NCBI GenBank assembly: GCA_049287565.1
Contig: JBAQGA010000189.1
Coordinates: forward strand, 15,626 to 79,625
DNA length: 64,000 nt
DNA from: Candidatus Aminicenantales bacterium
Lineage (GTDB): Bacteria; Acidobacteriota; Aminicenantia; Aminicenantales; UBA8522
Direction: 5' to 3'
Shown: positions 1 through 64,000 of the stretch, piece after piece
Numbering within the stretch: position 1 is the stretch's first letter
Layout of the letters: every line of letters begins with the position of its first letter
Notes under the pieces: generated by a model
Told to the model about the DNA's origin: nothing
Databases searched by the model: none
The model's input: the letters and a program-made list of their open reading frames with translations, nothing else
Made by a program: the position numbers and the translations under genes

Positions 1-1
1 C

Positions 2-1879
2 TGGGCGCCCTGGTACACGCTCCACAAGATCATGGCCGGACTGCTCGATATGTACATCTATTGCGGGAATAAACAGGCGCTCGATGTCCTCACCGGGATG
101 GCCGCCTGGACGAAGGCGCGGATGGACAAGCTCGATGACGAAGCGATGCAACGGATGCTCAAGGTGGAACACGGCGGGATGACCGAAGTCCTGGCCAACC
201 TTTATGCCGTTACCGCAAACCCTGACCACCTCGCTTTGGCCCGGCGTTTCGATCACAAGGCCTTCCTCGATCCGCTGGCCGCCGGCCGCGACGAGCTCAA
301 AGGTCTTCATGTCAACACCCAGGTTCCCAAGGTGCTCGGGGCCGCCAGGGAGTACGAGCTGACCGGAGAGGAATTTTATCGTGATGTCGCCACCTACTTC
401 TGGGACGAAGTGGTCAACCATCGCTCTTACGTGACCGGCGGGACGAGCAACTACGAAGCCTGGCGGACCGACCCGGATGTCCTGGCCGCTGAAGTGAGCA
501 ACGCCAGCCACGAGACCTGCGTCACCTACAACATGCTCAGGCTCACGCGCCAGCTTTTCACCTGGAGCGCCGACCCGAAGCTCGCCGACTACTACGAGCG
601 CGCTCTGTTTAACGGTATTCTCTCGACCCAGGACCCGGCGACCGGCATGGTGATGTACTACGTGCCGATGGAATCCGGGTGGTACAAGACCTTCTGCACG
701 CCCAGCGATTCCTTCTGGTGCTGCACCGGCACGGGCGTCGAGAACCACGCCAAATACGGCGACAGCATCTATTTCCACGACGAGAACGCCCTTCTTGTCA
801 ATCTTTTCATCGCCAGCGAACTCGACTGGCCGGAGAAAGGTTTGATCATCCGGCAGGAAACAAATTTCCCGGAGGAGGAGAGGACTTCGCTCCATTTCAA
901 TTGTCAGAATGATGTCAACATCGAAGTGCGGATCCGGGTGCCTGACTGGGCAACCCGGGGTGTCGAGGTGAGGATCAACAATGAGCCTCAGATGGTCTCC
1001 GCCCGGCCGGGGAGCTATCTGACCATCGCCCGCACCTGGAAGAACGGCGACCGATTGACCCTGCGAACGCCGCTGCCGCTCCATCTCTGGCGGATGCCGG
1101 ACGACCCGAATATCGCGGCTGTCGTGTGCGGGCCGATCGTCCTGGCCGGAGAGCTCCCAACGGATGAATTGGCCAAGGAGAGAGTCTACGGACCTTATCA
1201 TGCTGACGGAAGGCCCGCCCCCGCTCCCGATCTCGTTCCCCCGGCTGAGAACCTCGAGGATTGGATAAAACCGCTCGCAGGCCGCCCATTGACCTTCCGA
1301 ATCTTCGGTGCCGGACGGCCGGACGATGTAACGCTCGTTCCTTTTTATACTCTTTTTGGGAAGCGCTATGCGCTCTATTGGAATTTCTATAGCGAAAAAA
1401 ATTGGGCTGAGGTCGAGGCCAAGCGTCGGACCCGTGCCGCCGAGGAAGCGGTCCGCCAGATCGCTATCCAGAAGCGACTGGTCGACCGGGTGGTGATCGG
1501 CCAGCCCGAATCGGAAAAAGAACACAACCTCCAATCTGAGAAGAGCTCTTCCGGGGAGCTCCGGGGAGAAAAATGGCGCCAGGCCGCTGACGGAGGCTGG
1601 TTCAGCTACGATGTCCGGGTCCTCCCCGGTCAACCCATGGTGCTTCTCTGCACCTACTGGGGAAGCGATGTCGGCCGCACCTTCGACATCCTCGTCGAGG
1701 GGACGAAAATCGCCACCCAGACGGTCAACGTGAACTTTCCCGGCGATTTCTTCGATGTGGAATATAAAATTCAGCCCGAGCTTGTTCGGGGAAAAGAAAA
1801 AGTCAGCGTCCGGTTTCAGGCTCCGGACGGAGGCACAGCGGGGGGCCTCTTCGGCTTGGTGATGCTCCGGGAAAGGTGA
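2..1879 (+). CDS. Glycoside hydrolase family 127 (DUF1680, HypBA1-like beta-L-arabinofuranosidase), 5' end cut by window edge
   Basis: Reading frame is open from nt 2 (WAPWYTLHKI...) so the gene starts upstream of the window; Cys-rich FWCCTGTGVENH motif typical of GH127 Zn/Cys active-site region; 615+ aa. Confidence 0.7.
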   Translation, partial: WAPWYTLHKIMAGLLDMYIYCGNKQALDVLTGMAAWTKARMDKLDDEAMQRMLKVEHGGMTEVLANLYAVTANPDHLALARRFDHKAFLDPLAAGRDELKGLHVNTQVPKVLGAAREYELTGEEFYRDVATYFWDEVVNHRSYVTGGTSNYEAWRTDPDVLAAEVSNASHETCVTYNMLRLTRQLFTWSADPKLADYYERALFNGILSTQDPATGMVMYYVPMESGWYKTFCTPSDSFWCCTGTGVENHAKYGDSIYFHDENALLVNLFIASELDWPEKGLIIRQETNFPEEERTSLHFNCQNDVNIEVRIRVPDWATRGVEVRINNEPQMVSARPGSYLTIARTWKNGDRLTLRTPLPLHLWRMPDDPNIAAVVCGPIVLAGELPTDELAKERVYGPYHADGRPAPAPDLVPPAENLEDWIKPLAGRPLTFRIFGAGRPDDVTLVPFYTLFGKRYALYWNFYSEKNWAEVEAKRRTRAAEEAVRQIAIQKRLVDRVVIGQPESEKEHNLQSEKSSSGELRGEKWRQAADGGWFSYDVRVLPGQPMVLLCTYWGSDVGRTFDILVEGTKIATQTVNVNFPGDFFDVEYKIQPELVRGKEKVSVRFQAPDGGTAGGLFGLVMLRER

Positions 1880-1883
1880 TAAA

Positions 1884-3959
1884 ATGAGAGCCATTATTCG
1901 ATCGATCGATGAGGAGGCTGACCAGATGAGAGTGAAAACTTGGCTTTTGACCATTGGCCTCGGGATGTTTCTTGTTCTGTCGCAGATATCGTGTCAGAAG
2001 AACGGGAGAACGGATTATCCTTACAGCGCTGTTCCTCTGGCGGCGGTCGAGCTCATCGACACATTCTGGGCGCCCCGCCTCGAGACCAACCGGGCGGTGA
2101 CGGTCCCGTTCGCCCTCGAGCAATCCGAGTCGACCGGCCGGATCAAGAACTTCGAGATCGCCGGCGGCGCCGCCCAGGGAACGTTCTGCTCGAAGTATCC
2201 TTTCGACGATTCCGATGTTTACAAGATCATCGAAGGCGCCGCTTATTTGCTGATGGTCCATCCGGACCCCGATCTCGAGAAAAAGGTCGACGAGACGATC
2301 GCCAAGATCGCCGCCGCCCAGGAGAAAGACGGCTATCTTTACACGGCCCGGACGATCGACCCGGCCCACCCGCCCGTCGATTGGGTGGGAGAGGGGCGGT
2401 GGTCAAACCTGTACATGAGCCATGAGCTCTATAACCTTGGCCATCTCTACGAGGCGGCGGTCGCCTACAACAGGGCGACGGGCAAAAAAAATCTCCTCAA
2501 TGTCGCTCTCAAGAGCGCGAACCTCGTTGACAGTGTCTTCGGTCCGGGAAAAAAACACGGGACCCCGGGTCACCAGGAGATCGAGATCGGACTGGTCAAG
2601 CTCTATCGCCTGACCGGGAAGAAAAAGTACCTCAACCTGGCCAAGTTCTTCCTGGACGAGCGGGGAAATTCCTCCGACCGCAAGCTCTACGGAGAATATT
2701 CCCAGGACCACAAGCCGATCGTCGACCAGACGGAGGCGGTCGGCCACGCCGTGCGGGCGATGTATATGTACTCCGGGATGACCGATGTGGCGGCCATCAC
2801 CGGGGACGAGGTCTACGTGCGTGCCCTGGACCGAATCTGGGATGATGTCGCCTATAAGAAGATGTATGTCACCGGCGGGATCGGGGCGGCCGGAGGGATC
2901 GAGGGCTTCGGCGCCGCTTACGACTTGCCCAATGCCACCGCCTATTGCGAGACCTGCGCCTCGATCGGCTATGTCCTCTGGAACTGGCGGATGTTTTTGC
3001 TAAAGGGCGATTCCCGGTACATCGATGTCCTGGAGCGAACACTCTATAATGCCTTCCTCTCGGGAGTCGGGATGAGCGGCGACCTTTTCTTCTATCCCAA
3101 CCCCCTCGAATCTTTCGGCCAGTATCGGCGCAGCCCTTGGTTCAACTGCGCCTGCTGTCCGAGCAACATCGTCCGCTTTGTGCCGGAGATCCCCGGATTC
3201 GTCTACGCGACCCGGGACGATTCCCTGTTCGTGAACCTATTCGTCTCCAGCCGGACGAGCCTCACCCTGGGGACCCGCATGGTCAGGGTCGAACAGCAGT
3301 CTCTCTATCCCTGGGAAGGTGAGGTCAAGATCATTCTTCACCCCGAGGAACCGGCCGATTTCGGCATCCATATCCGCGTCCCCGGATGGGCGGTCGGAAG
3401 GCCTGCGCCCGGAGACCTCTACCAGTACGCTGATTTTCAAGAAGGGGCGGTGACGGTGCGGGTTAACGGAGAAACCGTCACTCCGGAGCTCGAACAAGGC
3501 TACGTCCGTCTCAGGAGGACATGGAAGGACGGCGATGCGATCGAGGTCGGGTTCCCCATGCCTGTCCGGAGGATCGTGGCCAATGCTCTTGTCCAGGACG
3601 ATGCCGGAAAGGTCGCCTTGGAGCGCGGGCCGATCGTCTACTGCGCCGAATGGCCGGATAACAGTGGTCATGTCTCCAACCTTGTCCTGCTTGATGATAC
3701 CGTCTTGTCCGCCGAATACCGTGACGACCTGCTCAAAGGGGTGATGGTTGTCAAGGGAGAGGCCACGGCCCTTTCCGCCGGCCGCCGGGCCGGGCAGGTC
3801 GACCGGAGAAGACAGGAGTTTATCGCCATCCCATACTATGCCTGGGCCCACCGCGGGGAAGGTGAGATGACCATCTGGCTGCCCCGTGAAGAGTCGCTGG
3901 CCAGGCCGCTTCCCCGGCCGAGCATTGCTTCGACGAGCAAGGTCCGCGGGCCTTCATGA
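1884..3959 (+). CDS. Glycoside hydrolase family 127 (DUF1680) lipoprotein, second paralog
   Basis: NCACCPSNIVRF GH127 motif; N-terminal signal peptide with lipobox (LSQISC) if the start is the internal ATG at 1926 (GAGGAGG RBS); alternative ATG 1884 has AAGGTGA RBS. Confidence 0.7.
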   Translation: MRAIIRSIDEEADQMRVKTWLLTIGLGMFLVLSQISCQKNGRTDYPYSAVPLAAVELIDTFWAPRLETNRAVTVPFALEQSESTGRIKNFEIAGGAAQGTFCSKYPFDDSDVYKIIEGAAYLLMVHPDPDLEKKVDETIAKIAAAQEKDGYLYTARTIDPAHPPVDWVGEGRWSNLYMSHELYNLGHLYEAAVAYNRATGKKNLLNVALKSANLVDSVFGPGKKHGTPGHQEIEIGLVKLYRLTGKKKYLNLAKFFLDERGNSSDRKLYGEYSQDHKPIVDQTEAVGHAVRAMYMYSGMTDVAAITGDEVYVRALDRIWDDVAYKKMYVTGGIGAAGGIEGFGAAYDLPNATAYCETCASIGYVLWNWRMFLLKGDSRYIDVLERTLYNAFLSGVGMSGDLFFYPNPLESFGQYRRSPWFNCACCPSNIVRFVPEIPGFVYATRDDSLFVNLFVSSRTSLTLGTRMVRVEQQSLYPWEGEVKIILHPEEPADFGIHIRVPGWAVGRPAPGDLYQYADFQEGAVTVRVNGETVTPELEQGYVRLRRTWKDGDAIEVGFPMPVRRIVANALVQDDAGKVALERGPIVYCAEWPDNSGHVSNLVLLDDTVLSAEYRDDLLKGVMVVKGEATALSAGRRAGQVDRRRQEFIAIPYYAWAHRGEGEMTIWLPREESLARPLPRPSIASTSKVRGPS

Positions 3960-4047
3960 ATGGAAGGTAGATTGATAATTGAGCGGGCGGGAATGCGCCG
4001 CGACACCCATCCTATTGTCATCTTGAATGAGGGATTGGAGAAATAGC

Positions 4048-5748
4048 ATGGGAAAAAGGAAATTCGCGCTTGGGCTTGATTTCGGGACGAACTCCGTCCG
4101 GGCGCTCCTGGTCGACGTGGCCGACGGAGGAGAGTTGGCCACAGCGACCCACAATTACGAAACGGGCAGGGACGGGATCATCCTCGATTCCGCCGACCCC
4201 AACCTGGCGCGCCAGAACCCGGCCGATTACGTCCGCGGGACCGAGGCCGTCGTTCGATCGGTACTCTCCAAGGCAAAGAGAGCTGACCAGTCGTTCGATC
4301 CGTCCCGGATCATCGGTATCGGTGTTGACACGACCGGCTCCACTCCGCTTCCCGTGGACAACACCGGGACGCCGCTCGGCTTCCAAAAAAAATTCAAGAA
4401 CAATCCGAACGCCCAGGCCTGGCTCTGGAAGGACCACACCTCCTACGCCGAAGCGGCCATGATCACCGAGCTGGCAGCCGAGGAACATCCCGAGTACCTG
4501 GCGAAATGCGGGGGAACATATTCCTCGGAATGGTTCTTCAGCAAGATCTTTCACTGCCTGCGCGTTGATCCGGGGGTTTTCGACGCCGCCTCGAGCTGGG
4601 TGGAGTGCAGCGACTTCATCCCCGGTCTCCTCACCGGCATCACCGACCCCCTGGTCATGAAGAGAAGCCGCTGCGCCGCCGGCCACAAGGCCATGTTCAA
4701 CGACGCTTGGGGAGGGCTTCCGGCGGAGGATTTTCTGACCCGGCTTCACCCCAAGCTCGGCCGGCTCCGCCGGCGCCTCTATGAGAAGTCGTATTCGTCC
4801 GATAACGTCGCCGGAAAATTGACGCCGCAGTGGGCCCGCCGGACCGGCCTTCCGGCTGGACTGCCGGTCGCCGTCGGCGCCTTCGATGCCCACCTCGGGG
4901 CCGTCGGATCGGGAGCCCGGCCGGGCCGCCTGATCAAGATCATCGGGACGAGCACCTGCGATATCGCCGTCTGGCCCAACAGCCGGCCGCTGGCCGATAT
5001 CCCCGGGCTCTGCGGCATCGTCGACGGGTCGGTCCTGCCCGGCTATTTCGGGCTCGAAGCGGGGCAGTCGGCTGTGGGTGATATCTTCAACTGGTTTGTG
5101 AGCTATATCCGGCCCGGCGGCGCGGCCAAGGGCTCTCACCGGGTCCTGACGGCGGAAGCGGCCAAGCTCCGGCCCGGAGAATCCGGACTCCTCGCCCTCG
5201 ACTGGAACAACGGCAACCGGACCATCCTGGTGGACCAGCGGCTGACCGGCCTCCTTCTGGGTCAGACCCTCCACACCACACCGGGGGAGATCTACCGGAC
5301 GCTAATCGAGGCGACCGCCTTCGGCGCCCTGACCATCATCAACCGCTTCGAGGAATACGGCGTCAAGGTCTCCGAGATCATCAACTGCGGCGGTATCGCC
5401 GAGAAGAACGCGCTCCTGATGCAGATATACGCTGATGTGACCGGACGGGAGATGAAGATCGCCCGCTCCGGCCAGACCTGCGCCCTCGGTTCGGCTATCG
5501 CCGGTGCCGTGGTTGCCGGAAAGGCCAAAGGCGGGTATGATAGTTTCGGCGCGGCTCAGAGGGTCATGTGCGGGATCAAGCCCAGGAGTTTTCGGCCGAA
5601 CAGGGAAGCCCATAGAACTTACAGAGACTTGCATAAGCTCTACGCCCAGCTCCACGATGCCTTCGGCACGAAGACGTGGTCGGGAAACCTGCACAACGTG
5701 ATGAAAGACCTTCTGGCCGTCCGGGACCGGCAGAGAAGGAGCGGCTGA
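4048..5748 (+). CDS. araB: L-ribulokinase (FGGY carbohydrate kinase family)
   Basis: KFALGLDFGTNSVRALLVD N-terminal FGGY motif, ~565 aa, AraB-like throughout; GGAG RBS before ATG 4048; stop overlaps araD start (ATGA at 5746-5750). Confidence 0.85.
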   Translation: MGKRKFALGLDFGTNSVRALLVDVADGGELATATHNYETGRDGIILDSADPNLARQNPADYVRGTEAVVRSVLSKAKRADQSFDPSRIIGIGVDTTGSTPLPVDNTGTPLGFQKKFKNNPNAQAWLWKDHTSYAEAAMITELAAEEHPEYLAKCGGTYSSEWFFSKIFHCLRVDPGVFDAASSWVECSDFIPGLLTGITDPLVMKRSRCAAGHKAMFNDAWGGLPAEDFLTRLHPKLGRLRRRLYEKSYSSDNVAGKLTPQWARRTGLPAGLPVAVGAFDAHLGAVGSGARPGRLIKIIGTSTCDIAVWPNSRPLADIPGLCGIVDGSVLPGYFGLEAGQSAVGDIFNWFVSYIRPGGAAKGSHRVLTAEAAKLRPGESGLLALDWNNGNRTILVDQRLTGLLLGQTLHTTPGEIYRTLIEATAFGALTIINRFEEYGVKVSEIINCGGIAEKNALLMQIYADVTGREMKIARSGQTCALGSAIAGAVVAGKAKGGYDSFGAAQRVMCGIKPRSFRPNREAHRTYRDLHKLYAQLHDAFGTKTWSGNLHNVMKDLLAVRDRQRRSG

Positions 5749-6452
5749 TGCTCAGCGGCTTGAAAGAACAGGTCTGGCAGGCGAATCTGGACCTGGTGAG
5801 ATTCAACCTCGTGGCCCTCACCTTCGGCAACGCCAGCGGGCTGGACAGGCAGCGGGGGATCGTGGCCATCAAGCCCAGCGGCATCTCTTTTGAAGAGATG
5901 AAGCCCGCGGACATCGTTCTGGTGGACCTGGAAGGGAAGCGGGTCGAGGGCCGGCTGAGGCCCTCCTCCGACACACCCTCGCATCTCGAGATATACCGGG
6001 CTTTTGCCGGGATCGGGGGGATCGCTCATACCCACAGCGAGTACGCCACGGCATTCGCCCAGGCCGGCCGGGAGATCCCTTGTCTCGGCACGACCCATGC
6101 GGACGTATTCCACGGGGCCGTCCCGGTGACGCGAGCCATGAGGCCGGCCGAGGTCAGGAAAGATTACGAACGCAGCACCGGCAAGGTGATCGTCGAACGG
6201 TTCCGCAAGCTGGACCCGATCGACGTGCCCGGTGTTCTCGTGGTTTCGCACGGGCCATTCACCTGGGGGAAGGATGCCGCCGAGGCCGTACGAACCGGCC
6301 TGCTTCTGGAAAGGATCGCCAAAATGGCCCTGCTGACGCGGCTGCTCAAGCCCGGCGGGGTCCGTTTCCAGCGTTCTCTTTTGGACAAACATTTCCTTAG
6401 AAAACACGGGCCCGGAGCGTATTACGGGCAACGAATCGGAGGAAAGAGATGA
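5748..6452 (+). CDS. araD: L-ribulose-5-phosphate 4-epimerase (class II aldolase/adducin fold)
   Basis: 235 aa, FGNASGLDR...IKPSGI...HTHSEYATAF class II aldolase motifs; ATG overlaps araB stop; stop overlaps next ATG (ATGA at 6449-6452). Confidence 0.85.
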   Translation: MLSGLKEQVWQANLDLVRFNLVALTFGNASGLDRQRGIVAIKPSGISFEEMKPADIVLVDLEGKRVEGRLRPSSDTPSHLEIYRAFAGIGGIAHTHSEYATAFAQAGREIPCLGTTHADVFHGAVPVTRAMRPAEVRKDYERSTGKVIVERFRKLDPIDVPGVLVVSHGPFTWGKDAAEAVRTGLLLERIAKMALLTRLLKPGGVRFQRSLLDKHFLRKHGPGAYYGQRIGGKR

Positions 6453-7927
6453 AGAACATCCCGAAGTTGAAATTGGGCCTCATCGCCGTCAGCCGCGATT
6501 GCTTCCCGGTCGGTCTGTCGCGGAAGAGACGGGTCCAGGTGGCCCGGGAATGCCGGGCGAAGAAAATCCCGGTCATCGAGCTCCAGACCATCGTCGAGAA
6601 CGAGACCGATGTCCTCCAGGCCGAGCGGGAGCTGGAGGAGAAGGGAGTCAACGCCCTGGTCATCTTCCTCGGCAATTTCGGTCCCGAGGGTCCGGCCACG
6701 CTCCTGACCCAGAAGTTCGACGGTCCGGTGATGCTGGCCGCCGCCGCCGAAGAGACGGGCGAGGACCTGGTCGGCGGCCGCGGGGACGCCCTCTGCGGTT
6801 TGCTCAATGTGAGCTACAACGTCGGGCTGAGGCGCCTCCATCCCTATATCCCCGAGTACCCAGTGGGGAATGCCGCCGAAGTGGCCGAGATGATCGCCGG
6901 CTTCCTGCCGGTCGCCAGGATCATTCTGGGCTTGAAGAAGCTCAAAATTTTCTCCTTCGGCCCGCGGCCGCAGGACTTCCTGGCCTGCAATGCGCCGATC
7001 AAGGCCCTCTATGACATCGGTGTCGAGGTCATGGAGAACAGCGAGCTCGACCTATACGATATCTTTCTCTCGGCCAAGGGCGACCCCAGGATAAAAGCGG
7101 TCGCCCGGGACATGGCCAGGGAGCTCGGGCCGGGCCTGGCCTATCCCGACCTTCTCGCCAAGCTGGCTCGATATGAAGTCGCCCTGGTTAAATTTATGGG
7201 TGCCCATCTCGGTGCCTCCGAGTACGGTGTTTTTGCCAACAAGTGCTGGCCGGCCTTCGAAAAATATTTCGGCTTCGTTCCCTGCTATGTCAATTCGCGC
7301 CTGGCGGCGAGGGGAGTCCCGGTCTCCTGCGAGGTCGATATCTACGGCGCGCTGAGCGAGTACATGGCGATCTGCGCGACTGAACTGCCGGCGACCCTGC
7401 TCGACATCAACAACTCCGTACCCGGGGATATGTTCGCGGCCTCGCGGAAACGCCTCGGCTCCTACCGGCTGACCGACCTGTTCATGGGCTTCCACTGCGG
7501 CAACACGCCCTCGGTCTGCCTGATCGCCGGAGCCCTCAAGTATCAGCTCATCATGCATCGCCTGATGGAGGGCGGCAAGGAGCCGGATATCACCCGCGGT
7601 ACCATGGAAGGCCGTATCCGTCCCGGCGAGGTCACCATCTTCCGTCTCCAGTCCACTGCGGATACAAGACTCCAGTCTTACGTGGCCGAGGGAGAGGTGC
7701 TCGATATCGATCCCCGGTCGTTCGGCAGCATCGGGGTGTTCGGCATCCGGGAAATGGGGCGGTTCTACCGCCACGTCTTGATCGAAAAAAGATTCCCGCA
7801 TCACACCGCCGTCGCCTTTAAGCACTCCGGCCGGCCGCTCGTCGCCGCCGTGCGGATGCTGGGAGTGGAGGAGGTCTATTTCAACCGGCCGGCGAACCTG
7901 CCGTACCCGACCGAATTCCCCTTTTGA
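6449..7927 (+). CDS. L-fucose/L-arabinose isomerase family protein (putative non-canonical L-arabinose isomerase)
   Basis: 492 aa; N-terminal region resembles FucI/AraA-family isomerases (COG2407-like); translationally coupled to araB-araD; not the E. coli-type AraA sequence. Confidence 0.55.
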   Translation: MKNIPKLKLGLIAVSRDCFPVGLSRKRRVQVARECRAKKIPVIELQTIVENETDVLQAERELEEKGVNALVIFLGNFGPEGPATLLTQKFDGPVMLAAAAEETGEDLVGGRGDALCGLLNVSYNVGLRRLHPYIPEYPVGNAAEVAEMIAGFLPVARIILGLKKLKIFSFGPRPQDFLACNAPIKALYDIGVEVMENSELDLYDIFLSAKGDPRIKAVARDMARELGPGLAYPDLLAKLARYEVALVKFMGAHLGASEYGVFANKCWPAFEKYFGFVPCYVNSRLAARGVPVSCEVDIYGALSEYMAICATELPATLLDINNSVPGDMFAASRKRLGSYRLTDLFMGFHCGNTPSVCLIAGALKYQLIMHRLMEGGKEPDITRGTMEGRIRPGEVTIFRLQSTADTRLQSYVAEGEVLDIDPRSFGSIGVFGIREMGRFYRHVLIEKRFPHHTAVAFKHSGRPLVAAVRMLGVEEVYFNRPANLPYPTEFPF

Positions 7928-7981
7928 TATAAACGCACCCAGCATTGGGTCATTGCAAGGAACGCACTGACGAAGCAATCC

Positions 7982-7995
7982 CCCCCCGCGGGGGG
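7982..7995. repeat. Perfect 14-nt palindrome CCCCCCGCGGGGGG in the araA-like / dehydrogenase intergenic region
   Basis: Read directly: a C-run, GC, a G-run; lies 55 nt after the isomerase stop; no U-tract follows. Confidence 0.6.
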
Positions 7996-8024
7996 CGGGC
8001 TGAGAGAAAAGTTAAGACGGGAAG

Positions 8025-9059
8025 ATGAAGGCAGCGGTTCTTACGGGACTCCGTCGCGTCGAAATCCGGGAGGTCCCTCATCCGCTCTTGAAGAGTGACA
8101 CCGATGTGCTCATCCGGGTCGGCGCCATCGGCCTCTGCGGCTCGGACATTCATTATTATGCGGAGGGAAGGATCGGCGACCAGGTCGTGGAATACCCTTT
8201 CATTGTCGGCCACGAATGCGCCGGCACGGTCCTAAAGACCGCTCCCTCGGTCCGGGACCTGAAACCCGGGGACCGCGTCGCCGTCGACCCGGCAGTCGTC
8301 TGCGGCGTCTGTGACCAGTGCCTCGCCGGACGGCCGAACACCTGCCGCCGCCTCCTCTATCTCGGAACGCCGGGCCAGGCTTCCGGCGCCCTCTGCGAGT
8401 TCATCGTCATGCCGGAGCAAAATTGCCACCCCTTGCCCGAAGGCTTGTCCCTGGAGGAAGGCGTCCTCGTCGAGCCTATGAGCATCGCCCTCCATGGGAT
8501 GAGGATGGCAGGGGAGCCTGCACCGAAGACCGTCGCCGTCCTCGGTGCCGGGCCGATCGGCCTGAGTGTTGTCCTGGCCGCCCGGGCGGCCGGAGTCCAG
8601 ACGATCTACGTCACCGACAAGATTGAGGAAAGAGTGCAGGCTTCCCGGAAAGCGGGAGCGGCCTGGGCGGGTAACCCCGATCGGGAGGATATCGTCGAGG
8701 CTATCGGCAGGCTCTCACCCGGGCAGGTCGACGCGGTCTTTGAATGTTGCGGCGATCAGTCCGCCCTTAACCAGGCGGTCGCCCTCCTCAAACCCGGCGG
8801 CCGTCTCCTCATTATCGGTATCCCGGCCGTCGACCGAGTTTCCTTCGACATCCATTCCCTGCGGCGCAAGGAGCTTTCCCTCCACAACGTTCGCCGGCAA
8901 AGAGACTGTATTCGGGACACCATCGACCTCATTAGAAACAAGCAGGTGGAGGTGCGCTTCATGGCTACGCACACCTTCCGGATAGAGGATTCCCAAAAAG
9001 CCTTCGAGCTGGCCGCCGGCTGTCGCGACGGCATCATCCGGGCGGTCGTTCACCCCTGA
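8025..9059 (+). CDS. Zn-dependent alcohol/polyol dehydrogenase (MDR family, sorbitol/xylitol dehydrogenase-like)
   Basis: GHECAG catalytic Zn motif, CGVCDQC structural Zn motif, GAGPIGL Rossmann motif; 344 aa. Confidence 0.8.
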   Translation: MKAAVLTGLRRVEIREVPHPLLKSDTDVLIRVGAIGLCGSDIHYYAEGRIGDQVVEYPFIVGHECAGTVLKTAPSVRDLKPGDRVAVDPAVVCGVCDQCLAGRPNTCRRLLYLGTPGQASGALCEFIVMPEQNCHPLPEGLSLEEGVLVEPMSIALHGMRMAGEPAPKTVAVLGAGPIGLSVVLAARAAGVQTIYVTDKIEERVQASRKAGAAWAGNPDREDIVEAIGRLSPGQVDAVFECCGDQSALNQAVALLKPGGRLLIIGIPAVDRVSFDIHSLRRKELSLHNVRRQRDCIRDTIDLIRNKQVEVRFMATHTFRIEDSQKAFELAAGCRDGIIRAVVHP

Positions 9060-9099
9060 AAAAAGGCATCCTTGGGAGCGTATCCAAGAGGAGGATCAG

Positions 9100-9777
9100 A
9101 TGACTTATGAAGACATTGCCGGGATGATCGACCATTCTCTGCTCAAGCCCCACCTGACGGACCGGGAGATCGAGGAGGGCTGCCGCATCGCCAACGAGTA
9201 CAAAGTGGCCGCAGTTTGCGTCCGGCCGAGCGATGTCCGGCGGGCGGCCGAGATCTTGCGGGACAGCCCGGTCCGGGTGACGACCGTCATCGGTTTTCCC
9301 CACGGCTCGACGACGACGGCCGCCAAGGTCTGCGAAGCTGAAGAGGCCATCCGCAACGGTGCCGTCGAGCTCGACGTTGTCCTCAATATCGGCAAGCTCA
9401 AATCCAAAGACCATGATTATGTCAAAGCCGATCTCGAAGCCGTGACCGCCGCCGCCCACGATCGGAACGTCATCGTCAAGGTCATCTTCGAAAATGGCTA
9501 CCTGGATGACGGGGAGAAGATCGCCGCCTGCCGGATCGCGAGTGAGGTCGGCGTCGATTTTGTCAAGACAGCGACAGGATTCGGTCCGGGCGGGGCGGAG
9601 GATCGCGACCTGAAACTGATGAGAGAATACACCATCCCCTCTATCAAGCTCAAGGCGGCCGGGGGGATCAGGACGCTGGAGAGGGCGATCGAGGTCCGGG
9701 AACTGGGATGCAGCCGCATCGGCGCCACGGCCACGGTGGCCATTTTGGATGCCCTTAGAGAGAGGGGGGCGGTCTAG
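9100..9777 (+). CDS. deoC: Deoxyribose-phosphate aldolase
   Basis: 225 aa; MIDHSLLKP...VCV...KTATGF motifs typical of DeoC; GAGGAGG RBS. Confidence 0.85.
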   Translation: MTYEDIAGMIDHSLLKPHLTDREIEEGCRIANEYKVAAVCVRPSDVRRAAEILRDSPVRVTTVIGFPHGSTTTAAKVCEAEEAIRNGAVELDVVLNIGKLKSKDHDYVKADLEAVTAAAHDRNVIVKVIFENGYLDDGEKIAACRIASEVGVDFVKTATGFGPGGAEDRDLKLMREYTIPSIKLKAAGGIRTLERAIEVRELGCSRIGATATVAILDALRERGAV

Positions 9778-10247
9778 CGGATGATTCCCTTTATCAGGTG
9801 AGGGAAGAAGACGAAGACGCCGAATCGAAGGAATCGGCCGACAAAGCCGGTCGTCAGGAAAAGAGGGAAACTGATTCGGCAGATACCGGCGGTGATGCTG
9901 GTCCAGTAGAAGGGCGGAAATCCCAGGAAGGCGCTCGAGAAGAGTATGACTCCGGCCCCATAGCGCGAACGGGCGATCTTCGCCTGGACGGCCCGGATTT
10001 TCTCGCCCGGTTTCTTGATGGAAATCTTCAATATCCCCGCTGCAGCGAGATAAAAGATCGTCTTGCCGATCATCTGACCCAGTGTCGCCAGGAGGAGGAT
10101 CGGGATGGCCTGGGAGCGGGGTGTCAGAGCGGCCACCCAGACCAGATAGACCTCCATGATGTCGATGGGAAGGACACCCGCCACCAGGGAAACGATCAAG
10201 GTTGTGAGGTAGATTCCGTATTGGAGAAGGAGCGCCTCGAAGTTCAT
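9774..10247 (-). CDS. YqaA/DedA-family small inner-membrane protein
   Basis: 157 aa, 4 predicted TM; C-terminal YGAGVILFSS...CRISFPLFL...GRFLRF pattern resembles E. coli YqaA; 4-nt convergent overlap with deoC. Confidence 0.55.
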   Translation of the reverse strand: MNFEALLLQYGIYLTTLIVSLVAGVLPIDIMEVYLVWVAALTPRSQAIPILLLATLGQMIGKTIFYLAAAGILKISIKKPGEKIRAVQAKIARSRYGAGVILFSSAFLGFPPFYWTSITAGICRISFPLFLTTGFVGRFLRFGVFVFFPHLIKGIIR

Positions 10248-10500
10248 AGGCTCTGTTTGGGACTACAAAAGGAGAGCCGTCTAATTCCCTAAGTATTGAT
10301 AGGACAGGATAAAAAGTCAAATTTGAGAAGGAGCCCGGCCCTTGAATTTCCCTCCACCGCCCATTCCCTCATCCATATATACGGTTCAGCAGCTAAAAAA
10401 GTTGCTTCTGGGCAGCGCACCCAGGGGCGCCGGGCTTCGGAAATTTTTCCCCTCAAGGTCAACAAAGATATGGTATAAATAGGTGTCGAAAGAGGAAAAA

Positions 10501-12051
10501 ATGGCCTTCATCAGCATTTTTAACGATGTCCTGGGGCCGGTGATGCGGGGGCCGTCGAGCTCCCATACGGCCGGATCCTATCGCCTCGGCCGGATCGCCC
10601 GGTCCCTGCTCGGGGAAGAGCCGGTTTCGGCCGTTTTCACTTTCGACCCGGATGGCTCTTATGCCCGGACCTACAGAGAGCAGGGCGCCGATCTCGGATT
10701 CGCGGCCGGCCTCCAGGGGTGGCCGATTACAGATGAGCGCTTTCCACAGGCCCTCGAATCGGCCGCCCGGGCGGGGATGAAGATCGAGTTCCGGACGAAT
10801 CCTCTTCCTCTGGCCGATCATCCCAACACGGTCGAGATCAAACTCGTTGGGCGCCGGGGAAGACGGCTCAGGACGATCGGCCAATCAGTCGGCGGCGGTC
10901 TGGTCGTCGTGCGGCGGCTCGATGGCTGGGAAGTCGAAATAACGGGAAAAACCCATGATGTTCTGGTGATGTGTAAAGCTGCCGCCGTCCCCCGCTTGAA
11001 GGCGCCGGCCGGGCAGATGAAATCGCCTCCGAACGGAGTCATAGAGGTCATCCGCGGTGACAGGGCTCTGGTCCATTTCCAGAGTGCAGACGCCCTCGGC
11101 GAAGAGGACCTCGAAAGACTCCGCTCCCTGGACGGCGTTCAAGATATCCGGGCAGTCTCGCCCGTCTTCCATGTCCAGCGCGGCGGACCCCTCTTTTCCA
11201 GTGCCAAAGAGATACTCTCCCTGGCCGCGAGCCGCCGGGTCAGGCTCGGAAGATTGGCCCTGGCGTATGAGTCTCGTCTTCTCGGGCTCTCTGAAAAAGA
11301 GGCCAAGGAGGAGATGTTGAGACGTTGGGATATCATGGCCGCCGCGATCCGGAGCGGGCTCGGCGACCAGGACGTGAAGATGAAACTCCTCCGGCCGTCA
11401 GCGGCCGGGATCTTCAAAGTGGAAGCCGAGGGGCGGCTGGCCCTCGGCGGCCCGGCGACCCGGGCGGCGGCCCGGGCGATGGCCGTTCTTCACGTGAGCA
11501 ACAGCGGGGGGGTGGTCTGCGCCGCGCCGACCGGAGCTTCATCCGGCGTCATCCCCGGTGTCATGGCCACGCTGATTGAGACAAAGAAACTGTCATCTGA
11601 ACAAATCGCCCTGGCCCTTTTTGCAGCCTCGGCCGTCGGCCTGGTCATTGCCCGTCGGGCGACCTTCGCTGCCGAGGTGGCCGGCTGCCAGGTGGAGATC
11701 GGGGCGGCCGGCGCGATGGCCGCGGCCGCAGCCGTTGAGGCGATCGGCGGTTCCACCGAACTGGCCCTAGACGCAGCGGCCATCTCGCTCCAGAACAGCA
11801 TGGGATCGGTCTGCGACCTGGTGCAAGGCCTCTGTGAGATTCCCTGCCATACCCGTAACGCCGCTGCGGCCGCGGGTGCGCTGGTCTGCGCCGACCTGGT
11901 CCTCGGCGGGTACGTCAACCCGGTTCCTTTGGATGAGACCGTGGATGCAGTTTTCGCCGTCGGGAAAATGCTGCCCCGGGAACTGAGATGCACCTCGCTC
12001 GGGGGCTTGGCCGTGACTCCTTCGGCGCGGTGCCTGGCGCACCGGAAATGA
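10501..12051 (+). CDS. sdaA: L-serine dehydratase, Fe-S type, single-chain (beta-alpha fused)
   Basis: FISIFNDVLGPVMRGPSSSHTAGSYRLG N-terminal motif of L-SD beta domain, central ACT-like domain, C-terminal alpha-domain region; AGAGGA RBS before ATG 10501 (ORF track starts at upstream GTG 10483). Confidence 0.8.
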   Translation: MAFISIFNDVLGPVMRGPSSSHTAGSYRLGRIARSLLGEEPVSAVFTFDPDGSYARTYREQGADLGFAAGLQGWPITDERFPQALESAARAGMKIEFRTNPLPLADHPNTVEIKLVGRRGRRLRTIGQSVGGGLVVVRRLDGWEVEITGKTHDVLVMCKAAAVPRLKAPAGQMKSPPNGVIEVIRGDRALVHFQSADALGEEDLERLRSLDGVQDIRAVSPVFHVQRGGPLFSSAKEILSLAASRRVRLGRLALAYESRLLGLSEKEAKEEMLRRWDIMAAAIRSGLGDQDVKMKLLRPSAAGIFKVEAEGRLALGGPATRAAARAMAVLHVSNSGGVVCAAPTGASSGVIPGVMATLIETKKLSSEQIALALFAASAVGLVIARRATFAAEVAGCQVEIGAAGAMAAAAAVEAIGGSTELALDAAAISLQNSMGSVCDLVQGLCEIPCHTRNAAAAAGALVCADLVLGGYVNPVPLDETVDAVFAVGKMLPRELRCTSLGGLAVTPSARCLAHRK

Positions 12052-12078
12052 TCAACCGCTGAGCTCGGCTGCGGACTT

Positions 12079-12900
12079 CTAGCTGGTTCCTTTCTCCCGC
12101 CTCAACTTCTCCCGGGCTTCGGCGAACATCGGCTCGGCGTAGTCAGACGGCCAGGTGCGGTCCTCGAAACTCCGTTTCTCGATCAGCGTCAAGAAGCCCT
12201 TGAACTCCACGAAGTACGAACCATAGATGTGAAAGCTGTCCACGAGGTCGGCATAGCGGCCGACACGCACGGGACGGCCGGTCTTTTCCGCGATCCTTCC
12301 GGCGATGACGCGCTGCAGGTCGGTCAGGGCAAAGACATTCATGTAGGCCGCCTTGTAGGCGTCTCGCGAACGCCAGTGGGTATTCATGTTGAGGACGAGG
12401 CCATCCTTCTCGTCCGGAAGCAGCCGGCACCAGACCCGCTGCAGGCAGGGCGGGTCGTAGGTCGGGGGGTCATGCTTGGGGTTCCAGGTGATGGCCTGGG
12501 CCCGGCGGGAATGCCCCGCCTGGCTGAGTTTCTTGACGATATAGTTGACCTGGTCGATAACCGTGCCTTCGATCTCGTAGGCGAACAGGCGCTTGTGGTA
12601 AGTGTATGTCCACTTGCCTTCTTCCGGCGCGATCCAGTGGTCATGGACGCCGTCGACGACCTCCTGCCGATAGATCTCGAGGTCCTCCAGGCCGCCCGGG
12701 AAGGCGCGGTGGATGCGCGGCTCCAGGAAGGGGTCTTCCACCACCCACATCATCGTGCAGTCTTTGCTCGGCGGGTCGCCCGGCTTGTCGTATTCGGTCT
12801 CGATGGCCACCCCTTTCTCCCAGCAGGCCAGGACGGCCTTCTCCCAGGCTTCGGGCAAGGTCTTTCCGTGGACACAGAGCGTTGGAATCAGCCCTTGCAT
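12079..12900 (-). CDS. Thymidylate synthase (ThyA) superfamily protein, divergent
   Basis: SRRAQAITWNP...DPPC...HWRSRDAYKAAYMNVFALTDLQRVIAGRI aligns by eye with the ThyA SRRIIVSAWN...APCH...[20 protein letters not shown] core including the catalytic Cys; N-terminal half diverged. Confidence 0.55.
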   Translation of the reverse strand: MQGLIPTLCVHGKTLPEAWEKAVLACWEKGVAIETEYDKPGDPPSKDCTMMWVVEDPFLEPRIHRAFPGGLEDLEIYRQEVVDGVHDHWIAPEEGKWTYTYHKRLFAYEIEGTVIDQVNYIVKKLSQAGHSRRAQAITWNPKHDPPTYDPPCLQRVWCRLLPDEKDGLVLNMNTHWRSRDAYKAAYMNVFALTDLQRVIAGRIAEKTGRPVRVGRYADLVDSFHIYGSYFVEFKGFLTLIEKRSFEDRTWPSDYAEPMFAEAREKLRREKGTS

Positions 12901-12907
12901 CGGAACC

Positions 12908-13252
12908 TCACTTCTTCAGGAAAGCAGACACGAGGACCACGACTCCCACGGCGATCAGGATGAGCGGCCACCACTCCATGAACCCGATGAGATAAGAACC
13001 GCCGATGATCGCCAGGATGAGGCCGGCGGTGAGCCGTCCGCTGATCCCGCGCCGGCCTTCAGCCGAGAAAGCCCGGAGGAGCGCTTCGAGCAGGAATATC
13101 CCGCCCAATCCCACCAAAAAATAAGCCCACCAGTCCGCCCAGGAGATGCGGTCCATTTCGGTCAGGAGAAAGAGGACGCCGAGAAGGATTAAGATAAGGC
13201 CACCCGCTATTTTGGGATGATAATCCTGTTTTGTTTTGATATTTTCGTTCAT
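12908..13252 (-). CDS. Small membrane protein (LiaI/LiaF-TM-like), hypothetical
   Basis: 114 aa, 3-4 hydrophobic helices, no recognisable catalytic motif. Confidence 0.4.
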   Translation of the reverse strand: MNENIKTKQDYHPKIAGGLILILLGVLFLLTEMDRISWADWWAYFLVGLGGIFLLEALLRAFSAEGRRGISGRLTAGLILAIIGGSYLIGFMEWWPLILIAVGVVVLVSAFLKK

Positions 13253-13344
13253 CCCGTCTCTCCCGTTTTGAGTTGAGATTATCCTCCTATATCATAGCCG
13301 CCGCACCCGGTCAATGAGGCGGGAAAAAGGAGGGGGAGAAAAGA

Positions 13345-13392
13345 AAGGGGAGGGGGAGGGACATAGCCCCGGCCCCCTCCGGTCTTTTTGAT
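13345..13392 (-). terminator. Putative intrinsic terminator downstream of gdhA inside a 40-nt polypurine/polypyrimidine tract
   Basis: GGAGGGGG ... CCCCCTCC inverted repeat (8-bp G:C stem, ~16-nt loop) followed on the minus strand by CCTTTCTTTTCTCC; on the plus strand the same hairpin is followed by GGTCTTTTT. Confidence 0.4.
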
Positions 13393-13408
13393 AGGAAGGA
13401 ATTCCAGC

Positions 13409-14707
13409 TCAGGCTGCCCGCCCCAGGGCGGTCAGCGATTCCGCCACCCGGCCGACGCCCAGGATATAGGCGGCCTCCCTCATGGTGACGTTGTGTTTTT
13501 CCATCACGGCCACGACCTCCCAGAAAGCCTTTTTCATCTTTTTTTCGGTCTTTTCCCGGATCTCTTCCTCGGAAAAGAAGTAGCGCTGCAGGTCCTGCAC
13601 CCACTCCAAGTAGGAAACGGTGACCCCGCCAGCGTTGGCCAGGATATCCGGGGCGACGAGGACCTTCCTCTCTTTCAGGATCTCGTCCGCCTCCAGGGTC
13701 GTCGGGCCGTTGGCGCCCTCGAGGACGATCTTGGCCTTGACCGTATCGGCATTGTCCCGGTGGATCTGCCCTTCCACGGCGGCCGGGATGAGGATGTCAC
13801 AGGCGAAGGCGATGACGCCGTCGTTGTCGATCGGCTCGGTGCCGGGGAAATTGACGACGCTCCCCGTCTGGAGAACTTGCTTCTCCAGGGCGAACGGGTC
13901 GATCCCTTGGTCGCAGCGGATGCCGCCGAACATGTCTGTGACGGCGACGATCCGGCAGCCGGCCCGGTGGACCAGCTTGGCGATCGATGAGCCGACGTTG
14001 CCGAACCCGAGGATGGCCACCGTCTTTCCGGCAAGCGGGGTATCCAGGTGCCGGCAGGCTTCCTCCAGGACGAAAAACAGTCCGGTTCCGGTGGCCATCG
14101 CCCGGCCCAGAGAACCCCAGAGATTGACGGGCTTGCCGGTGACAACGGCGGGCTCCAGGTATCCTTGGCCCTGGCTGTAGGCGTCGGCAATCCAGGCCAT
14201 TGTCTGGGCGTTGGTGAACATGTCCGGCGCCGGGATATCCAAGTAAGGGCCGATGAAGTCCCTGATGGCGAAGATGTATTCTTTGGTCATCTTCTTGAGC
14301 TCGTTTTCCGACATCTTCAGCGGGTCGCAAATAATGGCCCCTTTGCCTCCTCCGAAGGGAAGATCGAGGACCGCGCATTTCCAGGTCATCCAGGAGGCCA
14401 AAGCCTTGCATTCGCTCAGCGACGCCTTCGGGCTGTAGCGGATGCCGCCCTTGGCCGGTCCGCGGACCCTGGAATGCTGGACCCGGAAGCCGGTGAAGGT
14501 CTCGGCCACCCCGCTGTCGAGGGTGATGGCCAGATGGACCGTCAGTTCCCGCTCGGGATGCTTGAGCCTCTGATAGACCCAGGGATCGAGGTCGAGGAAA
14601 TTGGCGGCTTGCTCGAACTGGAGAGTCGCCTCCAGGAACGGGTCATATTCCTTTTCTCTTAATTCCGGAAGAGGGCTGATGTACCTGATCTTGGCTTCGT
14701 CTTTCAT
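13409..14707 (-). CDS. gdhA: Glutamate dehydrogenase (Glu/Leu/Phe/Val DH family)
   Basis: 432 aa; GGIRYSPKASLSECKALASWMTWKCAVLDLPFGGGKGAI N-terminal catalytic motif and GFGNVG Rossmann motif. Confidence 0.9.
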   Translation of the reverse strand: MKDEAKIRYISPLPELREKEYDPFLEATLQFEQAANFLDLDPWVYQRLKHPERELTVHLAITLDSGVAETFTGFRVQHSRVRGPAKGGIRYSPKASLSECKALASWMTWKCAVLDLPFGGGKGAIICDPLKMSENELKKMTKEYIFAIRDFIGPYLDIPAPDMFTNAQTMAWIADAYSQGQGYLEPAVVTGKPVNLWGSLGRAMATGTGLFFVLEEACRHLDTPLAGKTVAILGFGNVGSSIAKLVHRAGCRIVAVTDMFGGIRCDQGIDPFALEKQVLQTGSVVNFPGTEPIDNDGVIAFACDILIPAAVEGQIHRDNADTVKAKIVLEGANGPTTLEADEILKERKVLVAPDILANAGGVTVSYLEWVQDLQRYFFSEEEIREKTEKKMKKAFWEVVAVMEKHNVTMREAAYILGVGRVAESLTALGRAA

Positions 14708-14720
14708 CGTCGTTCCCCCC

Positions 14721-14981
14721 TCAGTCGATTTCCTTGACCAGCAGCTTCAACAGCCGGTCATAACCCGATTTCTGGAATTGCAGGATGGGCACTTTTTTGC
14801 CATGATGATAGAGGTATTTGCCCTCGAGCCGGACTCTTTTTTTCGTCTTCGGATTTCGGGCGGCGATCTTGTGGACATCGGGCCAGGGGATGATTTCCGC
14901 CAGCTGGTCTTCGGCCGCCTCGGGAAGGGATTCTTCCCGGATGTCCTTGACGGCGCTGCCGGATTTTGAATGATTGCTCAT
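14721..14981 (-). CDS. Hypothetical small protein (86 aa), first gene of the predicted sigma-54 transcript
   Basis: ATG 14981 preceded by AAGGAGG RBS; the ORF-track N-terminus (15011) would lie inside the sigma-54 promoter so the internal start is preferred; no family recognised; 13-nt gap to gdhA. Confidence 0.45.
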   Translation of the reverse strand: MSNHSKSGSAVKDIREESLPEAAEDQLAEIIPWPDVHKIAARNPKTKKRVRLEGKYLYHHGKKVPILQFQKSGYDRLLKLLVKEID

Positions 14982-15014
14982 ATCGACCTCCTTATTAGAG
15001 CAGGCCAACATTAA

Positions 15015-15030
15015 AGCAATTCCCGTGCCA
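15015..15030 (-). promoter_or_regulatory. Predicted sigma-54 (RpoN) promoter TGGCACGGGAATTGCT (-24 GG / -12 GC)
   Basis: Minus-strand sequence TGGCAC-N5-TTGC matches the sigma-54 consensus TGGCACG-N4-TTGCW with correct spacing; about 35 nt upstream of the AAGGAGG-ATG of the small ORF and immediately downstream of a sigma-54-dependent regulator gene. Confidence 0.6.
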
Positions 15031-15133
15031 GAAGCTAAATTATTGATATGAAATAATATATGCTAAAAATAGATGAAGGATATTGCGTTTTGCGCTATTG
15101 CAATATGCAGTGATACTCCCCTGAGTCCGGACT

Positions 15134-16507
15134 TTATTGCTTTTCCCAGGCCTTGATTTTCCGGAAGAGGGAGGAAGGATGAATCCCCAGCACCTTGGCA
15201 GCCTGCGATCTGTTCTGGTTAACAGCTGCCAAAACTTTCTTGATATAGGCTTTCTCTAGTTTCTCTAAAGTCGGGAGCGAGTCGACAGGAACGATATCCT
15301 CGAACCCGGGGGAGTCGGGTATCTCCCGATATTCTCTGATTTCCGAGGGGAGATAGTTATACCGGACCTCCTCATCGGTATAGAGGGAGAGGACCCTTTC
15401 GATGATATTGCGGAGCTCCCGGGCATTGCCCGGCCAGGGATAAGCGAGGACGGCCTTGGCGGCTTCTTGGGAGATCCCTTTGTAGGCTCGTTTCAGCTCC
15501 TGGTTGAGCTCGCGGATGAACTGAAGGGCCAGGGGGACGATATCCTCCTGGCGCTCCCGCAGCGGTGGGATGACGATGGGCACGACATTCAGCCTGTAGA
15601 ACAGATCGGAGCGGAATTTGCCGCTCTCCGTGGCCTTGGCCAGGTCTATGTTCGTGGCGGCGATGACGCGGATGTTGACCTTGATCGGCTGGGTCCCTCC
15701 GAGGCGGTTGAACGTCCCTTCCTCCAACACCCGGAGCAGCTTGGCCTGGAGGTTGAACGACATATCCGCGATCTCGTCGAAGAAGATCGTCCCCTCGTCG
15801 CCCCTTTCCAGGAGCCCGATCTTCCTTTTGCGGGCATCGGTGAAAGCTCCGGCCTCGTAGCCGAACAGTTCACTCTCCAAGAGGTTCTCCGGAATGGCGG
15901 CGCAGTTGATCTCGACGATCGGCTTTTCCGCCCGCGGGCTGTGATAATGGACGGCCTTGGCCAGGAGCTCTTTTCCCGTCCCGCTCTCTCCCTGGAGGAG
16001 AACGGTCGTCCTATCGGCGGTGGCGACCCGTTTGGCCAGGCTGATGACCTCTTTCATTTTCCTGCTCTCGGCGATGATCCTTCCGAAGTAGTAGCGGCCC
16101 TTCTCCGATTCGAGATGCTCCAGGACCCGGATGCGGAGAGCCAGTGTTTCCAAGGCGCGATGGATAGTGTGCTTCAGGTCGCTAATCCGGAACGGCTTCA
16201 GCAGATAGTCATAGGCGCCGAGCTTCATCGATTCGACCGCCTTTTCCAGGATCTCATAGGCGCTCATCATGATGACGATCGTCTCCCGGTCGATGTCCTT
16301 GACGCGGCGCAAGACCTCGGTTCCCGAGATACCGGGGAGCATCAGGTCGAGAAGGATGAGCTGGGGCTTGTAGCGGACGACCATCTCCAGGGCCGCTTCC
16401 CCGGAATCGGCGACCAGGACCTCGTAATCCTCTTTCTCCAGCGCCTTCTTGAGGTTGTTCAGGGTCAGGATCTCGTCGTCGACGATCAGGATGGAGAACG
16501 TGCTCAA
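15134..16507 (-). CDS. Sigma-54-dependent response regulator (REC + AAA+ sigma-54 activator + Fis-type HTH, NtrC family)
   Basis: ILIVDDE...LDLMLPG receiver; GESGTGKE Walker A; ESELFGYEAGAFTDA sigma-54 interaction loop; C-terminal HTH. Confidence 0.9.
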   Translation of the reverse strand: MSTFSILIVDDEILTLNNLKKALEKEDYEVLVADSGEAALEMVVRYKPQLILLDLMLPGISGTEVLRRVKDIDRETIVIMMSAYEILEKAVESMKLGAYDYLLKPFRISDLKHTIHRALETLALRIRVLEHLESEKGRYYFGRIIAESRKMKEVISLAKRVATADRTTVLLQGESGTGKELLAKAVHYHSPRAEKPIVEINCAAIPENLLESELFGYEAGAFTDARKRKIGLLERGDEGTIFFDEIADMSFNLQAKLLRVLEEGTFNRLGGTQPIKVNIRVIAATNIDLAKATESGKFRSDLFYRLNVVPIVIPPLRERQEDIVPLALQFIRELNQELKRAYKGISQEAAKAVLAYPWPGNARELRNIIERVLSLYTDEEVRYNYLPSEIREYREIPDSPGFEDIVPVDSLPTLEKLEKAYIKKVLAAVNQNRSQAAKVLGIHPSSLFRKIKAWEKQ

Positions 16508-18651
16508 GAGATCACCTCCTCATCCTTGAGAGACACCCGGCCTTTCTGACGGATGGGCAGGAGGATGGAGAACGTCGCGCCTTTTCCCGCCTCGCTCCGG
16601 ACGGAGATCTCTCCGTCATGGTTCTTGATATACCTCAGGCTGATGCTCAGGCCGAGCCCGGTGCCCTGGCTCTTCTTGGTGGTGAAGAAGGGATCGAAGA
16701 TCTTCTTCAAATTCTCCGGGGGGATGCCGATGCCGGTGTCGCTGATCTGGATCTGGATCCGATCCTGAAACTTGACCTTGGAGGTCTCCGCATTGAGTTC
16801 GCCGCCCCCGGACATGGACTGAGCGGCGTTGATGAATATATTGGTCAGGACCTGGCGGATCTGGTTGAGGTCGGCGGTGACCTGGGGAAGACCTGCGGGA
16901 AGGACCTTCTCGATCCGGACGTTGCGGAAGATCGGCTGATGGCCGAGGAAGGACAGCGTGTCTTCGACGAGCTGGTTGATATTGATCTTGGTGAACTGCG
17001 GGGGTGTCGGCCGGGCGAAATTGAGAAGACCCCGGATCGTCTCGGAGATCCGATAGACATTCTCCAACACCACCTCGATCTCCTGCTTTTTGGCGGCTCC
17101 GGAGGTCTCATCCCGGAGGATTTCAAGATAGGAGGATATGCCCAGGAGCGGGTTGTTGATCTCGTGTGCCGCCCCGAGTGCCAGTTGGCTGAGGGCGGAA
17201 AGTTTTTCATAATCGGCCAGCTGGTGATGGAGCTTTTCGCGTTCAGTGACGTCCTCTATCAGGATGCTCACGCCGACTATCTGGCCGCGGGCATCCTCGA
17301 CGGGGAAGAACGAAAGATTGAAGAACTCCTCGCCGCGCCGGCGGTCGATCCGCTTCTTATCGATCCGATTGGGCCGGCCGCTGAGGATCGTCTTGTCGAA
17401 CGCCAGTTCGATGTCCTTATCGTTGAGCCAAGGCAGGGTCTGGAAGATGTTCTCGCCTTTCTTGAGTTCCGGCAGGTTGAAGAGCTGGCGGATTTCCTTG
17501 TTGAAATGAGTAATCCGACCGGAGGAGTCTAGACCGACGACGCCCAGGAAGATGCTGTCCACAAGGTTGGTGATATACTCCTCCGAGAGGCGGAGCTCCT
17601 CGGCCAGGAGCTCGCTCTCCTTCGCCCTTCTCTGGAGTTCGATGTTCATTACGTCCACTTCTTTTTTTTTCCCCCGGGCCTCTTCCAGGGCCCGGCGGAG
17701 GTCGGTGGTCAGTCGACGGAGGAGAGATGTCGTCCGCCTCGAGTTGAGGGTGGAGATAAAGACGAGAAGGACGAAGAACGGCAGGAAAAGGTAAAGGATG
17801 ATCCGGTTGACCTGCCGGAGGGGCAGGAGGGCTTCTTTAAGGTCTATTTCCGAGACAAGGTAGTCGGTGGAGCCCGGAATCTTAGCATAGGCGCAGAGCA
17901 CGCGCTGGCCGCGATAGTCGGTGTGCGTCTTAACCCCTTTCAGGCCCTCATGGGGATTCCCCTCTTTCTCCAGAAATCCCTTGTCGATGAGCGGGCGTCC
18001 GCCCAGCTTTGTTGGAGAAAGAAATATTCCCCGGTCGTCCGTCAGGAAGAGTTCGCTCGTTTCTCCGATCCTCAGGTCGAAAAGCAGGCCGTAGTAGCTC
18101 GGGAGGTCCAATCCGGCGGCAACAACTCCTACGATCTTGTCGTTGCGGTTGATCAGAGGGACGGAGAGGATCATGACGCTCGAGCCGACGATTTCCGAAA
18201 AGAAGATCCCCGAATTGAAGAACCTCCCTGCCCGGGAGGCCCGGAAGTATTCCCGGTCGGCGATCGTCCCGGATAGGTCGGTGTTGAGAGAGAGGATGAT
18301 GCGGCCTTCCAGGTTGGTGACGAGGATGAAGTCATACCATTTCATAGCGGCGAGGCGGGAGGCCAGAACCGGAGTCAGGCGCGGGACGTCCTCGGGGCCG
18401 TCGATGTCGAAATGGGAGAACGACTTCAGGTCGGTCTCGCGGTCCTGGAGAAAAACGGTGATGGTCTTGATGTTCTCGGCGACCGTCGCGGCCAAGCGGT
18501 CGTAGATCTGTCTCTTGATCAGGGACGAAACTTCGTAGTTGACGGCCAGGTAGAGAAGGAGGAACGGGCTGACGAAGAGGAGGATGGTCAGCAGGGTGTT
18601 CCTCGAGGTCAGCTTCCGGTAGTTCGTTTCTTCGTGGGCTTGAACCTTCAT
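16504..18651 (-). CDS. Sensor histidine kinase (periplasmic Cache-like domain, PAS, HisKA, HATPase_c)
   Basis: N-terminal TM plus a large periplasmic domain; HEINNPL H-box; GTGLGLSIS G2 box; 4-nt overlap with the downstream regulator. Confidence 0.85.
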   Translation of the reverse strand: MKVQAHEETNYRKLTSRNTLLTILLFVSPFLLLYLAVNYEVSSLIKRQIYDRLAATVAENIKTITVFLQDRETDLKSFSHFDIDGPEDVPRLTPVLASRLAAMKWYDFILVTNLEGRIILSLNTDLSGTIADREYFRASRAGRFFNSGIFFSEIVGSSVMILSVPLINRNDKIVGVVAAGLDLPSYYGLLFDLRIGETSELFLTDDRGIFLSPTKLGGRPLIDKGFLEKEGNPHEGLKGVKTHTDYRGQRVLCAYAKIPGSTDYLVSEIDLKEALLPLRQVNRIILYLFLPFFVLLVFISTLNSRRTTSLLRRLTTDLRRALEEARGKKKEVDVMNIELQRRAKESELLAEELRLSEEYITNLVDSIFLGVVGLDSSGRITHFNKEIRQLFNLPELKKGENIFQTLPWLNDKDIELAFDKTILSGRPNRIDKKRIDRRRGEEFFNLSFFPVEDARGQIVGVSILIEDVTEREKLHHQLADYEKLSALSQLALGAAHEINNPLLGISSYLEILRDETSGAAKKQEIEVVLENVYRISETIRGLLNFARPTPPQFTKININQLVEDTLSFLGHQPIFRNVRIEKVLPAGLPQVTADLNQIRQVLTNIFINAAQSMSGGGELNAETSKVKFQDRIQIQISDTGIGIPPENLKKIFDPFFTTKKSQGTGLGLSISLRYIKNHDGEISVRSEAGKGATFSILLPIRQKGRVSLKDEEVIS

Positions 18652-18662
18652 TTGGTCGACGG

Positions 18663-18674
18663 CCCCGCGCGGGG
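18663..18674. repeat. Perfect 12-nt palindrome CCCCGCGCGGGG immediately upstream of the sensor kinase start
   Basis: Read directly; same C-run/(GC)n/G-run architecture as the 7982-7995 palindrome; 12 nt upstream of the kinase ATG on the minus strand. Confidence 0.6.
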
Positions 18675-18775
18675 AAGTCCCATTTTATCAGAACCGGAAC
18701 AAAATGTAATGGTCTTGACCGGTCGCGGATATTGCCATAGCCGGGCTTATTAGTATAGAATAGGGCCAATTCGCC

Positions 18776-19654
18776 ATGACCGTCAGTGCCGTCGTCAGGT
18801 CCGTGAGGCCGGCCCAGTGGACCAAGAACCTCTTCGTCTTCGCGGCTCTGATCTTTGCCCAGAGGTTTTTCTCCGTCCCCCTGCTGCTCAAGACGGTCGG
18901 AGCCTTTTTCATATTTTGCCTGGTCTCCGGCGCCTTCTATATCTTCAATGACCTCCGCGACCGCGAGGAGGACCGGGCCCATCCCAAGAAATCGCAGCGG
19001 CCGATCGCCAAGGGGGAGATCCGTCCCAGCGAGGCGCTCGTCCTCTTTTTCCTGCTGGCCGCGATCGGCCTGGCGGCCGCTTTTTGCCTCGAGCGGAATT
19101 TTTTTCTGGCCGTCGGCATCTATTTCCTGCTGCAGATGGCTTATTCTCTCCGGCTGAAGCAAGTCGTCATCCTCGACATCTTCGTAATCGCCGCGGGATT
19201 CGTCATCCGGGTGGTGGCCGGCGGACTGGTCATCGCGGTGCCTATCTCCTCGTGGCTCCTGATTTGCACGACGCTTCTGGCCCTTTTGCTGTCGATGGGG
19301 AAGAGACGCCACGAGCTCACCATTCTCGAAGACCGGGCGGCCGAGCACCGCCCTATCCTCAAGGAATACAGCGCCTACCTGCTCGACCAGATGATCGCCG
19401 TGGTCACGGCGTCTACCCTGATCGCCTACTGCCTCTACACGATCTCAGAGGAGACCGTGCAGAAGTTCGGCACGTCGAATCTTATCTGGACGGCCCCCTT
19501 CGTCCTCTACGGCATTTTCCGGTATCTCTACCTGGTCCATCTCAAAGGCAAGGGCGGCAGCCCGGAAGAGATCATCATCCAGGACAAGCCGATGCTCTTG
19601 AACATCATGCTCTGGATCGGAGCGGTTATTCTCGTTCTCTATTTGAGAGAGTGA
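18776..19654 (+). CDS. UbiA-family prenyltransferase, decaprenyl-phosphate phosphoribosyltransferase-like
   Basis: WTKNLFVFAALIFAQ...FNDLRDREEDRAHPKK...PIA Asp-rich UbiA motifs, 8-9 TM, 292 aa. Confidence 0.7.
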   Translation: MTVSAVVRSVRPAQWTKNLFVFAALIFAQRFFSVPLLLKTVGAFFIFCLVSGAFYIFNDLRDREEDRAHPKKSQRPIAKGEIRPSEALVLFFLLAAIGLAAAFCLERNFFLAVGIYFLLQMAYSLRLKQVVILDIFVIAAGFVIRVVAGGLVIAVPISSWLLICTTLLALLLSMGKRRHELTILEDRAAEHRPILKEYSAYLLDQMIAVVTASTLIAYCLYTISEETVQKFGTSNLIWTAPFVLYGIFRYLYLVHLKGKGGSPEEIIIQDKPMLLNIMLWIGAVILVLYLRE

Positions 19655-20370
19655 AGGCTTTTCGGCTCCCGCTCGAGATGGAAGATGATGAGGCTCTGGA
19701 GCGCCTGGCTGATGGCCTTGAGCTGACCGGCTGAAAAAGGGGAGGCGCCCTCGCGGGGAGGGGCGTTTTTCTTGACCCATTCCAGGAAAGCGGGAAGTTC
19801 GGCCGGGGCCGTTTCTTTTTTGAGCGGCGCGCAGGCCGCGCAGTAAACGCCATCCATCCGGGGCGACAGCCAGCCGGATTCAACCAGCCGCTTCCGGCAC
19901 TTCTTGCAGCGCCGGAAATCGGGCAGGAGTCCGTTGATCTGGAGGAACCAGGCTTCGAAATACCGGCTCAAGAGCTCCAGGTCCCCCTTCTCCTTAATGG
20001 ACCGCAGGATCGACAAGAGAAGCCGGAAGACGAGGTCTTCGCTGGCGCGCGAGGGGAAAAATTCCTCGACGAGCTCGGCGAAATAGCCGAGCGTGCAGGA
20101 CGCCCGGTAATCCCGGTGTACCTCGAAGAAGGATTCGATGAGGTCCGCCTGGCTCACCGTCACCAGGTCCTTTCTCTCTTTCTCGTAATAGAAGACGTTG
20201 ACCAGCGACAGCGGCTCGAGGCTGCTGCCGAAGCGGTTGCCGAACTTGCGCGCCCCCTTGGCCACGCCGCGGAGCAATCCCTTATCCCGGCTGAAGAAGA
20301 CGACGACCTTGTCCTGGTCGCCGATATTGAAGCTGCGCAGGACGATGGCTTCGGTCTGGTCGAGAGGCAT
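19639..20370 (-). CDS. recO: DNA repair protein RecO
   Basis: 243 aa; AIVLRSFNIGDQDKVVVFFSRDKGLLRGVAKGARK N-terminal OB-fold signature; C-terminal CxxC...CxxC zinc finger; 16-nt convergent overlap with the UbiA gene. Confidence 0.85.
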   Translation of the reverse strand: MPLDQTEAIVLRSFNIGDQDKVVVFFSRDKGLLRGVAKGARKFGNRFGSSLEPLSLVNVFYYEKERKDLVTVSQADLIESFFEVHRDYRASCTLGYFAELVEEFFPSRASEDLVFRLLLSILRSIKEKGDLELLSRYFEAWFLQINGLLPDFRRCKKCRKRLVESGWLSPRMDGVYCAACAPLKKETAPAELPAFLEWVKKNAPPREGASPFSAGQLKAISQALQSLIIFHLEREPKSLHSLK

Positions 20371-20380
20371 GGACGGACGC

Positions 20381-21751
20381 TCAGGACACGAAAGTGATGT
20401 TCAGTGTCTTGATCTTCTCCCGGAGCTCTTTTTCGTCGAGCTTGAGATCGGAAGCAGACTGGGGGATGTCCCAGCCGTTTCTCATCAGGACGCCGTGGAT
20501 GTATCGTCTTTCGAAATGTTCCTTGGCCTTATCCAATGTCCGGTCATCCCGCCCCTCAAAAAAATCGGAGAAGTACTCGAGCTCGCGGGTTTCGACAAGT
20601 AGGGTGAGATGAGAGCCGTCGATGACGTCCTCGGGGACCATGATGACGAACCGTTCGATGACGTTCATCAACTCGCTGACGTTTCCGGGCCAAATATAGC
20701 GCAGGAAGGCCCCGAGGGCCTCCGGACTCATGGTTTTGGGCCTCTTGCCGTATTCCGCGGCGAAGTGCTTGAGGAAGTGGTCGATCAGGAGAGGAATGTC
20801 CTCGGACCTCTCCCTCAAAGGGGGCAGGGTCAGGGGTATAACGTTGAGCTTGAAGAAAAGGTCTTCCCGGAAGCGGCCTTTGGCGATGAGGTCGCGGAGG
20901 CTCCTGGAGGTCGCGGCCATAATGCGGCCCTCGAAGGAAAGGGGCGCCGCGGCCCCGAGCGGTTCGAAAGTCCGCTCGCTGATAGCCCGGAAAAGGCCGG
21001 CCTGGGTTTTCAAGCTCAGGTCGCCGACCTCATCGAGGAACAGTGTGCCTTCGTGGGCCAGCAATAGTTTTCCTTTCTTGTCCCGGGCGGCCTGGGGGAA
21101 CGCTCCCTTGAGATAACCGAACAGCTCCATCTCCATCAACTCATCGGGGACGGCCGAGCAGTTGACCTCAACGAACCGTTTTTCCCGGCGCTGGCTCTTC
21201 TGATGGATGAGGCGGGCGACCAGCTCCTTTCCAGTTCCATTCTCTCCGTAAATCAGAACTGTGCCGCCGGCGACCGCAGTCATTTCGATCTCTTTCCTGA
21301 GCTTCTGGATGGAAGGGCTTTCGCCGATGAGGTAATAGCGTCCGTGCTGGCGCTCGCGGAGCAGGAGATTCTCTTCCTCGAGCTTCTTCTGCCGGAGGGT
21401 GTTGCGGACGGTCAGGATGACCTTCTCGAGCGAGAGCGGTTTTTCCAGGAAATCATGAGCGCCGAGCTTGGTCGCGGTGACGGCCGTCTCGATCGTGCCG
21501 TGCCCGGAAATCATGACCACCGGCGGGCTCTCCTCCATAGCCTTGATCTTCTTAAGGACCTCGATGCCGCTCATCTTGGGAAGCCAGATGTCGAGAAGCA
21601 CCAGGTCGACGTTCTGGCTCTTCAGCATCTCCAGACCCAGCTCTCCCGATTCCACGGTCTTGGCCAGAAAGCCCTCGTCTTCCAGGATCCCTTTGAGCGA
21701 GGAACAGATGCTGGCTTCGTCGTCGATGATGAGGATATTCTCTTTGGTCAT
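20381..21751 (-). CDS. ntrX: Sigma-54-dependent response regulator, NtrX-like
   Basis: REC domain, GENGTGKE Walker A, ELFGY...GAF sigma-54 loop, C-terminal HTH; immediately downstream of an NtrY-like kinase with 4-nt overlap. Confidence 0.7.
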   Translation of the reverse strand: MTKENILIIDDEASICSSLKGILEDEGFLAKTVESGELGLEMLKSQNVDLVLLDIWLPKMSGIEVLKKIKAMEESPPVVMISGHGTIETAVTATKLGAHDFLEKPLSLEKVILTVRNTLRQKKLEEENLLLRERQHGRYYLIGESPSIQKLRKEIEMTAVAGGTVLIYGENGTGKELVARLIHQKSQRREKRFVEVNCSAVPDELMEMELFGYLKGAFPQAARDKKGKLLLAHEGTLFLDEVGDLSLKTQAGLFRAISERTFEPLGAAAPLSFEGRIMAATSRSLRDLIAKGRFREDLFFKLNVIPLTLPPLRERSEDIPLLIDHFLKHFAAEYGKRPKTMSPEALGAFLRYIWPGNVSELMNVIERFVIMVPEDVIDGSHLTLLVETRELEYFSDFFEGRDDRTLDKAKEHFERRYIHGVLMRNGWDIPQSASDLKLDEKELREKIKTLNITFVS

Positions 21752-23928
21752 GCGGGCAACTGAATGGTGAATTTGGCGCCGGTCGGCTGGATATTCTCCA
21801 CCCGGATCGATCCGTGGTGTTCACGGATGATCTGATTGACGATGGCCAACCCCAGGCCGGTGCCTTTTTTCTTGGTGGAAAAATAGGGCAGAAAAAGTTT
21901 GGTCTTGTCCTCGACCGAAATGCCCGGCCCCGTATCCGAGATCTCGATCGAGACCTGCTGTTGTTTTTTGTCGAAAACGGCCCGGACCCGGATCTTCCCT
22001 TTCTTGTTCATGGCCTCGATGGCGTTGTCGAAGATGTTGATCATGACCCTTTTGATCTGCTCCGGGTCGAGCTGGAGTGCGGCCGGGAGGTCAGGCGCCA
22101 CGTTGGCCTCGAACTCGACCTGGGCGAAGATGCCGCGGAAGAGTCCCACCGTCTGTTCGATAAGCGTACGCAGGTCGCCCGGCCTAAGCTCGACTTTGGG
22201 CATGCGGGCGAAGTTGGAGAATTCGTCGACCATGGACTTGATCGTCCGGGCTTCCTGGATAATCGTCCTCGCTCCCTCCTCGATCACCGTCGGGGAGTTC
22301 GGGTCCTGTCTTTTCAGCATCTTGATGATCCGTTCCGCCGAGAGCTGGATCGGCGTCAGCGGGTTCTTGATTTCGTGAGCGACTCGCTGGGCGACCTCTT
22401 TCCAAGTGGCGATCTTCTGGGCCTTGATGAGCTGGGTGAGGTTGTCAAAGACGACGATCATTCCCGAGAAATCGCCGTTGGCCTGGGGCAAAGGAGAGAG
22501 GGCCAAGGCCAGGGTTGTCGTCTGTCCATTGGAGACGATGTTGATCTCCTTGTCCGAAAGGCGGTACCTGTTCTTGATTCCCCAGGCGATGTTCTTGACG
22601 ATCTCCCCGTATTTTTCTTCGTTCAGGACCTCTTTGAATCCCTTGCCGATGGGATTCCGGTCTTCGATGGTCAGCATTTCCCGGGCCGAGGGATTGATGG
22701 TCGTGATCCTCCCCTCGGAATCGAGCGTGATGACACCGGTGGTGATGTTCTGAAGGACGGTCTCGATATACTGCTTCCGGTTCTCGAGCTCGGCGGTTTT
22801 CTGGGCGATGTGGAGCTGGCTGTCCCGGAGGTCGGAGATCATCTGGTTGAAGGAGTCGATGAGCGTCCCCAGTTCATCGGTGGCCGCGTCCTCGACCCGA
22901 ACGCTCAGGTTGCCCCGGGATACCTCCTTAGTCGCCTGGGCAAGCTTCTCGATCGGGACGGTGATTCCCCTGGCAAGATGGAGTCCGCTCCAGGAAGCAG
23001 CGAAGATGATGAGCAGGGTGATGAACATCAGGATGAAGACGTAAAAGGTCTTAACGGTGATCTTCTGGGGAGCGAGTAGACGGTATCTTTCCACGTAGGC
23101 GTTGATCGTGGTGAGCTTTTGCGTGAAGCTCTGGGGAAAGAACTTCCCCGCGGTCACCAGGACGTGACCGACGCCGGCCAGGTCGAAAGCGACACCCCGC
23201 CGGACCATCTCCCCGGTTCCCATCGGTTCGATGCTGCGGAAGAGGTCGCCCTGGCGGGCTCTCTCGACGAGATTCGGCTGGACGGATTTGTAATCTTGGA
23301 GAGGAAGTCCGGGGTTGAGATAGGTGAACAGCTCTTCCTCATCCAGGTAGATGCCGATCTCGTCGAGCTTGTATTCGTTGAGCTTCTCGCGGATGAAATC
23401 CCTCAGGAGCAGCCTGTTCTGCACCTGAACGAGCCTGCGGCTGCGGATGTCCCGGCTCAACTCGAGGGCGTAATGGTGGGCCGTCTCCTCGGCGTCTGCG
23501 TAGATTCCGTCGGCGACGCTCTGGGTGTCCGCGATCACGCGGTCGAAAGGCGTCTTGAACCAGAGCTCGATGTTCCGGCTGATGAGGTCGCTGGCGAAGA
23601 AAAAGAGCAGGAAAGTGGGGATGATGCTCAAGGCGATAAAAAACAGGACGAGTTTGGTCTTGAAGTGGGAGCCGACGATATTCCGCTTTCTTTCGAGGTA
23701 AAGCTTGACCAGGTTCCGGCCCAGGACGAAGAGGAGGACGAGGAAGAGGATCAGGACGATGACCTGCATCATGGACAGGAGAACGTTGGTTGCCGAGGTG
23801 GGGGAGAACTCTTGGGAGGCGCGGATGAAGTACTCGAGGGCGAAGAAGACGATGACGAGCAGGATGACGAAGGCCGCGATGAAACGCGGGCCTTTCTTTT
23901 TGGGCGTCTCCATCGGCCTAGCTCTCAT
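21748..23928 (-). CDS. ntrY: Sensor histidine kinase, NtrY-like (multi-TM N-terminus, HAMP, PAS, HisKA, HATPase_c)
   Basis: 726 aa; 4 N-terminal TM; HEIKNPLTPIQLSAERI H-box; GTGLGLAIV G2 box. Confidence 0.65.
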   Translation of the reverse strand: MRARPMETPKKKGPRFIAAFVILLVIVFFALEYFIRASQEFSPTSATNVLLSMMQVIVLILFLVLLFVLGRNLVKLYLERKRNIVGSHFKTKLVLFFIALSIIPTFLLFFFASDLISRNIELWFKTPFDRVIADTQSVADGIYADAEETAHHYALELSRDIRSRRLVQVQNRLLLRDFIREKLNEYKLDEIGIYLDEEELFTYLNPGLPLQDYKSVQPNLVERARQGDLFRSIEPMGTGEMVRRGVAFDLAGVGHVLVTAGKFFPQSFTQKLTTINAYVERYRLLAPQKITVKTFYVFILMFITLLIIFAASWSGLHLARGITVPIEKLAQATKEVSRGNLSVRVEDAATDELGTLIDSFNQMISDLRDSQLHIAQKTAELENRKQYIETVLQNITTGVITLDSEGRITTINPSAREMLTIEDRNPIGKGFKEVLNEEKYGEIVKNIAWGIKNRYRLSDKEINIVSNGQTTTLALALSPLPQANGDFSGMIVVFDNLTQLIKAQKIATWKEVAQRVAHEIKNPLTPIQLSAERIIKMLKRQDPNSPTVIEEGARTIIQEARTIKSMVDEFSNFARMPKVELRPGDLRTLIEQTVGLFRGIFAQVEFEANVAPDLPAALQLDPEQIKRVMINIFDNAIEAMNKKGKIRVRAVFDKKQQQVSIEISDTGPGISVEDKTKLFLPYFSTKKKGTGLGLAIVNQIIREHHGSIRVENIQPTGAKFTIQLPA

Positions 23929-24688
23929 TGGGCTCTTCCGAAGCCAGGAAATCGCGGTAGTTCTCGGGGGTGATACGGATGTCCTGGAGGACGGCGCCCC
24001 GGGACCCGAGCGGCTTGGCCTTCTGCCCGTTGATGGTCAGGCCGAAGCCCCCGGCGTTGCCGACGTACAGGAGAACTTCCCGTTCGGCCGTGACCTCGAG
24101 CGATTCCCCCACGGCCTTGACACCATCCCAGATAGATTCCCCATCGGCATAGACATGGAGCCAAGTCTCTTCGATGAAATCGATCCGGAGACGAAGCCCC
24201 CTGATCTCTTCGACCACCTCCTCCTGCGGCGGCGATTTAGGGATCGCCACCGGATGGCTGGCCGGCAACTTGGTTTCCTGCAATGCCGGCGGTTCCTTCC
24301 CCGGTGACAGAGAAAATACATAGAGAAGGGCCAGCCCTAGGGTGACGACTGCGATAGCCGCGGCCACGAATATCATCTTCTTCCGCGTGAAGACCGGGGG
24401 ATGCCTTCGGGACGGCGCCTTGTTTTCTTTTTCTCTGTCTTGGTGTTGCTCTTCGAAGGTCTGCATTTCCTGGTATTTGTTGAGCACCTGGTGCTCGTCG
24501 ATGCCGATGCTCTTGGCATAGGAGCGCAGAATGGCCCGGACAAAGAACGCCCCGGGGAGGCGGTCGAGCTGATCTTCCTCAATAGCCTGGAGAAACCTCA
24601 GGCTGATCCGCGTGGAGTCGGCGATCTCTCGGAGAGAGATTCCCCTGAGTTCACGCTCTCGCCGGAGTTCCTGCCCGAGGGAAGCCAT
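23918..24688 (-). CDS. rodZ: RodZ-like cytoskeleton protein (XRE-type HTH, TM, DUF4115)
   Basis: N-terminal LRRERELRGISLREIADSTRISLRFLQAIEE HTH, a single TM, C-terminal LRLRIDFIEETWLHVYADGE...LTINGQ DUF4115-like domain. Confidence 0.65.
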   Translation of the reverse strand: MASLGQELRRERELRGISLREIADSTRISLRFLQAIEEDQLDRLPGAFFVRAILRSYAKSIGIDEHQVLNKYQEMQTFEEQHQDREKENKAPSRRHPPVFTRKKMIFVAAAIAVVTLGLALLYVFSLSPGKEPPALQETKLPASHPVAIPKSPPQEEVVEEIRGLRLRIDFIEETWLHVYADGESIWDGVKAVGESLEVTAEREVLLYVGNAGGFGLTINGQKAKPLGSRGAVLQDIRITPENYRDFLASEEPNES

Positions 24689-24695
24689 TGAAAAA

Positions 24696-24724
24696 ATTGT
24701 AGGCTAATCCCGCGGAAGTGTCAA
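24696..24724 (-). promoter_or_regulatory. Predicted sigma-70 promoter TTGACA-N17-TACAAT directing a leaderless rodZ transcript
   Basis: On the minus strand: TTGACA (24724-24719), 17-nt spacer, TACAAT (24701-24696); the expected TSS about 7 nt downstream coincides with the rodZ ATG at 24688. Confidence 0.5.
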
Positions 24725-24973
24725 CAAATGGCTCGGGGTATGGGTTCGAAGGCCCGCAAATTTCCCCCGGCGAGGGAAATTCGCTTATTTCCTCGGCTCG
24801 CTCTCCGCTTCGTGGATCCCTGCCCATTCGCCTCCGGATGACCTTCTCGCCCATACCCCTCGCCTTGGGGAAAAGAAGGCGGGCAGTCGTCGGCGGACTT
24901 CCTCACCGACCTTTCCGGAGACATCGACCTTTTTCCTATAGCCACACCTTTTATCATATAATATTGACGTCCA

Positions 24974-25606
24974 ATGGACCTTAAATGGGCTGTTCGGCTG
25001 CAGGAAGAACTCGCCTCCCGTTTGGTCCTGGAATGGACAGGGGACGAAGTCCGGCTGGTCGGCGCGGCCGACTGTTCCTATGACTGGAAGGGGAAGCGCA
25101 TCGGTGCCGCAGCCGTCGTTATGGCTCTGCCCAGCCTTGAGATCGTGGAGACGGCGCAGACGGTTCGCCGTGTTTCGATGCCTTACATTCCGGGATTTCT
25201 GTCTTTCCGAGAAGGTCCGGCCTATCTGGACATCGTGCCTAAGCTCGGCTGCCGGCCCGATGTCATGCTCTTCGACGGCAACGGGATCGCCCATCCGAGG
25301 AAAATGGGCTTGGCCTCTCATGTCGGTGTCATGCTGGATATCCCCACCATCGGCTGTGCCAAAACGGCCTTCTTCCCGTTCCGCCCGCCCGCGGAAAAAC
25401 GGGGCTCCTATACGGTCTATAAGAATAGGCAAGGGGAAAGAGTCGGGGCCTGCCTGAGGACCAGAGCCGGCGTCAAACCGGTGTTTGTCTCACCCGGCCA
25501 TCGCACCGACATGAGGCTGGCCAGGAAGGTCGTTCTCGATTGTTCACGCCTTCGCATCCCCGAACCCCTCCGGGAGGCTCACCGCCTGAGCCGGGGGATC
25601 TTCTAG
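24974..25606 (+). CDS. nfi: Endonuclease V (deoxyinosine 3' endonuclease)
   Basis: MPYIPGFLSFREGP...FDGNGIAHPRKMGLASHVGV...PTIGCAK nearly collinear with E. coli Nfi. Confidence 0.9.
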   Translation: MDLKWAVRLQEELASRLVLEWTGDEVRLVGAADCSYDWKGKRIGAAAVVMALPSLEIVETAQTVRRVSMPYIPGFLSFREGPAYLDIVPKLGCRPDVMLFDGNGIAHPRKMGLASHVGVMLDIPTIGCAKTAFFPFRPPAEKRGSYTVYKNRQGERVGACLRTRAGVKPVFVSPGHRTDMRLARKVVLDCSRLRIPEPLREAHRLSRGIF

Positions 25607-26463
25607 ATTTTGAGGAATCGGGATAGAGAGCTCAAGCTTCCCAATCCCCCCATGAGGACTCCGCCGAGGACTATGCCCAGGGCTTGAGACAGGGAGAGGT
25701 AGCGGAAGTTGATGATCTCCTGGAGGGCCCCCAGAGAGTGGCCGAGGTAGAGGGGAAAAAGCTTCACCAAAAGAAAAAGCAGGCCCAGAGAGAGGGTACT
25801 ACCCAGGATTCCGAGGGTGACGCCTTCCAGGAGAAAGGGCAGCCGGATGAAGGTATTGGTCGCCCCGACGAACCGGAGGATCTCGATCTCCCCTTGGCGG
25901 GCGAAAACGTTGAGGCGGATGACATTGGAGACGATGAAAAAGGAGGCCAGGATGAGGATCCCTCCGAGGAAGAATCCGATGGCTCTGGCCAAGCGGCTCA
26001 GCGACTGCATCTTCTGTACCCAATCCCGGTTGAACTGGACGTCCTCCACTCCCTTGGTGTTCTTGATGTCCTCGATGAACCCGAGGATCTCGTTGGACAT
26101 GAAGGCCTTCTTCTGCAGGGTCGCCTCGAACGAAGGGGGAAAAGGATTGGTGCCCAGGTTCTGGAGGATTTCCCGGAGCTCGGGGAAGTTTTTCTGAAAT
26201 CGTTCCCGGGCCTGTTGGGAGCTGACGCGGTTCACCCGGACGACGTAGGGCGAGGATCTGATGCGCTGCTCGATATGGCTCAGGTCAGCAACCGTAGCGT
26301 TGGGGGAGAGGAAAAAAACCACCATCATATTTTCGGACGTCTGGTCGGCGATGTGCTGGAGATTGTTGGACAGGGAAAAGAAGACGCCCAGAATAAGGAA
26401 GGAAAGACAGATGATGGTGATGGAGAGGAGGTTCCGCGTTCTGTACTGCCAGAGGTTGTTCAA
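25603..26463 (-). CDS. ftsX: Cell division permease-like protein FtsX
   Basis: 286 aa; an N-terminal TM, a periplasmic domain and a C-terminal 3-TM FtsX module; immediately downstream of ftsE. Confidence 0.8.
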   Translation of the reverse strand: MNNLWQYRTRNLLSITIICLSFLILGVFFSLSNNLQHIADQTSENMMVVFFLSPNATVADLSHIEQRIRSSPYVVRVNRVSSQQARERFQKNFPELREILQNLGTNPFPPSFEATLQKKAFMSNEILGFIEDIKNTKGVEDVQFNRDWVQKMQSLSRLARAIGFFLGGILILASFFIVSNVIRLNVFARQGEIEILRFVGATNTFIRLPFLLEGVTLGILGSTLSLGLLFLLVKLFPLYLGHSLGALQEIINFRYLSLSQALGIVLGGVLMGGLGSLSSLSRFLKI

Positions 26464-26483
26464 GGCGTCGCGGGAGAAGTACC

Positions 26484-27197
26484 TTATCTTTTGGAGGATG
26501 GCAGGACCTCCTTGCCGATGATCTTTCCCTTGAAAAGAAACAGGATCTTGTCGCCGAAGTGGCGGATCAGTTCTTTGTCATGGCTGCAGATGATGACGGA
26601 CGTGCCCCGCTTATTGATCTCCTTGAAGACTCCCATAATCTCAGCGGCCAGCTCGGGGTCGAGGTTTCCGGTCGGTTCGTCGGCCAGCAGGATCCGGGGC
26701 TCATTCACCACCGCCCGGGCGATGGCCACCCGCTGTTGCTCTCCATAAGAGAGATGGGACGGATACTCCCACATTTTCTGATGGAGGTTGACCAGCCGCA
26801 GGGCGTTGAACACGCGGCGCCGGATTTCTTTGAGGGAGACGCCGAGGACATGGAGGCCGATGGCCACGTTTTCAAAAACTCTTTTGTGGAAGAGCAGCCT
26901 GAAATCTTGGAAGACGATGCCCATCGTCCGGCGCAACTTGTAGATCCGGTGGTCGGGAAGCCGCAGGATGTTGATGCCGTCGACGACGATCTGCCCTCGG
27001 GTAGGCAGGATTTCGCGGAAGATGATCTTGAGCAAGGTGGATTTTCCGGAGCCGCTGGGGCCGGTGATGAACCAGAAGTCCCCCTTCAAGACATGGATGT
27101 TGATGTCGAGCAAAGCCCAATGGCCTTCCTGATATTGCTTCGAGACATGATAGAGCTCGATCATGACGGCGCGGTCGGCGGTGTTCAGCTCGGTCAC
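26484..27197 (-). CDS. ftsE: Cell division ATP-binding protein FtsE (ABC ATPase)
   Basis: GPSGSGKST Walker A, LSYGEQQRVAIARA ABC signature, LLADEPTGNLD Walker B; likely true start is the internal ATG 27164 (MIELYHVSKQY); the ORF-track GTG 27197 sits 3 nt after a TATAAT hexamer. Confidence 0.9.
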   Translation of the reverse strand: MTELNTADRAVMIELYHVSKQYQEGHWALLDINIHVLKGDFWFITGPSGSGKSTLLKIIFREILPTRGQIVVDGINILRLPDHRIYKLRRTMGIVFQDFRLLFHKRVFENVAIGLHVLGVSLKEIRRRVFNALRLVNLHQKMWEYPSHLSYGEQQRVAIARAVVNEPRILLADEPTGNLDPELAAEIMGVFKEINKRGTSVIICSHDKELIRHFGDKILFLFKGKIIGKEVLPSSKR

Positions 27198-27256
27198 GGA
27201 TTATAGCATATCGAATGGGGGATTCATAGAAGAGAGAAGGGCGGAAGAAAGAGCGC

Positions 27257-27409
27257 TCAACGGGCAAAAAGATACATGAACCAGCCGAAGGCTAGCGCCC
27301 CGGCAACCATGATCAAGAACAGCGAAAGCCCGTATTTAACCCGACTCTTCCGGTCATCCCGGCGGAGAAGCGCAAGCACGACGGAGACGAAGAAGGCATA
27401 GACAATCAT
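27257..27409 (-). CDS. Small (50 aa) two-TM membrane peptide, below the ORF-track length cutoff
   Basis: ATG 27409..TGA 27257 translates to MIVYAFFVSVVLALLRRDDRKSRVKYGLSLFLIMVAGALAFGWFMYLFAR; fills the otherwise non-coding 235-nt gap between ftsE and the upstream membrane protein; no strong SD. Confidence 0.25.
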   Translation of the reverse strand: MIVYAFFVSVVLALLRRDDRKSRVKYGLSLFLIMVAGALAFGWFMYLFAR

Positions 27410-27432
27410 GGAGATAAGATGGCTCTGCAGGA

Positions 27433-27795
27433 TCACCGCTTTTTCCCCTTAGCGATATCGTAGGCATCGAGGGCGATGAGATAATTCAGCAGACCGGCGC
27501 CGGCGATATAGGCTGTCCCGAACTCGAAAGTGGCCCGCTCTAAAGAACCCTGGCCGAACATGAGGAGGCGGGCCAGAGCGTAGACGAGGAAATTGCCGAG
27601 ATCGGCGAAAAAGGCCAGGATGGTAAGCGGATTATCCGTCTGGAAAGGATAGATCCGGCCGCCCATGACCAGACCGATGGCCGTCATGGCGCCGATGGAG
27701 ACGAAAAAGGCCAGGCCGCGCCAGAGCTTTTTCTGGAGGATATGCCCGAGGCCGGGGATGAGCCAGCCGGCGATAAGACAGGATATTTCTTTCAT
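27433..27795 (-). CDS. Hypothetical membrane protein (120 aa)
   Basis: 3-4 hydrophobic helices (LIAGWLIPGLGHIL...); family not recognised. Confidence 0.4.
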   Translation of the reverse strand: MKEISCLIAGWLIPGLGHILQKKLWRGLAFFVSIGAMTAIGLVMGGRIYPFQTDNPLTILAFFADLGNFLVYALARLLMFGQGSLERATFEFGTAYIAGAGLLNYLIALDAYDIAKGKKR

Positions 27796-27854
27796 GGACT
27801 TCGAAGCTAGAAATCATAAAGGAAACGGGGAGGCAAATCAAGTATAATGAGCAA

Positions 27855-28682
27855 ATGCCCGAGCTTCCGGAAGTCGAGACGATCGTCCGCTGCCTCCGTC
27901 CGCATCTCTGCGGCCTCCAGGTCCGCTCCGTCCATTTGCTGTTTCCGCCGATAGTCCGAGACCCGGGACGTCTTCCGCTCGAGAAGCTCGTCGGTCGTCG
28001 GGTCAGCGGCCTGCGCCGGCGCGGCAAAATGATCCTGTTGGATTTCTCCGGCGGACTGACTCTCATTGTTCATCTCAGGATGACCGGCCAGCTCATCTTC
28101 TGTGATCGAAACGCCCCTCCCGATAAGCATACGCATTTCATTCTGTGCCTCAGGAGATCGCCCCGGGAACTCCGCTTCCGGGATGTGCGGAAGTTCGGGT
28201 TCATCCGGGCGGTGCGGACGGCCGAGGCGGAGCGGACCCGGGAGCTCAGTCTTCTCGGCCCGGAGCCGCTGGGGCTCGGCAGGAACGCTTTCCTCGAGAG
28301 GCTCCGGGGCCGACGCGGCCGGCTCAAGGGTCTTCTCCTCAACCAGCGGGTGCTCGCGGGCATCGGCAATATCTATGCCGACGAGATCCTCTACGAAGCC
28401 GGTCTTCATCCCCGAACGGATATCTCACGCCTGGGCCGCCGGCGCCTGGAGAGACTCTATACCGCTGTTTCCAGAGTCCTTGACGAGGCCATCGCCTTCA
28501 AGGGCACGACGGTGCGCGACTTCCGGGACGGCCTCGGGTTCGAGGGGCTGTTTCAGAATCGATTGCGGGTTTATGGACGGGAAGGGGAACCCTGCCGGCG
28601 CTGCGGGGGCCGGCTCAGGCGCATCCGTCTCTCCGGAAGGAGCACGCATTTTTGCCCGCGCTGTCAGCGTCGCCGGGTTTGA
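27855..28682 (+). CDS. mutM: Formamidopyrimidine-DNA glycosylase
   Basis: MPELPEVETIVR N-terminal catalytic Pro/Glu; C-terminal CRRCGG...CPRCQ zinc finger; 275 aa. Confidence 0.9.
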   Translation: MPELPEVETIVRCLRPHLCGLQVRSVHLLFPPIVRDPGRLPLEKLVGRRVSGLRRRGKMILLDFSGGLTLIVHLRMTGQLIFCDRNAPPDKHTHFILCLRRSPRELRFRDVRKFGFIRAVRTAEAERTRELSLLGPEPLGLGRNAFLERLRGRRGRLKGLLLNQRVLAGIGNIYADEILYEAGLHPRTDISRLGRRRLERLYTAVSRVLDEAIAFKGTTVRDFRDGLGFEGLFQNRLRVYGREGEPCRRCGGRLRRIRLSGRSTHFCPRCQRRRV

Positions 28683-28707
28683 CAGAATCGAGGTAATCGT
28701 TATAATT
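28679..28707 (+). promoter_or_regulatory. Predicted sigma-70 promoter with perfect consensus TTGACA-N17-TATAAT
   Basis: TTGACA at 28679-28684 (overlapping the mutM stop codon), a 17-nt spacer, TATAAT at 28702-28707; about 70 nt upstream of the ferritin-like gene with a GAGGAGG RBS. Confidence 0.6.
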
Positions 28708-28778
28708 GCTAATGCTGTTCTCCGACGAGAGTCGCCAGCCCGGACCGAGCCGGACATTCTGAGAGGAGGAATCAGGTC

Positions 28779-29231
28779 ATGAAGTTCGGAAATTTCAAGG
28801 ATATTATGCAATTCGCCATCGAGCGCGAAGAGGAAGCCGCCAGGAACTACGGCAAGTTGCGGTCAATCGCCAAGGAAGAAGCCGCCAAGAGGCTTCTGGG
28901 CGATCTCCAGCAGGAGGAGATGAACCACAAGAAGATCCTTCAGGGGCTGACCAAGGTCAAGATCGAGGCGACGACTTCCAAAAACGTGAAGGACCTGATG
29001 ATCAGTGATTATCTGGTCGAAGAGCCGCTTACCCCGGACATGAATTTCCAGGACCTCCTGATCTTTGCGGCCAAGAAAGAAAAAAAGGCCGCCGACCTGT
29101 ATTCCGATCTCGCCAAGAGATCCTCGACCAAGAACCACAAGGCACTGTTCGAGTTCCTGGCCAAGCAGGAGAAAGCCCATAAGCTGCGCCTCGAGCTCGA
29201 GTACGAAAAACATGTCCTCTGGGAGGATTGA
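28779..29231 (+). CDS. Ferritin-like diiron-carboxylate protein (rubrerythrin/COG1633-like), paralog A
   Basis: 150 aa; two E...ExxH pairs (EEMNHKK; EKAHKLRLE) in a four-helix-bundle pattern; GAGGAGG RBS; paralogous to 42005..42514 and 48837..49331. Confidence 0.6.
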
Positions 29232-29280
29232 GCCGCCTCCCCGGGCAGCTGGCGATCAATATCCAGCAAGGAGACACGAC

Positions 29281-29442
29281 ATGGAAAAATGGGAATGCCA
29301 GGCCTGTGGCTACATCTACGATCCCGAAAAGGGAGACCCCGATAACGGCGTCGCTCCGGGAACCCCGTTCGAGGAACTTCCTGAAGACTGGGTGTGTCCC
29401 CAGTGTGGCGTGGGCAAGGAGTTTTTCCAGAAGCTCTCCTGA
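29281..29442 (+). CDS. Rubredoxin
   Basis: 53 aa; [12 protein letters not shown]...[14 protein letters not shown] with the two CxxCG knuckles; AAGGAG RBS; absent from the ORF-track annotation frame as a separate gene. Confidence 0.85.
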
Positions 29443-29475
29443 GCTTTTGCCGACCGCGGGGATCAAGGGATTCAA

Positions 29476-30678
29476 ATGAAAACCGTCATCATCGGCAACG
29501 GCCTGGCCGGGACCATGGCCGCCAAGACAGTGCGGGAACTCGATTCTCAAGTGGAGGTCCTGATTTTCGCCGAAGAGAGGTACCATTACTATCCCCGGCC
29601 TAACCTCATCGAGTATATCGCCGGCAAACTGCCCTACGAGCGCTTATTTGCCTTTTCCGAGGGGTGGCATGTTCGCCAGAAGATCGACATCCGGCTCGGG
29701 ACTGCCGTCCGCAAGATCCACCCGCGATCCCGGGAAATCGAGTTGGAGGGAGGTGGGCGCGATTCTTATGATAAGCTGTTGATTGCCAACGGCGCCTCTT
29801 CGTTCATCCCCCCCATCAAGGGAGCAGATCAACGAGGCGTCTTCTCCCTGCGGACTCTGGATGATGCCCAGGCCATCCTTGACGGCCTCCAAAGCCACCA
29901 TCAAGTGGCCGTCATAGGAGGCGGTCTGCTCGGGCTCGAGATCGCCCGGGCCATCCGGTCACGCGGTGCCGAGGTGGAGGTGGTGGAATTTTTCGACCGC
30001 CTGCTGCCTCGCCAGCTCGACACTCAGGGAGCATCACTCCTCCGGAGCCAGATCGAGAGCCAGGGCATCCGGATTCGCCTCGGCGTCGCTACCGAAGAGA
30101 TTCTCGGTAATGGGGAGACGAAAGGGCTCAAGCTGAAGGGCGGCCCTGAGGTCAAAGCCGACATGGTCGTCATCGCCGCCGGCGTGCGGCCGAACCTAGG
30201 GCTGCCCCAGGACGCCGGGTTGGCCACGGACCGCGGGCTGGTGGTGGATGATCGGCTGCGGACGAGCCACCCCCAAGTATTTGCCGCAGGAGACAGTATC
30301 CAGCATCGGGGAAAAGTGTACGGTATCATCCCCGCCTCATTCGAACAGGCGCGCACAGCCGCCTACAATATCATGGGAGAGGACAAGAAGTACGAGGGAA
30401 CGGTTCCAGCTAACACCCTCAAGGTGGCCGGCCTATATGTCACTTCGGTGGGCCTAGTGAATCCCGAAGGAGAAGGATTCGAGGAGGTCAGGAACTACAA
30501 GAAAGAAGAGGGAATCTATAAGAAGATCGTTCTTCAGGACGGCGCCCTGGTGGGATCCATCTGGATGGGGACAAAGAAGGGCGTCAACGAGATTGCCCGC
30601 GCTGTAACCGCAAAGGCCAAGATCAGTCAATGGATCAACACCCTGCTTGACGACAGCTTCGATTTTTCAGTGCTATGA
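29476..30678 (+). CDS. NAD(P)H:rubredoxin oxidoreductase (FAD pyridine-nucleotide disulfide oxidoreductase family)
   Basis: VIIGNGLAG FAD motif; second VAVIGGGLLGLE NAD motif; 400 aa; directly downstream of rubredoxin. Confidence 0.7.
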   Translation: MKTVIIGNGLAGTMAAKTVRELDSQVEVLIFAEERYHYYPRPNLIEYIAGKLPYERLFAFSEGWHVRQKIDIRLGTAVRKIHPRSREIELEGGGRDSYDKLLIANGASSFIPPIKGADQRGVFSLRTLDDAQAILDGLQSHHQVAVIGGGLLGLEIARAIRSRGAEVEVVEFFDRLLPRQLDTQGASLLRSQIESQGIRIRLGVATEEILGNGETKGLKLKGGPEVKADMVVIAAGVRPNLGLPQDAGLATDRGLVVDDRLRTSHPQVFAAGDSIQHRGKVYGIIPASFEQARTAAYNIMGEDKKYEGTVPANTLKVAGLYVTSVGLVNPEGEGFEEVRNYKKEEGIYKKIVLQDGALVGSIWMGTKKGVNEIARAVTAKAKISQWINTLLDDSFDFSVL

Positions 30679-31700
30679 GATTCAGGTCAGTCTCCCTTAT
30701 TCTTATTCTCGTACTCGGGGGCCTGCTATTCTGCCCGCCGGCCTTCTCTCAGTACAATCTCAGCGGCTGGCTTTCGGCCCGGTATGAAAAGGGGAAGGCC
30801 CAGGATGATTTTCCCAAAGGGACTTTCGGCTGGGTCAAGGCGGGTCTCTTCTTCAGCGGACGAGCCGTGACCATCTTCAATTACAACCTCGAGGTTCAGT
30901 TCAAAGCAGAGGACCGGGTGGAGATCGAAGAAGCCTGGTTCGGGATCAATCCCTCAGAGACCTTTCAGCTGAAGCTCGGGTTCTACCTCGTGCCCTTCGG
31001 TAGATACAACACGGCCAACCGTCCTTATCAGACTCCCTTCATCCAGACTCCCCTGCTGCAGGCCCACCTCTACCCGGAGAGCTGGCGGGATATCGGTGTT
31101 CTGGCGGAGGGCCGATGGGGATACTTCGGTTATTCGATGTATCTGGGGAATGGCCTGCGCGAAGGCAAAACACTGCAGGACGGCCAACAGTTCAAGGACA
31201 ATAACGGCAACAAAGCCGCCGGCGGACGGCTCTCCCTGAGATTGGAAGAAAGTTTCGAAGTCGCCGGTTCCTATTACCGCGGCAAGTATGACGACGCCTC
31301 CGAGAGAGAACTGAAACTTTACGGCGCCGACGCCAGCTGGAGCAGCCAGGGCTTTCTCCTTCTCTACGAATACGGCAAGGCCGACGTCGATAACCCGGCC
31401 GGCTTCGGCCAGGGCAGGGCCGAAGGTCATTTTGGCATGGCCTCGCTGAACATCAGCAAATTCACGGCGCTGGCCAGCTACCAAACCCTTGAATACGAAG
31501 ACCCCTATCACGGATGGGATCCTCTTGATCCTCTGGCTATCACTGTCGGGATAGCGGAAAATATCCACCGCTGGGCCGTCGCCCTAGTCTACTCGCCGGC
31601 CCCCAATTTCAGGTTCGAGGTTGAGTACGATTTCAACCGGGAGAAGCCGGTCGAGCTCGACAACGATGTATTCCTAGCCCGGGTGTCGCTTATATTCTGA
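30675..31700 (+). CDS. Outer-membrane beta-barrel protein (porin-like), hypothetical
   Basis: Signal peptide; alternating amphipathic beta-strand pattern rich in Y/G/N; C-terminal ...VSLIF aromatic terminus typical of BAM substrates. Confidence 0.5.
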   Translation: MRFRSVSLILILVLGGLLFCPPAFSQYNLSGWLSARYEKGKAQDDFPKGTFGWVKAGLFFSGRAVTIFNYNLEVQFKAEDRVEIEEAWFGINPSETFQLKLGFYLVPFGRYNTANRPYQTPFIQTPLLQAHLYPESWRDIGVLAEGRWGYFGYSMYLGNGLREGKTLQDGQQFKDNNGNKAAGGRLSLRLEESFEVAGSYYRGKYDDASERELKLYGADASWSSQGFLLLYEYGKADVDNPAGFGQGRAEGHFGMASLNISKFTALASYQTLEYEDPYHGWDPLDPLAITVGIAENIHRWAVALVYSPAPNFRFEVEYDFNREKPVELDNDVFLARVSLIF

Positions 31701-31728
31701 CCGATAGAAATACGGAGAAAGGAATCGT

Positions 31729-33054
31729 ATGGCCAACGTCGTCGTTCTCGGCGTCCAGTGGGGAGACGAAGGCAAGGGCAAGGTCGTCGACCTGCTGACA
31801 CCGGCATTCGAGGTGATCGGTCGCTATCAGGGCGGCCATAACGCCGGCCATACGGTTTATATCGGAGGCCGGAAAATCGTCCTCCACCTGATCCCCTCCG
31901 GCATCCTGCATCCGGGGAAGCTGTGCGTCATCGGCAACGGTGTCGTCTTCAATCCGCGGGCGTTCCTGGAAGAGAAGGCCACGCTCGAGAAATTCGACGT
32001 GGCCATCGACGACCGCCTGGTCATCAGCCGGAATGCCCATCTTATCCTCCCTTATCATCTCCAGGCCGAAAAGATCGCCGAGGAGAGAAAAGGCTTAAGG
32101 AGGATCGGCACCACCAGCCTGGGGATCGGGCCCGCCTATGAAGACAAGGTCGCCCGTTGCGGCATCCGCGTCGGCGACCTCCTCGACCTGGTCGTCTTCC
32201 GGGAGAAGCTCACCGTGAACCTGGAAGAGAAAAACGCGCTCTTCCGCGCGTCCGGACGTCCAGCCCTTGACCTCGAGGAGATCTTTCAAGAGTATGCGGG
32301 CTATGCCTCGAAGATCACCCCGTATATCGGCGATGTCTCGTTGCTGCTCCACCGGAAGATGCGCGAGGGCAGTTCGATCTTGTTCGAAGGCGCCCAGGGC
32401 GCGTTGCTGGATATCGATCACGGCACCTACCCCTATGTCACGTCATCCAATTCCACCGCCGGAGGAGCCGCCACGGGTCTGGGTGTGGGCCCGACTCGGA
32501 TCGATTTTGTCCTCGGCGTTGGCAAGGCCTACACGACCCGTGTCGGCGGCGGCGCCTTCCCGACCGAGATCCAGGATGAGTGCGGTTGTCTGATCTCGGA
32601 GCGGGGCAATGAGTTCGGCGCCACCACCGGCCGGCCCCGTCGCTGCGGCTGGCTGGACGTCGTGGCCGTGGCCCACAGCTGCCGCGTCAACGGCATCGAC
32701 AAGCTCGTCCTGACTAAGCCGGACATCCTGGACGTTTTTCAGGAGATCCCGGTATGTATCGGTTATGAATACAAAGGGGAGGCGCTCGATGCCTTTCCCA
32801 CCGAGCCATGGATTCTGGAGAAAGTCGTCCCCAATTACAGGATGATGAAGGGCTGGCAAACGCCCATCCATCGGCTCACCGACCGGCGGCGGCTCCCGCC
32901 CGCTTTCCTTGATTATATCAAACTGATCGAGGACTCTGTCGAAGCCAGGGTCTGCCTCATCTCGACGGGGGTGGAAAGAAAGGACTCCATCCTCGTCGAC
33001 GAGGAAATCGAGGGAGTGGTCGACCTCGAACGGGTGAGGAAGGAGCTGGCCTGA
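31729..33054 (+). CDS. purA: Adenylosuccinate synthetase
   Basis: VVVLGVQWGDEGKGKVVD P-loop and GGHNAGHTV motifs; 441 aa. Confidence 0.95.
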   Translation: MANVVVLGVQWGDEGKGKVVDLLTPAFEVIGRYQGGHNAGHTVYIGGRKIVLHLIPSGILHPGKLCVIGNGVVFNPRAFLEEKATLEKFDVAIDDRLVISRNAHLILPYHLQAEKIAEERKGLRRIGTTSLGIGPAYEDKVARCGIRVGDLLDLVVFREKLTVNLEEKNALFRASGRPALDLEEIFQEYAGYASKITPYIGDVSLLLHRKMREGSSILFEGAQGALLDIDHGTYPYVTSSNSTAGGAATGLGVGPTRIDFVLGVGKAYTTRVGGGAFPTEIQDECGCLISERGNEFGATTGRPRRCGWLDVVAVAHSCRVNGIDKLVLTKPDILDVFQEIPVCIGYEYKGEALDAFPTEPWILEKVVPNYRMMKGWQTPIHRLTDRRRLPPAFLDYIKLIEDSVEARVCLISTGVERKDSILVDEEIEGVVDLERVRKELA

Positions 33055-33091
33055 GCTTTCCCGGATCAATGCCGATGAAAAGGAGCGGGTT

Positions 33092-34306
33092 ATGAAAATC
33101 GACGCCAAAGAAGCCCGTCAAGAAGTGCTCAAGGACATCATCCGGGAGCTTCACCATGGAGGGAACCTGGATGACCAGAAAAAACGCTTTGCCGAACTGA
33201 TCAAGGATGTCAGTCCGACCGAGATCTCGGAGATGGAGCAGAAGCTGATCGAGGAAGGCCTGCCCGAGGATGAGGTCAAGAGGTTGTGTGACGTCCACGT
33301 CCAGGTCTTCAAAGAGTCGCTCGAGGGACAGCCCCTTCCCGCCGCGATCCCGGGCCATCCCCTGCACACTCTGATGGCGGAAAACCGGGCGCTCGAGAAG
33401 ATCCTGGGGGAACTCAAGGGCCTTCTGGATCGACTCTCAGCCACGGAAGGCGGGACCGGCCTCGAGAGCCTCCGGGGCGATCTCCGGTCCAGCTTGGAAA
33501 GGCTCGCCGCCGTGGAAAAACACTACCTCAGGAAAGAAAACCAGCTCTTCCCTCTCCTCGAGGCCAGGGGAATGAGCGGTCCCTCCAAGGTCATGTGGGC
33601 GATCCATGATGACATCCGGGCGATGCTGCGGGAGTTCCGCGGGCTGCTCGTTACGGACAAAGCCTCCGAGCTCATCGCGGTGGGCCGCCGGCTCTCGGAG
33701 ATGATGTCCGACATGATCTATAAAGAGGAAAAAATCCTGCTGCCGATGAGCCTCGAGACCCTGTCCGATGAGGATTGGGCCCGGGTGAGGAAAGGTGAGG
33801 AGGAGATCGGCTACGCCTGGGTGACGCCGGGGACCGAATGGAAGCCGGCGGTCAGGGCCGCTGATCTTACGCCGTTGCCGGAATCCTATCGTCCCGCCGC
33901 ATCGCTCTCCCTCGATACGGGAAGGCTGACGCCGGAGCAGATCAACCTTCTGCTCAAGAACCTGCCCGTCGATGTCACTTATGTCGATGAGACGGACACG
34001 GTCCGGTATTATTCGGCCGGCGCCGAGCGCATCTTTCCACGGAGTCCGGCGGTAGTCGGTCGGAAGGTCCAGAACTGCCATCCTCCGGACAGCGTCCACA
34101 TGGTCAACCGCATTCTCGAGGCCTTCCGGGCCGGCCGTCGCGATGTCGCCGAGTTCTGGATCCAGTTGAAGGGACGATTCATCTCTATTCGATATTTTGC
34201 TGTTCGCGACGGGCAGGATCACTACAAAGGATGTCTCGAAGTCAGTCAGGACGTCACGGCCATCCGCGAGCTCCGGGGCGAACAGCGCCTGCTCGATTGG
34301 AAATGA
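33092..34306 (+). CDS. DUF438 / hemerythrin-like HHE / PAS domain protein (putative O2/NO/redox sensor without output domain)
   Basis: N-terminal DUF438-like region (EISEMEQKLIEEGLPEDEVKRLCDVHVQVFKE); central H...H...E hemerythrin-like cation-binding pattern; C-terminal PAS fold (VTYVDETDTVRYYS...). Confidence 0.6.
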   Translation: MKIDAKEARQEVLKDIIRELHHGGNLDDQKKRFAELIKDVSPTEISEMEQKLIEEGLPEDEVKRLCDVHVQVFKESLEGQPLPAAIPGHPLHTLMAENRALEKILGELKGLLDRLSATEGGTGLESLRGDLRSSLERLAAVEKHYLRKENQLFPLLEARGMSGPSKVMWAIHDDIRAMLREFRGLLVTDKASELIAVGRRLSEMMSDMIYKEEKILLPMSLETLSDEDWARVRKGEEEIGYAWVTPGTEWKPAVRAADLTPLPESYRPAASLSLDTGRLTPEQINLLLKNLPVDVTYVDETDTVRYYSAGAERIFPRSPAVVGRKVQNCHPPDSVHMVNRILEAFRAGRRDVAEFWIQLKGRFISIRYFAVRDGQDHYKGCLEVSQDVTAIRELRGEQRLLDWK

Positions 34307-34324
34307 TAAAAAAGGAGTTTTTAG

Positions 34325-34513
34325 ATGCCATCCAAAACCAAGAAAAAGCCGGCTCAAAAAGCCAAGAAAGGCGATGCTTACGAGTGCCGGGTCTGCGGCT
34401 ATCGCATCGTTGTCGATCAAGCCTGCGGCTGCGCCGAAGAGCATGCCTTTATCTGCTGCGATCAGCCGATGAAAAAAAAGGCCAAAAGGCCGCCTGAGTC
34501 CGCTTCGGAATGA
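34325..34513 (+). CDS. Desulforedoxin-like Cys-cluster mini-protein with lysine-rich tails
   Basis: 62 aa; AYECRVCGYRIVV...CGC...ICCDQPM resembles the desulforedoxin CxxC...CC metal site; K-rich N- and C-termini; AAAGGAG RBS. Confidence 0.45.
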   Translation: MPSKTKKKPAQKAKKGDAYECRVCGYRIVVDQACGCAEEHAFICCDQPMKKKAKRPPESASE

Positions 34514-34569
34514 TCGGATCTCCGACCTGCCGGAGTCGGGATAACGGATTCAGACAGGGGAGGTGAGGG

Positions 34570-35457
34570 ATGAGGGGACGGGTGTTCTCTATCGTGGATG
34601 TTTTTGCCGAGGAAAAGTACGCCGGCAATCAGCTGGCGGTCGTGCGCCGGGGCGATGAGCTCGCCCCCGGCGCCATGCAGAAAATCGCCCGCGAGATCAA
34701 TTTTTCCGAGACAACGTTTATCATCGGAGATGCCAAGCGCCGGGGGGGCTTCGACGTGCGCATTTTCACGCCCACCGCGGAGCTTCCCTTCGCCGGCCAT
34801 CCCACCCTCGGCACCGCCTACGTCATCCAGCAGGACCTCATCCGAAAAGCGGTTCGGAAGGTCGTTCTCAACTTCAAGGTCGGGCCCATCCCGGTGACCT
34901 TCAGCTATCGTCAGGGAAAGCCCGGCGTCCTCTGGATGAGGCAGATCGAGCCCCGGTTCGGGCAGACCATGGATGCCCGGCGCGTAGCGCCCGTGCTCGA
35001 CCTGAAGGCGGGCGACCTGCTCCCGGAGCACCCGGTGCAGGAGGTCTCGACGGGCATCCCCTTCGTGATCGTTCCGGTAAGGACGCTGGAGGCGGTCAAA
35101 CGGAGCCGCTTCCGGCCCGAAAAACTGGCCGGCTTGACGACCGACAGCCGGGGAAAAGCATTTCTCCTCTTCTCGCCCCAGACCTACAGTGCCCGCAACG
35201 ACCTCAACGTCCGGGTTTTTGCCCAGTGCTATGGTGTGGCCGAGGACCCGGCCACGGGAAGCGCCAACGGCTGCCTGGCCGGTTACCTCGTTCGCCACCG
35301 TTTCTTCGGAAAGGAAAAGATCGACATCCGGGTCGAACAGGGAAATGAGATCGGCCGGCCGTCGTTGCTCCTGCTCAGAGCCGGAGAGACGGCGGGGAGG
35401 ATCGAGGTTCTTGTGGGCGGCCGGGTCGTTCTGGTCGCCCGGGGAAAACTGGTCTGA
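34570..35457 (+). CDS. PhzF-family isomerase (phenazine biosynthesis-like protein)
   Basis: VDVFAEEKYAGNQLAVV...FSETTFI...PFAGHPTLGTAYV PhzF/YddE motifs; 295 aa. Confidence 0.8.
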   Translation: MRGRVFSIVDVFAEEKYAGNQLAVVRRGDELAPGAMQKIAREINFSETTFIIGDAKRRGGFDVRIFTPTAELPFAGHPTLGTAYVIQQDLIRKAVRKVVLNFKVGPIPVTFSYRQGKPGVLWMRQIEPRFGQTMDARRVAPVLDLKAGDLLPEHPVQEVSTGIPFVIVPVRTLEAVKRSRFRPEKLAGLTTDSRGKAFLLFSPQTYSARNDLNVRVFAQCYGVAEDPATGSANGCLAGYLVRHRFFGKEKIDIRVEQGNEIGRPSLLLLRAGETAGRIEVLVGGRVVLVARGKLV

Positions 35458-35582
35458 GCGCCCGGGCGGATAATCACTAGTAATCCTATAAGATTAGTTG
35501 TATTCGGTTGGCAAAAGGTGTAATATTGACTGTATAATGACCGCGTTTCCGGTCCCGAAGACGGCCCGGAAAAGGCGAAAGC

Positions 35583-37328
35583 ATGATGATCAAAGACCTG
35601 TCCGTGATGATCGCCGGCAAGGCGGGCGATGGTGTTCTATTCACCGGCAATGTCCTGGCCAAGCTCTTCAAACGCCAGGGCTGGGAAGTCGCCACTTACC
35701 GTGATTTTCCTTCGAACATTCGCGGCGAAAACACCTGCTACACGGTCCGCGCCTCTTGGGACAAGATCTATGGCTTGGGAGACCGGGTGGATATCCTGAT
35801 GGCCTTTGACTGCGAGGCTATCCTGGCCCATCTTCCCGAAATCGCCGAAAATGGGATCGTCTTCTGCGACGGTGAGGGAGTCGCGGACCTTCCGCCGGAG
35901 AAAACCCGGGGAAAGACATTCCACCGTTTTCTCCTCCGTTCACTGTCCCGGGAGAAGTTCGGTCAGGAAATCTTCAAGAACATGATCGCCCTCGGTGCCT
36001 TGAGCCATGTCCTTGACCTCGACCGTTCAAGCCTCGAGCGAATCATTTCCGAGATGTTCTTAAAGAGGAAAGGGGAAGACGTCGTCCAGATAAACATCCG
36101 GGCGGCATCCTTCGGCTGCGAGAAGGCGCGGGAGATTACGGCTGAAACAGAACGGCATCCGCTGGCGAGAAAAGGGGATGGCGACCGGATCCTCATCTCC
36201 GGAGACGAAGCTGTCGGCCTTGGCGCCCTGGCCGCCGGGTGCCGCTTTTTTGCCGCCTACCCCATCTGTCCCGCTTCCGAGATCGGTCAAGAGCTCGTTC
36301 TTCATATGCCGGAGTTTAGCGGTGTTGTCGTCCAGACAGAGGACGAGCCGGCGGCTCTCAACATGGCCATCGGAGCGGCCTTTGCCGGCGCCCGGGCGAT
36401 GACCGCGACGTCCGGGCCCGGAGCGTCCCTGATGATGGAAGCGTTCAGCTTGGCGGGGATGATGGAGATTCCGGTCGTCGTCGCCCATGTTCAGCGTATG
36501 GGACCGGCCACCGGGATGCCGACCAAGAGCCAGCAGGGCGATGTCCTGCAGTGGATCTTCGGGTCGCACGGCGAATTCCCCCGCATCGTCCTGACGCCGG
36601 GGACAGTGGGGGAGTGTTTCGAATTGTCGGTCAAGGCCTTCAACCTGGCCGAAAAATACCAGTGTCCCGTCATCATCCTGACCGAGCTTGACATGGGCCA
36701 GAACTACCGGACGACCCGGTCGTTCGACCTCTCCGCCGTCCGAATCGACCGAGGCAAACTGTTGCGTCGCGAGGAGCTTCTGGATATCGCGGATTTCAAA
36801 CGGTACGAACTCACCGCCGACGGAATCTCGCCCCGGTCTCTTCCGTCCTATAAGAACGGCATCCACCTCGCCGAAAGCCTGGAGCATGATGAGAGAGGCT
36901 ACCGCGATGAAGACCCGGCGAACCGCCTGCGGATGATGGACAAGCGCATGCACAAGTTCGACCGGGCAGCCGCAGACCTGCCCACTCCCCGTCTGTGGGG
37001 CTCCCAAAAGGCCGATGTCGGGTTCATCGCTTTCGGTTCCACGCTGGGCGCCGTTCTCGAGGCCATGGACCAGCTCGGGGAAAAGAAAGTGCCCTCCCGG
37101 TTTCTCCAACTGCGGACGCTCTGGCCCTTTCCGGCCGCCGCGGTCCGGGAATTTCTGGCGGAGAGCCGGGATGTTTTTGTCGTCGAGCATAATTATGAAG
37201 GTGAGCTCGCCACCCTGATCAAGAGTCAGATCAGCCCCTGCGGAGAGCTGAAGAACATCGTCAGCTCCTCGACCCGGACGTTCACACCCCGGGATATCGT
37301 CGACCCCGTCCTCGAGGCGGCCCGATGA
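35583..37328 (+). CDS. korA: 2-oxoacid:ferredoxin oxidoreductase, alpha subunit (gamma-alpha fused, KorA-like)
   Basis: N-terminal gamma-like domain (MIAGKAGDGVLFTGNVLAK) fused to alpha domains; 581 aa; 4-nt overlap with the beta subunit. Confidence 0.8.
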   Translation: MMIKDLSVMIAGKAGDGVLFTGNVLAKLFKRQGWEVATYRDFPSNIRGENTCYTVRASWDKIYGLGDRVDILMAFDCEAILAHLPEIAENGIVFCDGEGVADLPPEKTRGKTFHRFLLRSLSREKFGQEIFKNMIALGALSHVLDLDRSSLERIISEMFLKRKGEDVVQINIRAASFGCEKAREITAETERHPLARKGDGDRILISGDEAVGLGALAAGCRFFAAYPICPASEIGQELVLHMPEFSGVVVQTEDEPAALNMAIGAAFAGARAMTATSGPGASLMMEAFSLAGMMEIPVVVAHVQRMGPATGMPTKSQQGDVLQWIFGSHGEFPRIVLTPGTVGECFELSVKAFNLAEKYQCPVIILTELDMGQNYRTTRSFDLSAVRIDRGKLLRREELLDIADFKRYELTADGISPRSLPSYKNGIHLAESLEHDERGYRDEDPANRLRMMDKRMHKFDRAAADLPTPRLWGSQKADVGFIAFGSTLGAVLEAMDQLGEKKVPSRFLQLRTLWPFPAAAVREFLAESRDVFVVEHNYEGELATLIKSQISPCGELKNIVSSSTRTFTPRDIVDPVLEAAR

Positions 37329-38185
37329 AAGAAAAACGAGGCTTCCAGCTCACCACTCCCACCTGGTGCAAAGGCTGCGGCCTGTTCGGCGTTTTCGACG
37401 CCCTCAAGAACGCAGCCGCATCGCTCGACCTCGAGCCCGAGGACCTGGTCATCGTCACCGGGATCGGCTGCCACGGCCGGCTGAACAATTATTTCCACGC
37501 CTACGGTTTCCACGGCCTCCATGGCCGCACCATGCCGGTGGCCGCCGGGATCAAACTGGTCAACCCGCTCCTTCAGGTGGTGGCCGTCAGCGGCGACGGC
37601 GATGCCTACTCGATCGGCCTGGGCCATTTCCTCCATGCCCTCCGCAAGAATATCGGTCTCACCTATGTGGTCGTTGACAACCGCATTTATGCTTTGACCC
37701 AAGGACAGGCTTCGCCGACGACGGACTTCGGAACGGTCACCCTCTCCACGCCTTTCGGCTCCAAGGATTTTCCCATCGACGGGGCGGCGCTCGCCCTGGC
37801 GGCCGGCGGGACCTTCATCGCCCGCGGTTTTTCCGGCGAGGTGGCCCATCTGGCATCCCTCATCGAGCGGGGAATGAGGCACGACGGATTCGCCCTGATC
37901 GATATCCTCAGCCCCTGCGTCACCCAGAACAAGGTGAATTCTTATGATTGGTACCGGAAGCATGTCTTCCACGTGGAGGATATCCCGGATTACAACCCTC
38001 GAGACAAAGCCAAAGCATGGGACGCTTTGAGCAGCCCGGAGAAGATCGCCATCGGCTTGATTTATGAAGAGGGCAAGCCGTCCTTCGAGGAGCTCGTCCT
38101 TCCCGACGTCAAAAAGCCGATCGCCTCGCTCGACCTCGAAGTCAATCGTCCGCGGCTGCAGAGAATCATCGAGAGATTTCGTTGA
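37325..38185 (+). CDS. korB: 2-oxoacid:ferredoxin oxidoreductase, beta subunit (TPP-binding)
   Basis: TWCKGCGLFGV...GIGCHGR...SGDGD TPP-binding beta-subunit motifs. Confidence 0.85.
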   Translation: MKEKRGFQLTTPTWCKGCGLFGVFDALKNAAASLDLEPEDLVIVTGIGCHGRLNNYFHAYGFHGLHGRTMPVAAGIKLVNPLLQVVAVSGDGDAYSIGLGHFLHALRKNIGLTYVVVDNRIYALTQGQASPTTDFGTVTLSTPFGSKDFPIDGAALALAAGGTFIARGFSGEVAHLASLIERGMRHDGFALIDILSPCVTQNKVNSYDWYRKHVFHVEDIPDYNPRDKAKAWDALSSPEKIAIGLIYEEGKPSFEELVLPDVKKPIASLDLEVNRPRLQRIIERFR

Positions 38186-38191
38186 GAAGAC

Positions 38192-38204
38192 GAACGTGAT
38201 ACAA
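38192..38204 (+). promoter_or_regulatory. Possible extended -10 promoter (TGaTACAAT) internal to the kor-nfu junction
   Basis: TGATACAAT at 38196-38204 followed by AAGGAG RBS and the nfu ATG 38230; weak -35. Confidence 0.3.
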
Positions 38205-38229
38205 TACATTTCTTAAGGAGCGAGATGAG

Positions 38230-38448
38230 ATGAAAGAGAAAGTTGAAGCGGCCTTGAACAAGGTCCGGCCCGCCCTGATGGCCGACGGCGGAAATGTCGA
38301 GCTCGTTGACGTCCAGGATGGAGTGGTCAAGGTGAAGCTCACCGGTGCCTGCAGCGGCTGTCCGATGTCCCAGATGACCCTGAAAATGGGGATCGAAAGG
38401 CTCTTGAAGAAGGAAGTCCCGGAAGTCAAGGAGGTCGTCGCCGTCTGA
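38230..38448 (+). CDS. NifU-like C-terminal domain protein (Nfu-type Fe-S carrier)
   Basis: 72 aa; [21 protein letters not shown]...GACSGCPMS CxxC motif. Confidence 0.8.
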
Positions 38449-38460
38449 GACGGCTTTCAT

Positions 38461-39657
38461 TTGCCGATCAGGGCCATGAAGCGGGTTTATCTCGATCACA
38501 TTGCGGCCACACCCCTGGATCCCCAGGCCGTGGAGGCAATGCTCCCTTATCTAGGGGAAAAGTATGGCAATCCCCAGAGTCTCCATTCCGCCGGGCAGGA
38601 AGCGCTGGGGGCTGTCCAGGAAGCACGCTCGCGGGTCGCCCGGTTGATCGGCGCCGAGGAAAATGAGATCTTCTTCACCTCCAGCGGTTCGGAGGCCAAC
38701 AATTTCGCCGTCAAGGGAATGGCCCTGGCCCGGCGGGATAGGAATCGGCATCTCGTTGTCTCGGCCATCGAGCACCAATCCGTCCTCCATTCCGTCAAGA
38801 GCTTGGAGAAGTTCGGTTTTTCCTCGACTTTGGTCCCCGTCGACCGGGACGGCCTGGTCGATCCGGAGGACGTCAAGCGGGCCCTCAAGAAGGAGACGGC
38901 GCTCGTTTCCGTGATCCTGGCCTCGAGCGAGGTGGGGACGATCGAGCCCCTGGCCGAGATCGCCCGGGTCTGTCGTTCGGCGGGGATTCCGCTCCACACC
39001 GACGCTGTGGCGGCCGCCGGCAACATCCCGCTGGAGGTCCGGGAACTCGATGTCGACGCCCTGAGCCTGGCCGCCGACCAGTTCTACGGGCCCAAGGGGA
39101 GCGGCGCTCTTTTCCTAAGGAAAGGGACGCGGATCCTGCCTTTCATCGACGGTGGCATCCAGGAAGGCGGCCGCCGCAGCGGGACGGAGAACGTCGCCGG
39201 GATCGTCGGGATGGGCCAGGCGGCCGAACTCGCCCTGACGAAATTGGCCGAACGCGGTGAGAGGCTGAGCTCCCTTCGCGACAGACTGATCGAGCATCTT
39301 CCCCAAAAGGTGGGCCGGGTCTATCTGACGGGACACCGGGAAAAACGGCTGCCTCATCATGCCAGCTTCTGCGTCGAGTTCATCGAGGGCGAGTCCATGC
39401 TCCTGAACCTGGACATGAAGGGGATCGCCGCCTCGAGCGGCTCGGCCTGCACCTCGCGGGCGCTCAAAGCCTCCCACGTGCTCCTGGCCATGGGCATCGA
39501 TCATGCTCTGGCCCAGGGATCGCTGGTCTTCAGCCTGATCGACAACACGACGGCCGCGGATATCGATTATCTCCTGGATGTCTTCCCGCCTATCATCGAC
39601 CGGCTGAGGAAGATGTCGCCCCTCTACACCAAATTTCTGGAGGAGAACGAGAAATGA
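38461..39657 (+). CDS. Cysteine desulfurase (NifS/IscS class)
   Basis: Class-V aminotransferase fold, SSGSACTS active-site Cys loop; 398 aa. Confidence 0.9.
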   Translation: MPIRAMKRVYLDHIAATPLDPQAVEAMLPYLGEKYGNPQSLHSAGQEALGAVQEARSRVARLIGAEENEIFFTSSGSEANNFAVKGMALARRDRNRHLVVSAIEHQSVLHSVKSLEKFGFSSTLVPVDRDGLVDPEDVKRALKKETALVSVILASSEVGTIEPLAEIARVCRSAGIPLHTDAVAAAGNIPLEVRELDVDALSLAADQFYGPKGSGALFLRKGTRILPFIDGGIQEGGRRSGTENVAGIVGMGQAAELALTKLAERGERLSSLRDRLIEHLPQKVGRVYLTGHREKRLPHHASFCVEFIEGESMLLNLDMKGIAASSGSACTSRALKASHVLLAMGIDHALAQGSLVFSLIDNTTAADIDYLLDVFPPIIDRLRKMSPLYTKFLEENEK

Positions 39658-40235
39658 TCTATACCGATAAAGTCATGGACCATTTCCAGAATCCCCGCAA
39701 CGTCGGGGTGATCAAAGATGCCGACGGCATCGGTCAGGTCGGCAATCCCGTCTGCGGCGATATGATGACCTTCAGCATTAAAGTCCAAGAGAACAAGCTC
39801 AAGGACGTCAAGTTCCAGACCTTCGGCTGCGGAGCGGCCATCGCCGTTTCCAGCATCGTCAGCGAGATGGCCATGGGCAAAAGCCTGGAAGAAGCCATGA
39901 AGATCACCAACGAGATCGTGGCTCAGGAACTCGGCGGCCTGCCCAAGAACAAGCTGCACTGCTCCAACCTGGGAGCCGATGCTCTGCACGCCGCGATCGA
40001 GGACTATAAGAAAAAACAAAAGAAAAAAGACGAGGTCGCTTCGAATGCCGATAAAGAAACGGACCTGCAATCCAAGAAATGCTACTGTCCCTATTGCGAT
40101 GGTCCTCTGGAGGGGATGGAGGCCATTTGCTCGACCTGTCACAGGGTCCTTGAGGAGTGCCCGCACTGCGGCGGCCTCACCAAGAAGGGGGATCTGAAAT
40201 GTGCCAAGTGCGGAGCCGACCTGGTACCCGAATAA
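39654..40235 (+). CDS. IscU/NifU-type Fe-S scaffold fused to a C-terminal double zinc-ribbon
   Basis: N-terminal ~125 aa IscU (GNPVCGD...GCGAAI...HCSNLG), K-rich linker, then CYCPYC..CSTC..CPHC..CAKC (four CxxC pairs). Confidence 0.8.
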   Translation: MIYTDKVMDHFQNPRNVGVIKDADGIGQVGNPVCGDMMTFSIKVQENKLKDVKFQTFGCGAAIAVSSIVSEMAMGKSLEEAMKITNEIVAQELGGLPKNKLHCSNLGADALHAAIEDYKKKQKKKDEVASNADKETDLQSKKCYCPYCDGPLEGMEAICSTCHRVLEECPHCGGLTKKGDLKCAKCGADLVPE

Positions 40236-40300
40236 GCTTTTTCCCAAAGCTAAGCAGATCCCGCGGGCGAGCCTTTCCCCAAGAGGAGCGGAGAGAGACG

Positions 40301-40534
40301 GTGAAAGCAGGCGCAACGCTGGATTGCTTCGGGCTCCTTTGTCCGATGCCCATCATCCAAACGGCCAAGAAGATCAAAGAATTGAGAATCGGCGAGGTCC
40401 TCGAGATCGTTTCCACCGATGAGGGTATCAAGGTCGACATGCCGGCCTGGTGCAAAATGACAGGTCAACAATTCCTCGGGCAGGAGCAGGACGGTGATGT
40501 CTACCGCGTCTATATCCGCAAGCTCAAGGATTAA
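40301..40534 (+). CDS. TusA-like sulfurtransferase (SirA/YedF/YeeD family)
   Basis: 77 aa from GTG 40301 (GGAGAGAGA RBS); LDCFGLLCPMPIIQTAKKI with CPxP motif. Confidence 0.6.
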   Translation: MKAGATLDCFGLLCPMPIIQTAKKIKELRIGEVLEIVSTDEGIKVDMPAWCKMTGQQFLGQEQDGDVYRVYIRKLKD

Positions 40535-40550
40535 GGGACGGCGAAACATC

Positions 40551-41456
40551 GTGACCAAGGACGAAATCATCGATCGGATCCGTAAGCTCCGGAAAGAGCG
40601 AAAGGCGGTCATCCTGGCCCACAACTACCAGATCGGCGAGGTCCAGGACATCGCCGACTACACCGGCGACTCCCTGGGATTGAGCCAGGAAGCTGCCAGG
40701 AGCGAGGCCGAAGTGATCGTCTTCTGCGGCGTCCATTTCATGGCTGAGACGGCGGCCATCCTCTCTCCCCAAAAAGCCGTCCTTCTGCCTGATGCGGGGG
40801 CCGGATGCCCGATGGCCGACATGATCACCGCCCAGGAACTCCGCGACTGGAAGGCCGGATACCCGGGCCGGCCGGTCGTCTGTTATGTCAACACCACCGC
40901 CGAGGTCAAGGCCGAATCCGACATCTGCTGCACCTCGTCCAATGCCGTCAAGGTGGTGAATTCCATCCCCGAGGAGGAGATCCTTTTCGTCCCCGACAAG
41001 AATCTGGCCGCCTATGCCGCCCGCCAGACCCGAAAGAAGATCATCGCCTGGGACGGCTATTGCTATGTCCATAACCAGATCCTGACGGCGGATGTCCAGG
41101 CCAGGAAAAAGGAACATCCGAAGGCCGAGATCTGGGTCCATCCCGAGTGCCGGCCCGAAGTGATCGACCTGGCCGATAAGGTTATCTCCACGGGTTTCAT
41201 GGTGAAAGCGGCGCGGGAGACTACGGCTGCAGAAGTCCTCGTCGGCACCGAGGTCGGGATCCTTCATCGGTTGCGGAAAGAGAACCCGCGAACGGCGTTC
41301 TTCCCCGTCAAGGACTTGGCTTTTTGTTCGAACATGAAAAAGATCACTCTCCTTAAGGTCCGGCAGGCCTTGGAGGAGATGAGATACCGGATCGACGTCC
41401 CCGCGGCGATCAGCCGGAAAGCGAGAGGGGCCATCGAGAAAATGATCACCCTATAG
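40551..41456 (+). CDS. nadA: Quinolinate synthase
   Basis: 301 aa from GTG 40551; AVILAHNYQ...VHFMAETA...HPEC NadA motifs; the ORF-track N-terminal extension overlaps tusA and is rejected. Confidence 0.9.
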   Translation: MTKDEIIDRIRKLRKERKAVILAHNYQIGEVQDIADYTGDSLGLSQEAARSEAEVIVFCGVHFMAETAAILSPQKAVLLPDAGAGCPMADMITAQELRDWKAGYPGRPVVCYVNTTAEVKAESDICCTSSNAVKVVNSIPEEEILFVPDKNLAAYAARQTRKKIIAWDGYCYVHNQILTADVQARKKEHPKAEIWVHPECRPEVIDLADKVISTGFMVKAARETTAAEVLVGTEVGILHRLRKENPRTAFFPVKDLAFCSNMKKITLLKVRQALEEMRYRIDVPAAISRKARGAIEKMITL

Positions 41457-41465
41457 GAGGTTTCC

Positions 41466-41969
41466 ATGAACAAGAAGACCGAAGACAACGTAAAGGCGGC
41501 CTTTGCCGGTGAGAGCCAGGCCCACATGAGGTACAAGGCTTTTGCCGATGCCGCGGAAAATGAGAAGTTCGCCAACGTGGCCCGCCTGTTTCGGGCCAAC
41601 AGCTACGCCGAGCAAGTCCATGCCACCAATCACCTCAAGACCTTGGCCGGAATCCGGAAGACGGCCCAGAACCTGCAGGAGGCGGTGGACGGGGAGAACT
41701 ACGAAGTCAAGGACATGTACCCGGCCTTCAAATCCATGGCCGAAGCCGAGGGCGAGAAGACGGCCGTGTTCTGGTTTAACGCCGCCTTGGAAGCGGAGAA
41801 GATCCATGCCGGCTTGTATAAAAAGGCCAAAGAAGCCGTGGACAAGGGCCAGGACCTCGCCTATTTTCCCATCCATATCTGCAGTGTCTGCGGATTCACG
41901 GTCGAAGGCGATGCCCCCGACAAGTGCCCTGTCTGCGGCGCTCCCAAAGAGAAGTTCATCAAGTATTGA
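41466..41969 (+). CDS. rbr: Rubrerythrin (diiron domain + C-terminal rubredoxin-like domain)
   Basis: AFAGESQAHMRY...E..H diiron motifs; C-terminal CSVCG...CPVCG. Confidence 0.9.
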   Translation: MNKKTEDNVKAAFAGESQAHMRYKAFADAAENEKFANVARLFRANSYAEQVHATNHLKTLAGIRKTAQNLQEAVDGENYEVKDMYPAFKSMAEAEGEKTAVFWFNAALEAEKIHAGLYKKAKEAVDKGQDLAYFPIHICSVCGFTVEGDAPDKCPVCGAPKEKFIKY

Positions 41970-42004
41970 GGCCGGTTCCAGGGTGCGTCTGAAAGGAGAA
42001 TGCT

Positions 42005-42514
42005 ATGGCCTTAAACACGAAACTGCGGCCCTATGAGGTCTTGGCCGTCGCCATCCGGTCGGAGATCGAGGCGGCGGATTTCTACGCCAGGCTCCTGGCT
42101 CGGGTCAAGAACATCCTGCTCCAGCAGAAGCTGAAGTTCCTCGTCCTGGAGGAGAAAAAGCACCGCAAGATCCTGGAGAGGCTCCATTCCCAGCGCTTTC
42201 CTGATGTTGTGCTCAAGGTTCCTGAGAAAACGGTTCGGCCTCGGCCGAAGACAGCTCTGGATGAGAAGAGCTCCATCCTCGAGCTCTTCCAGGCGGCCCT
42301 GGAAGCGGAGAAGGCGGCCGAAACGTACTACAAAGACGCCCAGGGAGTGGTCAAAGACGTCGGGAGCAAGAAGATACTCGAATACCTGAGCCGGGTCGAG
42401 CGCAGCCATTACTTCCTGATCAAGTCGGAGATCGATCTTCTCGGCCGGTTCCCCGATTATTATGATGTCGAGGATTTCCACCTCGGTCAGGACCTCTTTC
42501 ACGTCGGCCCTTGA
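42005..42514 (+). CDS. Ferritin-like diiron-carboxylate protein (COG1633-like), paralog B
   Basis: 169 aa; EIEAADFY...EEKKHRKILE...EAEKAAETYY...ERSHYF E/ExxH pattern. Confidence 0.55.
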   Translation: MALNTKLRPYEVLAVAIRSEIEAADFYARLLARVKNILLQQKLKFLVLEEKKHRKILERLHSQRFPDVVLKVPEKTVRPRPKTALDEKSSILELFQAALEAEKAAETYYKDAQGVVKDVGSKKILEYLSRVERSHYFLIKSEIDLLGRFPDYYDVEDFHLGQDLFHVGP

Positions 42515-42580
42515 GGGTTTTTTCTTACACTAAGGATTAGTAAATGGGCCCCGTCACAATTCGGCCAATGGTATCTGAGC

Positions 42581-43243
42581 ATGGAGCGCGCTAAGGAACG
42601 GATCGGGAAGATCATCCGCGTCCTCCGGCGGGAATATCCCCGGAGTCGCACGGCGCTCGAGTTCGAAACGCCCCTCCAGATCCTGATCGCCACCATCCTG
42701 GCGGCCCAGTGTACGGACGAGAGGGTCAACCGGATCACGCCCGCTCTTTTCCGGAAATATCCAACTGCGGCGGCCTTGGCCGCGGCTGACCGGCAGGAGC
42801 TCGAGGCGGAGATCCGGCCGACCGGGTTTTTCCGCAACAAGGCCAAGAGCATCAGCGGCGCCGCCCGGAAGATCGTCGAGGACTTCGGCGGGGAGGTGCC
42901 GGCGAACATGGCCGACCTCGTCACCCTCCCCGGCGTGGCCCGGAAAACGGCCAACATCGTCCTCTCCTCCGGCTACGGCATCGCCGAGGGGATTGCCGTC
43001 GATACCCACGTCAAGCGGCTCTCCGGCCGGCTCGGACTGAGCCGACAGAGCGATCCCGAGAAGACCGAACGCGATCTTATGAAGCTCGTCCCCAAAAAGG
43101 ACTGGCTCGATTTTAACTACATGCTGGTCAACCACGGCCGGAAGGTTTGCCAGGCTCGTAAACCGCGCTGCCCGGCTTGCCCTCTCCGAAACCTTTGTCC
43201 CTCGGCGGTGAAACTCTTTCCGGGACTCAAGACCAAGTCATGA
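42581..43243 (+). CDS. nth: Endonuclease III
   Basis: HhH-GPD motif (LPGVARKTANIVL) and C-terminal CQARKPRCPACPLRNLC [4Fe-4S] cluster loop. Confidence 0.9.
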   Translation: MERAKERIGKIIRVLRREYPRSRTALEFETPLQILIATILAAQCTDERVNRITPALFRKYPTAAALAAADRQELEAEIRPTGFFRNKAKSISGAARKIVEDFGGEVPANMADLVTLPGVARKTANIVLSSGYGIAEGIAVDTHVKRLSGRLGLSRQSDPEKTERDLMKLVPKKDWLDFNYMLVNHGRKVCQARKPRCPACPLRNLCPSAVKLFPGLKTKS

Positions 43244-43301
43244 ACGCCCATTCCCTGGCAACGGGAAACGGACGTCCAGAGGCGTTTTCCAGATCCTGTC
43301 T

Positions 43302-43817
43302 TCAGGTTTCTTTTCCCGAGATTCTTTCGTCCAATTTCCTGCGTAAAGCCTCTCTTTTGTCCTTGGTGTCTAAATAGATCTGGAGGTTGAGGATTTCCTC
43401 GGCGATGGCGTTCGCCACCTGATTTATAGCGGCCGCGCCTCCCTCTCTTTTAAAATCTTCGCCCGTGATATCGTGGACAAAGAAAAGTAGCTCCCGATTG
43501 ATCACGGGTCCGAGCATGCCTCCGGGGTCTGGAACAATGACCAGCTTGGTTATGGCCAGGATGCGGCTAAGGCGAGCATAAAAAACCGCGTCGATTTCAC
43601 CCGCCTCCCGCGCTTTCCTGAGCTCGGAAGCCATCTTGAGAAGAGTCGGTTCCAGATCGTCCGTGGTCCCCTTCGTAACCATATCCCGGAAGCTGACGAT
43701 GAACAGGTCGAGGAGTACATAACCGGTCTTCTCTTTGGCGTTGGCCGGATTGTCCATGGCCGCGAGATTAAAAGAAAAAAGAGCCAGAAATCCGAACAGC
43801 AATATCTTTTTCGCCAT
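43302..43817 (-). CDS. Secreted hypothetical protein (signal peptide), last gene of the ECF sigma operon
   Basis: MAKKILLFGFLALFSFNLAA signal peptide if start 43817; no family recognised. Confidence 0.45.
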   Translation of the reverse strand: MAKKILLFGFLALFSFNLAAMDNPANAKEKTGYVLLDLFIVSFRDMVTKGTTDDLEPTLLKMASELRKAREAGEIDAVFYARLSRILAITKLVIVPDPGGMLGPVINRELLFFVHDITGEDFKREGGAAAINQVANAIAEEILNLQIYLDTKDKREALRRKLDERISGKET

Positions 43818-43818
43818 C

Positions 43819-44376
43819 TCATACCTCCTTGGAATCATATTTGAATAACAGGAGTGCGCGCTCGATCGCTCTTTCTTTGAAGAGGATCTCCATTTTTTGA
43901 TCGAGGCTCAAACGCGGAACCTTGACGGGCCCCGCCGGAATAGAAATCCCTTGTTCCTCCCGCCTTTTAATCTTTTCGGCTGAGACCAGCACCCGCCGGA
44001 CCGATTCGGCCAGCCTGGATGTCTCGGTTTGGCCGAGGGGTGCCGTCGCGTTCTCTCTTGGGCGATAAGAGAATCCGGGAAGTTGACCGAGGGCAGATGC
44101 AAGGGCCTTGAATTCTGGCGGCGGGCCCGCTCCAGGACGTTTCAGAATAGAAAAGAAGATCCCCGCCATGATCAAGACCAGGACCGTTGCAAGCACAGGG
44201 ACGGCTCTTACCTGGGAAAGAATGGGCGGCTTTTTGCCGCCGGCCTCCCCCTTGAGGTGGGTCTCCACCCTGTCCCGGAAATTTCTGGTGCGGAAGAAGG
44301 CCAGGCCATCTTCTTCTTCCTGTCTTATCAAGGCAGAGATGTCCCCGAAATCATGATCCGTCAGGTCATTTTTCAT
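43819..44376 (-). CDS. Putative membrane-anchored anti-sigma factor
   Basis: 185 aa, a single central TM (VPVLATVLVLIMAGIFFSIL), overlaps the ECF sigma stop by 11 nt. Confidence 0.5.
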   Translation of the reverse strand: MKNDLTDHDFGDISALIRQEEEDGLAFFRTRNFRDRVETHLKGEAGGKKPPILSQVRAVPVLATVLVLIMAGIFFSILKRPGAGPPPEFKALASALGQLPGFSYRPRENATAPLGQTETSRLAESVRRVLVSAEKIKRREEQGISIPAGPVKVPRLSLDQKMEILFKERAIERALLLFKYDSKEV

Positions 44377-44848
44377 CGTTCCCCTCGTTCATGCCATCCA
44401 GCACCGCCCTGCGGGCGCGGTTCAGACGGGACATCACCGTCCCTTGCTTGAGGCCCAGGGTTTCGACCAGCTCTGCATAAGAAAGGTGTCCGTACTCCCG
44501 CAAGACAAAGACCTCCTTTTGTTTTCCCGGAAGGCGACGGACAGCCTCTTTGAGTTTGACCAGGCGTTCCCGTGTATCCAAGTGCTCGTGCTGATTGGGA
44601 TTCTCCCGGGCATCGTCCGAAGTCACGCTCCTCTGAAAAAGACGGAAGAGCCGCCTTTCTTTCTGATGGTCGAGGCAGGTGTTCCGGGCGATCCGAAGTA
44701 GCCACGCTCTCAGGGCGGCGGGCTCGTGGACCGATCCGATCTTACGAAAGGCCTTGAGGTAGACTTCCTGGGTCAGATCTTCGGCATCTAACGGATTCCG
44801 GGAGAATCCCAGGCAGATCCGGAAGACGTCTTCCCGGTAGGTCATCAT
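44366..44848 (-). CDS. ECF (group 4) RNA polymerase sigma factor
   Basis: Sigma-2 (DLTQEVYLKAFRK) and sigma-4 (LSYAELVETLGLKQGTVMSRLNRAR) regions; preferred start ATG 44848 has a GAGGAA SD (ORF track extends to 44902). Confidence 0.8.
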   Translation of the reverse strand: MMTYREDVFRICLGFSRNPLDAEDLTQEVYLKAFRKIGSVHEPAALRAWLLRIARNTCLDHQKERRLFRLFQRSVTSDDARENPNQHEHLDTRERLVKLKEAVRRLPGKQKEVFVLREYGHLSYAELVETLGLKQGTVMSRLNRARRAVLDGMNEGNDEK

Positions 44849-44909
44849 TTCCTCAGTTAGGCGAGCCGCTTTTTCTGTCCTTGCCATGCGTCTTGTGTTC
44901 ATTAGGAAA

Positions 44910-44934
44910 GACGACCCACGATGAAAAATATTCC
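44910..44934 (-). promoter_or_regulatory. Predicted ECF-type autoregulatory promoter GGAAT-N16-CGTC
   Basis: Minus-strand GGAAT (44934-44930) and CGTC (44913-44910) with a 16-nt spacer, upstream of the ECF sigma gene; resembles the ECF -35 GGAAC / -10 CGTC-type consensus. Confidence 0.4.
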
Positions 44935-45070
44935 ATTTCGAGACCGGGAATCAAGAGGCGGTCCTCTCTCGCCCGCTAATACGCAGCCCGCAGTGGAGGA
45001 TTCTTTCTTTCCGGCAAAGATATCGATATAATGAAAGAGGTTCTATTTTTTATAGGCCAGAGGAATTCGG

Positions 45071-46081
45071 ATGATCAAAGAGGCCATGCTCTGGCGCGTC
45101 CTGGAAGAGGGGAAGGTCGAGTGTTTCCTCTGCGCCCATCGCTGTCAGGTCGCGGTGGGCAAGTTCGGCGTCTGCGGCGTCCGCGAGAACCGGGATGGGA
45201 AGCTCATCACCCGCGTCTACGGGGAGGTTATCGCCGCCCATATCGACCCGATCGAGAAAAAGCCCCTCTATCATTTCCTGCCGGGGACGACCTCGTTCTC
45301 CATCGCCACGGTCGGCTGCAACTTCCGGTGTCCTTTCTGCCAGAACTGGCAGATCTCCCAGGTGACCAAGAAAGACAAGCGCTTTGCCGACGGCCAGGCG
45401 CTCTCTGCAGAGGAGATCGTGCGAGCCGCCCGGACGCGGGGCTGCCGCAGCATCTCCTATACCTATACCGAGCCGACCATCTTCTTCGAATATGCCTACG
45501 ACACGGCCCGGTTGGCCCGGAGCGCCGGGCTGGCCAACGTCTTTGTCACCAACGGGTATATGACGGCCGAGGCGCTACGGACGATCCGGCCCTTTCTCGA
45601 TGCGGCCAACGTCGACCTCAAGGCCTTCCGGGATGAGACCTATAAAAAGATCTGCGGCGCCCGGCTTCAGCCCGTCCTCGATTCGGTCCGCCTGATGCAT
45701 GAGCTCGGCATCTGGGTGGAGGTGACCACACTCGTCGTCCCGGCTCTGAATGACAGCGATAAAGAACTCGGAGATATCGCCCGCTTCATCGCCTCCGTCA
45801 ATCCGGAGATCCCCTGGCACATCAGCCGTTTCCATCCCGACTACGAATACGATCAGGCGGCGGCGACACCCTTGGAGAGTCTCCGGAAAGCCCGTTCACT
45901 GGGGAAGGAAGCGGGATTGAAATATATCTATATCGGCAATGTCTGGGGGGAGTCGGAGAATACGGATTGCTCTGAATGCGGAAGGACGCTACTCCGCCGG
46001 AGTGGGTTTTCTATCGAGGAGAACAGGATTCATGGGGGGAAATGCTCTTTTTGCGGCGCTCCCGTCGCCGGCGTTTTTTGA
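45071..46081 (+). CDS. AmmeMemoRadiSam-system radical SAM enzyme (PFL-activase-like)
   Basis: CNFRCPFCQNW CX3CX2C motif plus the N-terminal CFLCAHRC...CGVREN Cys cluster characteristic of this subfamily. Confidence 0.8.
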   Translation: MIKEAMLWRVLEEGKVECFLCAHRCQVAVGKFGVCGVRENRDGKLITRVYGEVIAAHIDPIEKKPLYHFLPGTTSFSIATVGCNFRCPFCQNWQISQVTKKDKRFADGQALSAEEIVRAARTRGCRSISYTYTEPTIFFEYAYDTARLARSAGLANVFVTNGYMTAEALRTIRPFLDAANVDLKAFRDETYKKICGARLQPVLDSVRLMHELGIWVEVTTLVVPALNDSDKELGDIARFIASVNPEIPWHISRFHPDYEYDQAAATPLESLRKARSLGKEAGLKYIYIGNVWGESENTDCSECGRTLLRRSGFSIEENRIHGGKCSFCGAPVAGVF

Positions 46082-46129
46082 GCCTATACAAAAAATGACA
46101 GGGAGAGGAGGAATCGACCAAACGGCTTT

Positions 46130-46833
46130 CTATAAAGCCGCCAGCCATGCCTCGATGGCCTCGAGGTGGAGCGAAACCACCTCGTCCAGGCTCTTCGGTT
46201 CCTTCCGCCGGCTTTCTCGACGGAACGCGGCGACGGTCCTGTCGATATCGAGCCAGGTCGAGAGAAGCCCATGGTGAGAGGAAGAACCCGGATCGAACGG
46301 CTGAGTTTCACCCAGGGATAGAATGTCTGCGGCTGTAAATCCCTTTCCTCCCAGTTTTTTCAGCATTTTTTCATAGACCGCCGCATAAACCGCATCAAAA
46401 TGGAAATAAAGCTCCACGCCTTGAGAATCCAGGTATGATTCGACCGTCCCGTCCGCGCCGAAGTGCCCGAGGCAGTCGGGATGGAGAGGCATGGACGCAT
46501 ATTTTTCCCGGCCTTCCTTGTCGGTAATCTGTCCGAGCGGGTAGAGACGGCAGACTAAAGGACGGTCGGGATGAACCCCGCAGCCCCTGGAGTCGAGGAA
46601 AATGCAGCTCCCGTCCGGCTTGTTGCGCAGAACGATCCCCCCCTCTTCGGTGCAGGTGCGGTGGAAATCGGTGGTCGTGATGCCAAGATTCCGGGCAAGA
46701 CGGAGGGCCTCGTAGGGGGCCACCCGGATAGCCTTGTTGAAGCAGCAGGCGCTGCAGACTTGGCACTTGAAAGAAAAGGGGCTCTCTTTCTTCAGGTCGA
46801 AGACGAGCGCCGTGGGAAATCCGGCTTGATCCA
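46130..46833 (-). CDS. YkgJ-family CxxCxxCC cysteine-cluster protein (UPF0153)
   Basis: KCQVCSACCFNK motif; AGGAGG RBS 11 nt before internal ATG ~46833; the ORF-track upstream extension to 47149 is low-complexity and rejected; coordinates +/-1. Confidence 0.6.
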
Positions 46834-46966
46834 TGGGTGGATCGACCTCCTGCTCTGAGCGGCCCGGAATCCTACAATAGGAGGCAATGGTTGTCAACCG
46901 GTTCGGCCGGAGTCCCCGCGATACCGAATTCGTGATAGAATAAAGAGAAAGAACAGAAGGACGGAT

Positions 46967-47392
46967 ATGGACGAGAAATTCAGGTTCCTTGACCACACGG
47001 CCGACGCCAAATTCCAGGCCTTCGGCCGCACGCTCGAGGAAGCCTTCGCCAACGCCGCCCTGGCCACCGTCTCCCTGATGTGGGAGCCGGAGAAGGTGGA
47101 GAAAAAAGTCGACCATCCGATGAGCGTCCAAGGTCGGGACCTGGAACAACTGCTTGTCCGATTTCTAGGAGAGGTCATTTATTTGTGGGAGACCCGGTCC
47201 TTTCTGACGGCGGCGGCCGAAAACATCGTCATCGAGCCGGCCGGAGACGGTTTCCATCTCCACGCTCTTTTCCAGGGCGATGACCGGCCCGAGAAATACG
47301 CGATCTTTGGTGAGGTCAAGGCCGTCACTTACAACGAAATGAAGATCGGACGCGGCCGCCCCGTCTCCGTTCAGGTGGTGCTGGATATTTGA
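46967..47392 (+). CDS. Archease
   Basis: 141 aa; FRFLDHTADAKFQAFGRTLEEAF N-terminal signature of archease. Confidence 0.8.
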   Translation: MDEKFRFLDHTADAKFQAFGRTLEEAFANAALATVSLMWEPEKVEKKVDHPMSVQGRDLEQLLVRFLGEVIYLWETRSFLTAAAENIVIEPAGDGFHLHALFQGDDRPEKYAIFGEVKAVTYNEMKIGRGRPVSVQVVLDI

Positions 47393-47400
47393 GGTGAGAT

Positions 47401-48822
47401 ATGGAGCTCCTCAGAAAAAGTGATTTCGTCTGGGAAATTCCCCCCCACGGGGAGATGAAGGTCCCGGCGACGATCTATGCCTCGTCGCGCCTGTTGGAAA
47501 GCGTCAGGAACGACCTGACCCTGCAGCAGGCCCGGAATGTCGCCTGCCTGCCGGGCATCCAGCGGATGTCCTACGTCATGCCCGACGGCCACCAGGGCTA
47601 CGGCTTTCCGATCGGCGGGGTGGCGGCCTTCGATCTGGACCAAGGGATCATCTCGCCGGGAGGGGTTGGCTACGACATCAATTGCGGGGTGAGGCTGCTG
47701 CGGACTGATTTCTCGGAGAGAGACATCGCCGCGAAACGGAAGGAGCTCCTGGCCGAGATCTTTAAGGAGGTGCCGGCCGGAGTGGGGAAGGGCGGGATCA
47801 CCCGGCTCAGCCGGAACGTGCTCAAGGATATCCTGATCAAGGGCGCCGAATGGGCCGTCGAGAACGGCTACGGTGCCAAGGACGACCTGCTGATGACCGA
47901 GGAATACGGCCGGATGAAGGACGCCGATCCCGCCGGGGTTTCGCCACGCGCTCTGGAAAGAGGCATCCCCCAGCTTGGTACGCTCGGCGCGGGAAACCAC
48001 TTTTTGGAAATCCAGAAGGTCTCCGATATCTATGACCAGGCACTGGCTCGAATTTTCGGCATCCGGGCCATCGGCCAGGTTATGGTCATGATCCACTGCG
48101 GCAGCCGCGGCCTCGGCCACCAGGTCGCCACCGACTATATCGAGCTCATGGAGAACAGGTTCGGGACACGGGGGCTTCCCGACAGGGAATTGATCAATGC
48201 GCCCGTCCGGTCGCCGCTCGGCCGGCAGTATTACAAGTCCATGTGCGCCGCGGTTAATTACGCTTTCGCCAACCGCCAGATGATCGCCCACTGGGTTCGG
48301 GAAGTCTTTTCCAGGGTCATGGGCTGCGCCAAGGATATGAGTCAGGTCTATGACGTCTGCCACAACGTCGCCAAGATCGAAAGGCATCTGATCGAAGGGA
48401 AGGAGCGCGAGGTCTGCGTCCACCGCAAGGGTGCGACCCGGAGCTTCGGCCCGGGTCGGCCGGAGATCCCCGAGGTTTACCGGCCGCACGGTCAGCCGGT
48501 GATCATCCCCGGCAGCATGGGGACGGCATCCTATCTTCTTGTCGGTACCGCGGAAGCCGAAGGATTGAGTTTTAGCTCGACGGCCCACGGCGCCGGAAGG
48601 CTCATGTCCCGGCATGAGGCGCTTCGCCGCTTCCGCGGCGAGCAGATCCGCGACGAGCTGCAGAGGAAGGGGATCGAGCTCCAGTCGACGAGCTGGAAAG
48701 GGGTGGCCGAAGAAGCGCCAGGCGCCTATAAGGATGTAGACGAAGTGGTCAGGGTTTCCCACGAGGTTGGGATCGGCCGGCTGGTCGCCCGGGTCGTCCC
48801 GATGGGAGTGATGAAAGGATAA
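47401..48822 (+). CDS. rtcB: RNA-splicing ligase RtcB
   Basis: MPDGHQGYGFPIGGV and NHFLE... metal-binding His motifs; 473 aa; directly downstream of archease. Confidence 0.9.
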   Translation: MELLRKSDFVWEIPPHGEMKVPATIYASSRLLESVRNDLTLQQARNVACLPGIQRMSYVMPDGHQGYGFPIGGVAAFDLDQGIISPGGVGYDINCGVRLLRTDFSERDIAAKRKELLAEIFKEVPAGVGKGGITRLSRNVLKDILIKGAEWAVENGYGAKDDLLMTEEYGRMKDADPAGVSPRALERGIPQLGTLGAGNHFLEIQKVSDIYDQALARIFGIRAIGQVMVMIHCGSRGLGHQVATDYIELMENRFGTRGLPDRELINAPVRSPLGRQYYKSMCAAVNYAFANRQMIAHWVREVFSRVMGCAKDMSQVYDVCHNVAKIERHLIEGKEREVCVHRKGATRSFGPGRPEIPEVYRPHGQPVIIPGSMGTASYLLVGTAEAEGLSFSSTAHGAGRLMSRHEALRRFRGEQIRDELQRKGIELQSTSWKGVAEEAPGAYKDVDEVVRVSHEVGIGRLVARVVPMGVMKG

Positions 48823-48836
48823 ACCCACATCACCGG

Positions 48837-49331
48837 TCAGGTGATGACCTTGTCAATGTCCTTCTCGGCGTAATCCTCGAACTGAAGAGCCAGCGTGTAT
48901 TCGCTGCGCAGCATGAGATAGTGGCTGTTTTCGACATGACTCAGGTAGACGAGCATTTTTTTGTTCGGTTCCGGGACCCTCTTGGCGAGAGCGGCATAGA
49001 AATCCCGGGCTGATTTCTCCCCGTTCATCGCCTGTCCGAGGATGTCGGCCAGGCTTGAGGACGGCTTGATGACGACCGCGGGGAGGAGGCGCTGGTCCAC
49101 GGTCTTGGGGATCTCGGGCTTTTCTTTCCCGTAGAGGGAGGCAAACATCCGTCTGAGGATCTCCTTGTGTTTTCTTTCTTCCAGAGCCAGGACCCGGAAT
49201 TTTTCCTTGAGCAGGGGGTTTTTCAGCCGGCCGGCCATCCTCGTGTAGATTGTGTTGGCGTCCATTTCCGCCCTGATGGCGTAGCCCAGCAGCTTTTTTA
49301 CGGATTGTCTAGCGATACTGATCATGAACAT
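48837..49331 (-). CDS. Ferritin-like diiron-carboxylate protein (COG1633-like), paralog C
   Basis: 164 aa; EERKHKEIL and ENSHYLM ExxH pairs; similar in length and pattern to paralogs A and B. Confidence 0.55.
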   Translation of the reverse strand: MFMISIARQSVKKLLGYAIRAEMDANTIYTRMAGRLKNPLLKEKFRVLALEERKHKEILRRMFASLYGKEKPEIPKTVDQRLLPAVVIKPSSSLADILGQAMNGEKSARDFYAALAKRVPEPNKKMLVYLSHVENSHYLMLRSEYTLALQFEDYAEKDIDKVIT

Positions 49332-49510
49332 CTCCTTTAGAAACCTAAAAGATACACCAATGGCCAGGAGAGTGCAATCCTTCCGCCCCCCATTTCAAGA
49401 GAGAGTGGGTGGCATGGCGCTAGTCCCCGCCCGCCCGCAGCCGATGGTGGTGGGTGGGTGGGTCTTGGGCGAGGACGGACGGGGACGCGCCATGACAGGT
49501 CCCGCGAGCT

Positions 49511-51217
49511 CTACCTCAGCTTCTTCTTGAGCCGGCTCCAGGGGAGACAGTTCAAGATGTCCTTTTTTTCCAGCCAGGCGCGCCGCGCGATGCCGACGCC
49601 GAAGCGCATCATCCCGAGCCCCTCGGCCGAATGAGTATCCGTGCCGAGCGAGATCATGACACCGAGGTCCCTGGCTCGCTTGAGATAGAACTCGTTGAGG
49701 TCCAAGCGGTCGTAGTAAGAATTGAGCTCGAGGGCCTTACCGAGGCGCCGGGCGCCTGCCAGGACGGCCTCCAGGTCGACCTCATATCCCTCCCGCCCCG
49801 AGATCAGTCGGCCCGTCGGGTGGCCGATGATGTCAAGATGGGGATTCTCCATGGCCTTGAGCATCCGGGCGGTGACGTTCTTCTTGAATCCGGAGTGGAT
49901 CGATCCCACGACGACGTCGAGCCGGGCCAGGAGGTGATCGGGGAAGTCGAGCGAGCCGTCGGCCAGGATATCCATCTCCGTCCCCTTCAGAAGCCGGATT
50001 CCCTTCAACCGTCTATTGAGCGCCTCGATCTCCTTCATCTGCCGGCGGAGCCGGTCGGGCGTCAGACCGCCGGCATACTTAGCCGCCTGGCTGTGGTCGC
50101 AAATGGCGATGTAGGTGTAGCCGCGCCGGCGAGCGAGATCGGCTAGGCCCGAGAGGCTGACATGGCCGTCGCTCCAGTCCGAATGGACGTGGAGGTCGCC
50201 CCGGATATGGGCGTTAGCGATGAGATCCGGCAGCCGGCCTTCGAGGGCCAGTTCGATTTCGCCCCGGTCCTCGCGCATCTCGGGCGGGATGAAAGGAAGG
50301 CCCAGGACGGCGTAGACCTCGCTCTCGTCCCGGCCGGCGATTTTCCTGGAGCCGCGGAAGACGCCGTACTCGGAGATCTTGAGCCCTTTGTCCTTGGCCA
50401 GGCCGCGGAGCTTGATATTGTGGGCTTTTGAGCCGGTGAAATACTGGAGGGCGGCCCCGTACTCCTGGTCGGCGACGATGCGGAGGTCGACCTGGCGCTC
50501 ACCTGTCTCGGTCGCGATCATGACCGAGCCTTTTGTTGTGCCCGCTGCGAGAACACGGCTGATTCTGGGGAACCGGGTGAAATAGCGGACGATCGAGGCG
50601 CCGTCCTTTCCGCCGGCCAGGATATCGATATCGCCGACGGACTCCTTCATCCGGCGGAGCGAACCGGCCGGGGAGAGGCGGCCGATCCCCGGAGCGCCGG
50701 CCAGATAGGCGATGATGTCCTCGGCCACGGCCAGGGCCTCGTAGATGGGGATCCGCTCCTGGGCTTTCTCGTAGATTTCGATCCCTTTGCGGATGTTCTC
50801 CACTTTCTTGTCGCCCATTCCGTGGAGGGAGGCGAGGGTGCCATCCCGGATAGCCCTTTTCAGGTCGGCGATTCCCTGGACGCCGAGCTCTTTCTGCATC
50901 AGGTGGACCGTCTTGGCGCCGAGATTCTGGACGTTGAGGAGCTCGAAGAGCGATTCGGGGATACCGGAGAGGGCGTCCCGGTGTTTTTTCATCCGGCCGG
51001 TCTGGACGTATTCCTCGATCTTCGAGGCGATGCCGCTGCCGATGCCCTCGATCTCCTCCAGCCGCTTTTCGCGGGCGACGGTCTCGATGTCTTCGCTCAG
51101 GTCCTCGAGAATGCGGGCGGCCTTGCGGTAGGCGAGGATTTTAAATGGCAGTTCTCCCTTGATCTCCAGCGCGTCGGCGATACGGGAAAAAATCGCGGCC
51201 ACTTCCTTGTTTCTCAT
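49511..51217 (-). CDS. polX: DNA polymerase X family protein with C-terminal PHP phosphoesterase domain
   Basis: N-terminal MRNKEVAAIFSRIADALEIKGE...FKILAYRKAAR HhH PolX signature; C-terminal HVHSDWSDG PHP motif. Confidence 0.85.
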   Translation of the reverse strand: MRNKEVAAIFSRIADALEIKGELPFKILAYRKAARILEDLSEDIETVAREKRLEEIEGIGSGIASKIEEYVQTGRMKKHRDALSGIPESLFELLNVQNLGAKTVHLMQKELGVQGIADLKRAIRDGTLASLHGMGDKKVENIRKGIEIYEKAQERIPIYEALAVAEDIIAYLAGAPGIGRLSPAGSLRRMKESVGDIDILAGGKDGASIVRYFTRFPRISRVLAAGTTKGSVMIATETGERQVDLRIVADQEYGAALQYFTGSKAHNIKLRGLAKDKGLKISEYGVFRGSRKIAGRDESEVYAVLGLPFIPPEMREDRGEIELALEGRLPDLIANAHIRGDLHVHSDWSDGHVSLSGLADLARRRGYTYIAICDHSQAAKYAGGLTPDRLRRQMKEIEALNRRLKGIRLLKGTEMDILADGSLDFPDHLLARLDVVVGSIHSGFKKNVTARMLKAMENPHLDIIGHPTGRLISGREGYEVDLEAVLAGARRLGKALELNSYYDRLDLNEFYLKRARDLGVMISLGTDTHSAEGLGMMRFGVGIARRAWLEKKDILNCLPWSRLKKKLR

Positions 51218-51274
51218 CGTTCCCCTATAGTGTAACAGAGATTGGGCGAAAAATGGGCGAATTGAAGACTCGAG

Positions 51275-51303
51275 TTGACATTTCTTGAGACTGTTTCTAT
51301 TTT
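51275..51303 (+). promoter_or_regulatory. Predicted sigma-70 promoter TTGACA-N17-TATTTT upstream of the tandem thyX-like gene (near-leaderless)
   Basis: TTGACA 51275-51280, 17-nt spacer, TATTTT 51298-51303; ATG at 51313 only about 10 nt downstream. Confidence 0.35.
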
Positions 51304-51312
51304 AAGACAATC

Positions 51313-52833
51313 ATGAAGGTCGTTCTAGCGGGTTACAATGTCGATAAAGAGGTCATCGACGACCTCAAGCGCCATTCCCCGCCGCGGGACGACGTAACGC
51401 CGGAGACTTTGTCCGCGTCCTACGCCCGCATTTCCCGCGATCCCCGCCCGGCCGACGAGCTCCGGGCCGTCGCCCGCCGTGAGGTGGAGCGGGCCCGCCG
51501 CTCCAACCAGACCATCATCTTCAAAATGGGGCACCACTCGGTGGCCGAACATGCCGTCTTCAATTTCGATATCATCGGCCTGAGCCGGTTGGCCCTGGAG
51601 GAGATCGAGAAGTTCCGGCTCTGCTCCTACACCGAAAAGTCGCAGCGCTACATCATGCTGGGCGATGATTTCGTCGTCCCCGAAGAGGTCCGGAAAGCGC
51701 GGCTGGAGAGGGTCTTCCTGAAGACCATCCGGGCACAGAACGCTCTCTACCACTCCCTTTACTCCAGATTGAAGCCATACCTTTTTATTAAATACAAGGA
51801 CCTCGCTCAAGACCCCCGGAACCACCCTGTCCTCGAAGGCTGGGCGAAAGAGGACGCCCGGTACGTGGTCAGCCTAGCGACCGAGGGCCAGGTCGGCCTG
51901 ACCATCAACGCCCGTAACCTCGAGCTCCTGATTCGGCGGTTTGCCGCCAAAAAAATGGCCGAGCTCCGGGAACTGAACCAACGGATCTACCGGCTGGCCA
52001 AGGAAGTCGCCCCCTCCATCATCCTTTTCACCGAGGCGTCGGATTTTGACGCCCGGACGTATGGGGAGCTGGAGGATGCGGCCCGGACCCTTTTTGAGAG
52101 GACGAAAGGCCGACCGAGGAAAGAGTCTCCCGCCGTCCGGAGCGGTGAGGAGTCCGTATCCTTGGCGGACACGACACCGGGGGGAGACGACCGGATCCTA
52201 GCGGCCATCCTCCATACGGCCAGCTCGATGCCCTACGAACAGGGCCTGAGGAGAGTCCGGTGGATGACACCGGCCGAGAAGAAGGATCTGGTCAAGACGG
52301 CCTTCCGCCGCCAGGAGTTTTACGATTTCCCCCTCCGCGAATTCGAATTTGCCGACCTGACCTTCTCGCTGGTCGTCTCGGCTTCCTGCTTCGCCCAGCT
52401 CAAGCGCCACCGTATGGCCACGCTGACCTGCCAGAGATATGATCCCGCGCTCGGGGTCACTGTGCCACCGACTGTTGAGGAGGTTGGCGCCGAACCCGAG
52501 TTCCGGCGGATGGTCGGCCAGACGGAAGAAACGCACGCGCTACTTCAAAAAAAGATCGGACCGGAGGCGGCCGCTTACGTGCTGATGAACGCACATCGCC
52601 GCCGCGTCCTGTTCAAAGTCAATGTCCGGGAACTCTATCACATCTCCCGGCTCCGCGAAGATCCCACGGCGCAATGGGAGATCAGGGAGGCCGTCGGCCG
52701 GATGTCCGCGCTGGCCCGTAAGGAAGTGCCCTTGAGTTGTCTTCTCCTCGGAGGGAAAAACCGGTATCCCGGCATCTACCGAAAAGTATTCGGCATGAAT
52801 CCCAGGTTGTCCTCGCCCAAGCTCCTCAAATAA
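51313..52833 (+). CDS. Tandem-duplicated flavin-dependent thymidylate synthase (ThyX)-like protein
   Basis: The first half has GHHSVAEHAVFNF...KFRLCSYTEKSQRY, which is ThyX-like with a Ser but RHR replaced by KFR; the second half has LKRHRMATLTCQRY and AQWEIRE, which is ThyX-like with RHR intact but Ser replaced; 506 aa is about twice ThyX size. Confidence 0.6.
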   Translation: MKVVLAGYNVDKEVIDDLKRHSPPRDDVTPETLSASYARISRDPRPADELRAVARREVERARRSNQTIIFKMGHHSVAEHAVFNFDIIGLSRLALEEIEKFRLCSYTEKSQRYIMLGDDFVVPEEVRKARLERVFLKTIRAQNALYHSLYSRLKPYLFIKYKDLAQDPRNHPVLEGWAKEDARYVVSLATEGQVGLTINARNLELLIRRFAAKKMAELRELNQRIYRLAKEVAPSIILFTEASDFDARTYGELEDAARTLFERTKGRPRKESPAVRSGEESVSLADTTPGGDDRILAAILHTASSMPYEQGLRRVRWMTPAEKKDLVKTAFRRQEFYDFPLREFEFADLTFSLVVSASCFAQLKRHRMATLTCQRYDPALGVTVPPTVEEVGAEPEFRRMVGQTEETHALLQKKIGPEAAAYVLMNAHRRRVLFKVNVRELYHISRLREDPTAQWEIREAVGRMSALARKEVPLSCLLLGGKNRYPGIYRKVFGMNPRLSSPKLLK

Positions 52834-52862
52834 GGCCCCGCCTGACTGGCGACAAACGAATC

Positions 52863-52890
52863 TTGACAAGACCCTTGATTAGAAGATAAT
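52863..52890 (+). promoter_or_regulatory. Predicted sigma-70 promoter TTGACA-N16-GATAAT upstream of the APC-Usp permease
   Basis: TTGACA 52863-52868, 16-nt spacer, GATAAT 52885-52890, about 45 nt before ATG 52938. Confidence 0.35.
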
Positions 52891-52937
52891 GCTTAGCTCA
52901 GAGATCAGGGGAGAATAAAAACGAAGGAAACTCCGCC

Positions 52938-55292
52938 ATGAAAAATGGCCTGCGGCCCGAAGAAAACGAAAAAAAGCCCGTCACCGAGCTGGCCCGGGAC
53001 ATGAGCCTGATGCATGTGACCATGATCGGCGTCGGGGCTATGATCGGGGCCGGGATATTCGTCCTGACGGGTATCGCCGCCGGTGTCGCCGGGCCGGCTT
53101 TGATCCTTGTCTTTCTTCTCAACGGTTTCGTCACCGGATTGACGGCCATGTCGTATGCGGAGCTCGGGTCCTGTTTTCCGGAGGCCGGCGGCGGGTATCT
53201 CTGGGTCAAGCAAGCTCTTCCCCAGCCTAACGGTTTTCTGTCAGGATGGGTCAGTTGGTTCGCCCATGCCGTCGCCTGCAGCCTGTATGCCGTTGCCTTC
53301 GGGGCTTTCAGCGTCGACCTGCTATCTGTCGCCGGCATTGATGTCGGCAGGCTCGTCTCTCCCTTGGGTGTCCATGAAGAGCCGCACGTCCTGGCCGCCA
53401 AACTGATCGCCGTCTGCATCACGCTGCTTTTTGTCTATATAAACTATCGCGGCGCCAAAGAGACAGGGCAAGCGGAATCCGTCGTCACTATGCTCAAGCT
53501 CATCATCATCGGGCTCTTCATCGCTTTCGGCGTCTATGCCATCTTCGCCGGGAAAGTCGATCATCCTTGGCAGAGCCAGTTCAGCGGCTTTTTTCAAAAG
53601 GGGCCGCTCGGCATCATCATTGCCATGGGGCTGACTTTCATCGCCTTCGAAGGTTACGAGATCATCGCCCAGTGCGGGGAAGAGGTGAAAAATCCGAAGC
53701 GGAACATTCCTCGCTCGATCTTTCTCTCACTTCTGATCGTCTTGCCCATCTACCTGCTGGTCGCTTTTGTCGCTCTCGGAGCCGTCGCCCCGGAAGGAAA
53801 CGTACCGACCTGGCAGTATCTCGGGCAGAAAGGTGAGTTGGCGATGATAGAGGCGGCCGAGCACTTCATGATGGGCAAATTGGGGAGAATCATCTTTTTA
53901 ATCGGCGGGCTGTTCTCGACCATGTCCGCCCTCAATGCCACGGTTTATTCCTCATCCAGGGTCAGCTTCGCCATGGGCCGTGATCACAATCTTCCCGGCC
54001 TGTTCGCCAAGATACATCAAAAGAAGAGGACTCCCCACTTGGCCGTTTTCATTTCCGGCGGGCTGATTATCCTGATGGCCGTGGCCCTGCCGATCGAGGA
54101 CATCGCCAGCGCCACCGACGCCATGTTCCTCCTTCTTTTTATTTTCGTCAACTTGGCGGTCATCAACCTTCGCAAGAACCGTCCGGACCTCGACCGCGGT
54201 TTCAAAGTTCCTCTATTTCCCATCATCCCGATTGTGGCGACCTTCCTGAACCTGGTTCTGGCCGTTTTTCTGTTTTTCTACCGGCCTCTGGGGATCTTTG
54301 TCTGTGTGGGTTATCTCGTCTTCGGCATCCTTCTTTACTATTTCTACTCGCGAAAGAAAGAATTCGTGGCCAAGGCCGTGCCCGTCGTTCATGCCGAGCA
54401 TCCCCTCACAGTCCCCGATCCGCGTCATTTCCACATCATCGTCCCAGTGGCCAATGAAAAAACCGTCGGCCAGCTGCATGGGGTTGCCGTTCCCCTCGCC
54501 AAGGCCTATCAGGCGGATATCACCGCCCTCAACGTGATCCAGGTTCCCGCCCAGCTCCCGCCGAGCGAAGGACGCAAGTACATCAGCCGGTCGCGGGACC
54601 TCCTCGCCAAAGCCGTGGACTATGCCGAGAAAGAGGACATCCCCGTCTATTCTTTGGTCAAGCTGACCCATAATGTTCCCAAGGCCATTATCGAGACCTG
54701 CACGGCACGGAAGATCGACCTGATGATCCTTGGCTGGGAGGGTGAGAAGAGCGCTTACGACCGGGTCTTCGGAACCAAGCTCGACGAGATCATCCTCAAT
54801 ACGGTCTGCGACCTCGCTCTCATCTGTCGGGCGCCCTCCCCTGATGTGGAGATTGGCAGAGTCCTGATTCCGGTGAGCAACATCCGTTATGCCATCCTCT
54901 CGCTCAAGATGGCCGAAGCTCTCCGCCCGGATCAGGGCACTCCCATCGTCCTTTTTCACGCGACTTATCAAGAGGATATTGAGGCCGTCCAGAGCCGCTT
55001 CAGAAATGACCTTATGAAGATGAAGGATGAGGTCACTCCCGAGCGCTACCAGGTACTCGTCAGGAAAACAACGAGTGTTCTCGGCGCCATCCTGACCGAG
55101 ATCCAGTACCGAGACCTGCTCATCATGGGGGCGCCTGAAGAAGGGCTGGTCCGGAGGGCGCTGTTCGGGGATCTTCCCGTCCGGATCGCTCAAGAGACCG
55201 AGGTCCCGTTGATCCTGACCAAAAAGTACACCGGACATGTCAAGTCCTGGTTCCAGAAATTTTTCGGGTCCCGGAAGACGATGTTAGATTGA
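52938..55292 (+). CDS. APC-family amino acid permease fused to C-terminal tandem universal stress protein (UspA) domains
   Basis: ~12 TM with N-terminal MIGVGAMIGAGIFVLTG APC motif; the ~300 aa C-terminal cytosolic region has two Usp-like repeats (HIIVPV...LILGWEG; VLIPV...LLIMG). Confidence 0.75.
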   Translation: MKNGLRPEENEKKPVTELARDMSLMHVTMIGVGAMIGAGIFVLTGIAAGVAGPALILVFLLNGFVTGLTAMSYAELGSCFPEAGGGYLWVKQALPQPNGFLSGWVSWFAHAVACSLYAVAFGAFSVDLLSVAGIDVGRLVSPLGVHEEPHVLAAKLIAVCITLLFVYINYRGAKETGQAESVVTMLKLIIIGLFIAFGVYAIFAGKVDHPWQSQFSGFFQKGPLGIIIAMGLTFIAFEGYEIIAQCGEEVKNPKRNIPRSIFLSLLIVLPIYLLVAFVALGAVAPEGNVPTWQYLGQKGELAMIEAAEHFMMGKLGRIIFLIGGLFSTMSALNATVYSSSRVSFAMGRDHNLPGLFAKIHQKKRTPHLAVFISGGLIILMAVALPIEDIASATDAMFLLLFIFVNLAVINLRKNRPDLDRGFKVPLFPIIPIVATFLNLVLAVFLFFYRPLGIFVCVGYLVFGILLYYFYSRKKEFVAKAVPVVHAEHPLTVPDPRHFHIIVPVANEKTVGQLHGVAVPLAKAYQADITALNVIQVPAQLPPSEGRKYISRSRDLLAKAVDYAEKEDIPVYSLVKLTHNVPKAIIETCTARKIDLMILGWEGEKSAYDRVFGTKLDEIILNTVCDLALICRAPSPDVEIGRVLIPVSNIRYAILSLKMAEALRPDQGTPIVLFHATYQEDIEAVQSRFRNDLMKMKDEVTPERYQVLVRKTTSVLGAILTEIQYRDLLIMGAPEEGLVRRALFGDLPVRIAQETEVPLILTKKYTGHVKSWFQKFFGSRKTMLD

Positions 55293-55298
55293 GTCGAC

Positions 55299-57389
55299 GT
55301 GTCCATCCTCCACAAATCCAAGCAGCTCAAGAAAGAGCTTGGATTTTTCAACGTTTACGCCATCGCCACCGGAGCGACGATCGCCTCCGGCTTCTTCCTG
55401 CTCCCCGGACTCGCCGCCGCGCAGGCCGGCCCGGCGGTCGTATTGAGCTACTTGATCGCCGCTTTCCCCGTCATTCCCGCCATCTTCAGCATGGCGGAAC
55501 TGTCCACCGCGATGCCCCGGGCCGGGGGGATCTATTATTTTCTCGATAGGAGCATGGGACCGTTCTGGGGGACGCTCGGAGGAGTGGGGACCTGGCTAGC
55601 GCTCATCCTCAAGGCCGCTTTTGCTCTCATCGGCATCGGGGCCTACCTGAGTGTTTTCCTGCCGCAGATTCCCCTCCTGCCGCTGACGGCCGGATTCGCC
55701 TTTTTCTTCGGTTTGCTCAATCTCCTGGGCGCGAAAAAAACCGGGACTTTTCAGGCCTTTCTCGTCCTCGGATTGCTCGTCCTTCTCATCTGGTTCGTCG
55801 GGACGGGCCTTCCCGTGATCAGGCTGGACCGTTTCTTGGGCTTCTTTGACCGAGAATTCAGGACGATACTCGGAACCGCCGGGATGGTTTTTGTGAGCTA
55901 CATCGGTCTGACCCAGATCGCCAGCGTTTCCGAGGAGGTCAAGAACCCGGAGAGGAACATCCCCAGAGGCATGTTGGCCGCCTTCGGTACGGCCCTGTTC
56001 GTCTATCTCGTAGGCACATTTATCATGGTCGGCGCCTTGCCGTCCGCCGAGCTCGCCGGTGACCTCACTCCCGTCGCCACCACCGCCGGCGTCACCGTCG
56101 GACGATGGGGAATGATCGTAGTCAGCGTCGCAGCCATCCTGGCTTTCTTTTCGGTAGCCAATGCCGGGATCCTGAGCGCTTCCCGCTACCCCCTCGGCAT
56201 GAGCAGGGACCATCTCATGCCGCGATTTTTCCGCAACCTGACCGGGCAGAAGGTTCCGCGGAACTCGATCTTCATCACCGTCGTCCTGATCCTCGTCGTC
56301 TTGTTTTTTCTCAACCCGGTCAAGATCGCCAAACTGGCCAGCGTATTCCAGCTTTTTCTGTTCGCCCTGAGCTCGCTGGCCGTCATCATCATGAGGGAGA
56401 GCCGGATCGATTCCTACGACCCCGGATTCCGCTCGCCGTTTTATCCGTGGATACAGGTCTTTGGGATCCTGGCTTCTTTTTGGCTGATCGTCGAAATGGG
56501 CTGGACTCCCGTCCTTTTCACCTTAGGCCTGACGGCCGTGGGGTCCGGGTGGTATTTTTATTACGGCCGGAAGCGGGTGGTCCGAAGCGGTGCCATCTAC
56601 CATATTTTTTCCCGGCTGGGAGAGCGCCGTTTCGATGGACTGGACCGCGAACTCCGGGGAATCCTGAAGGAAAAGGGAGTCAGGGAGCGAGATCCTTATG
56701 ATATCGTCATCGCCAGAGCCCCGGTCATCGACTTTCATCAGCCCCTGAACTTCGATGAGGTCGTCCGTCAGGCCGCCACGAAGCTGGCCGAGACGTTGAA
56801 GGTCAACCGGCACATTTTTGAGGAGGGTTTTATGGAGGGCACTCGCGTCGGAGCCACGCCGGTCTCCCATGGGGCCGCCCTTCCTCACCTCCGGCTTCCC
56901 GATATCCATCATCCCGAACTCATCATCGTCCGCTCGTCCGCCGGTGTCAAGGTGGACGTCGACGATGAGTGCCTGGGCGAACATGCCTCTCCCTTTCCCG
57001 TCCATGCGTTTTTCTTCCTCGTCAGCCCGGAGGAAGACCCCGGACAACACCTCCGCATCCTGGCCCAGATCGCCAGCCATGTGGACGACGAGTCGTTCAT
57101 CAACCGCTGGTTATCGGCCGAGGATTCCCACGACCTCAAGGAGATACTGCTTCGGGACGATCGATATCTGATCCTGACCCTGCGTTCCGGAGAGAAATCA
57201 GCCGTCCTGTCGGGCCGGTTGGTCTCGGAGTTGCATCTTCCCAAAGGCTGCTTGATTGCTCTGATTCACAGAAAAGGGGAGACGATCATCCCCACGGGAG
57301 ATACGCGGCTCGAAGAAGAGGACAGCTTGACGATCATCGGCTATCCGGAAGTGATCAAAGATCTCTATTTGCTCTACGCCGAGGAATAG
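55299..57389 (+). CDS. APC-family amino acid permease fused to C-terminal PTS EIIA(Ntr)-like and TrkA-C (RCK_C) domains
   Basis: GTG start; 12 TM with YAIATGATIASGFFLLPG motif; C-terminal HLRLPDIHHPELIIV EIIA-type-2-like segment with conserved His, then a TrkA-C-like segment (LSGRLVSELHLPKGCLIALIHRKGETIIPTGDTRLEEEDSLTIIG). Confidence 0.7.
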   Translation: MSILHKSKQLKKELGFFNVYAIATGATIASGFFLLPGLAAAQAGPAVVLSYLIAAFPVIPAIFSMAELSTAMPRAGGIYYFLDRSMGPFWGTLGGVGTWLALILKAAFALIGIGAYLSVFLPQIPLLPLTAGFAFFFGLLNLLGAKKTGTFQAFLVLGLLVLLIWFVGTGLPVIRLDRFLGFFDREFRTILGTAGMVFVSYIGLTQIASVSEEVKNPERNIPRGMLAAFGTALFVYLVGTFIMVGALPSAELAGDLTPVATTAGVTVGRWGMIVVSVAAILAFFSVANAGILSASRYPLGMSRDHLMPRFFRNLTGQKVPRNSIFITVVLILVVLFFLNPVKIAKLASVFQLFLFALSSLAVIIMRESRIDSYDPGFRSPFYPWIQVFGILASFWLIVEMGWTPVLFTLGLTAVGSGWYFYYGRKRVVRSGAIYHIFSRLGERRFDGLDRELRGILKEKGVRERDPYDIVIARAPVIDFHQPLNFDEVVRQAATKLAETLKVNRHIFEEGFMEGTRVGATPVSHGAALPHLRLPDIHHPELIIVRSSAGVKVDVDDECLGEHASPFPVHAFFFLVSPEEDPGQHLRILAQIASHVDDESFINRWLSAEDSHDLKEILLRDDRYLILTLRSGEKSAVLSGRLVSELHLPKGCLIALIHRKGETIIPTGDTRLEEEDSLTIIGYPEVIKDLYLLYAEE

Positions 57390-57523
57390 AAATTGGACTT
57401 GGCCGTTTTCCTTCCTACCCAGCCGAGAGAGCGAAGATACCCATTGAGGCGACGGAGTTCTCCGGCTGGACGCGTTTTCTGTTTTCTCTGAAGGAAGGTC
57501 AGAAGGGAGTCGGTCTTGAGGAT

Positions 57524-58771
57524 CTATTCAAGAATGAACTTAAAGAACTTTTTCTTCCCGACTTTTAGAATATGTTCCTTTTTTTCGGTAGTATTTAATT
57601 TGTAATTGATATCATCGATTCTTTGGCCGTCCAAATAGACGCCCCCCTGCTGCATGACCCTTTTTGCTTCTCCCCGGGAGGGAAAGATTTTGAGGCTCAT
57701 CATGATATCGATAAGTGGCTGCTTGCGGCGGATACCTGCCGAGTCAGACACCTTAGCCGTGTTGACCATTGTCACCTTGAGATCCGTCGGCGTCTCTTTC
57801 CTCTTATGGATGCGGTCGAACTCCTCAGCCGCTTTATCGGCTTCCTCCGGCCCCCAAAAATCCGTGATGATCATCTTGGCTAGCTGGGTTTTGAGGTCCC
57901 GGGGATTCACTCCGCCCGCCTCTGCTTCTTTTTTCCAGGTCTCGATCTGCGGCGTGGCGATATCGGTGAGAAGTTCGTAGTACCGGTACATCAACGGGTC
58001 GGAAACGGACATGATCTTGCCGAAGATTTCCTTGGCCGGCTCGGTGATGCCGACATAGTTGCTCAGGGACTTGCTCATCTTCTCGACCCCGTCGAGGCCC
58101 TCGAGAAGCGGCATGGTCAGGACCACCTGAGGTGCCTGCCCGTACTCCCGCTGGATGTCGCGCCCGACCAGGAGGTTGAACTTCTGGTCGGTTCCGCCGA
58201 GCTCGACGTCGGCCTCGAGCGCCACCGAGTCATAGGCCTGCATCAAAGGATAGAGGATTTCATGGACGGAAATGGGGACACCCTCTCGGAGACGTTTGGT
58301 GAAGTCGTCCCTCTCCAGGAGCCGCGCGACCGTGTACTTGGCCGTCAAATGGATGATGTCGAAACTCGAAAGCGCCCCCAACCAGCGGGAGTTGAAATCG
58401 ATGATGGTCTTCTCGCGGCTGAGGATCTTGTAGACCTGGGCTTTGTAGGTCTCGGCGTTCTTGAGGATCTCCTCCTTTGTCATGGCCGGCCGCGTCGCCG
58501 ACCGTCCCGACGGGTCGCCGATGAGACCGGTGAAGTCGCCGACGAGGAAGATGACGTCGTGGCCGAGATCCTGGAAGTGTTTCATCTTCCGGAGAAGGAC
58601 GGTGTGGCCGAGATGGATGTCCGGAGCCGTGGGGTCGAAGCCGACTTTCACCCGGAGAGGCTTTTTGTCTCGGAGGGAGCGGGCGATCTTGGAGCGGAGT
58701 TCATCCTCCTGGATGATCTCGACGGCCCCCTTCTGCAGGTAGGCGAGCTGTTCCTCGACAGACTTGCTCAT
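57524..58771 (-). CDS. tyrS: Tyrosine--tRNA ligase
   Basis: HLGH (DIHLGHT) and KMSKS motifs, C-terminal S4 domain. Confidence 0.95.
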   Translation of the reverse strand: MSKSVEEQLAYLQKGAVEIIQEDELRSKIARSLRDKKPLRVKVGFDPTAPDIHLGHTVLLRKMKHFQDLGHDVIFLVGDFTGLIGDPSGRSATRPAMTKEEILKNAETYKAQVYKILSREKTIIDFNSRWLGALSSFDIIHLTAKYTVARLLERDDFTKRLREGVPISVHEILYPLMQAYDSVALEADVELGGTDQKFNLLVGRDIQREYGQAPQVVLTMPLLEGLDGVEKMSKSLSNYVGITEPAKEIFGKIMSVSDPLMYRYYELLTDIATPQIETWKKEAEAGGVNPRDLKTQLAKMIITDFWGPEEADKAAEEFDRIHKRKETPTDLKVTMVNTAKVSDSAGIRRKQPLIDIMMSLKIFPSRGEAKRVMQQGGVYLDGQRIDDINYKLNTTEKKEHILKVGKKKFFKFILE

Positions 58772-59409
58772 GCGTCCCTGATGAAAACCCGTCTTCCCCG
58801 GACCTCGATGCGGCCCTCAAAAAACAGCTGGACCGCCTGGGGATAGATCTTGTGTTCCTCGACCAGGATCCGGGCGGCCAGCGTCTCTTCGTTATCGTCT
58901 TGGAGGATGGGGACCACGGCCTGGAGGATGATCGGTCCCATGTCCACCTCTTCGGCGACGAAATGCACGGTCGGTCCGGAATAACGGACTCCCCAGTCGA
59001 TGGCCTTCTGTTGGACGTGGAGTCCGGGGAACGAAGGAAGAAGCGCCGGGTGGATGTTCATGCAGCGGTTCTTGAATTCGCGGCAGAAATACGGGGACAG
59101 GATCCTCATGTATCCGGCCAGGCAAACCAGGTCGACGTCGCGCTTCCGGACCTCGCGGATCGCTTGCTTGTCGTACTCCTCCCGGCTGGGAAACAGCTTG
59201 GGATTCAGGTAGAGCGCCTCCAGCCCGGACTCACGGGCGGTCAGGAGACCCGGCGCCGTCTCGACATTGCTGAAGACGAGCGAGATCGAAGCATTGATCC
59301 GGCCCGCCGTGACGGCCTCGTGGATGGCCCGGAAATTGGACCCGCGGCCGGATAAAAAGACGGCGATCCGGCCTCTCTTCTTGGGGCTGACGAAAGTCTC
59401 TTCGGCCAT
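58768..59409 (-). CDS. purN: Phosphoribosylglycinamide formyltransferase
   Basis: RIAVFLSGRGSNFRAI motif; GGAGAAAGG RBS before ATG 59409 (ORF track extends to 59439). Confidence 0.9.
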   Translation of the reverse strand: MAEETFVSPKKRGRIAVFLSGRGSNFRAIHEAVTAGRINASISLVFSNVETAPGLLTARESGLEALYLNPKLFPSREEYDKQAIREVRKRDVDLVCLAGYMRILSPYFCREFKNRCMNIHPALLPSFPGLHVQQKAIDWGVRYSGPTVHFVAEEVDMGPIILQAVVPILQDDNEETLAARILVEEHKIYPQAVQLFFEGRIEVRGRRVFIRDA

Positions 59410-59435
59410 GGATCGATCCTTTCTCCAGAGCGAGT

Positions 59436-60308
59436 TCACAACTTCAGGAACAGCCCTATTTTAACCGAATAACCGCTGAAATCAACCGTCGCTTCCCGGA
59501 CGTCGCGGACGCCCTCGCCGCCTGGCTCTTCAGGATGGAGGGCCATCCGGGGTTGCCAGAAGTCGATGTCGGGCCGGTACTCATCATAGGTATAGAGACG
59601 GCCGCTCTCCCCCAGGTCGTCCTCGCCCTCGAAACCGGAAACCTTGGCCCAGCGGACCTCCGCCTCGGCGAAAAAACCCAGTGATTTATCAAACGCGTAG
59701 CTCAGGCCGAGTCCTCCTAGGTAGCCCACCCGGCTGGCCCTGGCGTTGTCGTAAACAGTGTAGCCAAAACGGGCGGCCTCCGCCTTCTTATTAACCTCGC
59801 GGACGATGCATCTCGCGAACATGCTTCCCAGACCGCCACGGAGATAGGCATTGAATTTCTGGCCGAGGGGCAGAAAAGCATAAGCGGACAGGAAGACAGG
59901 ATAGGCGCTGATCTTGGTCGGCCTGGCGTAGTCGAAGAGAACCCCGTCCTGACGGATGGGAAGCAGCGTCTGTTTCTCGTCGAGCGACGCGAAGGCATAC
60001 CCGGCGCCGATACCCAAAGCCAGCCATCGCGAGAAGGACAATAACAGCTCGGCCTCGAAATCGATCCCGAGATGGAGCGAGGCGGCGCTTTCGCCCTCCA
60101 TGCTCATGTTCGGATAGGCCTCCACCTGGCGCTTCCATCCTTCCCGCCATCCGGCGAGGGTGCGATTGACCTCATCCGCTTTCAGCCACCCGAGTCCTGA
60201 CGAAAGCCTGAGGGTGAGGTCGAAACCGGAGGAAAGGGAAGGGAAAAGGAAGGAAACGGTTGCCAGGATGGCGATGGTCTTGAACCTCTTCATCTTTGAC
60301 GAGCCCAA
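59436..60308 (-). CDS. Outer-membrane beta-barrel protein, hypothetical
   Basis: Signal peptide (MKRFKTIAILATVSFLFPSLSSG), beta-strand-rich Y/G/S composition; sits between purL and purN. Confidence 0.45.
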   Translation of the reverse strand: MGSSKMKRFKTIAILATVSFLFPSLSSGFDLTLRLSSGLGWLKADEVNRTLAGWREGWKRQVEAYPNMSMEGESAASLHLGIDFEAELLLSFSRWLALGIGAGYAFASLDEKQTLLPIRQDGVLFDYARPTKISAYPVFLSAYAFLPLGQKFNAYLRGGLGSMFARCIVREVNKKAEAARFGYTVYDNARASRVGYLGGLGLSYAFDKSLGFFAEAEVRWAKVSGFEGEDDLGESGRLYTYDEYRPDIDFWQPRMALHPEEPGGEGVRDVREATVDFSGYSVKIGLFLKL

Positions 60309-60314
60309 TCCTTA

Positions 60315-62519
60315 TCAGACCGAGAGAGCCTCGGGGATGGCCCTTTTCCAGGCTTCATAAAGCTGCTCCACAGACAAACGGATGATCTCCCGGCCGTCCT
60401 GCCGGATGACGAGCTGCTTTCCTCCGATCTGACCGATCGCTTTCGCCGGGATGCTTCTTTCCTCGACCAACCTCAAGAGCCGGGGGAGATGCCGGGCGGC
60501 GACGCTGACCAGGAGCCTCGATTGGCTTTCAGAAAAGAGCCAGGCATCCGGGCGGATTCTGTCGTCGAGCTCGATAACACAGCCGACTCTTCGGCTGTTC
60601 AACAGACAGCTTTCGGCGGCACACACGGCCAACCCGCCCTCGGAGAGGTCGTGGGCCGACCGGATCAGCCTCTTTTTGATAGCCTCACGGCAGAGATCCT
60701 GGACAGCCTTTTCCCGTTTCAGGTCAATGCCGGGAGGCCGGCCTTTCTCCAGGCCGTGAATGGTGCGGAGATACTCCGACCCTCCGAGCTCCTCTTTCGT
60801 CTCGCCAAGGAGAACGACGGTGTCGCCGTCTTCTTGGAAGCCCGGGCCGACCAGCTTAGCGAGGTCGTCGATCAGTCCGACGACACCCAAAACCGGCGTC
60901 GGATGGATGGAGATGCCCTCGGTGTCATTATAGAAACTGACGTTTCCGCCCGTGACCGGGATCTCGAAAGTCCGGCAGGCCTCGGCCAGGCCCTCGATGA
61001 CGTGCTTGAACTGCCACATGACCTCGGGCTTTTCGGGATTGCCGAAATTCAGACAATTGGTGACGCCGAGGGGAGCCGCTCCGACACAGGCCAGGTTGCG
61101 GCAGGCCTCCGCCACGGCAATGGCCCCGCCGGTCCAGGGATCAAGGTAACAGTAGAGCGCGTTCCCGTCGAGGGTCATGGCCAATCCCTTTTTCTGGCCT
61201 TTGATCCGCAACACGGCCGCGTCGGCTCCCGGCAGAAGCACCGTGTTCGTCTGGACCATGTGGTCGTATTGGCGGAAGACCCATTCTTTATCGGCGATGG
61301 TCGGAGAGGCCATCAGCTTGAGGAGGACGGAATGGAGGTTCTCGGGCGGGGGAGGGAGGGTGAGTTGCTGCGCCGATCGGAAGGAGGCCGGCTTCCGGGC
61401 GGGCCGCCGGTAAACGGGACACAGGTTGACGACAGCGTCCACCGGGACATCGACGACCGTCTCGCCCCGGAAGGACGCCTTCAAGTTCCGCTCGGCGGTG
61501 ACTTCGCCGATGGGGACCGCGTCCAGATCCCATTTGGCGAAGACTTTCTGGACCTCGGCCAAGTTCTCCCTCCTGGCCACGATCAGCATCCTTTCCTGGG
61601 ATTCGGAGAGCATGATCTCGTAAGGAGTCATGCCTTCTTCCCTCTGGGGGACGAGGTCGAGGTTGATGGCAATGCCTGTTCCCGATTTGGCAGGCATCTC
61701 CGTGGTCGAGCAGGTCAGACCGGCCGCTCCCATATCCTGGATTCCCACGATCAGCCCTTTCTGCATGACTTCCAAGCAGGCTTCCAGGAGCAGCTTCTCT
61801 TTGAACGGGTCTCCCACCTGGACATTGGGCCGCTTCTGCTCGGTCTCTTTCCCGAACTCGGCCGAGGCCATGGTTGCGCCGTGGATGCCGTCCCTTCCCG
61901 TCTTTGACCCGACGTAGAGGACAGGGTTGCCGGCACCTTCGGCCTTGGCGTAAAAAACCTTCTCTTTTTCCACCAGGCCCAAGCAGAAAACATTGACCAG
62001 TGGATTCTTGGAATAGACCTCGTGAAAATAGACCTCGCCCCCGACCGTGGGAACGCCGATGGAATTCCCGTAAGAGGAGATCCCCGCGATAACCCCGTCC
62101 ATGATGGCCCTGTTCCTGGGAGTGGCGAGCGGGCCGAAACGCAGCGAATCCAGCAAAGCGATCGGCCGGGCCCCCATAGTGAAAATATCTCGCAGGATCC
62201 CGCCGACGCCGGTGGCCGCGCCCTGGAAGGGCTCGATAAAAGAAGGATGGTTGTGGGATTCGATCTTGAAGACAACGGCCAGCCCATCGCCGATGTCGAT
62301 GATGCCGGCGTTCTCCCCGGGTCCCTGGATGACCCGCTTCCCTTTGGTGGGAAGCTTCCTGAGGAAGTTTTTTGAGCTCTTGTAGCTGCAGTGCTCCGAC
62401 CACATCAGGGAGAAGATCCCGAGCTCGGTGAGGTTTGGTTCCCGTCCGACGAGGGCGACGATCCTCTCGTATTCCTCGAGAGTCAGGTTGTGGTCGGCGA
62501 GCAGTTTGGGGTCGATCAT
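60315..62519 (-). CDS. purL: Phosphoribosylformylglycinamidine synthase subunit PurL
   Basis: 734 aa; SEHCSYKSS and ESHNHPS motifs. Confidence 0.95.
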
Positions 62520-63198
62520 GATCGGATCAGGGATTCGAAGATCAGCCGGCCGTCCTGGCTGCCGAGGGACGCTTCCGAGGCTCTCTCCGGGTGGGGCATC
62601 ATGCCCATGACGTTGCCGCGCCGGTTGATCAGCCCGGCGATGGCCGCCGCCGAGCCGTTGACGTTCGCTGCCTCGGTCGTCTCTCCTTTTTCATCGACAT
62701 AGCGGAGGACGACCTGACCCTGCTCCTCCAGCTTGGCCAGATTTTCGGGTGGAGCGAAAAAGTGGCCGTCGAAGTGGGCGATCGGGATGCGGAGGACCTG
62801 ACCTCGCTGGGCCAGGCGGGTGAACGGGGTCCCCGGATTGTCTATGCGGAGTTGGACGAACTGGCAGAGGAACTTGAGGTTCTTGTTCCTCAGCATTGCC
62901 CCGGGGAGCAGCCCGAGCTCGAGGAGCACCTGGAACCCATTGCAGATCCCCAGGATCATCCCTCCCCGGTCGGCGAACTCGGCAACCTCCTGCATCAGCG
63001 GAGAAAAGCGGGCGATGGCACCCGACCGCAGATAATCACCGTAGGAAAACCCGCCCGGCAGGACGACGCAATCGACATTCTGGAGGTCGTGGTTCTTATG
63101 CCAGAGGAAAACGGTCTCCTGGCCGAGCACATCCCTGAGGACATAGAAAGTATCGTAATCGCAATTCGAACCGGGGAAGATGACCACGCCGAACTTCA
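62516..63198 (-). CDS. purQ: Phosphoribosylformylglycinamidine synthase subunit PurQ (glutaminase)
   Basis: [15 protein letters not shown] and GICNGFQ class-I GATase triad motifs; likely TTG start at 63198 immediately after the purS stop; the ORF-track upstream extension is in the purS region and rejected. Confidence 0.85.
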
Positions 63199-63209
63199 AG
63201 GGGTCAAAC

Positions 63210-63461
63210 CTATCTTTCTTCTCCCAGGATCTCCCAGGTGAACTTCTCGATGATCGGGTTGGCCAGGACCTTGTCAGCGATCTCCGGGACGACGTGGCGG
63301 GCCTGCTCTTCCGTAATGCCGTCGAGTGCGATCTCGAAGACCTTGCCCTGCCGGACATCCTTGACGAATCCGTAGCCTAGGGTGAGAAGCGCGTTCTTCA
63401 CCGTCTGCCCCTGGGGGTCGAGGACGCTTTCTTTGAAGGAAACGAGGATTCTAACTCGCAT
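63210..63461 (-). CDS. purS: Phosphoribosylformylglycinamidine synthase subunit PurS
   Basis: 83 aa [30 protein letters not shown]... typical PurS; start overlaps the purB stop by 11 nt. Confidence 0.8.
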
Positions 63462-64000
63462 GCCCGAGGACCCTTTCGAAGATATAATCGATCTTGTCGA
63501 GATATGCGTCGAGCGTGAAGCAGGCGGCGATCTCCTGAGGCGTGAGGATGGCCAGGATGTCCTTATCCGCCAACAGAAGGTCTTTGAAGCTGAGGTCCTC
63601 TTTCCAGACGCGCAGGCTCGACCGCTGGACAAGTTCGTAGGCCTGCGGCCTGGGAATGTTCTTGTCGGTGAGGGCGATGAGGACGCGCTGGCTGAAGACG
63701 AGCCCTTTGGTCGCCTCGATGTTCGCCTTCATCCGGTCTTCGTGGACGACCCAGTTCCGGATGATGTCGACCGTTTCCGAGAGCAGATAATCGGCCAGGA
63801 TGAAGGAGTCGGGAAAGATGATCCGTTCGGCCGAGGAATGGGAGATATCGCGTTCATGCCAAAGGGGGATATTCTCGAGCGCCACCAGAAGATTTCCCCG
63901 CAGGATCCGGGAGAGCCCGGTGATCCTCTCGGCCCGCACCGGATTCTTTTTATGGGGCATAGAGGACGACCCTTTTTGGCCTTTGGTGAAGGGCTCTTCC
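63451..64000 (-). CDS. purB: Adenylosuccinate lyase, C-terminal part (gene start beyond window end)
   Basis: MPHKKNPVRAE motif and ADSL C-terminal domain; the ORF runs to the window edge. Confidence 0.9.
   Translation of the reverse strand, partial: EEPFTKGQKGSSSMPHKKNPVRAERITGLSRILRGNLLVALENIPLWHERDISHSSAERIIFPDSFILADYLLSETVDIIRNWVVHEDRMKANIEATKGLVFSQRVLIALTDKNIPRPQAYELVQRSSLRVWKEDLSFKDLLLADKDILAILTPQEIAACFTLDAYLDKIDYIFERVLGHAS

Follow-up and report, generated by a model that had tools for sequence, protein, structure and literature searches.

Genes and transcription units of the locus

Using Pfam and NCBIfam profile scans, we identified the genes of a 64-kb stretch of DNA from an uncultured Aminicenantes genome (hereafter the window), and the family scans recovered, intact-looking and in place, all the genes that an initial annotation had listed for this locus (Table 1). 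The endonuclease III (Nth) gene lies just beyond the coordinates covered by that annotation, yet is part of the same story.

Table 1. Features of the locus, with window positions and the matches on which each assignment rests
Feature	Coordinates	Strand	Evidence or remark
Endonuclease III (Nth), HhH-GPD DNA glycosylase/lyase	42581..43243	+	TIGR01083, 259.1 bits vs cutoff 211.7
Secreted hypothetical protein (cassette gene)	43302-43838	-	part of three-gene cassette 43302..44902
Membrane protein in anti-sigma position (cassette gene)	43819-44376	-	anti-sigma role suggested by position only
ECF sigma factor (cassette gene)	44366-44902	-	Sigma70_r2/r4 matches
PflA-like radical SAM (rSAM) protein, AmmeMemoRadiSam family	45071..46081	+	TIGR04337, 356.9 bits vs cutoff 220, residues 7-336
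Terminator-like GC hairpin and T-run, 3' end of rSAM gene	46053..46078	+	consensus match only
YkgJ-family CxxCxxCC protein, 234 aa	46130..46834	-	PF03692, 43.8 bits vs gathering cutoff 23
Archease, RtcB activator	46967..47392	+	PF01951, 121 bits, 136/136 profile positions
RtcB RNA ligase, archaeal/eukaryal type, without intein	47401..48822	+	PF01139, 559 bits, 426/426 profile positions
Rubrerythrin-family ferritin-like diiron protein, without rubredoxin domain	48837..49331	-	PF02915, 73.7 bits
PolX-family DNA polymerase, C-terminal PHP domain	49511..51217	-	PRK08609, 546.8 bits vs cutoff 426, residues 2-565

The RtcB protein matches P. horikoshii RtcB along its whole length (571 bits, residues 6-473), and the residues aligned to D95, C98, H203, H234, H329 and H404 of that protein, which we take to be the metal- and GMP-binding residues, are all conserved (in the motifs DINCG, GNHF, HCGSRG, CHN and HGAGR). 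In the archease, the N-terminal LDHTAD motif is visible, and the score of 90 bits against the NCBIfam equivalog PRK00407 falls short of the 126-bit cutoff. PolX also matches the Pfam families HHH_8, DNA_pol_B_thumb and PHP. The ferritin-like gene is indeed the third small paralogue of its kind, as had been proposed, the others lying at 28779-29231 and 42005-42514; the three are 29-38% identical to one another, and a true rubrerythrin is encoded separately at 41466-41969. Neither a tRNA gene nor, by Pfam scan, RtcA was found within the 64-kb window.

Upon examining strands and spacing, we found that the rSAM and YkgJ genes, previously described as divergent, are convergent, tail to tail across a 48-bp gap, and that YkgJ (true start at 46834) is instead divergent from archease, with a TTGACA-17-TAGGAT element at 46897-46869 between the two. 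The rSAM gene looks monocistronic in the window, with its own terminator-like hairpin, and the ferritin-like gene is convergent with rtcB. The region consists of five or six transcription units and is not one operon.

A search for anti-phage defence systems with PADLOC returned a generic rSAM similarity to pVip of 33 bits only, the other seven proteins being unmatched, and assignment of the rSAM protein as a prokaryotic viperin was rejected at 30 bits for viperin_w_prok, whose cutoff is 180.

Gene order and insertions within Aminicenantes

The older Aminicenantes order is nth-rSAM-archease-rtcB, with nth as the first gene. Among related loci, the last 4 nt of nth overlap the start of rSAM in L084, L085, L004 and L047, and nth stops a few bases upstream of the rSAM gene in L005 and L007. 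In L084 (75% rSAM identity), the overlapping nth/rSAM pair is followed by YkgJ, archease and RtcB, while in L085 (69% rSAM identity) nth, rSAM and archease are contiguous on one strand and are followed by an ABC/GntR insertion and then by RtcB; L005 and L047 carry nth-rSAM and archease-RtcB as two separated pairs. The Aminicenantes operon has been broken repeatedly between rSAM and archease, indicating that co-transcription of the two is dispensable.

Two elements of the locus are later insertions, as judged from their lower GC3 and patchy presence (GC3 of 0.62-0.68 for the cassette and YkgJ together vs 0.75-0.83 in neighbours). The first is the ECF-sigma cassette that separates nth from rSAM: its ORFs overlap, its GC3 is 0.62-0.67 vs 0.78-0.81 in the flanking genes, and it is found in L082/L083 (85% rSAM identity) and absent from L084, L085 and L169. 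The second is YkgJ (GC3 0.68), a clade-specific insertion between rSAM and archease, which occupies the same slot in L002, L082, L084 and L169 and is missing from L005, L047 and L085. YkgJ homologues with 43-46% identity are found in gene surroundings unrelated to this one, and for the protein itself we found neither an NCBIfam match nor a solved structural relative.

Aminicenantes loci with rSAM identity as low as 69% still show the RtcB / ferritin-like / PolX order, and the ferritin-like gene holds the same position in L002, L082, L084, L085 and L169. Both PolX and the ferritin-like gene, which are on the opposite strand, are companions of RtcB in this phylum alone, and both are absent from the rSAM-archease-RtcB operons of the other lineages examined. 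Base-excision repair by bacterial PolX-PHP proteins together with Nth is known, with PolX of B. subtilis, T. thermophilus and D. radiodurans as examples, and the locus resembles such systems in encoding a full-length PolX with PHP domain and endonuclease III within 9 kb; here, however, the two genes are on opposite strands and in different units, and their proximity is conserved only within Aminicenantes.

These observations bear on the model of the initial annotation, in which rSAM, YkgJ, archease, RtcB, the ferritin-like protein and PolX made up a single module for nucleic-acid repair, induced by stress, to which rSAM and YkgJ contributed as accessory proteins with Cys clusters. While the adjacency of all these genes, the retained RtcB / ferritin-like / PolX order and the richness of the wider window in repair and oxidative-stress genes are in its favour, we regard the model as quite unlikely, given the alternating strands of the five or six units, the terminator-like site after rSAM, the lack of PolX and ferritin-like genes beside rSAM-archease-RtcB operons outside the phylum, and the patchy occurrence, atypical GC3 and unrelated homologue contexts of YkgJ. 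The grouping of RtcB-archease with PolX in particular is not supported beyond Aminicenantes. A connection of rSAM to archease-RtcB is supported by tight operons in unrelated lineages; one of YkgJ is not supported.

Linkage of rSAM with archease-RtcB across phyla

The signal that holds across phyla is the association of rSAM with archease-RtcB, found in three different gene arrangements and in two or more rSAM clades that are distant from each other. In the Nitrospiraceae MAG L023, rSAM, archease and RtcB are overlapping ORFs. The rSAM-archease pair is kept in 12 of 12 metagenomic relatives of L023 (75-91% identity), as is rtcB in all 10 contigs that extend far enough; because this sample was seeded on L023, it shows conservation within the clade and not frequency. 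Three further loci (L077, L107 and L117) have the order RNase HII-archease-RtcB-rSAM. The rSAM proteins of L023 and of these three all score above the TIGR04337 cutoff, and they fall into separate clades in a neighbour-joining tree.

To quantify the association, we took a census of 80 species-level genome loci, counting those with RtcB and archease within 4 kb on the same strand as rSAM. Five loci from 3 lineages qualified, against a chance expectation of ~0.15 (Poisson P ~5e-4, with three independent events counted). In 7 of the 80 loci, drawn from Aminicenantes, Omnitrophota and Syntrophobacterales, rSAM has a same-strand HhH-GPD gene no more than 300 bp away. The gene seen most often beside rSAM encodes a class I methyltransferase of unknown substrate. 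In an unbiased sample, RtcB, archease and HhH-GPD genes were all lacking from the vicinity of about 90% of rSAM loci, and none of ~15 archaeal loci has any of the three near rSAM.

Regarding the ligase itself, the window's pair resembles the archease-RtcB "tRNA splicing operon" (Desai et al. 2014, PMC3973293) in the position of archease directly upstream, with an 8-bp gap, and in the RtcB active-site residues and archease N-terminal motif. It differs in that a TIGR04337 rSAM gene stands, or once stood, ahead of the pair here and in several other lineages, and in Aminicenantes nth does so too, an extension of which our literature search found no description. Archease genes tend to adjoin DNA- and RNA-processing genes, and a tRNA m5C methyltransferase is a further enzyme that archease modulates (PMC3973293).

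With the RtcR-controlled rtcBA system of E. coli and Salmonella, the locus shares an RtcB-family RNA ligase and a presumed function in RNA repair; by contrast, the window has neither RtcA nor RtcR (a CARF and sigma-54 activator protein), and its RtcB is of the archease-dependent archaeal type, reaching only 186 of the 407 bits required by PRK09588, presumably the model for the E. coli-type RtcB. The lack of RtcR noted earlier was confirmed by Pfam scan: the only two sigma-54 activators of the window (15134-16507 and 20381-21751) carry receiver (Response_reg) domains, adjoin histidine kinases and lie 26-32 kb from rtcB. This absence had been taken to point to a different control, but it says little, because an RtcB of the archaeal/eukaryal, archease-dependent kind is not of the E. 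coli rtcBA type.

AMMECR1 and Memo, the partners after which the rSAM family is named, are likewise lacking from the window, as had been suggested: none was found by Pfam scans covering nearly all ORFs, by a six-frame motif scan, by tblastn of the whole window with verified Memo and AMMECR1 queries (best E above 1), or on reading the remaining ORFs by eye. The "orphan" state of rSAM singled out earlier is nonetheless not unusual, since AMMECR1 or Memo lies within 6-10 kb of rSAM in only 3 of 160 relatives, indicating that a locally orphan rSAM is normal. Compared with the AmmeMemoRadiSam system (TIGR04335 AMMECR1, TIGR04336 Memo, TIGR04337 rSAM; Balaji and Aravind 2007, PMC2034487), the window thus has an rSAM above cutoff with the three Cys groups and neither of the two partners, the recurrent local partners being a class I methyltransferase, HhH-GPD glycosylases and archease-RtcB.

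It could be argued that rSAM and archease-RtcB have no functional link. In that case rSAM would depend solely on AMMECR1 and Memo genes located at other sites, its substrate might be something other than nucleic acid, for example an isoprenoid lipid, and its place beside nth and archease-RtcB would be due to inherited synteny or to "archaeal-type" genes having been transferred horizontally together. Burroughs et al. (2019) are reported to link Memo also to isoprenoid modification, which would fit this explanation, as would the co-occurrence that gave the family its name, the adjacency of Memo or AMMECR1 to rSAM in L030, L159 and L074, the lack of RtcB at most loci and the ease with which the operon was broken in Aminicenantes. 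We nevertheless consider it unlikely: three gene orders in at least two distant rSAM clades, overlapping ORFs, retention in all 12 L023 relatives, and five loci where 0.15 were expected all argue for a link, and the HhH-GPD glycosylases add a second, independent association in three lineages.

Possible roles of the rSAM enzyme

The rSAM protein carries three groups of cysteines, namely an N-terminal group (C18, C21, C25, C35), the CX3CX2C motif (C83, C87, C90) and a C-terminal CxxC...CxxC (C300, C303, C325, C328), all of which are invariant in 20 homologues. The fold nearest to its AF2 model (pLDDT 71) is that of pyruvate formate-lyase activase, at a target-normalised TM of 0.70-0.72, and PflA (PDB 3C8F, 3CB8, 8FO0) is the closest relative of the rSAM core in both solved structure and sequence. 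The two differ in that identity is only ~16%, that the rSAM has two further domains, an N-terminal beta domain with four Cys and a C-terminal one with CxxC...CxxC, and that its score of 57 bits against the PFLA model is well short of the 232-bit cutoff.

This kinship raises the alternative that the enzyme is a protein-directed, PflA-like activase or maturase that modifies or re-activates RtcB or archease, for instance after oxidative damage to the RtcB active-site cysteine or metal centre. The tight operons with archease and RtcB would suit such a role, as would the protein-acting nature of the glycyl-radical activases and the retention of archease beside rSAM in L085, where RtcB has been displaced. 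In addition, one report describes the RTCB active-site cysteine as prone to oxidative inactivation (PMC12263435). On the other side, rSAM is not linked to RtcB in most genomes, the same family pairs with glycosylases and a methyltransferase, and the AMMECR1 and Memo partners would be left unexplained. To our knowledge, no post-translational modification has been reported in solved RtcB structures, and overall we find an activase role very unlikely.

We consider it fairly probable that the region is a decayed nth-rSAM-archease-rtcB repair operon and that a functional tie, probably via nucleic acid, joins its rSAM to archease-RtcB and HhH-GPD glycosylases. The region is set amid oxidative-stress, Fe-S and repair genes, and the operon has here been split into separate units by the two insertions, the ECF-sigma cassette between nth and rSAM and YkgJ between rSAM and archease. 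By family membership, archease-activated RtcB would seal RNA breaks bearing a 3'-phosphate or 2',3'-cyclic phosphate and a 5'-OH, Nth would excise oxidised DNA bases, PolX-PHP would contribute end trimming and gap filling, and the diiron proteins may handle peroxide or iron. As to substrate and chemistry, we infer that the most likely target of the rSAM is nucleic acid, and probably a base of the RNAs (tRNA) resealed by RtcB. This agrees with an old prediction that AMMECR1, rSAM and a dioxygenase (Memo) together make an uncharacterised RNA base modification (PMC2034487).

Several features count against this reading. The rSAM fold is closest to that of protein-directed glycyl-radical activases and not to known RNA-modifying rSAM enzymes. 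Furthermore, most rSAM loci are unlinked to RtcB, the most frequent neighbour is a methyltransferase, the Aminicenantes operon is broken, and the rSAM of the window looks monocistronic.

A more tentative extension of the nucleic-acid reading, possible but doubtful, places rSAM, and with it AMMECR1 and Memo, in one pathway with archease-RtcB, where it would install or repair a modified base in RtcB-ligated RNAs, or would share archease as an activator. If true, the nth-rSAM-archease-rtcB and rSAM-archease-rtcB operons would provide the first genomic handle on the substrate of this rSAM. The DNA- and RNA-repair genes of the window are ordinary ones, but the repeated placement of rSAM with RtcB-archease in other genomes offers a lead to the function of the uncharacterised TIGR04337 enzyme, whose partners AMMECR1 and Memo have human homologues that are disease-linked and biochemically unexplained.

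Gene content and transcription units around the radical SAM gene

Family scans verified every gene that the initial annotation had named around the AmmeMemoRadiSam-family radical SAM gene (rSAM). The window's RtcB aligned end to end with the RNA ligase of Pyrococcus horikoshii (571 bits) and kept the residues aligned to D95, C98, H203, H234, H329, and H404 of that protein, indicating that it is an intact ligase of the archaeal/eukaryal type. The genes of the region do not form one operon, as their strands alternate. While rSAM and the CxxCxxCC protein YkgJ had been described as divergent, they are in fact convergent with a 48-bp gap, and it is YkgJ that is divergent from archease, the RtcB activator. 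At the 3' end of rSAM, a GC hairpin with T-run overlaps the stop codon, a TTGACA-17-TAGGAT match lies upstream of YkgJ, and TATAAT-like and extended -10-like boxes lie upstream of rSAM and archease. All of these, the hairpin included, are consensus matches only, although they agree with separate transcription units.

Features of the window with their coordinates and strands
Feature	Position	Strand	Remarks
Rubrerythrin and ferritin-like genes		+	first unit in strand order, with nth
Endonuclease III (nth)	42581-43243	+	directly upstream of the initially annotated genes
ECF-sigma cassette, three genes	43302-44902	-	after nth; directly upstream of the initially annotated genes
rSAM	45071-46081	+	TIGR04337, 357 bits against a cutoff of 220 (family scan); after ECF cassette
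CxxCxxCC/YkgJ protein	start 46834	-	234 aa; start matches independent gene call; after rSAM
Archease	46967-47392	+	family scan; 8-bp gap to rtcB
RtcB	47401-48822	+	family scan
Rubrerythrin-family ferritin-like protein	48837-49331	-	family scan; after archease-rtcB
PolX with PHP domain	49511-51217	-	family scan; after archease-rtcB
ThyX, two-domain	51313-52833	+	506 aa; last in strand order; directly downstream of the initially annotated genes
ThyA-type protein, weak match	12079-12900	-	273 aa; 35.6 bits
RecO	19639-20370	-
Further oxidative-damage/repair genes	24974-25606; 27855-30678; 33092-34306	+
Further oxidative-damage/repair genes	38.2-42.5 kb
Wrong-strand ORFs	9034-10320; 24785-27267; 39624-40316; 47371-48828

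At 60% GC, the window contains long wrong-strand ORFs that beat real genes in a longest-ORF map; these have a low GC3 (0.36-0.63) and zero family matches, an example being a 485-aa antisense ORF across rtcB. ThyX carries two Thy1 stretches and is by appearance a tandem-domain form; given also the separate 273-aa protein with its weak match to a ThyA-type thymidylate synthase, the genome may encode two thymidylate-synthase-like enzymes.

AMMECR1 and Memo, the name-giving partners of the rSAM family, are absent from the window, as originally proposed. Neither turned up in the 64 kb when nearly all ORFs were scanned against Pfam, and inspection of regions mis-called in the crude ORF map identified DeoC, a membrane protein, endonuclease V, FtsX, and FtsE. 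A six-frame scan of the window for the AMMECR1 motif RGC[IV]G and the Memo motif PHAGY gave one spurious antisense match only, and tblastn of the window with two verified queries from rSAM loci of other genomes (the Memo of L030, TIGR04336, 325 bits, and the AMMECR1 of L074, TIGR04335, 100 bits) returned nothing better than E = 1. Likewise, neither RtcA nor RtcR of the E. coli-type rtcBA operon is present in the 64-kb window, in agreement with the lack of an RtcR near rtcB noted before; the window's two sigma-54 activators are receiver-domain proteins beside histidine kinases, 26-32 kb away. We found no locally encoded tRNA or non-coding RNA substrates in the 64 kb (zero tRNA genes, zero Rfam matches). 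A known defense system was ruled out, with the proteins showing no match beyond generic rSAM similarity to viperins.

Neighbors of the radical SAM enzyme across phyla

Scanning one genome per GTDB species, we obtained 80 loci whose rSAM relatives show 48-79% identity and which stem from many bacterial and archaeal groups. Among these, Memo lies near rSAM only in L030 and AMMECR1 only in L074, and both fall outside the 25 commonest Pfam families of immediate rSAM neighbors. Since the two are almost never found near rSAM among its relatives, a locally orphan rSAM is the norm, and the weight that had been placed on this state in the window is not supported.

The connection between rSAM and RtcB, by contrast, proved real and broader than the initial annotation had recognized. 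Archease and RtcB occur within 4 kb of rSAM on the same strand in 5/80 loci (three Aminicenantes, the Nitrospiraceae MAG L023, and the unclassified L077). It is possible that rSAM and archease-RtcB share these loci without a functional link, a reading to be weighed against the ~0.15 loci expected by chance (flanks of ~0.52 Mb in total and a single rtcB in each 3.5-Mb genome) and against a Poisson P of ~5e-4 for three independent events. In L023, rSAM, archease, and RtcB have overlapping ORFs. Using the L023 rSAM as the seed of a metagenome scan, we retrieved 12 relatives at 75-91% identity, a sample biased toward this lineage that measures conservation within the clade, not frequency; rSAM-archease was kept in 12/12, with rtcB also present in all 10 contigs reaching far enough. 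A different order, RNase HII-archease-RtcB-rSAM, was observed in L077, L107, and L117 (spans 132-4216, 1857-7000, and 1775-7014, respectively), with a small GxxExxY-family gene between RtcB and rSAM in the latter two. The rSAMs of L023 (348 bits) and L117 (329 bits) pass the TIGR04337 cutoff.

HhH-GPD glycosylases form a second recurrent pairing, lying at most 300 bp from rSAM on the same strand in 7/80 loci, either as Nth upstream (Aminicenantes, an Omnitrophota MAG) or as a MagIII-like gene overlapping the rSAM 3' end (Syntrophobacterales). In a rough neighbor-joining tree of 147 sequences, the RtcB-linked rSAMs are split between the clade of Aminicenantes and a distant L023/L107 group, and the HhH-GPD-linked ones among three or four clades.

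The commonest neighbor of this rSAM family is a class I SAM methyltransferase of ~260 aa with weak DVU_1556-family and UbiE-like similarity, which stands directly upstream of rSAM in 12-13/80 loci, mostly MAGs labeled as deltaproteobacterial groups (Desulfobacteraceae, Syntrophobacterales). Methyltransferase-rSAM loci include L014, L020, L022, L026, L031, L032, L035, L037, L066, L104-L131, and others. In L022 (labeled Deltaproteobacteria; 2271-4234) and L026 (Desulfobacteraceae; 251-2205), archease-RtcB lies on the opposite strand 6-9 kb from the methyltransferase-rSAM pair, a layout common to both at a distance too great for linkage.

Candidate substrates of the radical SAM enzyme

The new element of the region is rSAM. 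We know of no characterized member of its TIGR04337 family, nor of an established reaction for this rSAM, AMMECR1, or Memo; the AMMECR1 gene is lost by deletion in AMME syndrome, and MEMO1 has been studied in cancer and development. Because rSAM recurs in operons both with archease-RtcB and with HhH-GPD glycosylases, we favor a nucleic acid as the substrate of rSAM, and these two associations narrow the search accordingly. Possibly, rSAM is instead directed at protein, acting on RtcB or archease. Its closest relatives in sequence and fold are glycyl-radical activases such as PflA, from which it differs by two added Cys-rich domains, and an AF2 model of moderate quality (pLDDT 71) gave the expected PflA-like radical SAM fold only, with no substrate clue. 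As to the favored nucleic-acid substrate, Balaji and Aravind, 2007 predicted an RNA base modification as the product of AMMECR1, this rSAM, and a ring-opening dioxygenase (Memo) (PMC2034487). Among the papers searched, none linked this rSAM to RtcB or archease; the most relevant comparative paper, Burroughs et al. 2019 (J Biol Chem 294:10211), may already list such neighborhoods.

In a bacterium without evident tRNA introns, archease-RtcB would most plausibly repair cleaved RNA. Nth and PolX-PHP would suit base-excision repair of DNA, and the diiron proteins the handling of peroxide or iron. The 2019 paper, from the same group as the 2007 prediction, reportedly connects Memo with the modification of nucleotide bases and isoprenoids. 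Archease-RtcB is a well-known pair of RNA ligase and activator, and archease also modulates a tRNA m5C methyltransferase and generally adjoins nucleic-acid enzymes (PMC3973293). Our analysis also raises the possibility that RtcB is not the only protein served by archease. The rSAM neighborhoods name concrete proteins for joint testing, and the value of the window lies in this comparative lead for an uncharacterized enzyme family.

Inherited order and insertions in Aminicenantes

In the related locus L084 (75% rSAM identity), the end of nth overlaps the start of rSAM by 4 nt, followed by YkgJ (-), archease-RtcB, a ferritin-like gene (-), and PolX (-), and in L085 (69%), a single strand carries nth, rSAM, and archease without interruption, with an ABC-transporter/GntR block inserted before RtcB. 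Furthermore, nth abuts rSAM in L004, L005, and L047, the latter two also having archease-RtcB downstream. L082/L083 (85%) carry the same ECF cassette as the window, and in L169 the slot between rSAM and archease holds an NAPRTase gene and YkgJ. From these gene orders, we infer an ancestral unit nth-rSAM-archease-rtcB, with the ECF cassette and YkgJ as later insertions, in agreement with their GC3 of 0.62-0.68 versus 0.75-0.83 for the conserved genes.

The proposed interpretation is partly supported: the rSAM-RtcB connection stands, whereas a single repair module finds no support, as the strands alternate, and the ferritin-like gene and PolX, although found downstream of RtcB phylum-wide, are always on the opposite strand and were never seen outside the phylum. 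Nor is the suggested role of YkgJ supported, as its homologues are few (471 at E < 1e-5) and those at 43-46% identity stand in unrelated contexts, so that YkgJ is tied to RtcB by clade-specific position alone; given the contexts of these more distant homologues, we dropped it as a conserved partner. A search for a solved structural relative of YkgJ found none. We advise against annotating YkgJ and PolX as members of an Rtc-like module. The window's cluster is mostly inherited synteny interrupted by insertions, in an ordinary, partly decayed neighborhood of known genes.

The ECF cassette, low in GC3, comprises an overlapping ECF sigma factor, a membrane protein in anti-sigma position that has no Cys and hence is not of the ZAS type, and a signal-peptide protein; it sits exactly between nth and rSAM and is common only to relatives with at least 85% rSAM identity. 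In Aminicenantes (L082, L084, L085, L169), the interval downstream of rSAM is a hot spot for insertions, with contents that differ by lineage: YkgJ, YkgJ plus a 99-aa ORF, NAPRTase plus YkgJ, or ABC transporter plus GntR, this last between archease and RtcB. The window is otherwise rich in oxidative-damage and repair genes, among them an endonuclease V-like ORF (identified by eye), Fpg, a ferritin-like gene, a small ORF, a rubredoxin-reductase-type FAD oxidoreductase, a DUF438-hemerythrin-PAS protein, NifS/NifU/TusA/NadA, rubrerythrin, and RecO. The order POR, NifU, NifS, NadA, rubrerythrin, ferritin-like, nth is largely kept across Aminicenantes loci.

Follow-up and report, generated by a model that had tools for sequence, protein, structure and literature searches.

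A fused, double-domain ThyX from a Candidatus Aminicenantales bacterium with active-site residues partitioned between its two halves

In a 64,000-nucleotide stretch of DNA from a Candidatus Aminicenantales bacterium (the window, meaning the whole stretch that was analysed), a complete open reading frame of 506 aa plus stop (51,313..52,833, + strand) was identified by ORF, profile and database matches as a fused, double-domain ThyX (flavin-dependent thymidylate synthase). Judging from its sequence and those of its relatives, this protein is probably a genuine flavin-dependent thymidylate synthase composed of two fused and long-diverged ThyX domains, the likely enzyme of this organism, and a dimer with two composite active sites. 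The contiguous ThyX motif RHR-x7-S is absent from either domain taken singly, and only the N-terminal and C-terminal halves together make it complete.

The reading frame is uninterrupted, and its product is 100% identical to an NCBI protein from a metagenome-assembled genome (MAG), named [quoted passage not shown]. The Pfam Thy1 profile (PF02511; cut-off 24.8 bits) matched the whole protein in two stretches with 212 bits. When the halves were submitted separately, a search that the first-pass annotation had proposed, each was recognized by Thy1 in its own right (aa 1-250, E=7.1e-34, 117.7 bits; aa 251-506, E=5.1e-29, 101.9 bits), which confirms the claim of that annotation that a single 506-aa ORF comprises two ThyX-like halves. 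The NCBIfam equivalog TIGR02170 (thyX) scored 136 bits on the whole 506-aa protein against a cut-off of 87.9, with the N-half alone and the C-half alone each falling under this cut-off. The N-terminal domain (aa 1-250; 51,313..52,062, +) carries the active-site loop, the His53 equivalent, the folate loop, and the Arg147 equivalent. The C-terminal domain (aa 286-506; 52,168..52,830, +), delineated by Pfam Thy1, the residue map, and a very high pLDDT, carries Gln75, RHR, Arg174, and the QWE helix, and has no equivalents of His53, the Ser-loop, or Arg147. Between the two lies a linker (aa 251-285; 52,063..52,167, +) which is poorly conserved and of variable length in the conservation plot, and to which AF2 assigned a low pLDDT (<50 at aa 270-277). 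Immediately before the start codon, a consensus scan weakly suggests a promoter-like site, TTGACA-17-TATTTT (51,275..51,303, +).

The predicted structure is in line with this layout. An AF2 monomer model of the 506-aa protein, built from an alignment of 113 more diverse sequences, reached a pLDDT of 85.7 and a pTM of 0.83, and the ThyX three-dimensional fold was found; a shallow alignment (31 sequences, ≥66% identity) had given a pLDDT of only 49 and was discarded in favor of the larger one. Confidence was low in the linker and, within the N-half, in the stretches that match the folate loop and the His53 region, both of which are flexible in T. maritima ThyX (PMC11940539). The PDB holds no fused ThyX chain, and identity to solved ThyX proteins is only ~20%.

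To locate individual residues we used T. maritima (Tm) ThyX as the numbering reference, with the sequence identical to PDB 1kq4, and conservation was counted over 151 diverse fused ThyX proteins with 35-53% identity to the query. In the N-half, the Tm folate-loop equivalent is ASYARISRDPRP (aa 35-46; 51,415..51,450, +), placed by alignment to Tm ThyX, with Y37, A38, R39, I40, S41, and R42 invariant across an alignment of relatives (A3); its low pLDDT in the AF2 monomer is as expected of a flexible loop, and S41 corresponds to Tm S30, which hydrogen-bonds the flavin C4=O (PMC11940539). The GHHSVAEH motif follows (aa 73-80; 51,529..51,552, +), in which H74 aligns with Tm His53 (151/151), a residue stacking on folate/flavin (PMC11940539), and E79 and H80 with Tm E58 (149/151) and H59 (150/151). 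Further along, EIEKFRLCSYTEKSQRY (aa 97-113; 51,601..51,651, +) has a degenerate RHR (K100-F101-R102), after which the active-site loop is intact, with E108, S110, R112, and Y113 corresponding to Tm E86, S88, R90 (151/151 each), and Y91 (147/151). The first two positions of this N-half RHR vary freely across the family (KFR, HFR, RFR, HHR, and others), a true RHR being found in only 3 of the 151 members, and the third, Tm R80, is present in all of them. Next, KEDARY (aa 179-184; 51,847..51,864, +) provides E180 and R183, the equivalents of Tm E144 and R147 (150/151 each), R147 being the dUMP phosphate-binding Arg in T. maritima complex structures. Finally, TINARNLE (aa 197-204; 51,901..51,924, +) includes N199 and R201, equivalent to Tm N163 (143/151) and R165 (149/151).

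The C-half retains a different selection of these residues. Its RHR/loop segment, QLKRHRMATLTCQRY (aa 362-376; 52,396..52,440, +), aligns Q362 with Tm Q75 (150/151) and R365-H366-R367 with the RHR of the ThyX motif, i.e., Tm R78, H79, and R80 (151/151), and a 2-residue deletion removes the Glu86/Ser88 positions, so that the segment spans 15 residues in 149/151 members vs. 17 in the N-half. The R90 equivalent is unconserved (P/D/N/S), and the equivalents of E58 (151/151) and Y91 (147/151) are kept. Downstream, KVNVRELYHISRLR (aa 435-448; 52,615..52,656, +) contains N437 and R439, equivalent to Tm N163 (143/151) and R165 (150/151), together with R448 (151/151), the equivalent of Tm Arg174, which activates dUMP (PMC8316439). 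It is followed by DPTAQWEIRE (aa 450-459; 52,660..52,689, +), a conserved AQW(D/E)IR helix found only in the C-half, with Q454 and W455 (Tm Q180 and W181) each conserved in 150/151 members; at these positions the N-half reads MAE. The first-pass annotation had described half 1 as keeping a GHHSV..EH core and the motif Ser but with KFR replacing RHR, and half 2 as keeping RHR and AQWEIRE without the Ser, exactly as seen here, and the alignment of both halves to T. maritima ThyX that it had called for reveals contact residues split between the halves.

Across the 151 members, this split is strictly complementary: residues lost from one half are invariant in the other. The N-half is variable at Q75, R78, and H79 and semi-variable at R174; variation or deletion affects H53, H59, the Ser loop, R90, E144, and R147 in the C-half, where the E86/S88 positions are deleted in 149/151. 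The full Tm set of S30, H53, Q75, R78, H79, R80, E86, S88, R90, Y91, R147, N163, R165, and R174 is found once in the two halves combined, and substrate- and cofactor-contacting residues are kept at 95-100% in whichever half retains them. Since two mutually exclusive sets of essential residues are each under strong purifying selection, they must meet in trans; and because the asymmetry between N- and C-halves is conserved over 151 diverse members, the alignment indicates that it is ancestral to the whole fused family. Two independent inteins in relatives both lie within invariant N-half active-site motifs, functionally essential motifs being typical intein targets. In relative P0189, an Intein_splicing domain (E=7e-17) sits between HRLC and SFTEKSQRY in the Ser-loop motif, and in relative P0265 a LAGLIDADG domain occurs directly after the His53 equivalent, separating GFGHA from SVAEH.

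Not all of the conservation is partitioned. The equivalents of R80, N163, R165, E58, and Y91 are kept in both halves, and the N-half is clearly more conserved than the C-half, with a mean identity to the query of 50% vs. 40%, and 36 vs. 14 columns conserved at ≥97%. This imbalance, along with the retention of R80, N163, and R165 on both sides, would fit a protein whose catalysis is confined to one domain, with the other a pseudo-enzyme serving purely as a structural scaffold, or one in which all four sites are active despite the substitutions. Either arrangement is, in our assessment, unlikely. N-halves alone cannot build a canonical site because R78 and H79 are gone in nearly all members, Q75 is variable, and R174 semi-variable, and the 99-100% conservation of Q75, RHR, R174, and QW in the C-half is unexpected for a mere scaffold. 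Four active sites are opposed by the C-half itself, in which the Ser loop is deleted and R147 and H53 are lost, so that sites needing these elements from a C-half cannot be canonical.

The preferred reading, a dimer with two composite sites, draws on the architecture of the canonical enzyme. That enzyme is a homotetramer of D2 symmetry with four sites, three monomers lining each, and Q75, R78, and R174 are taken, after T. maritima dUMP complexes and published descriptions, to lie on a different chain from the Ser loop and R147. By analogy, one fused polypeptide would stand in for two “monomers” out of the four, so that pairing of two chains, (N-C)2, would form a pseudo-tetramer catalyzing the reaction dUMP + CH2-H4folate + NADPH -> dTMP. 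In a complete site, a C-domain would contribute Gln75, Arg78-His79-Arg80 (contacts to flavin N1/phosphate and to the dUMP phosphate), and Arg174 (dUMP activation), one N-domain would contribute the active-site loop (Glu86, Ser88, Arg90, Tyr91) and Arg147, and a second N-domain would contribute His53 and the folate loop. If the D2 sites are written as monomers (A,B,C), i.e., (1,2,3), (2,1,4), (3,4,1), and (4,3,2), then assigning positions 1 and 4 to C-halves and the other two, 2 and 3, to N-halves would yield (C,N,N), (N,C,C), (N,C,C), and (C,N,N), and thus two (C,N,N) sites with every canonical residue and two (N,C,C) sites lacking all three sets. The dimeric pseudo-tetramer, its two-site stoichiometry, and its dTMP synthase activity are all predictions of this composite model. 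The idea of sub-functionalized halves forming fewer but complete composite sites, put forward in the first-pass annotation, thus gains support from the complementary conservation over 151 members, with the stoichiometry following by inference. Several of the residues concerned have established roles: R78 stabilizes the reduced flavin, the isoalloxazine is contacted by S88 and by the backbone of E86, and both S88 and Y91 are critical (PMC11940539); severe impairment results from the mutations S88A, R90A, and Y91A (PMC8316439).

The two incomplete, or “dead”, sites would be lined in this composite model by the KFR of an N-half, a loop-deleted C-half, and a C-half without His53. Because R80, N163, R165, E58, and Y91 are kept in both halves, these sites may still bind FAD or a nucleotide. 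Canonical ThyX, to our knowledge, lacks a domain dedicated to NADPH binding, and a single cavity is contested by its substrates; the pseudo-sites could conceivably have been repurposed, e.g., as pockets dedicated to binding NAD(P)H or FAD, to allostery, or to nucleotide sensing, although we regard this as improbable. Such repurposing, if true, would turn the fused enzyme into a ThyX that is regulated and mechanistically distinct, beyond a half-sites version of the known one.

The fusion itself is ancient and real, as established by its recurrence in independent assemblies, the ancient divergence of its halves, and its clean junction. Every one of the best 120 database relatives is a full-length protein of ~500 aa with 66-91% identity from independent assemblies, and a phmmer search against 1.84 billion cluster representatives retrieved 433 clusters (50% identity) at E≤1e-30, the best 150 of which are almost all 460-570 aa long, with alignments at 37-53% identity that run from end to end. 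Scanning one genome per GTDB species detected fused-ThyX relatives in at least 561 species, including members of the Aminicenantes/Acidobacteriota, Omnitrophota, Syntrophaceae, Thermodesulfobacteriota, Elusimicrobiota, WOR-3, and Auribacterota, as well as some archaeal MAGs, and further relatives are labelled Nanoarchaeota (DPANN archaea), Syntrophales, Smithella, and Gemmatimonadota. When compared with each other, the two halves are barely similar by BLASTP (E=0.04), and their relationship emerges from hhalign, which aligns them in register over 135 columns at 25% identity (97.2% probability, E=3.5e-11). No DNA-level repeat or composition break was seen at the domain junction. A recent tandem duplication was considered and rejected, given the lack of a DNA-level repeat and the BLASTP value between halves.

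An assembly join, or a frameshift merging two adjacent thyX genes, was among the outcomes that the first-pass annotation had named as undoing its reading, and beyond the a priori possibility that attaches to any MAG contig nothing speaks for it. Hundreds of independent assemblies, closed multi-megabase contigs among them, share the uninterrupted ~500-aa form, the junction carries neither repeat nor composition break, and the halves diverged long ago; with homologs of this length in so many species, an artefact is vanishingly improbable. The other ways in which that reading might have failed were that one half lay outside the ThyX fold, or that both halves lacked the FAD-binding residues. Both halves are in fact ThyX domains, and the contact residues are complete across the composite.

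The genomic setting is that of core housekeeping. PolX is encoded divergently upstream of thyX (49,511-51,217, - strand; window annotation), and the other neighbors in the window include rubrerythrin, two amino-acid permease fusions, tyrS, purN, purL, purQ, and purB. Among the best 80 related loci, synteny is lineage-specific only (RtcB, archease, PolX, rubrerythrin, tyrS, purN, purL), and no functional partner conserved across phyla was found at these 80 loci. Neither ThyA nor a second ThyX was detected by tblastn in the 64-kb window and the 80 loci of ~9 kb, which represent a small fraction of any genome. For the Acidobacteria, a published COG table gives ThyX in 6/6 and ThyA in 0/6 (PMC5954106).

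This context bears on whether the protein makes dTMP at all. The first-pass annotation had allowed that it might not be a thymidylate synthase, a suggestion left unsupported here because the composite holds every substrate- and cofactor-contacting residue of the canonical enzyme. A more specific version, in which the protein is a neofunctionalized ThyX paralog, either a UMP/dCMP C5-methylase or hydroxymethylase like PolB or a non-catalytic flavoprotein, strikes us as rather improbable as well. It would have to be reconciled with the invariance of the canonical dUMP-, flavin-, and folate-contacting residues in the composite, with a housekeeping context in which no biosynthetic cluster was seen, either in the window or at the 80 related loci, and with a single conserved gene copy in hundreds of species across many phyla; moreover, a duplicated ThyX is reported to be the sole thymidylate synthase in most Chloroflexi (PMC3224940). 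Taking the protein as a genuine thymidylate synthase, we expect the fused ThyX to perform ordinary chemistry.

ThyX is an antibacterial drug target with a textbook active site shared by three subunits. With these contributions hard-wired into different domains, the fused enzyme would offer a ready-made asymmetric system for dissecting subunit roles, in which single-site mutations are possible without the need for mixed tetramers. It also presents a clean example of duplication, fusion, and sub-functionalization in an essential enzyme, within a subfamily that is very widespread in uncultured anaerobes, including Aminicenantes, Omnitrophota, Syntrophales, DPANN, and others.

Set against known systems, the closest reference is canonical homotetrameric ThyX/FDTS, as in T. 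maritima TM0449, M. tuberculosis Rv2754c, H. pylori, and PBCV-1 (PF02511, TIGR02170). Compared to these, the fused protein has two domains per chain with RHR-x7-S split between them, and is predicted to be a dimer with two complete sites, whereas the canonical tetramer has four identical ones. Streptomyces PolB (UMP/dUMP methylase, PDB 4p5a) is instead a single-domain protein encoded within a nucleoside-antibiotic gene cluster, and the fused ThyX locus shows neither such a cluster nor substrate-loop evidence. Monomeric herpesvirus dUTPases and other duplicated-and-fused oligomeric enzymes have likewise passed from a shared-site oligomer to a fused pseudo-oligomer. As in the fused ThyX, the motifs of the herpesvirus dUTPases are partitioned between halves and the sites are fewer, but fold and chemistry are unrelated, so that the analogy is one of evolutionary mechanism only.

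Double-length ThyX proteins have been encountered before. The C. trachomatis ThyX, CT632, was reportedly characterized by Griffin et al. in 2005 (JBC; cited in PMC2386288), and is about 529 aa long; if this figure holds, the protein would count as a double-length ThyX with biochemical activity, and, should chlamydial ThyX prove to be of the fused type, inhibitor design should consider asymmetric sites. Chlamydial ThyX was too divergent for, and left out of, the original ThyX phylogeny (PMC6171736). Among the named matches obtained here with a distant query, a family profile, and two cluster look-ups, there were no cultured or chlamydial names, but only MAG labels. Valas and Bourne noted in 2009 that a domain-duplicated, uncharacterized ThyX is the only thymidylate synthase in non-Dehalococcoides Chloroflexi (PMC3224940). 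Like the fused protein, this Chloroflexi ThyX has two ThyX domains in one polypeptide, a likeness that holds by description only, as that report contains no sequence analysis, and the present fused family is far larger than the “few other species” mentioned there. Beyond this remark, full-text literature searches returned no study or characterization of fused ThyX, and no description of a complementary partition of the ThyX active site was found in the literature searched. The fused architecture is thus already known: databases have displayed it for years, routinely under the annotation of an ordinary ThyX. Taken together, we judge this locus to be an ordinary member of a very large, ancient, and under-studied fused-ThyX subfamily, and not a new kind of system.

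The fused thyX, which encodes two diverged ThyX domains in one chain (51313-52833, forward strand), is transcribed divergently from the gene of a PHP-domain-containing DNA polymerase of the PolX family (49511-51217, reverse strand), followed by a rubrerythrin-like gene (48837-49331, reverse strand). Many loci of Aminicenantes share this synteny of PolX, thyX and rubrerythrin, and RtcB and archease frequently lie farther upstream in them. Elsewhere in the window, two adjacent amino-acid permease genes (52938-55292 and 55299-57389, both forward strand) carry unusual C-terminal regulatory fusions, consisting of a universal stress protein domain in one and PTS EIIA-2 and TrkA-C domains in the other. 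No Pfam match was obtained for a 484-aa ORF (47371-48828, reverse strand) or for two ORFs of ~180 aa (43302-43838 and 43819-44376, both reverse strand). Both ~180-aa ORFs are situated immediately downstream of a gene for an ECF-type sigma-70 factor (44366-44902, reverse strand) and could encode anti-sigma or associated factors.

Among the cluster representatives related to the fused ThyX, four short proteins, P0186 (250 aa), P0136 (329 aa), P0248 (236 aa) and P0261 (291 aa), span only the N-terminal half, at 61-73% identity, and could represent either contig-end fragments or true split, two-gene forms of the fused enzyme. The window protein lacks an insertion of ~25-35 residues that a large subgroup of the family (e.g., P0122, P0125 and P0223) carries close to the N-terminus, after the first strand and ahead of the TPE..YARISR motif. 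Inteins are present in two further members of the family, P0189 (797 aa) and P0265 (795 aa), in both cases within invariant active-site motifs of the N-terminal half. In P0189, an Intein_splicing domain is flanked by HRLC on one side and SFTEKSQRY on the other. The P0265 insert includes a LAGLIDADG domain and directly follows the equivalent of Thermotoga maritima His53, separating GFGHA from SVAEH.

Full-length fused ThyX was also identified on eleven IMG/VR contigs (L081-L091; e.g., L081, 3001-4482, and L082, 3001-4428), at 32-49% identity and with the same distribution of motifs between N- and C-terminal halves. Several of these contigs are 340-470 kb long, and these large contigs could derive from jumbo phages, giant viruses or cellular contamination. 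The remaining matches in this viral collection correspond to single-domain ThyX.
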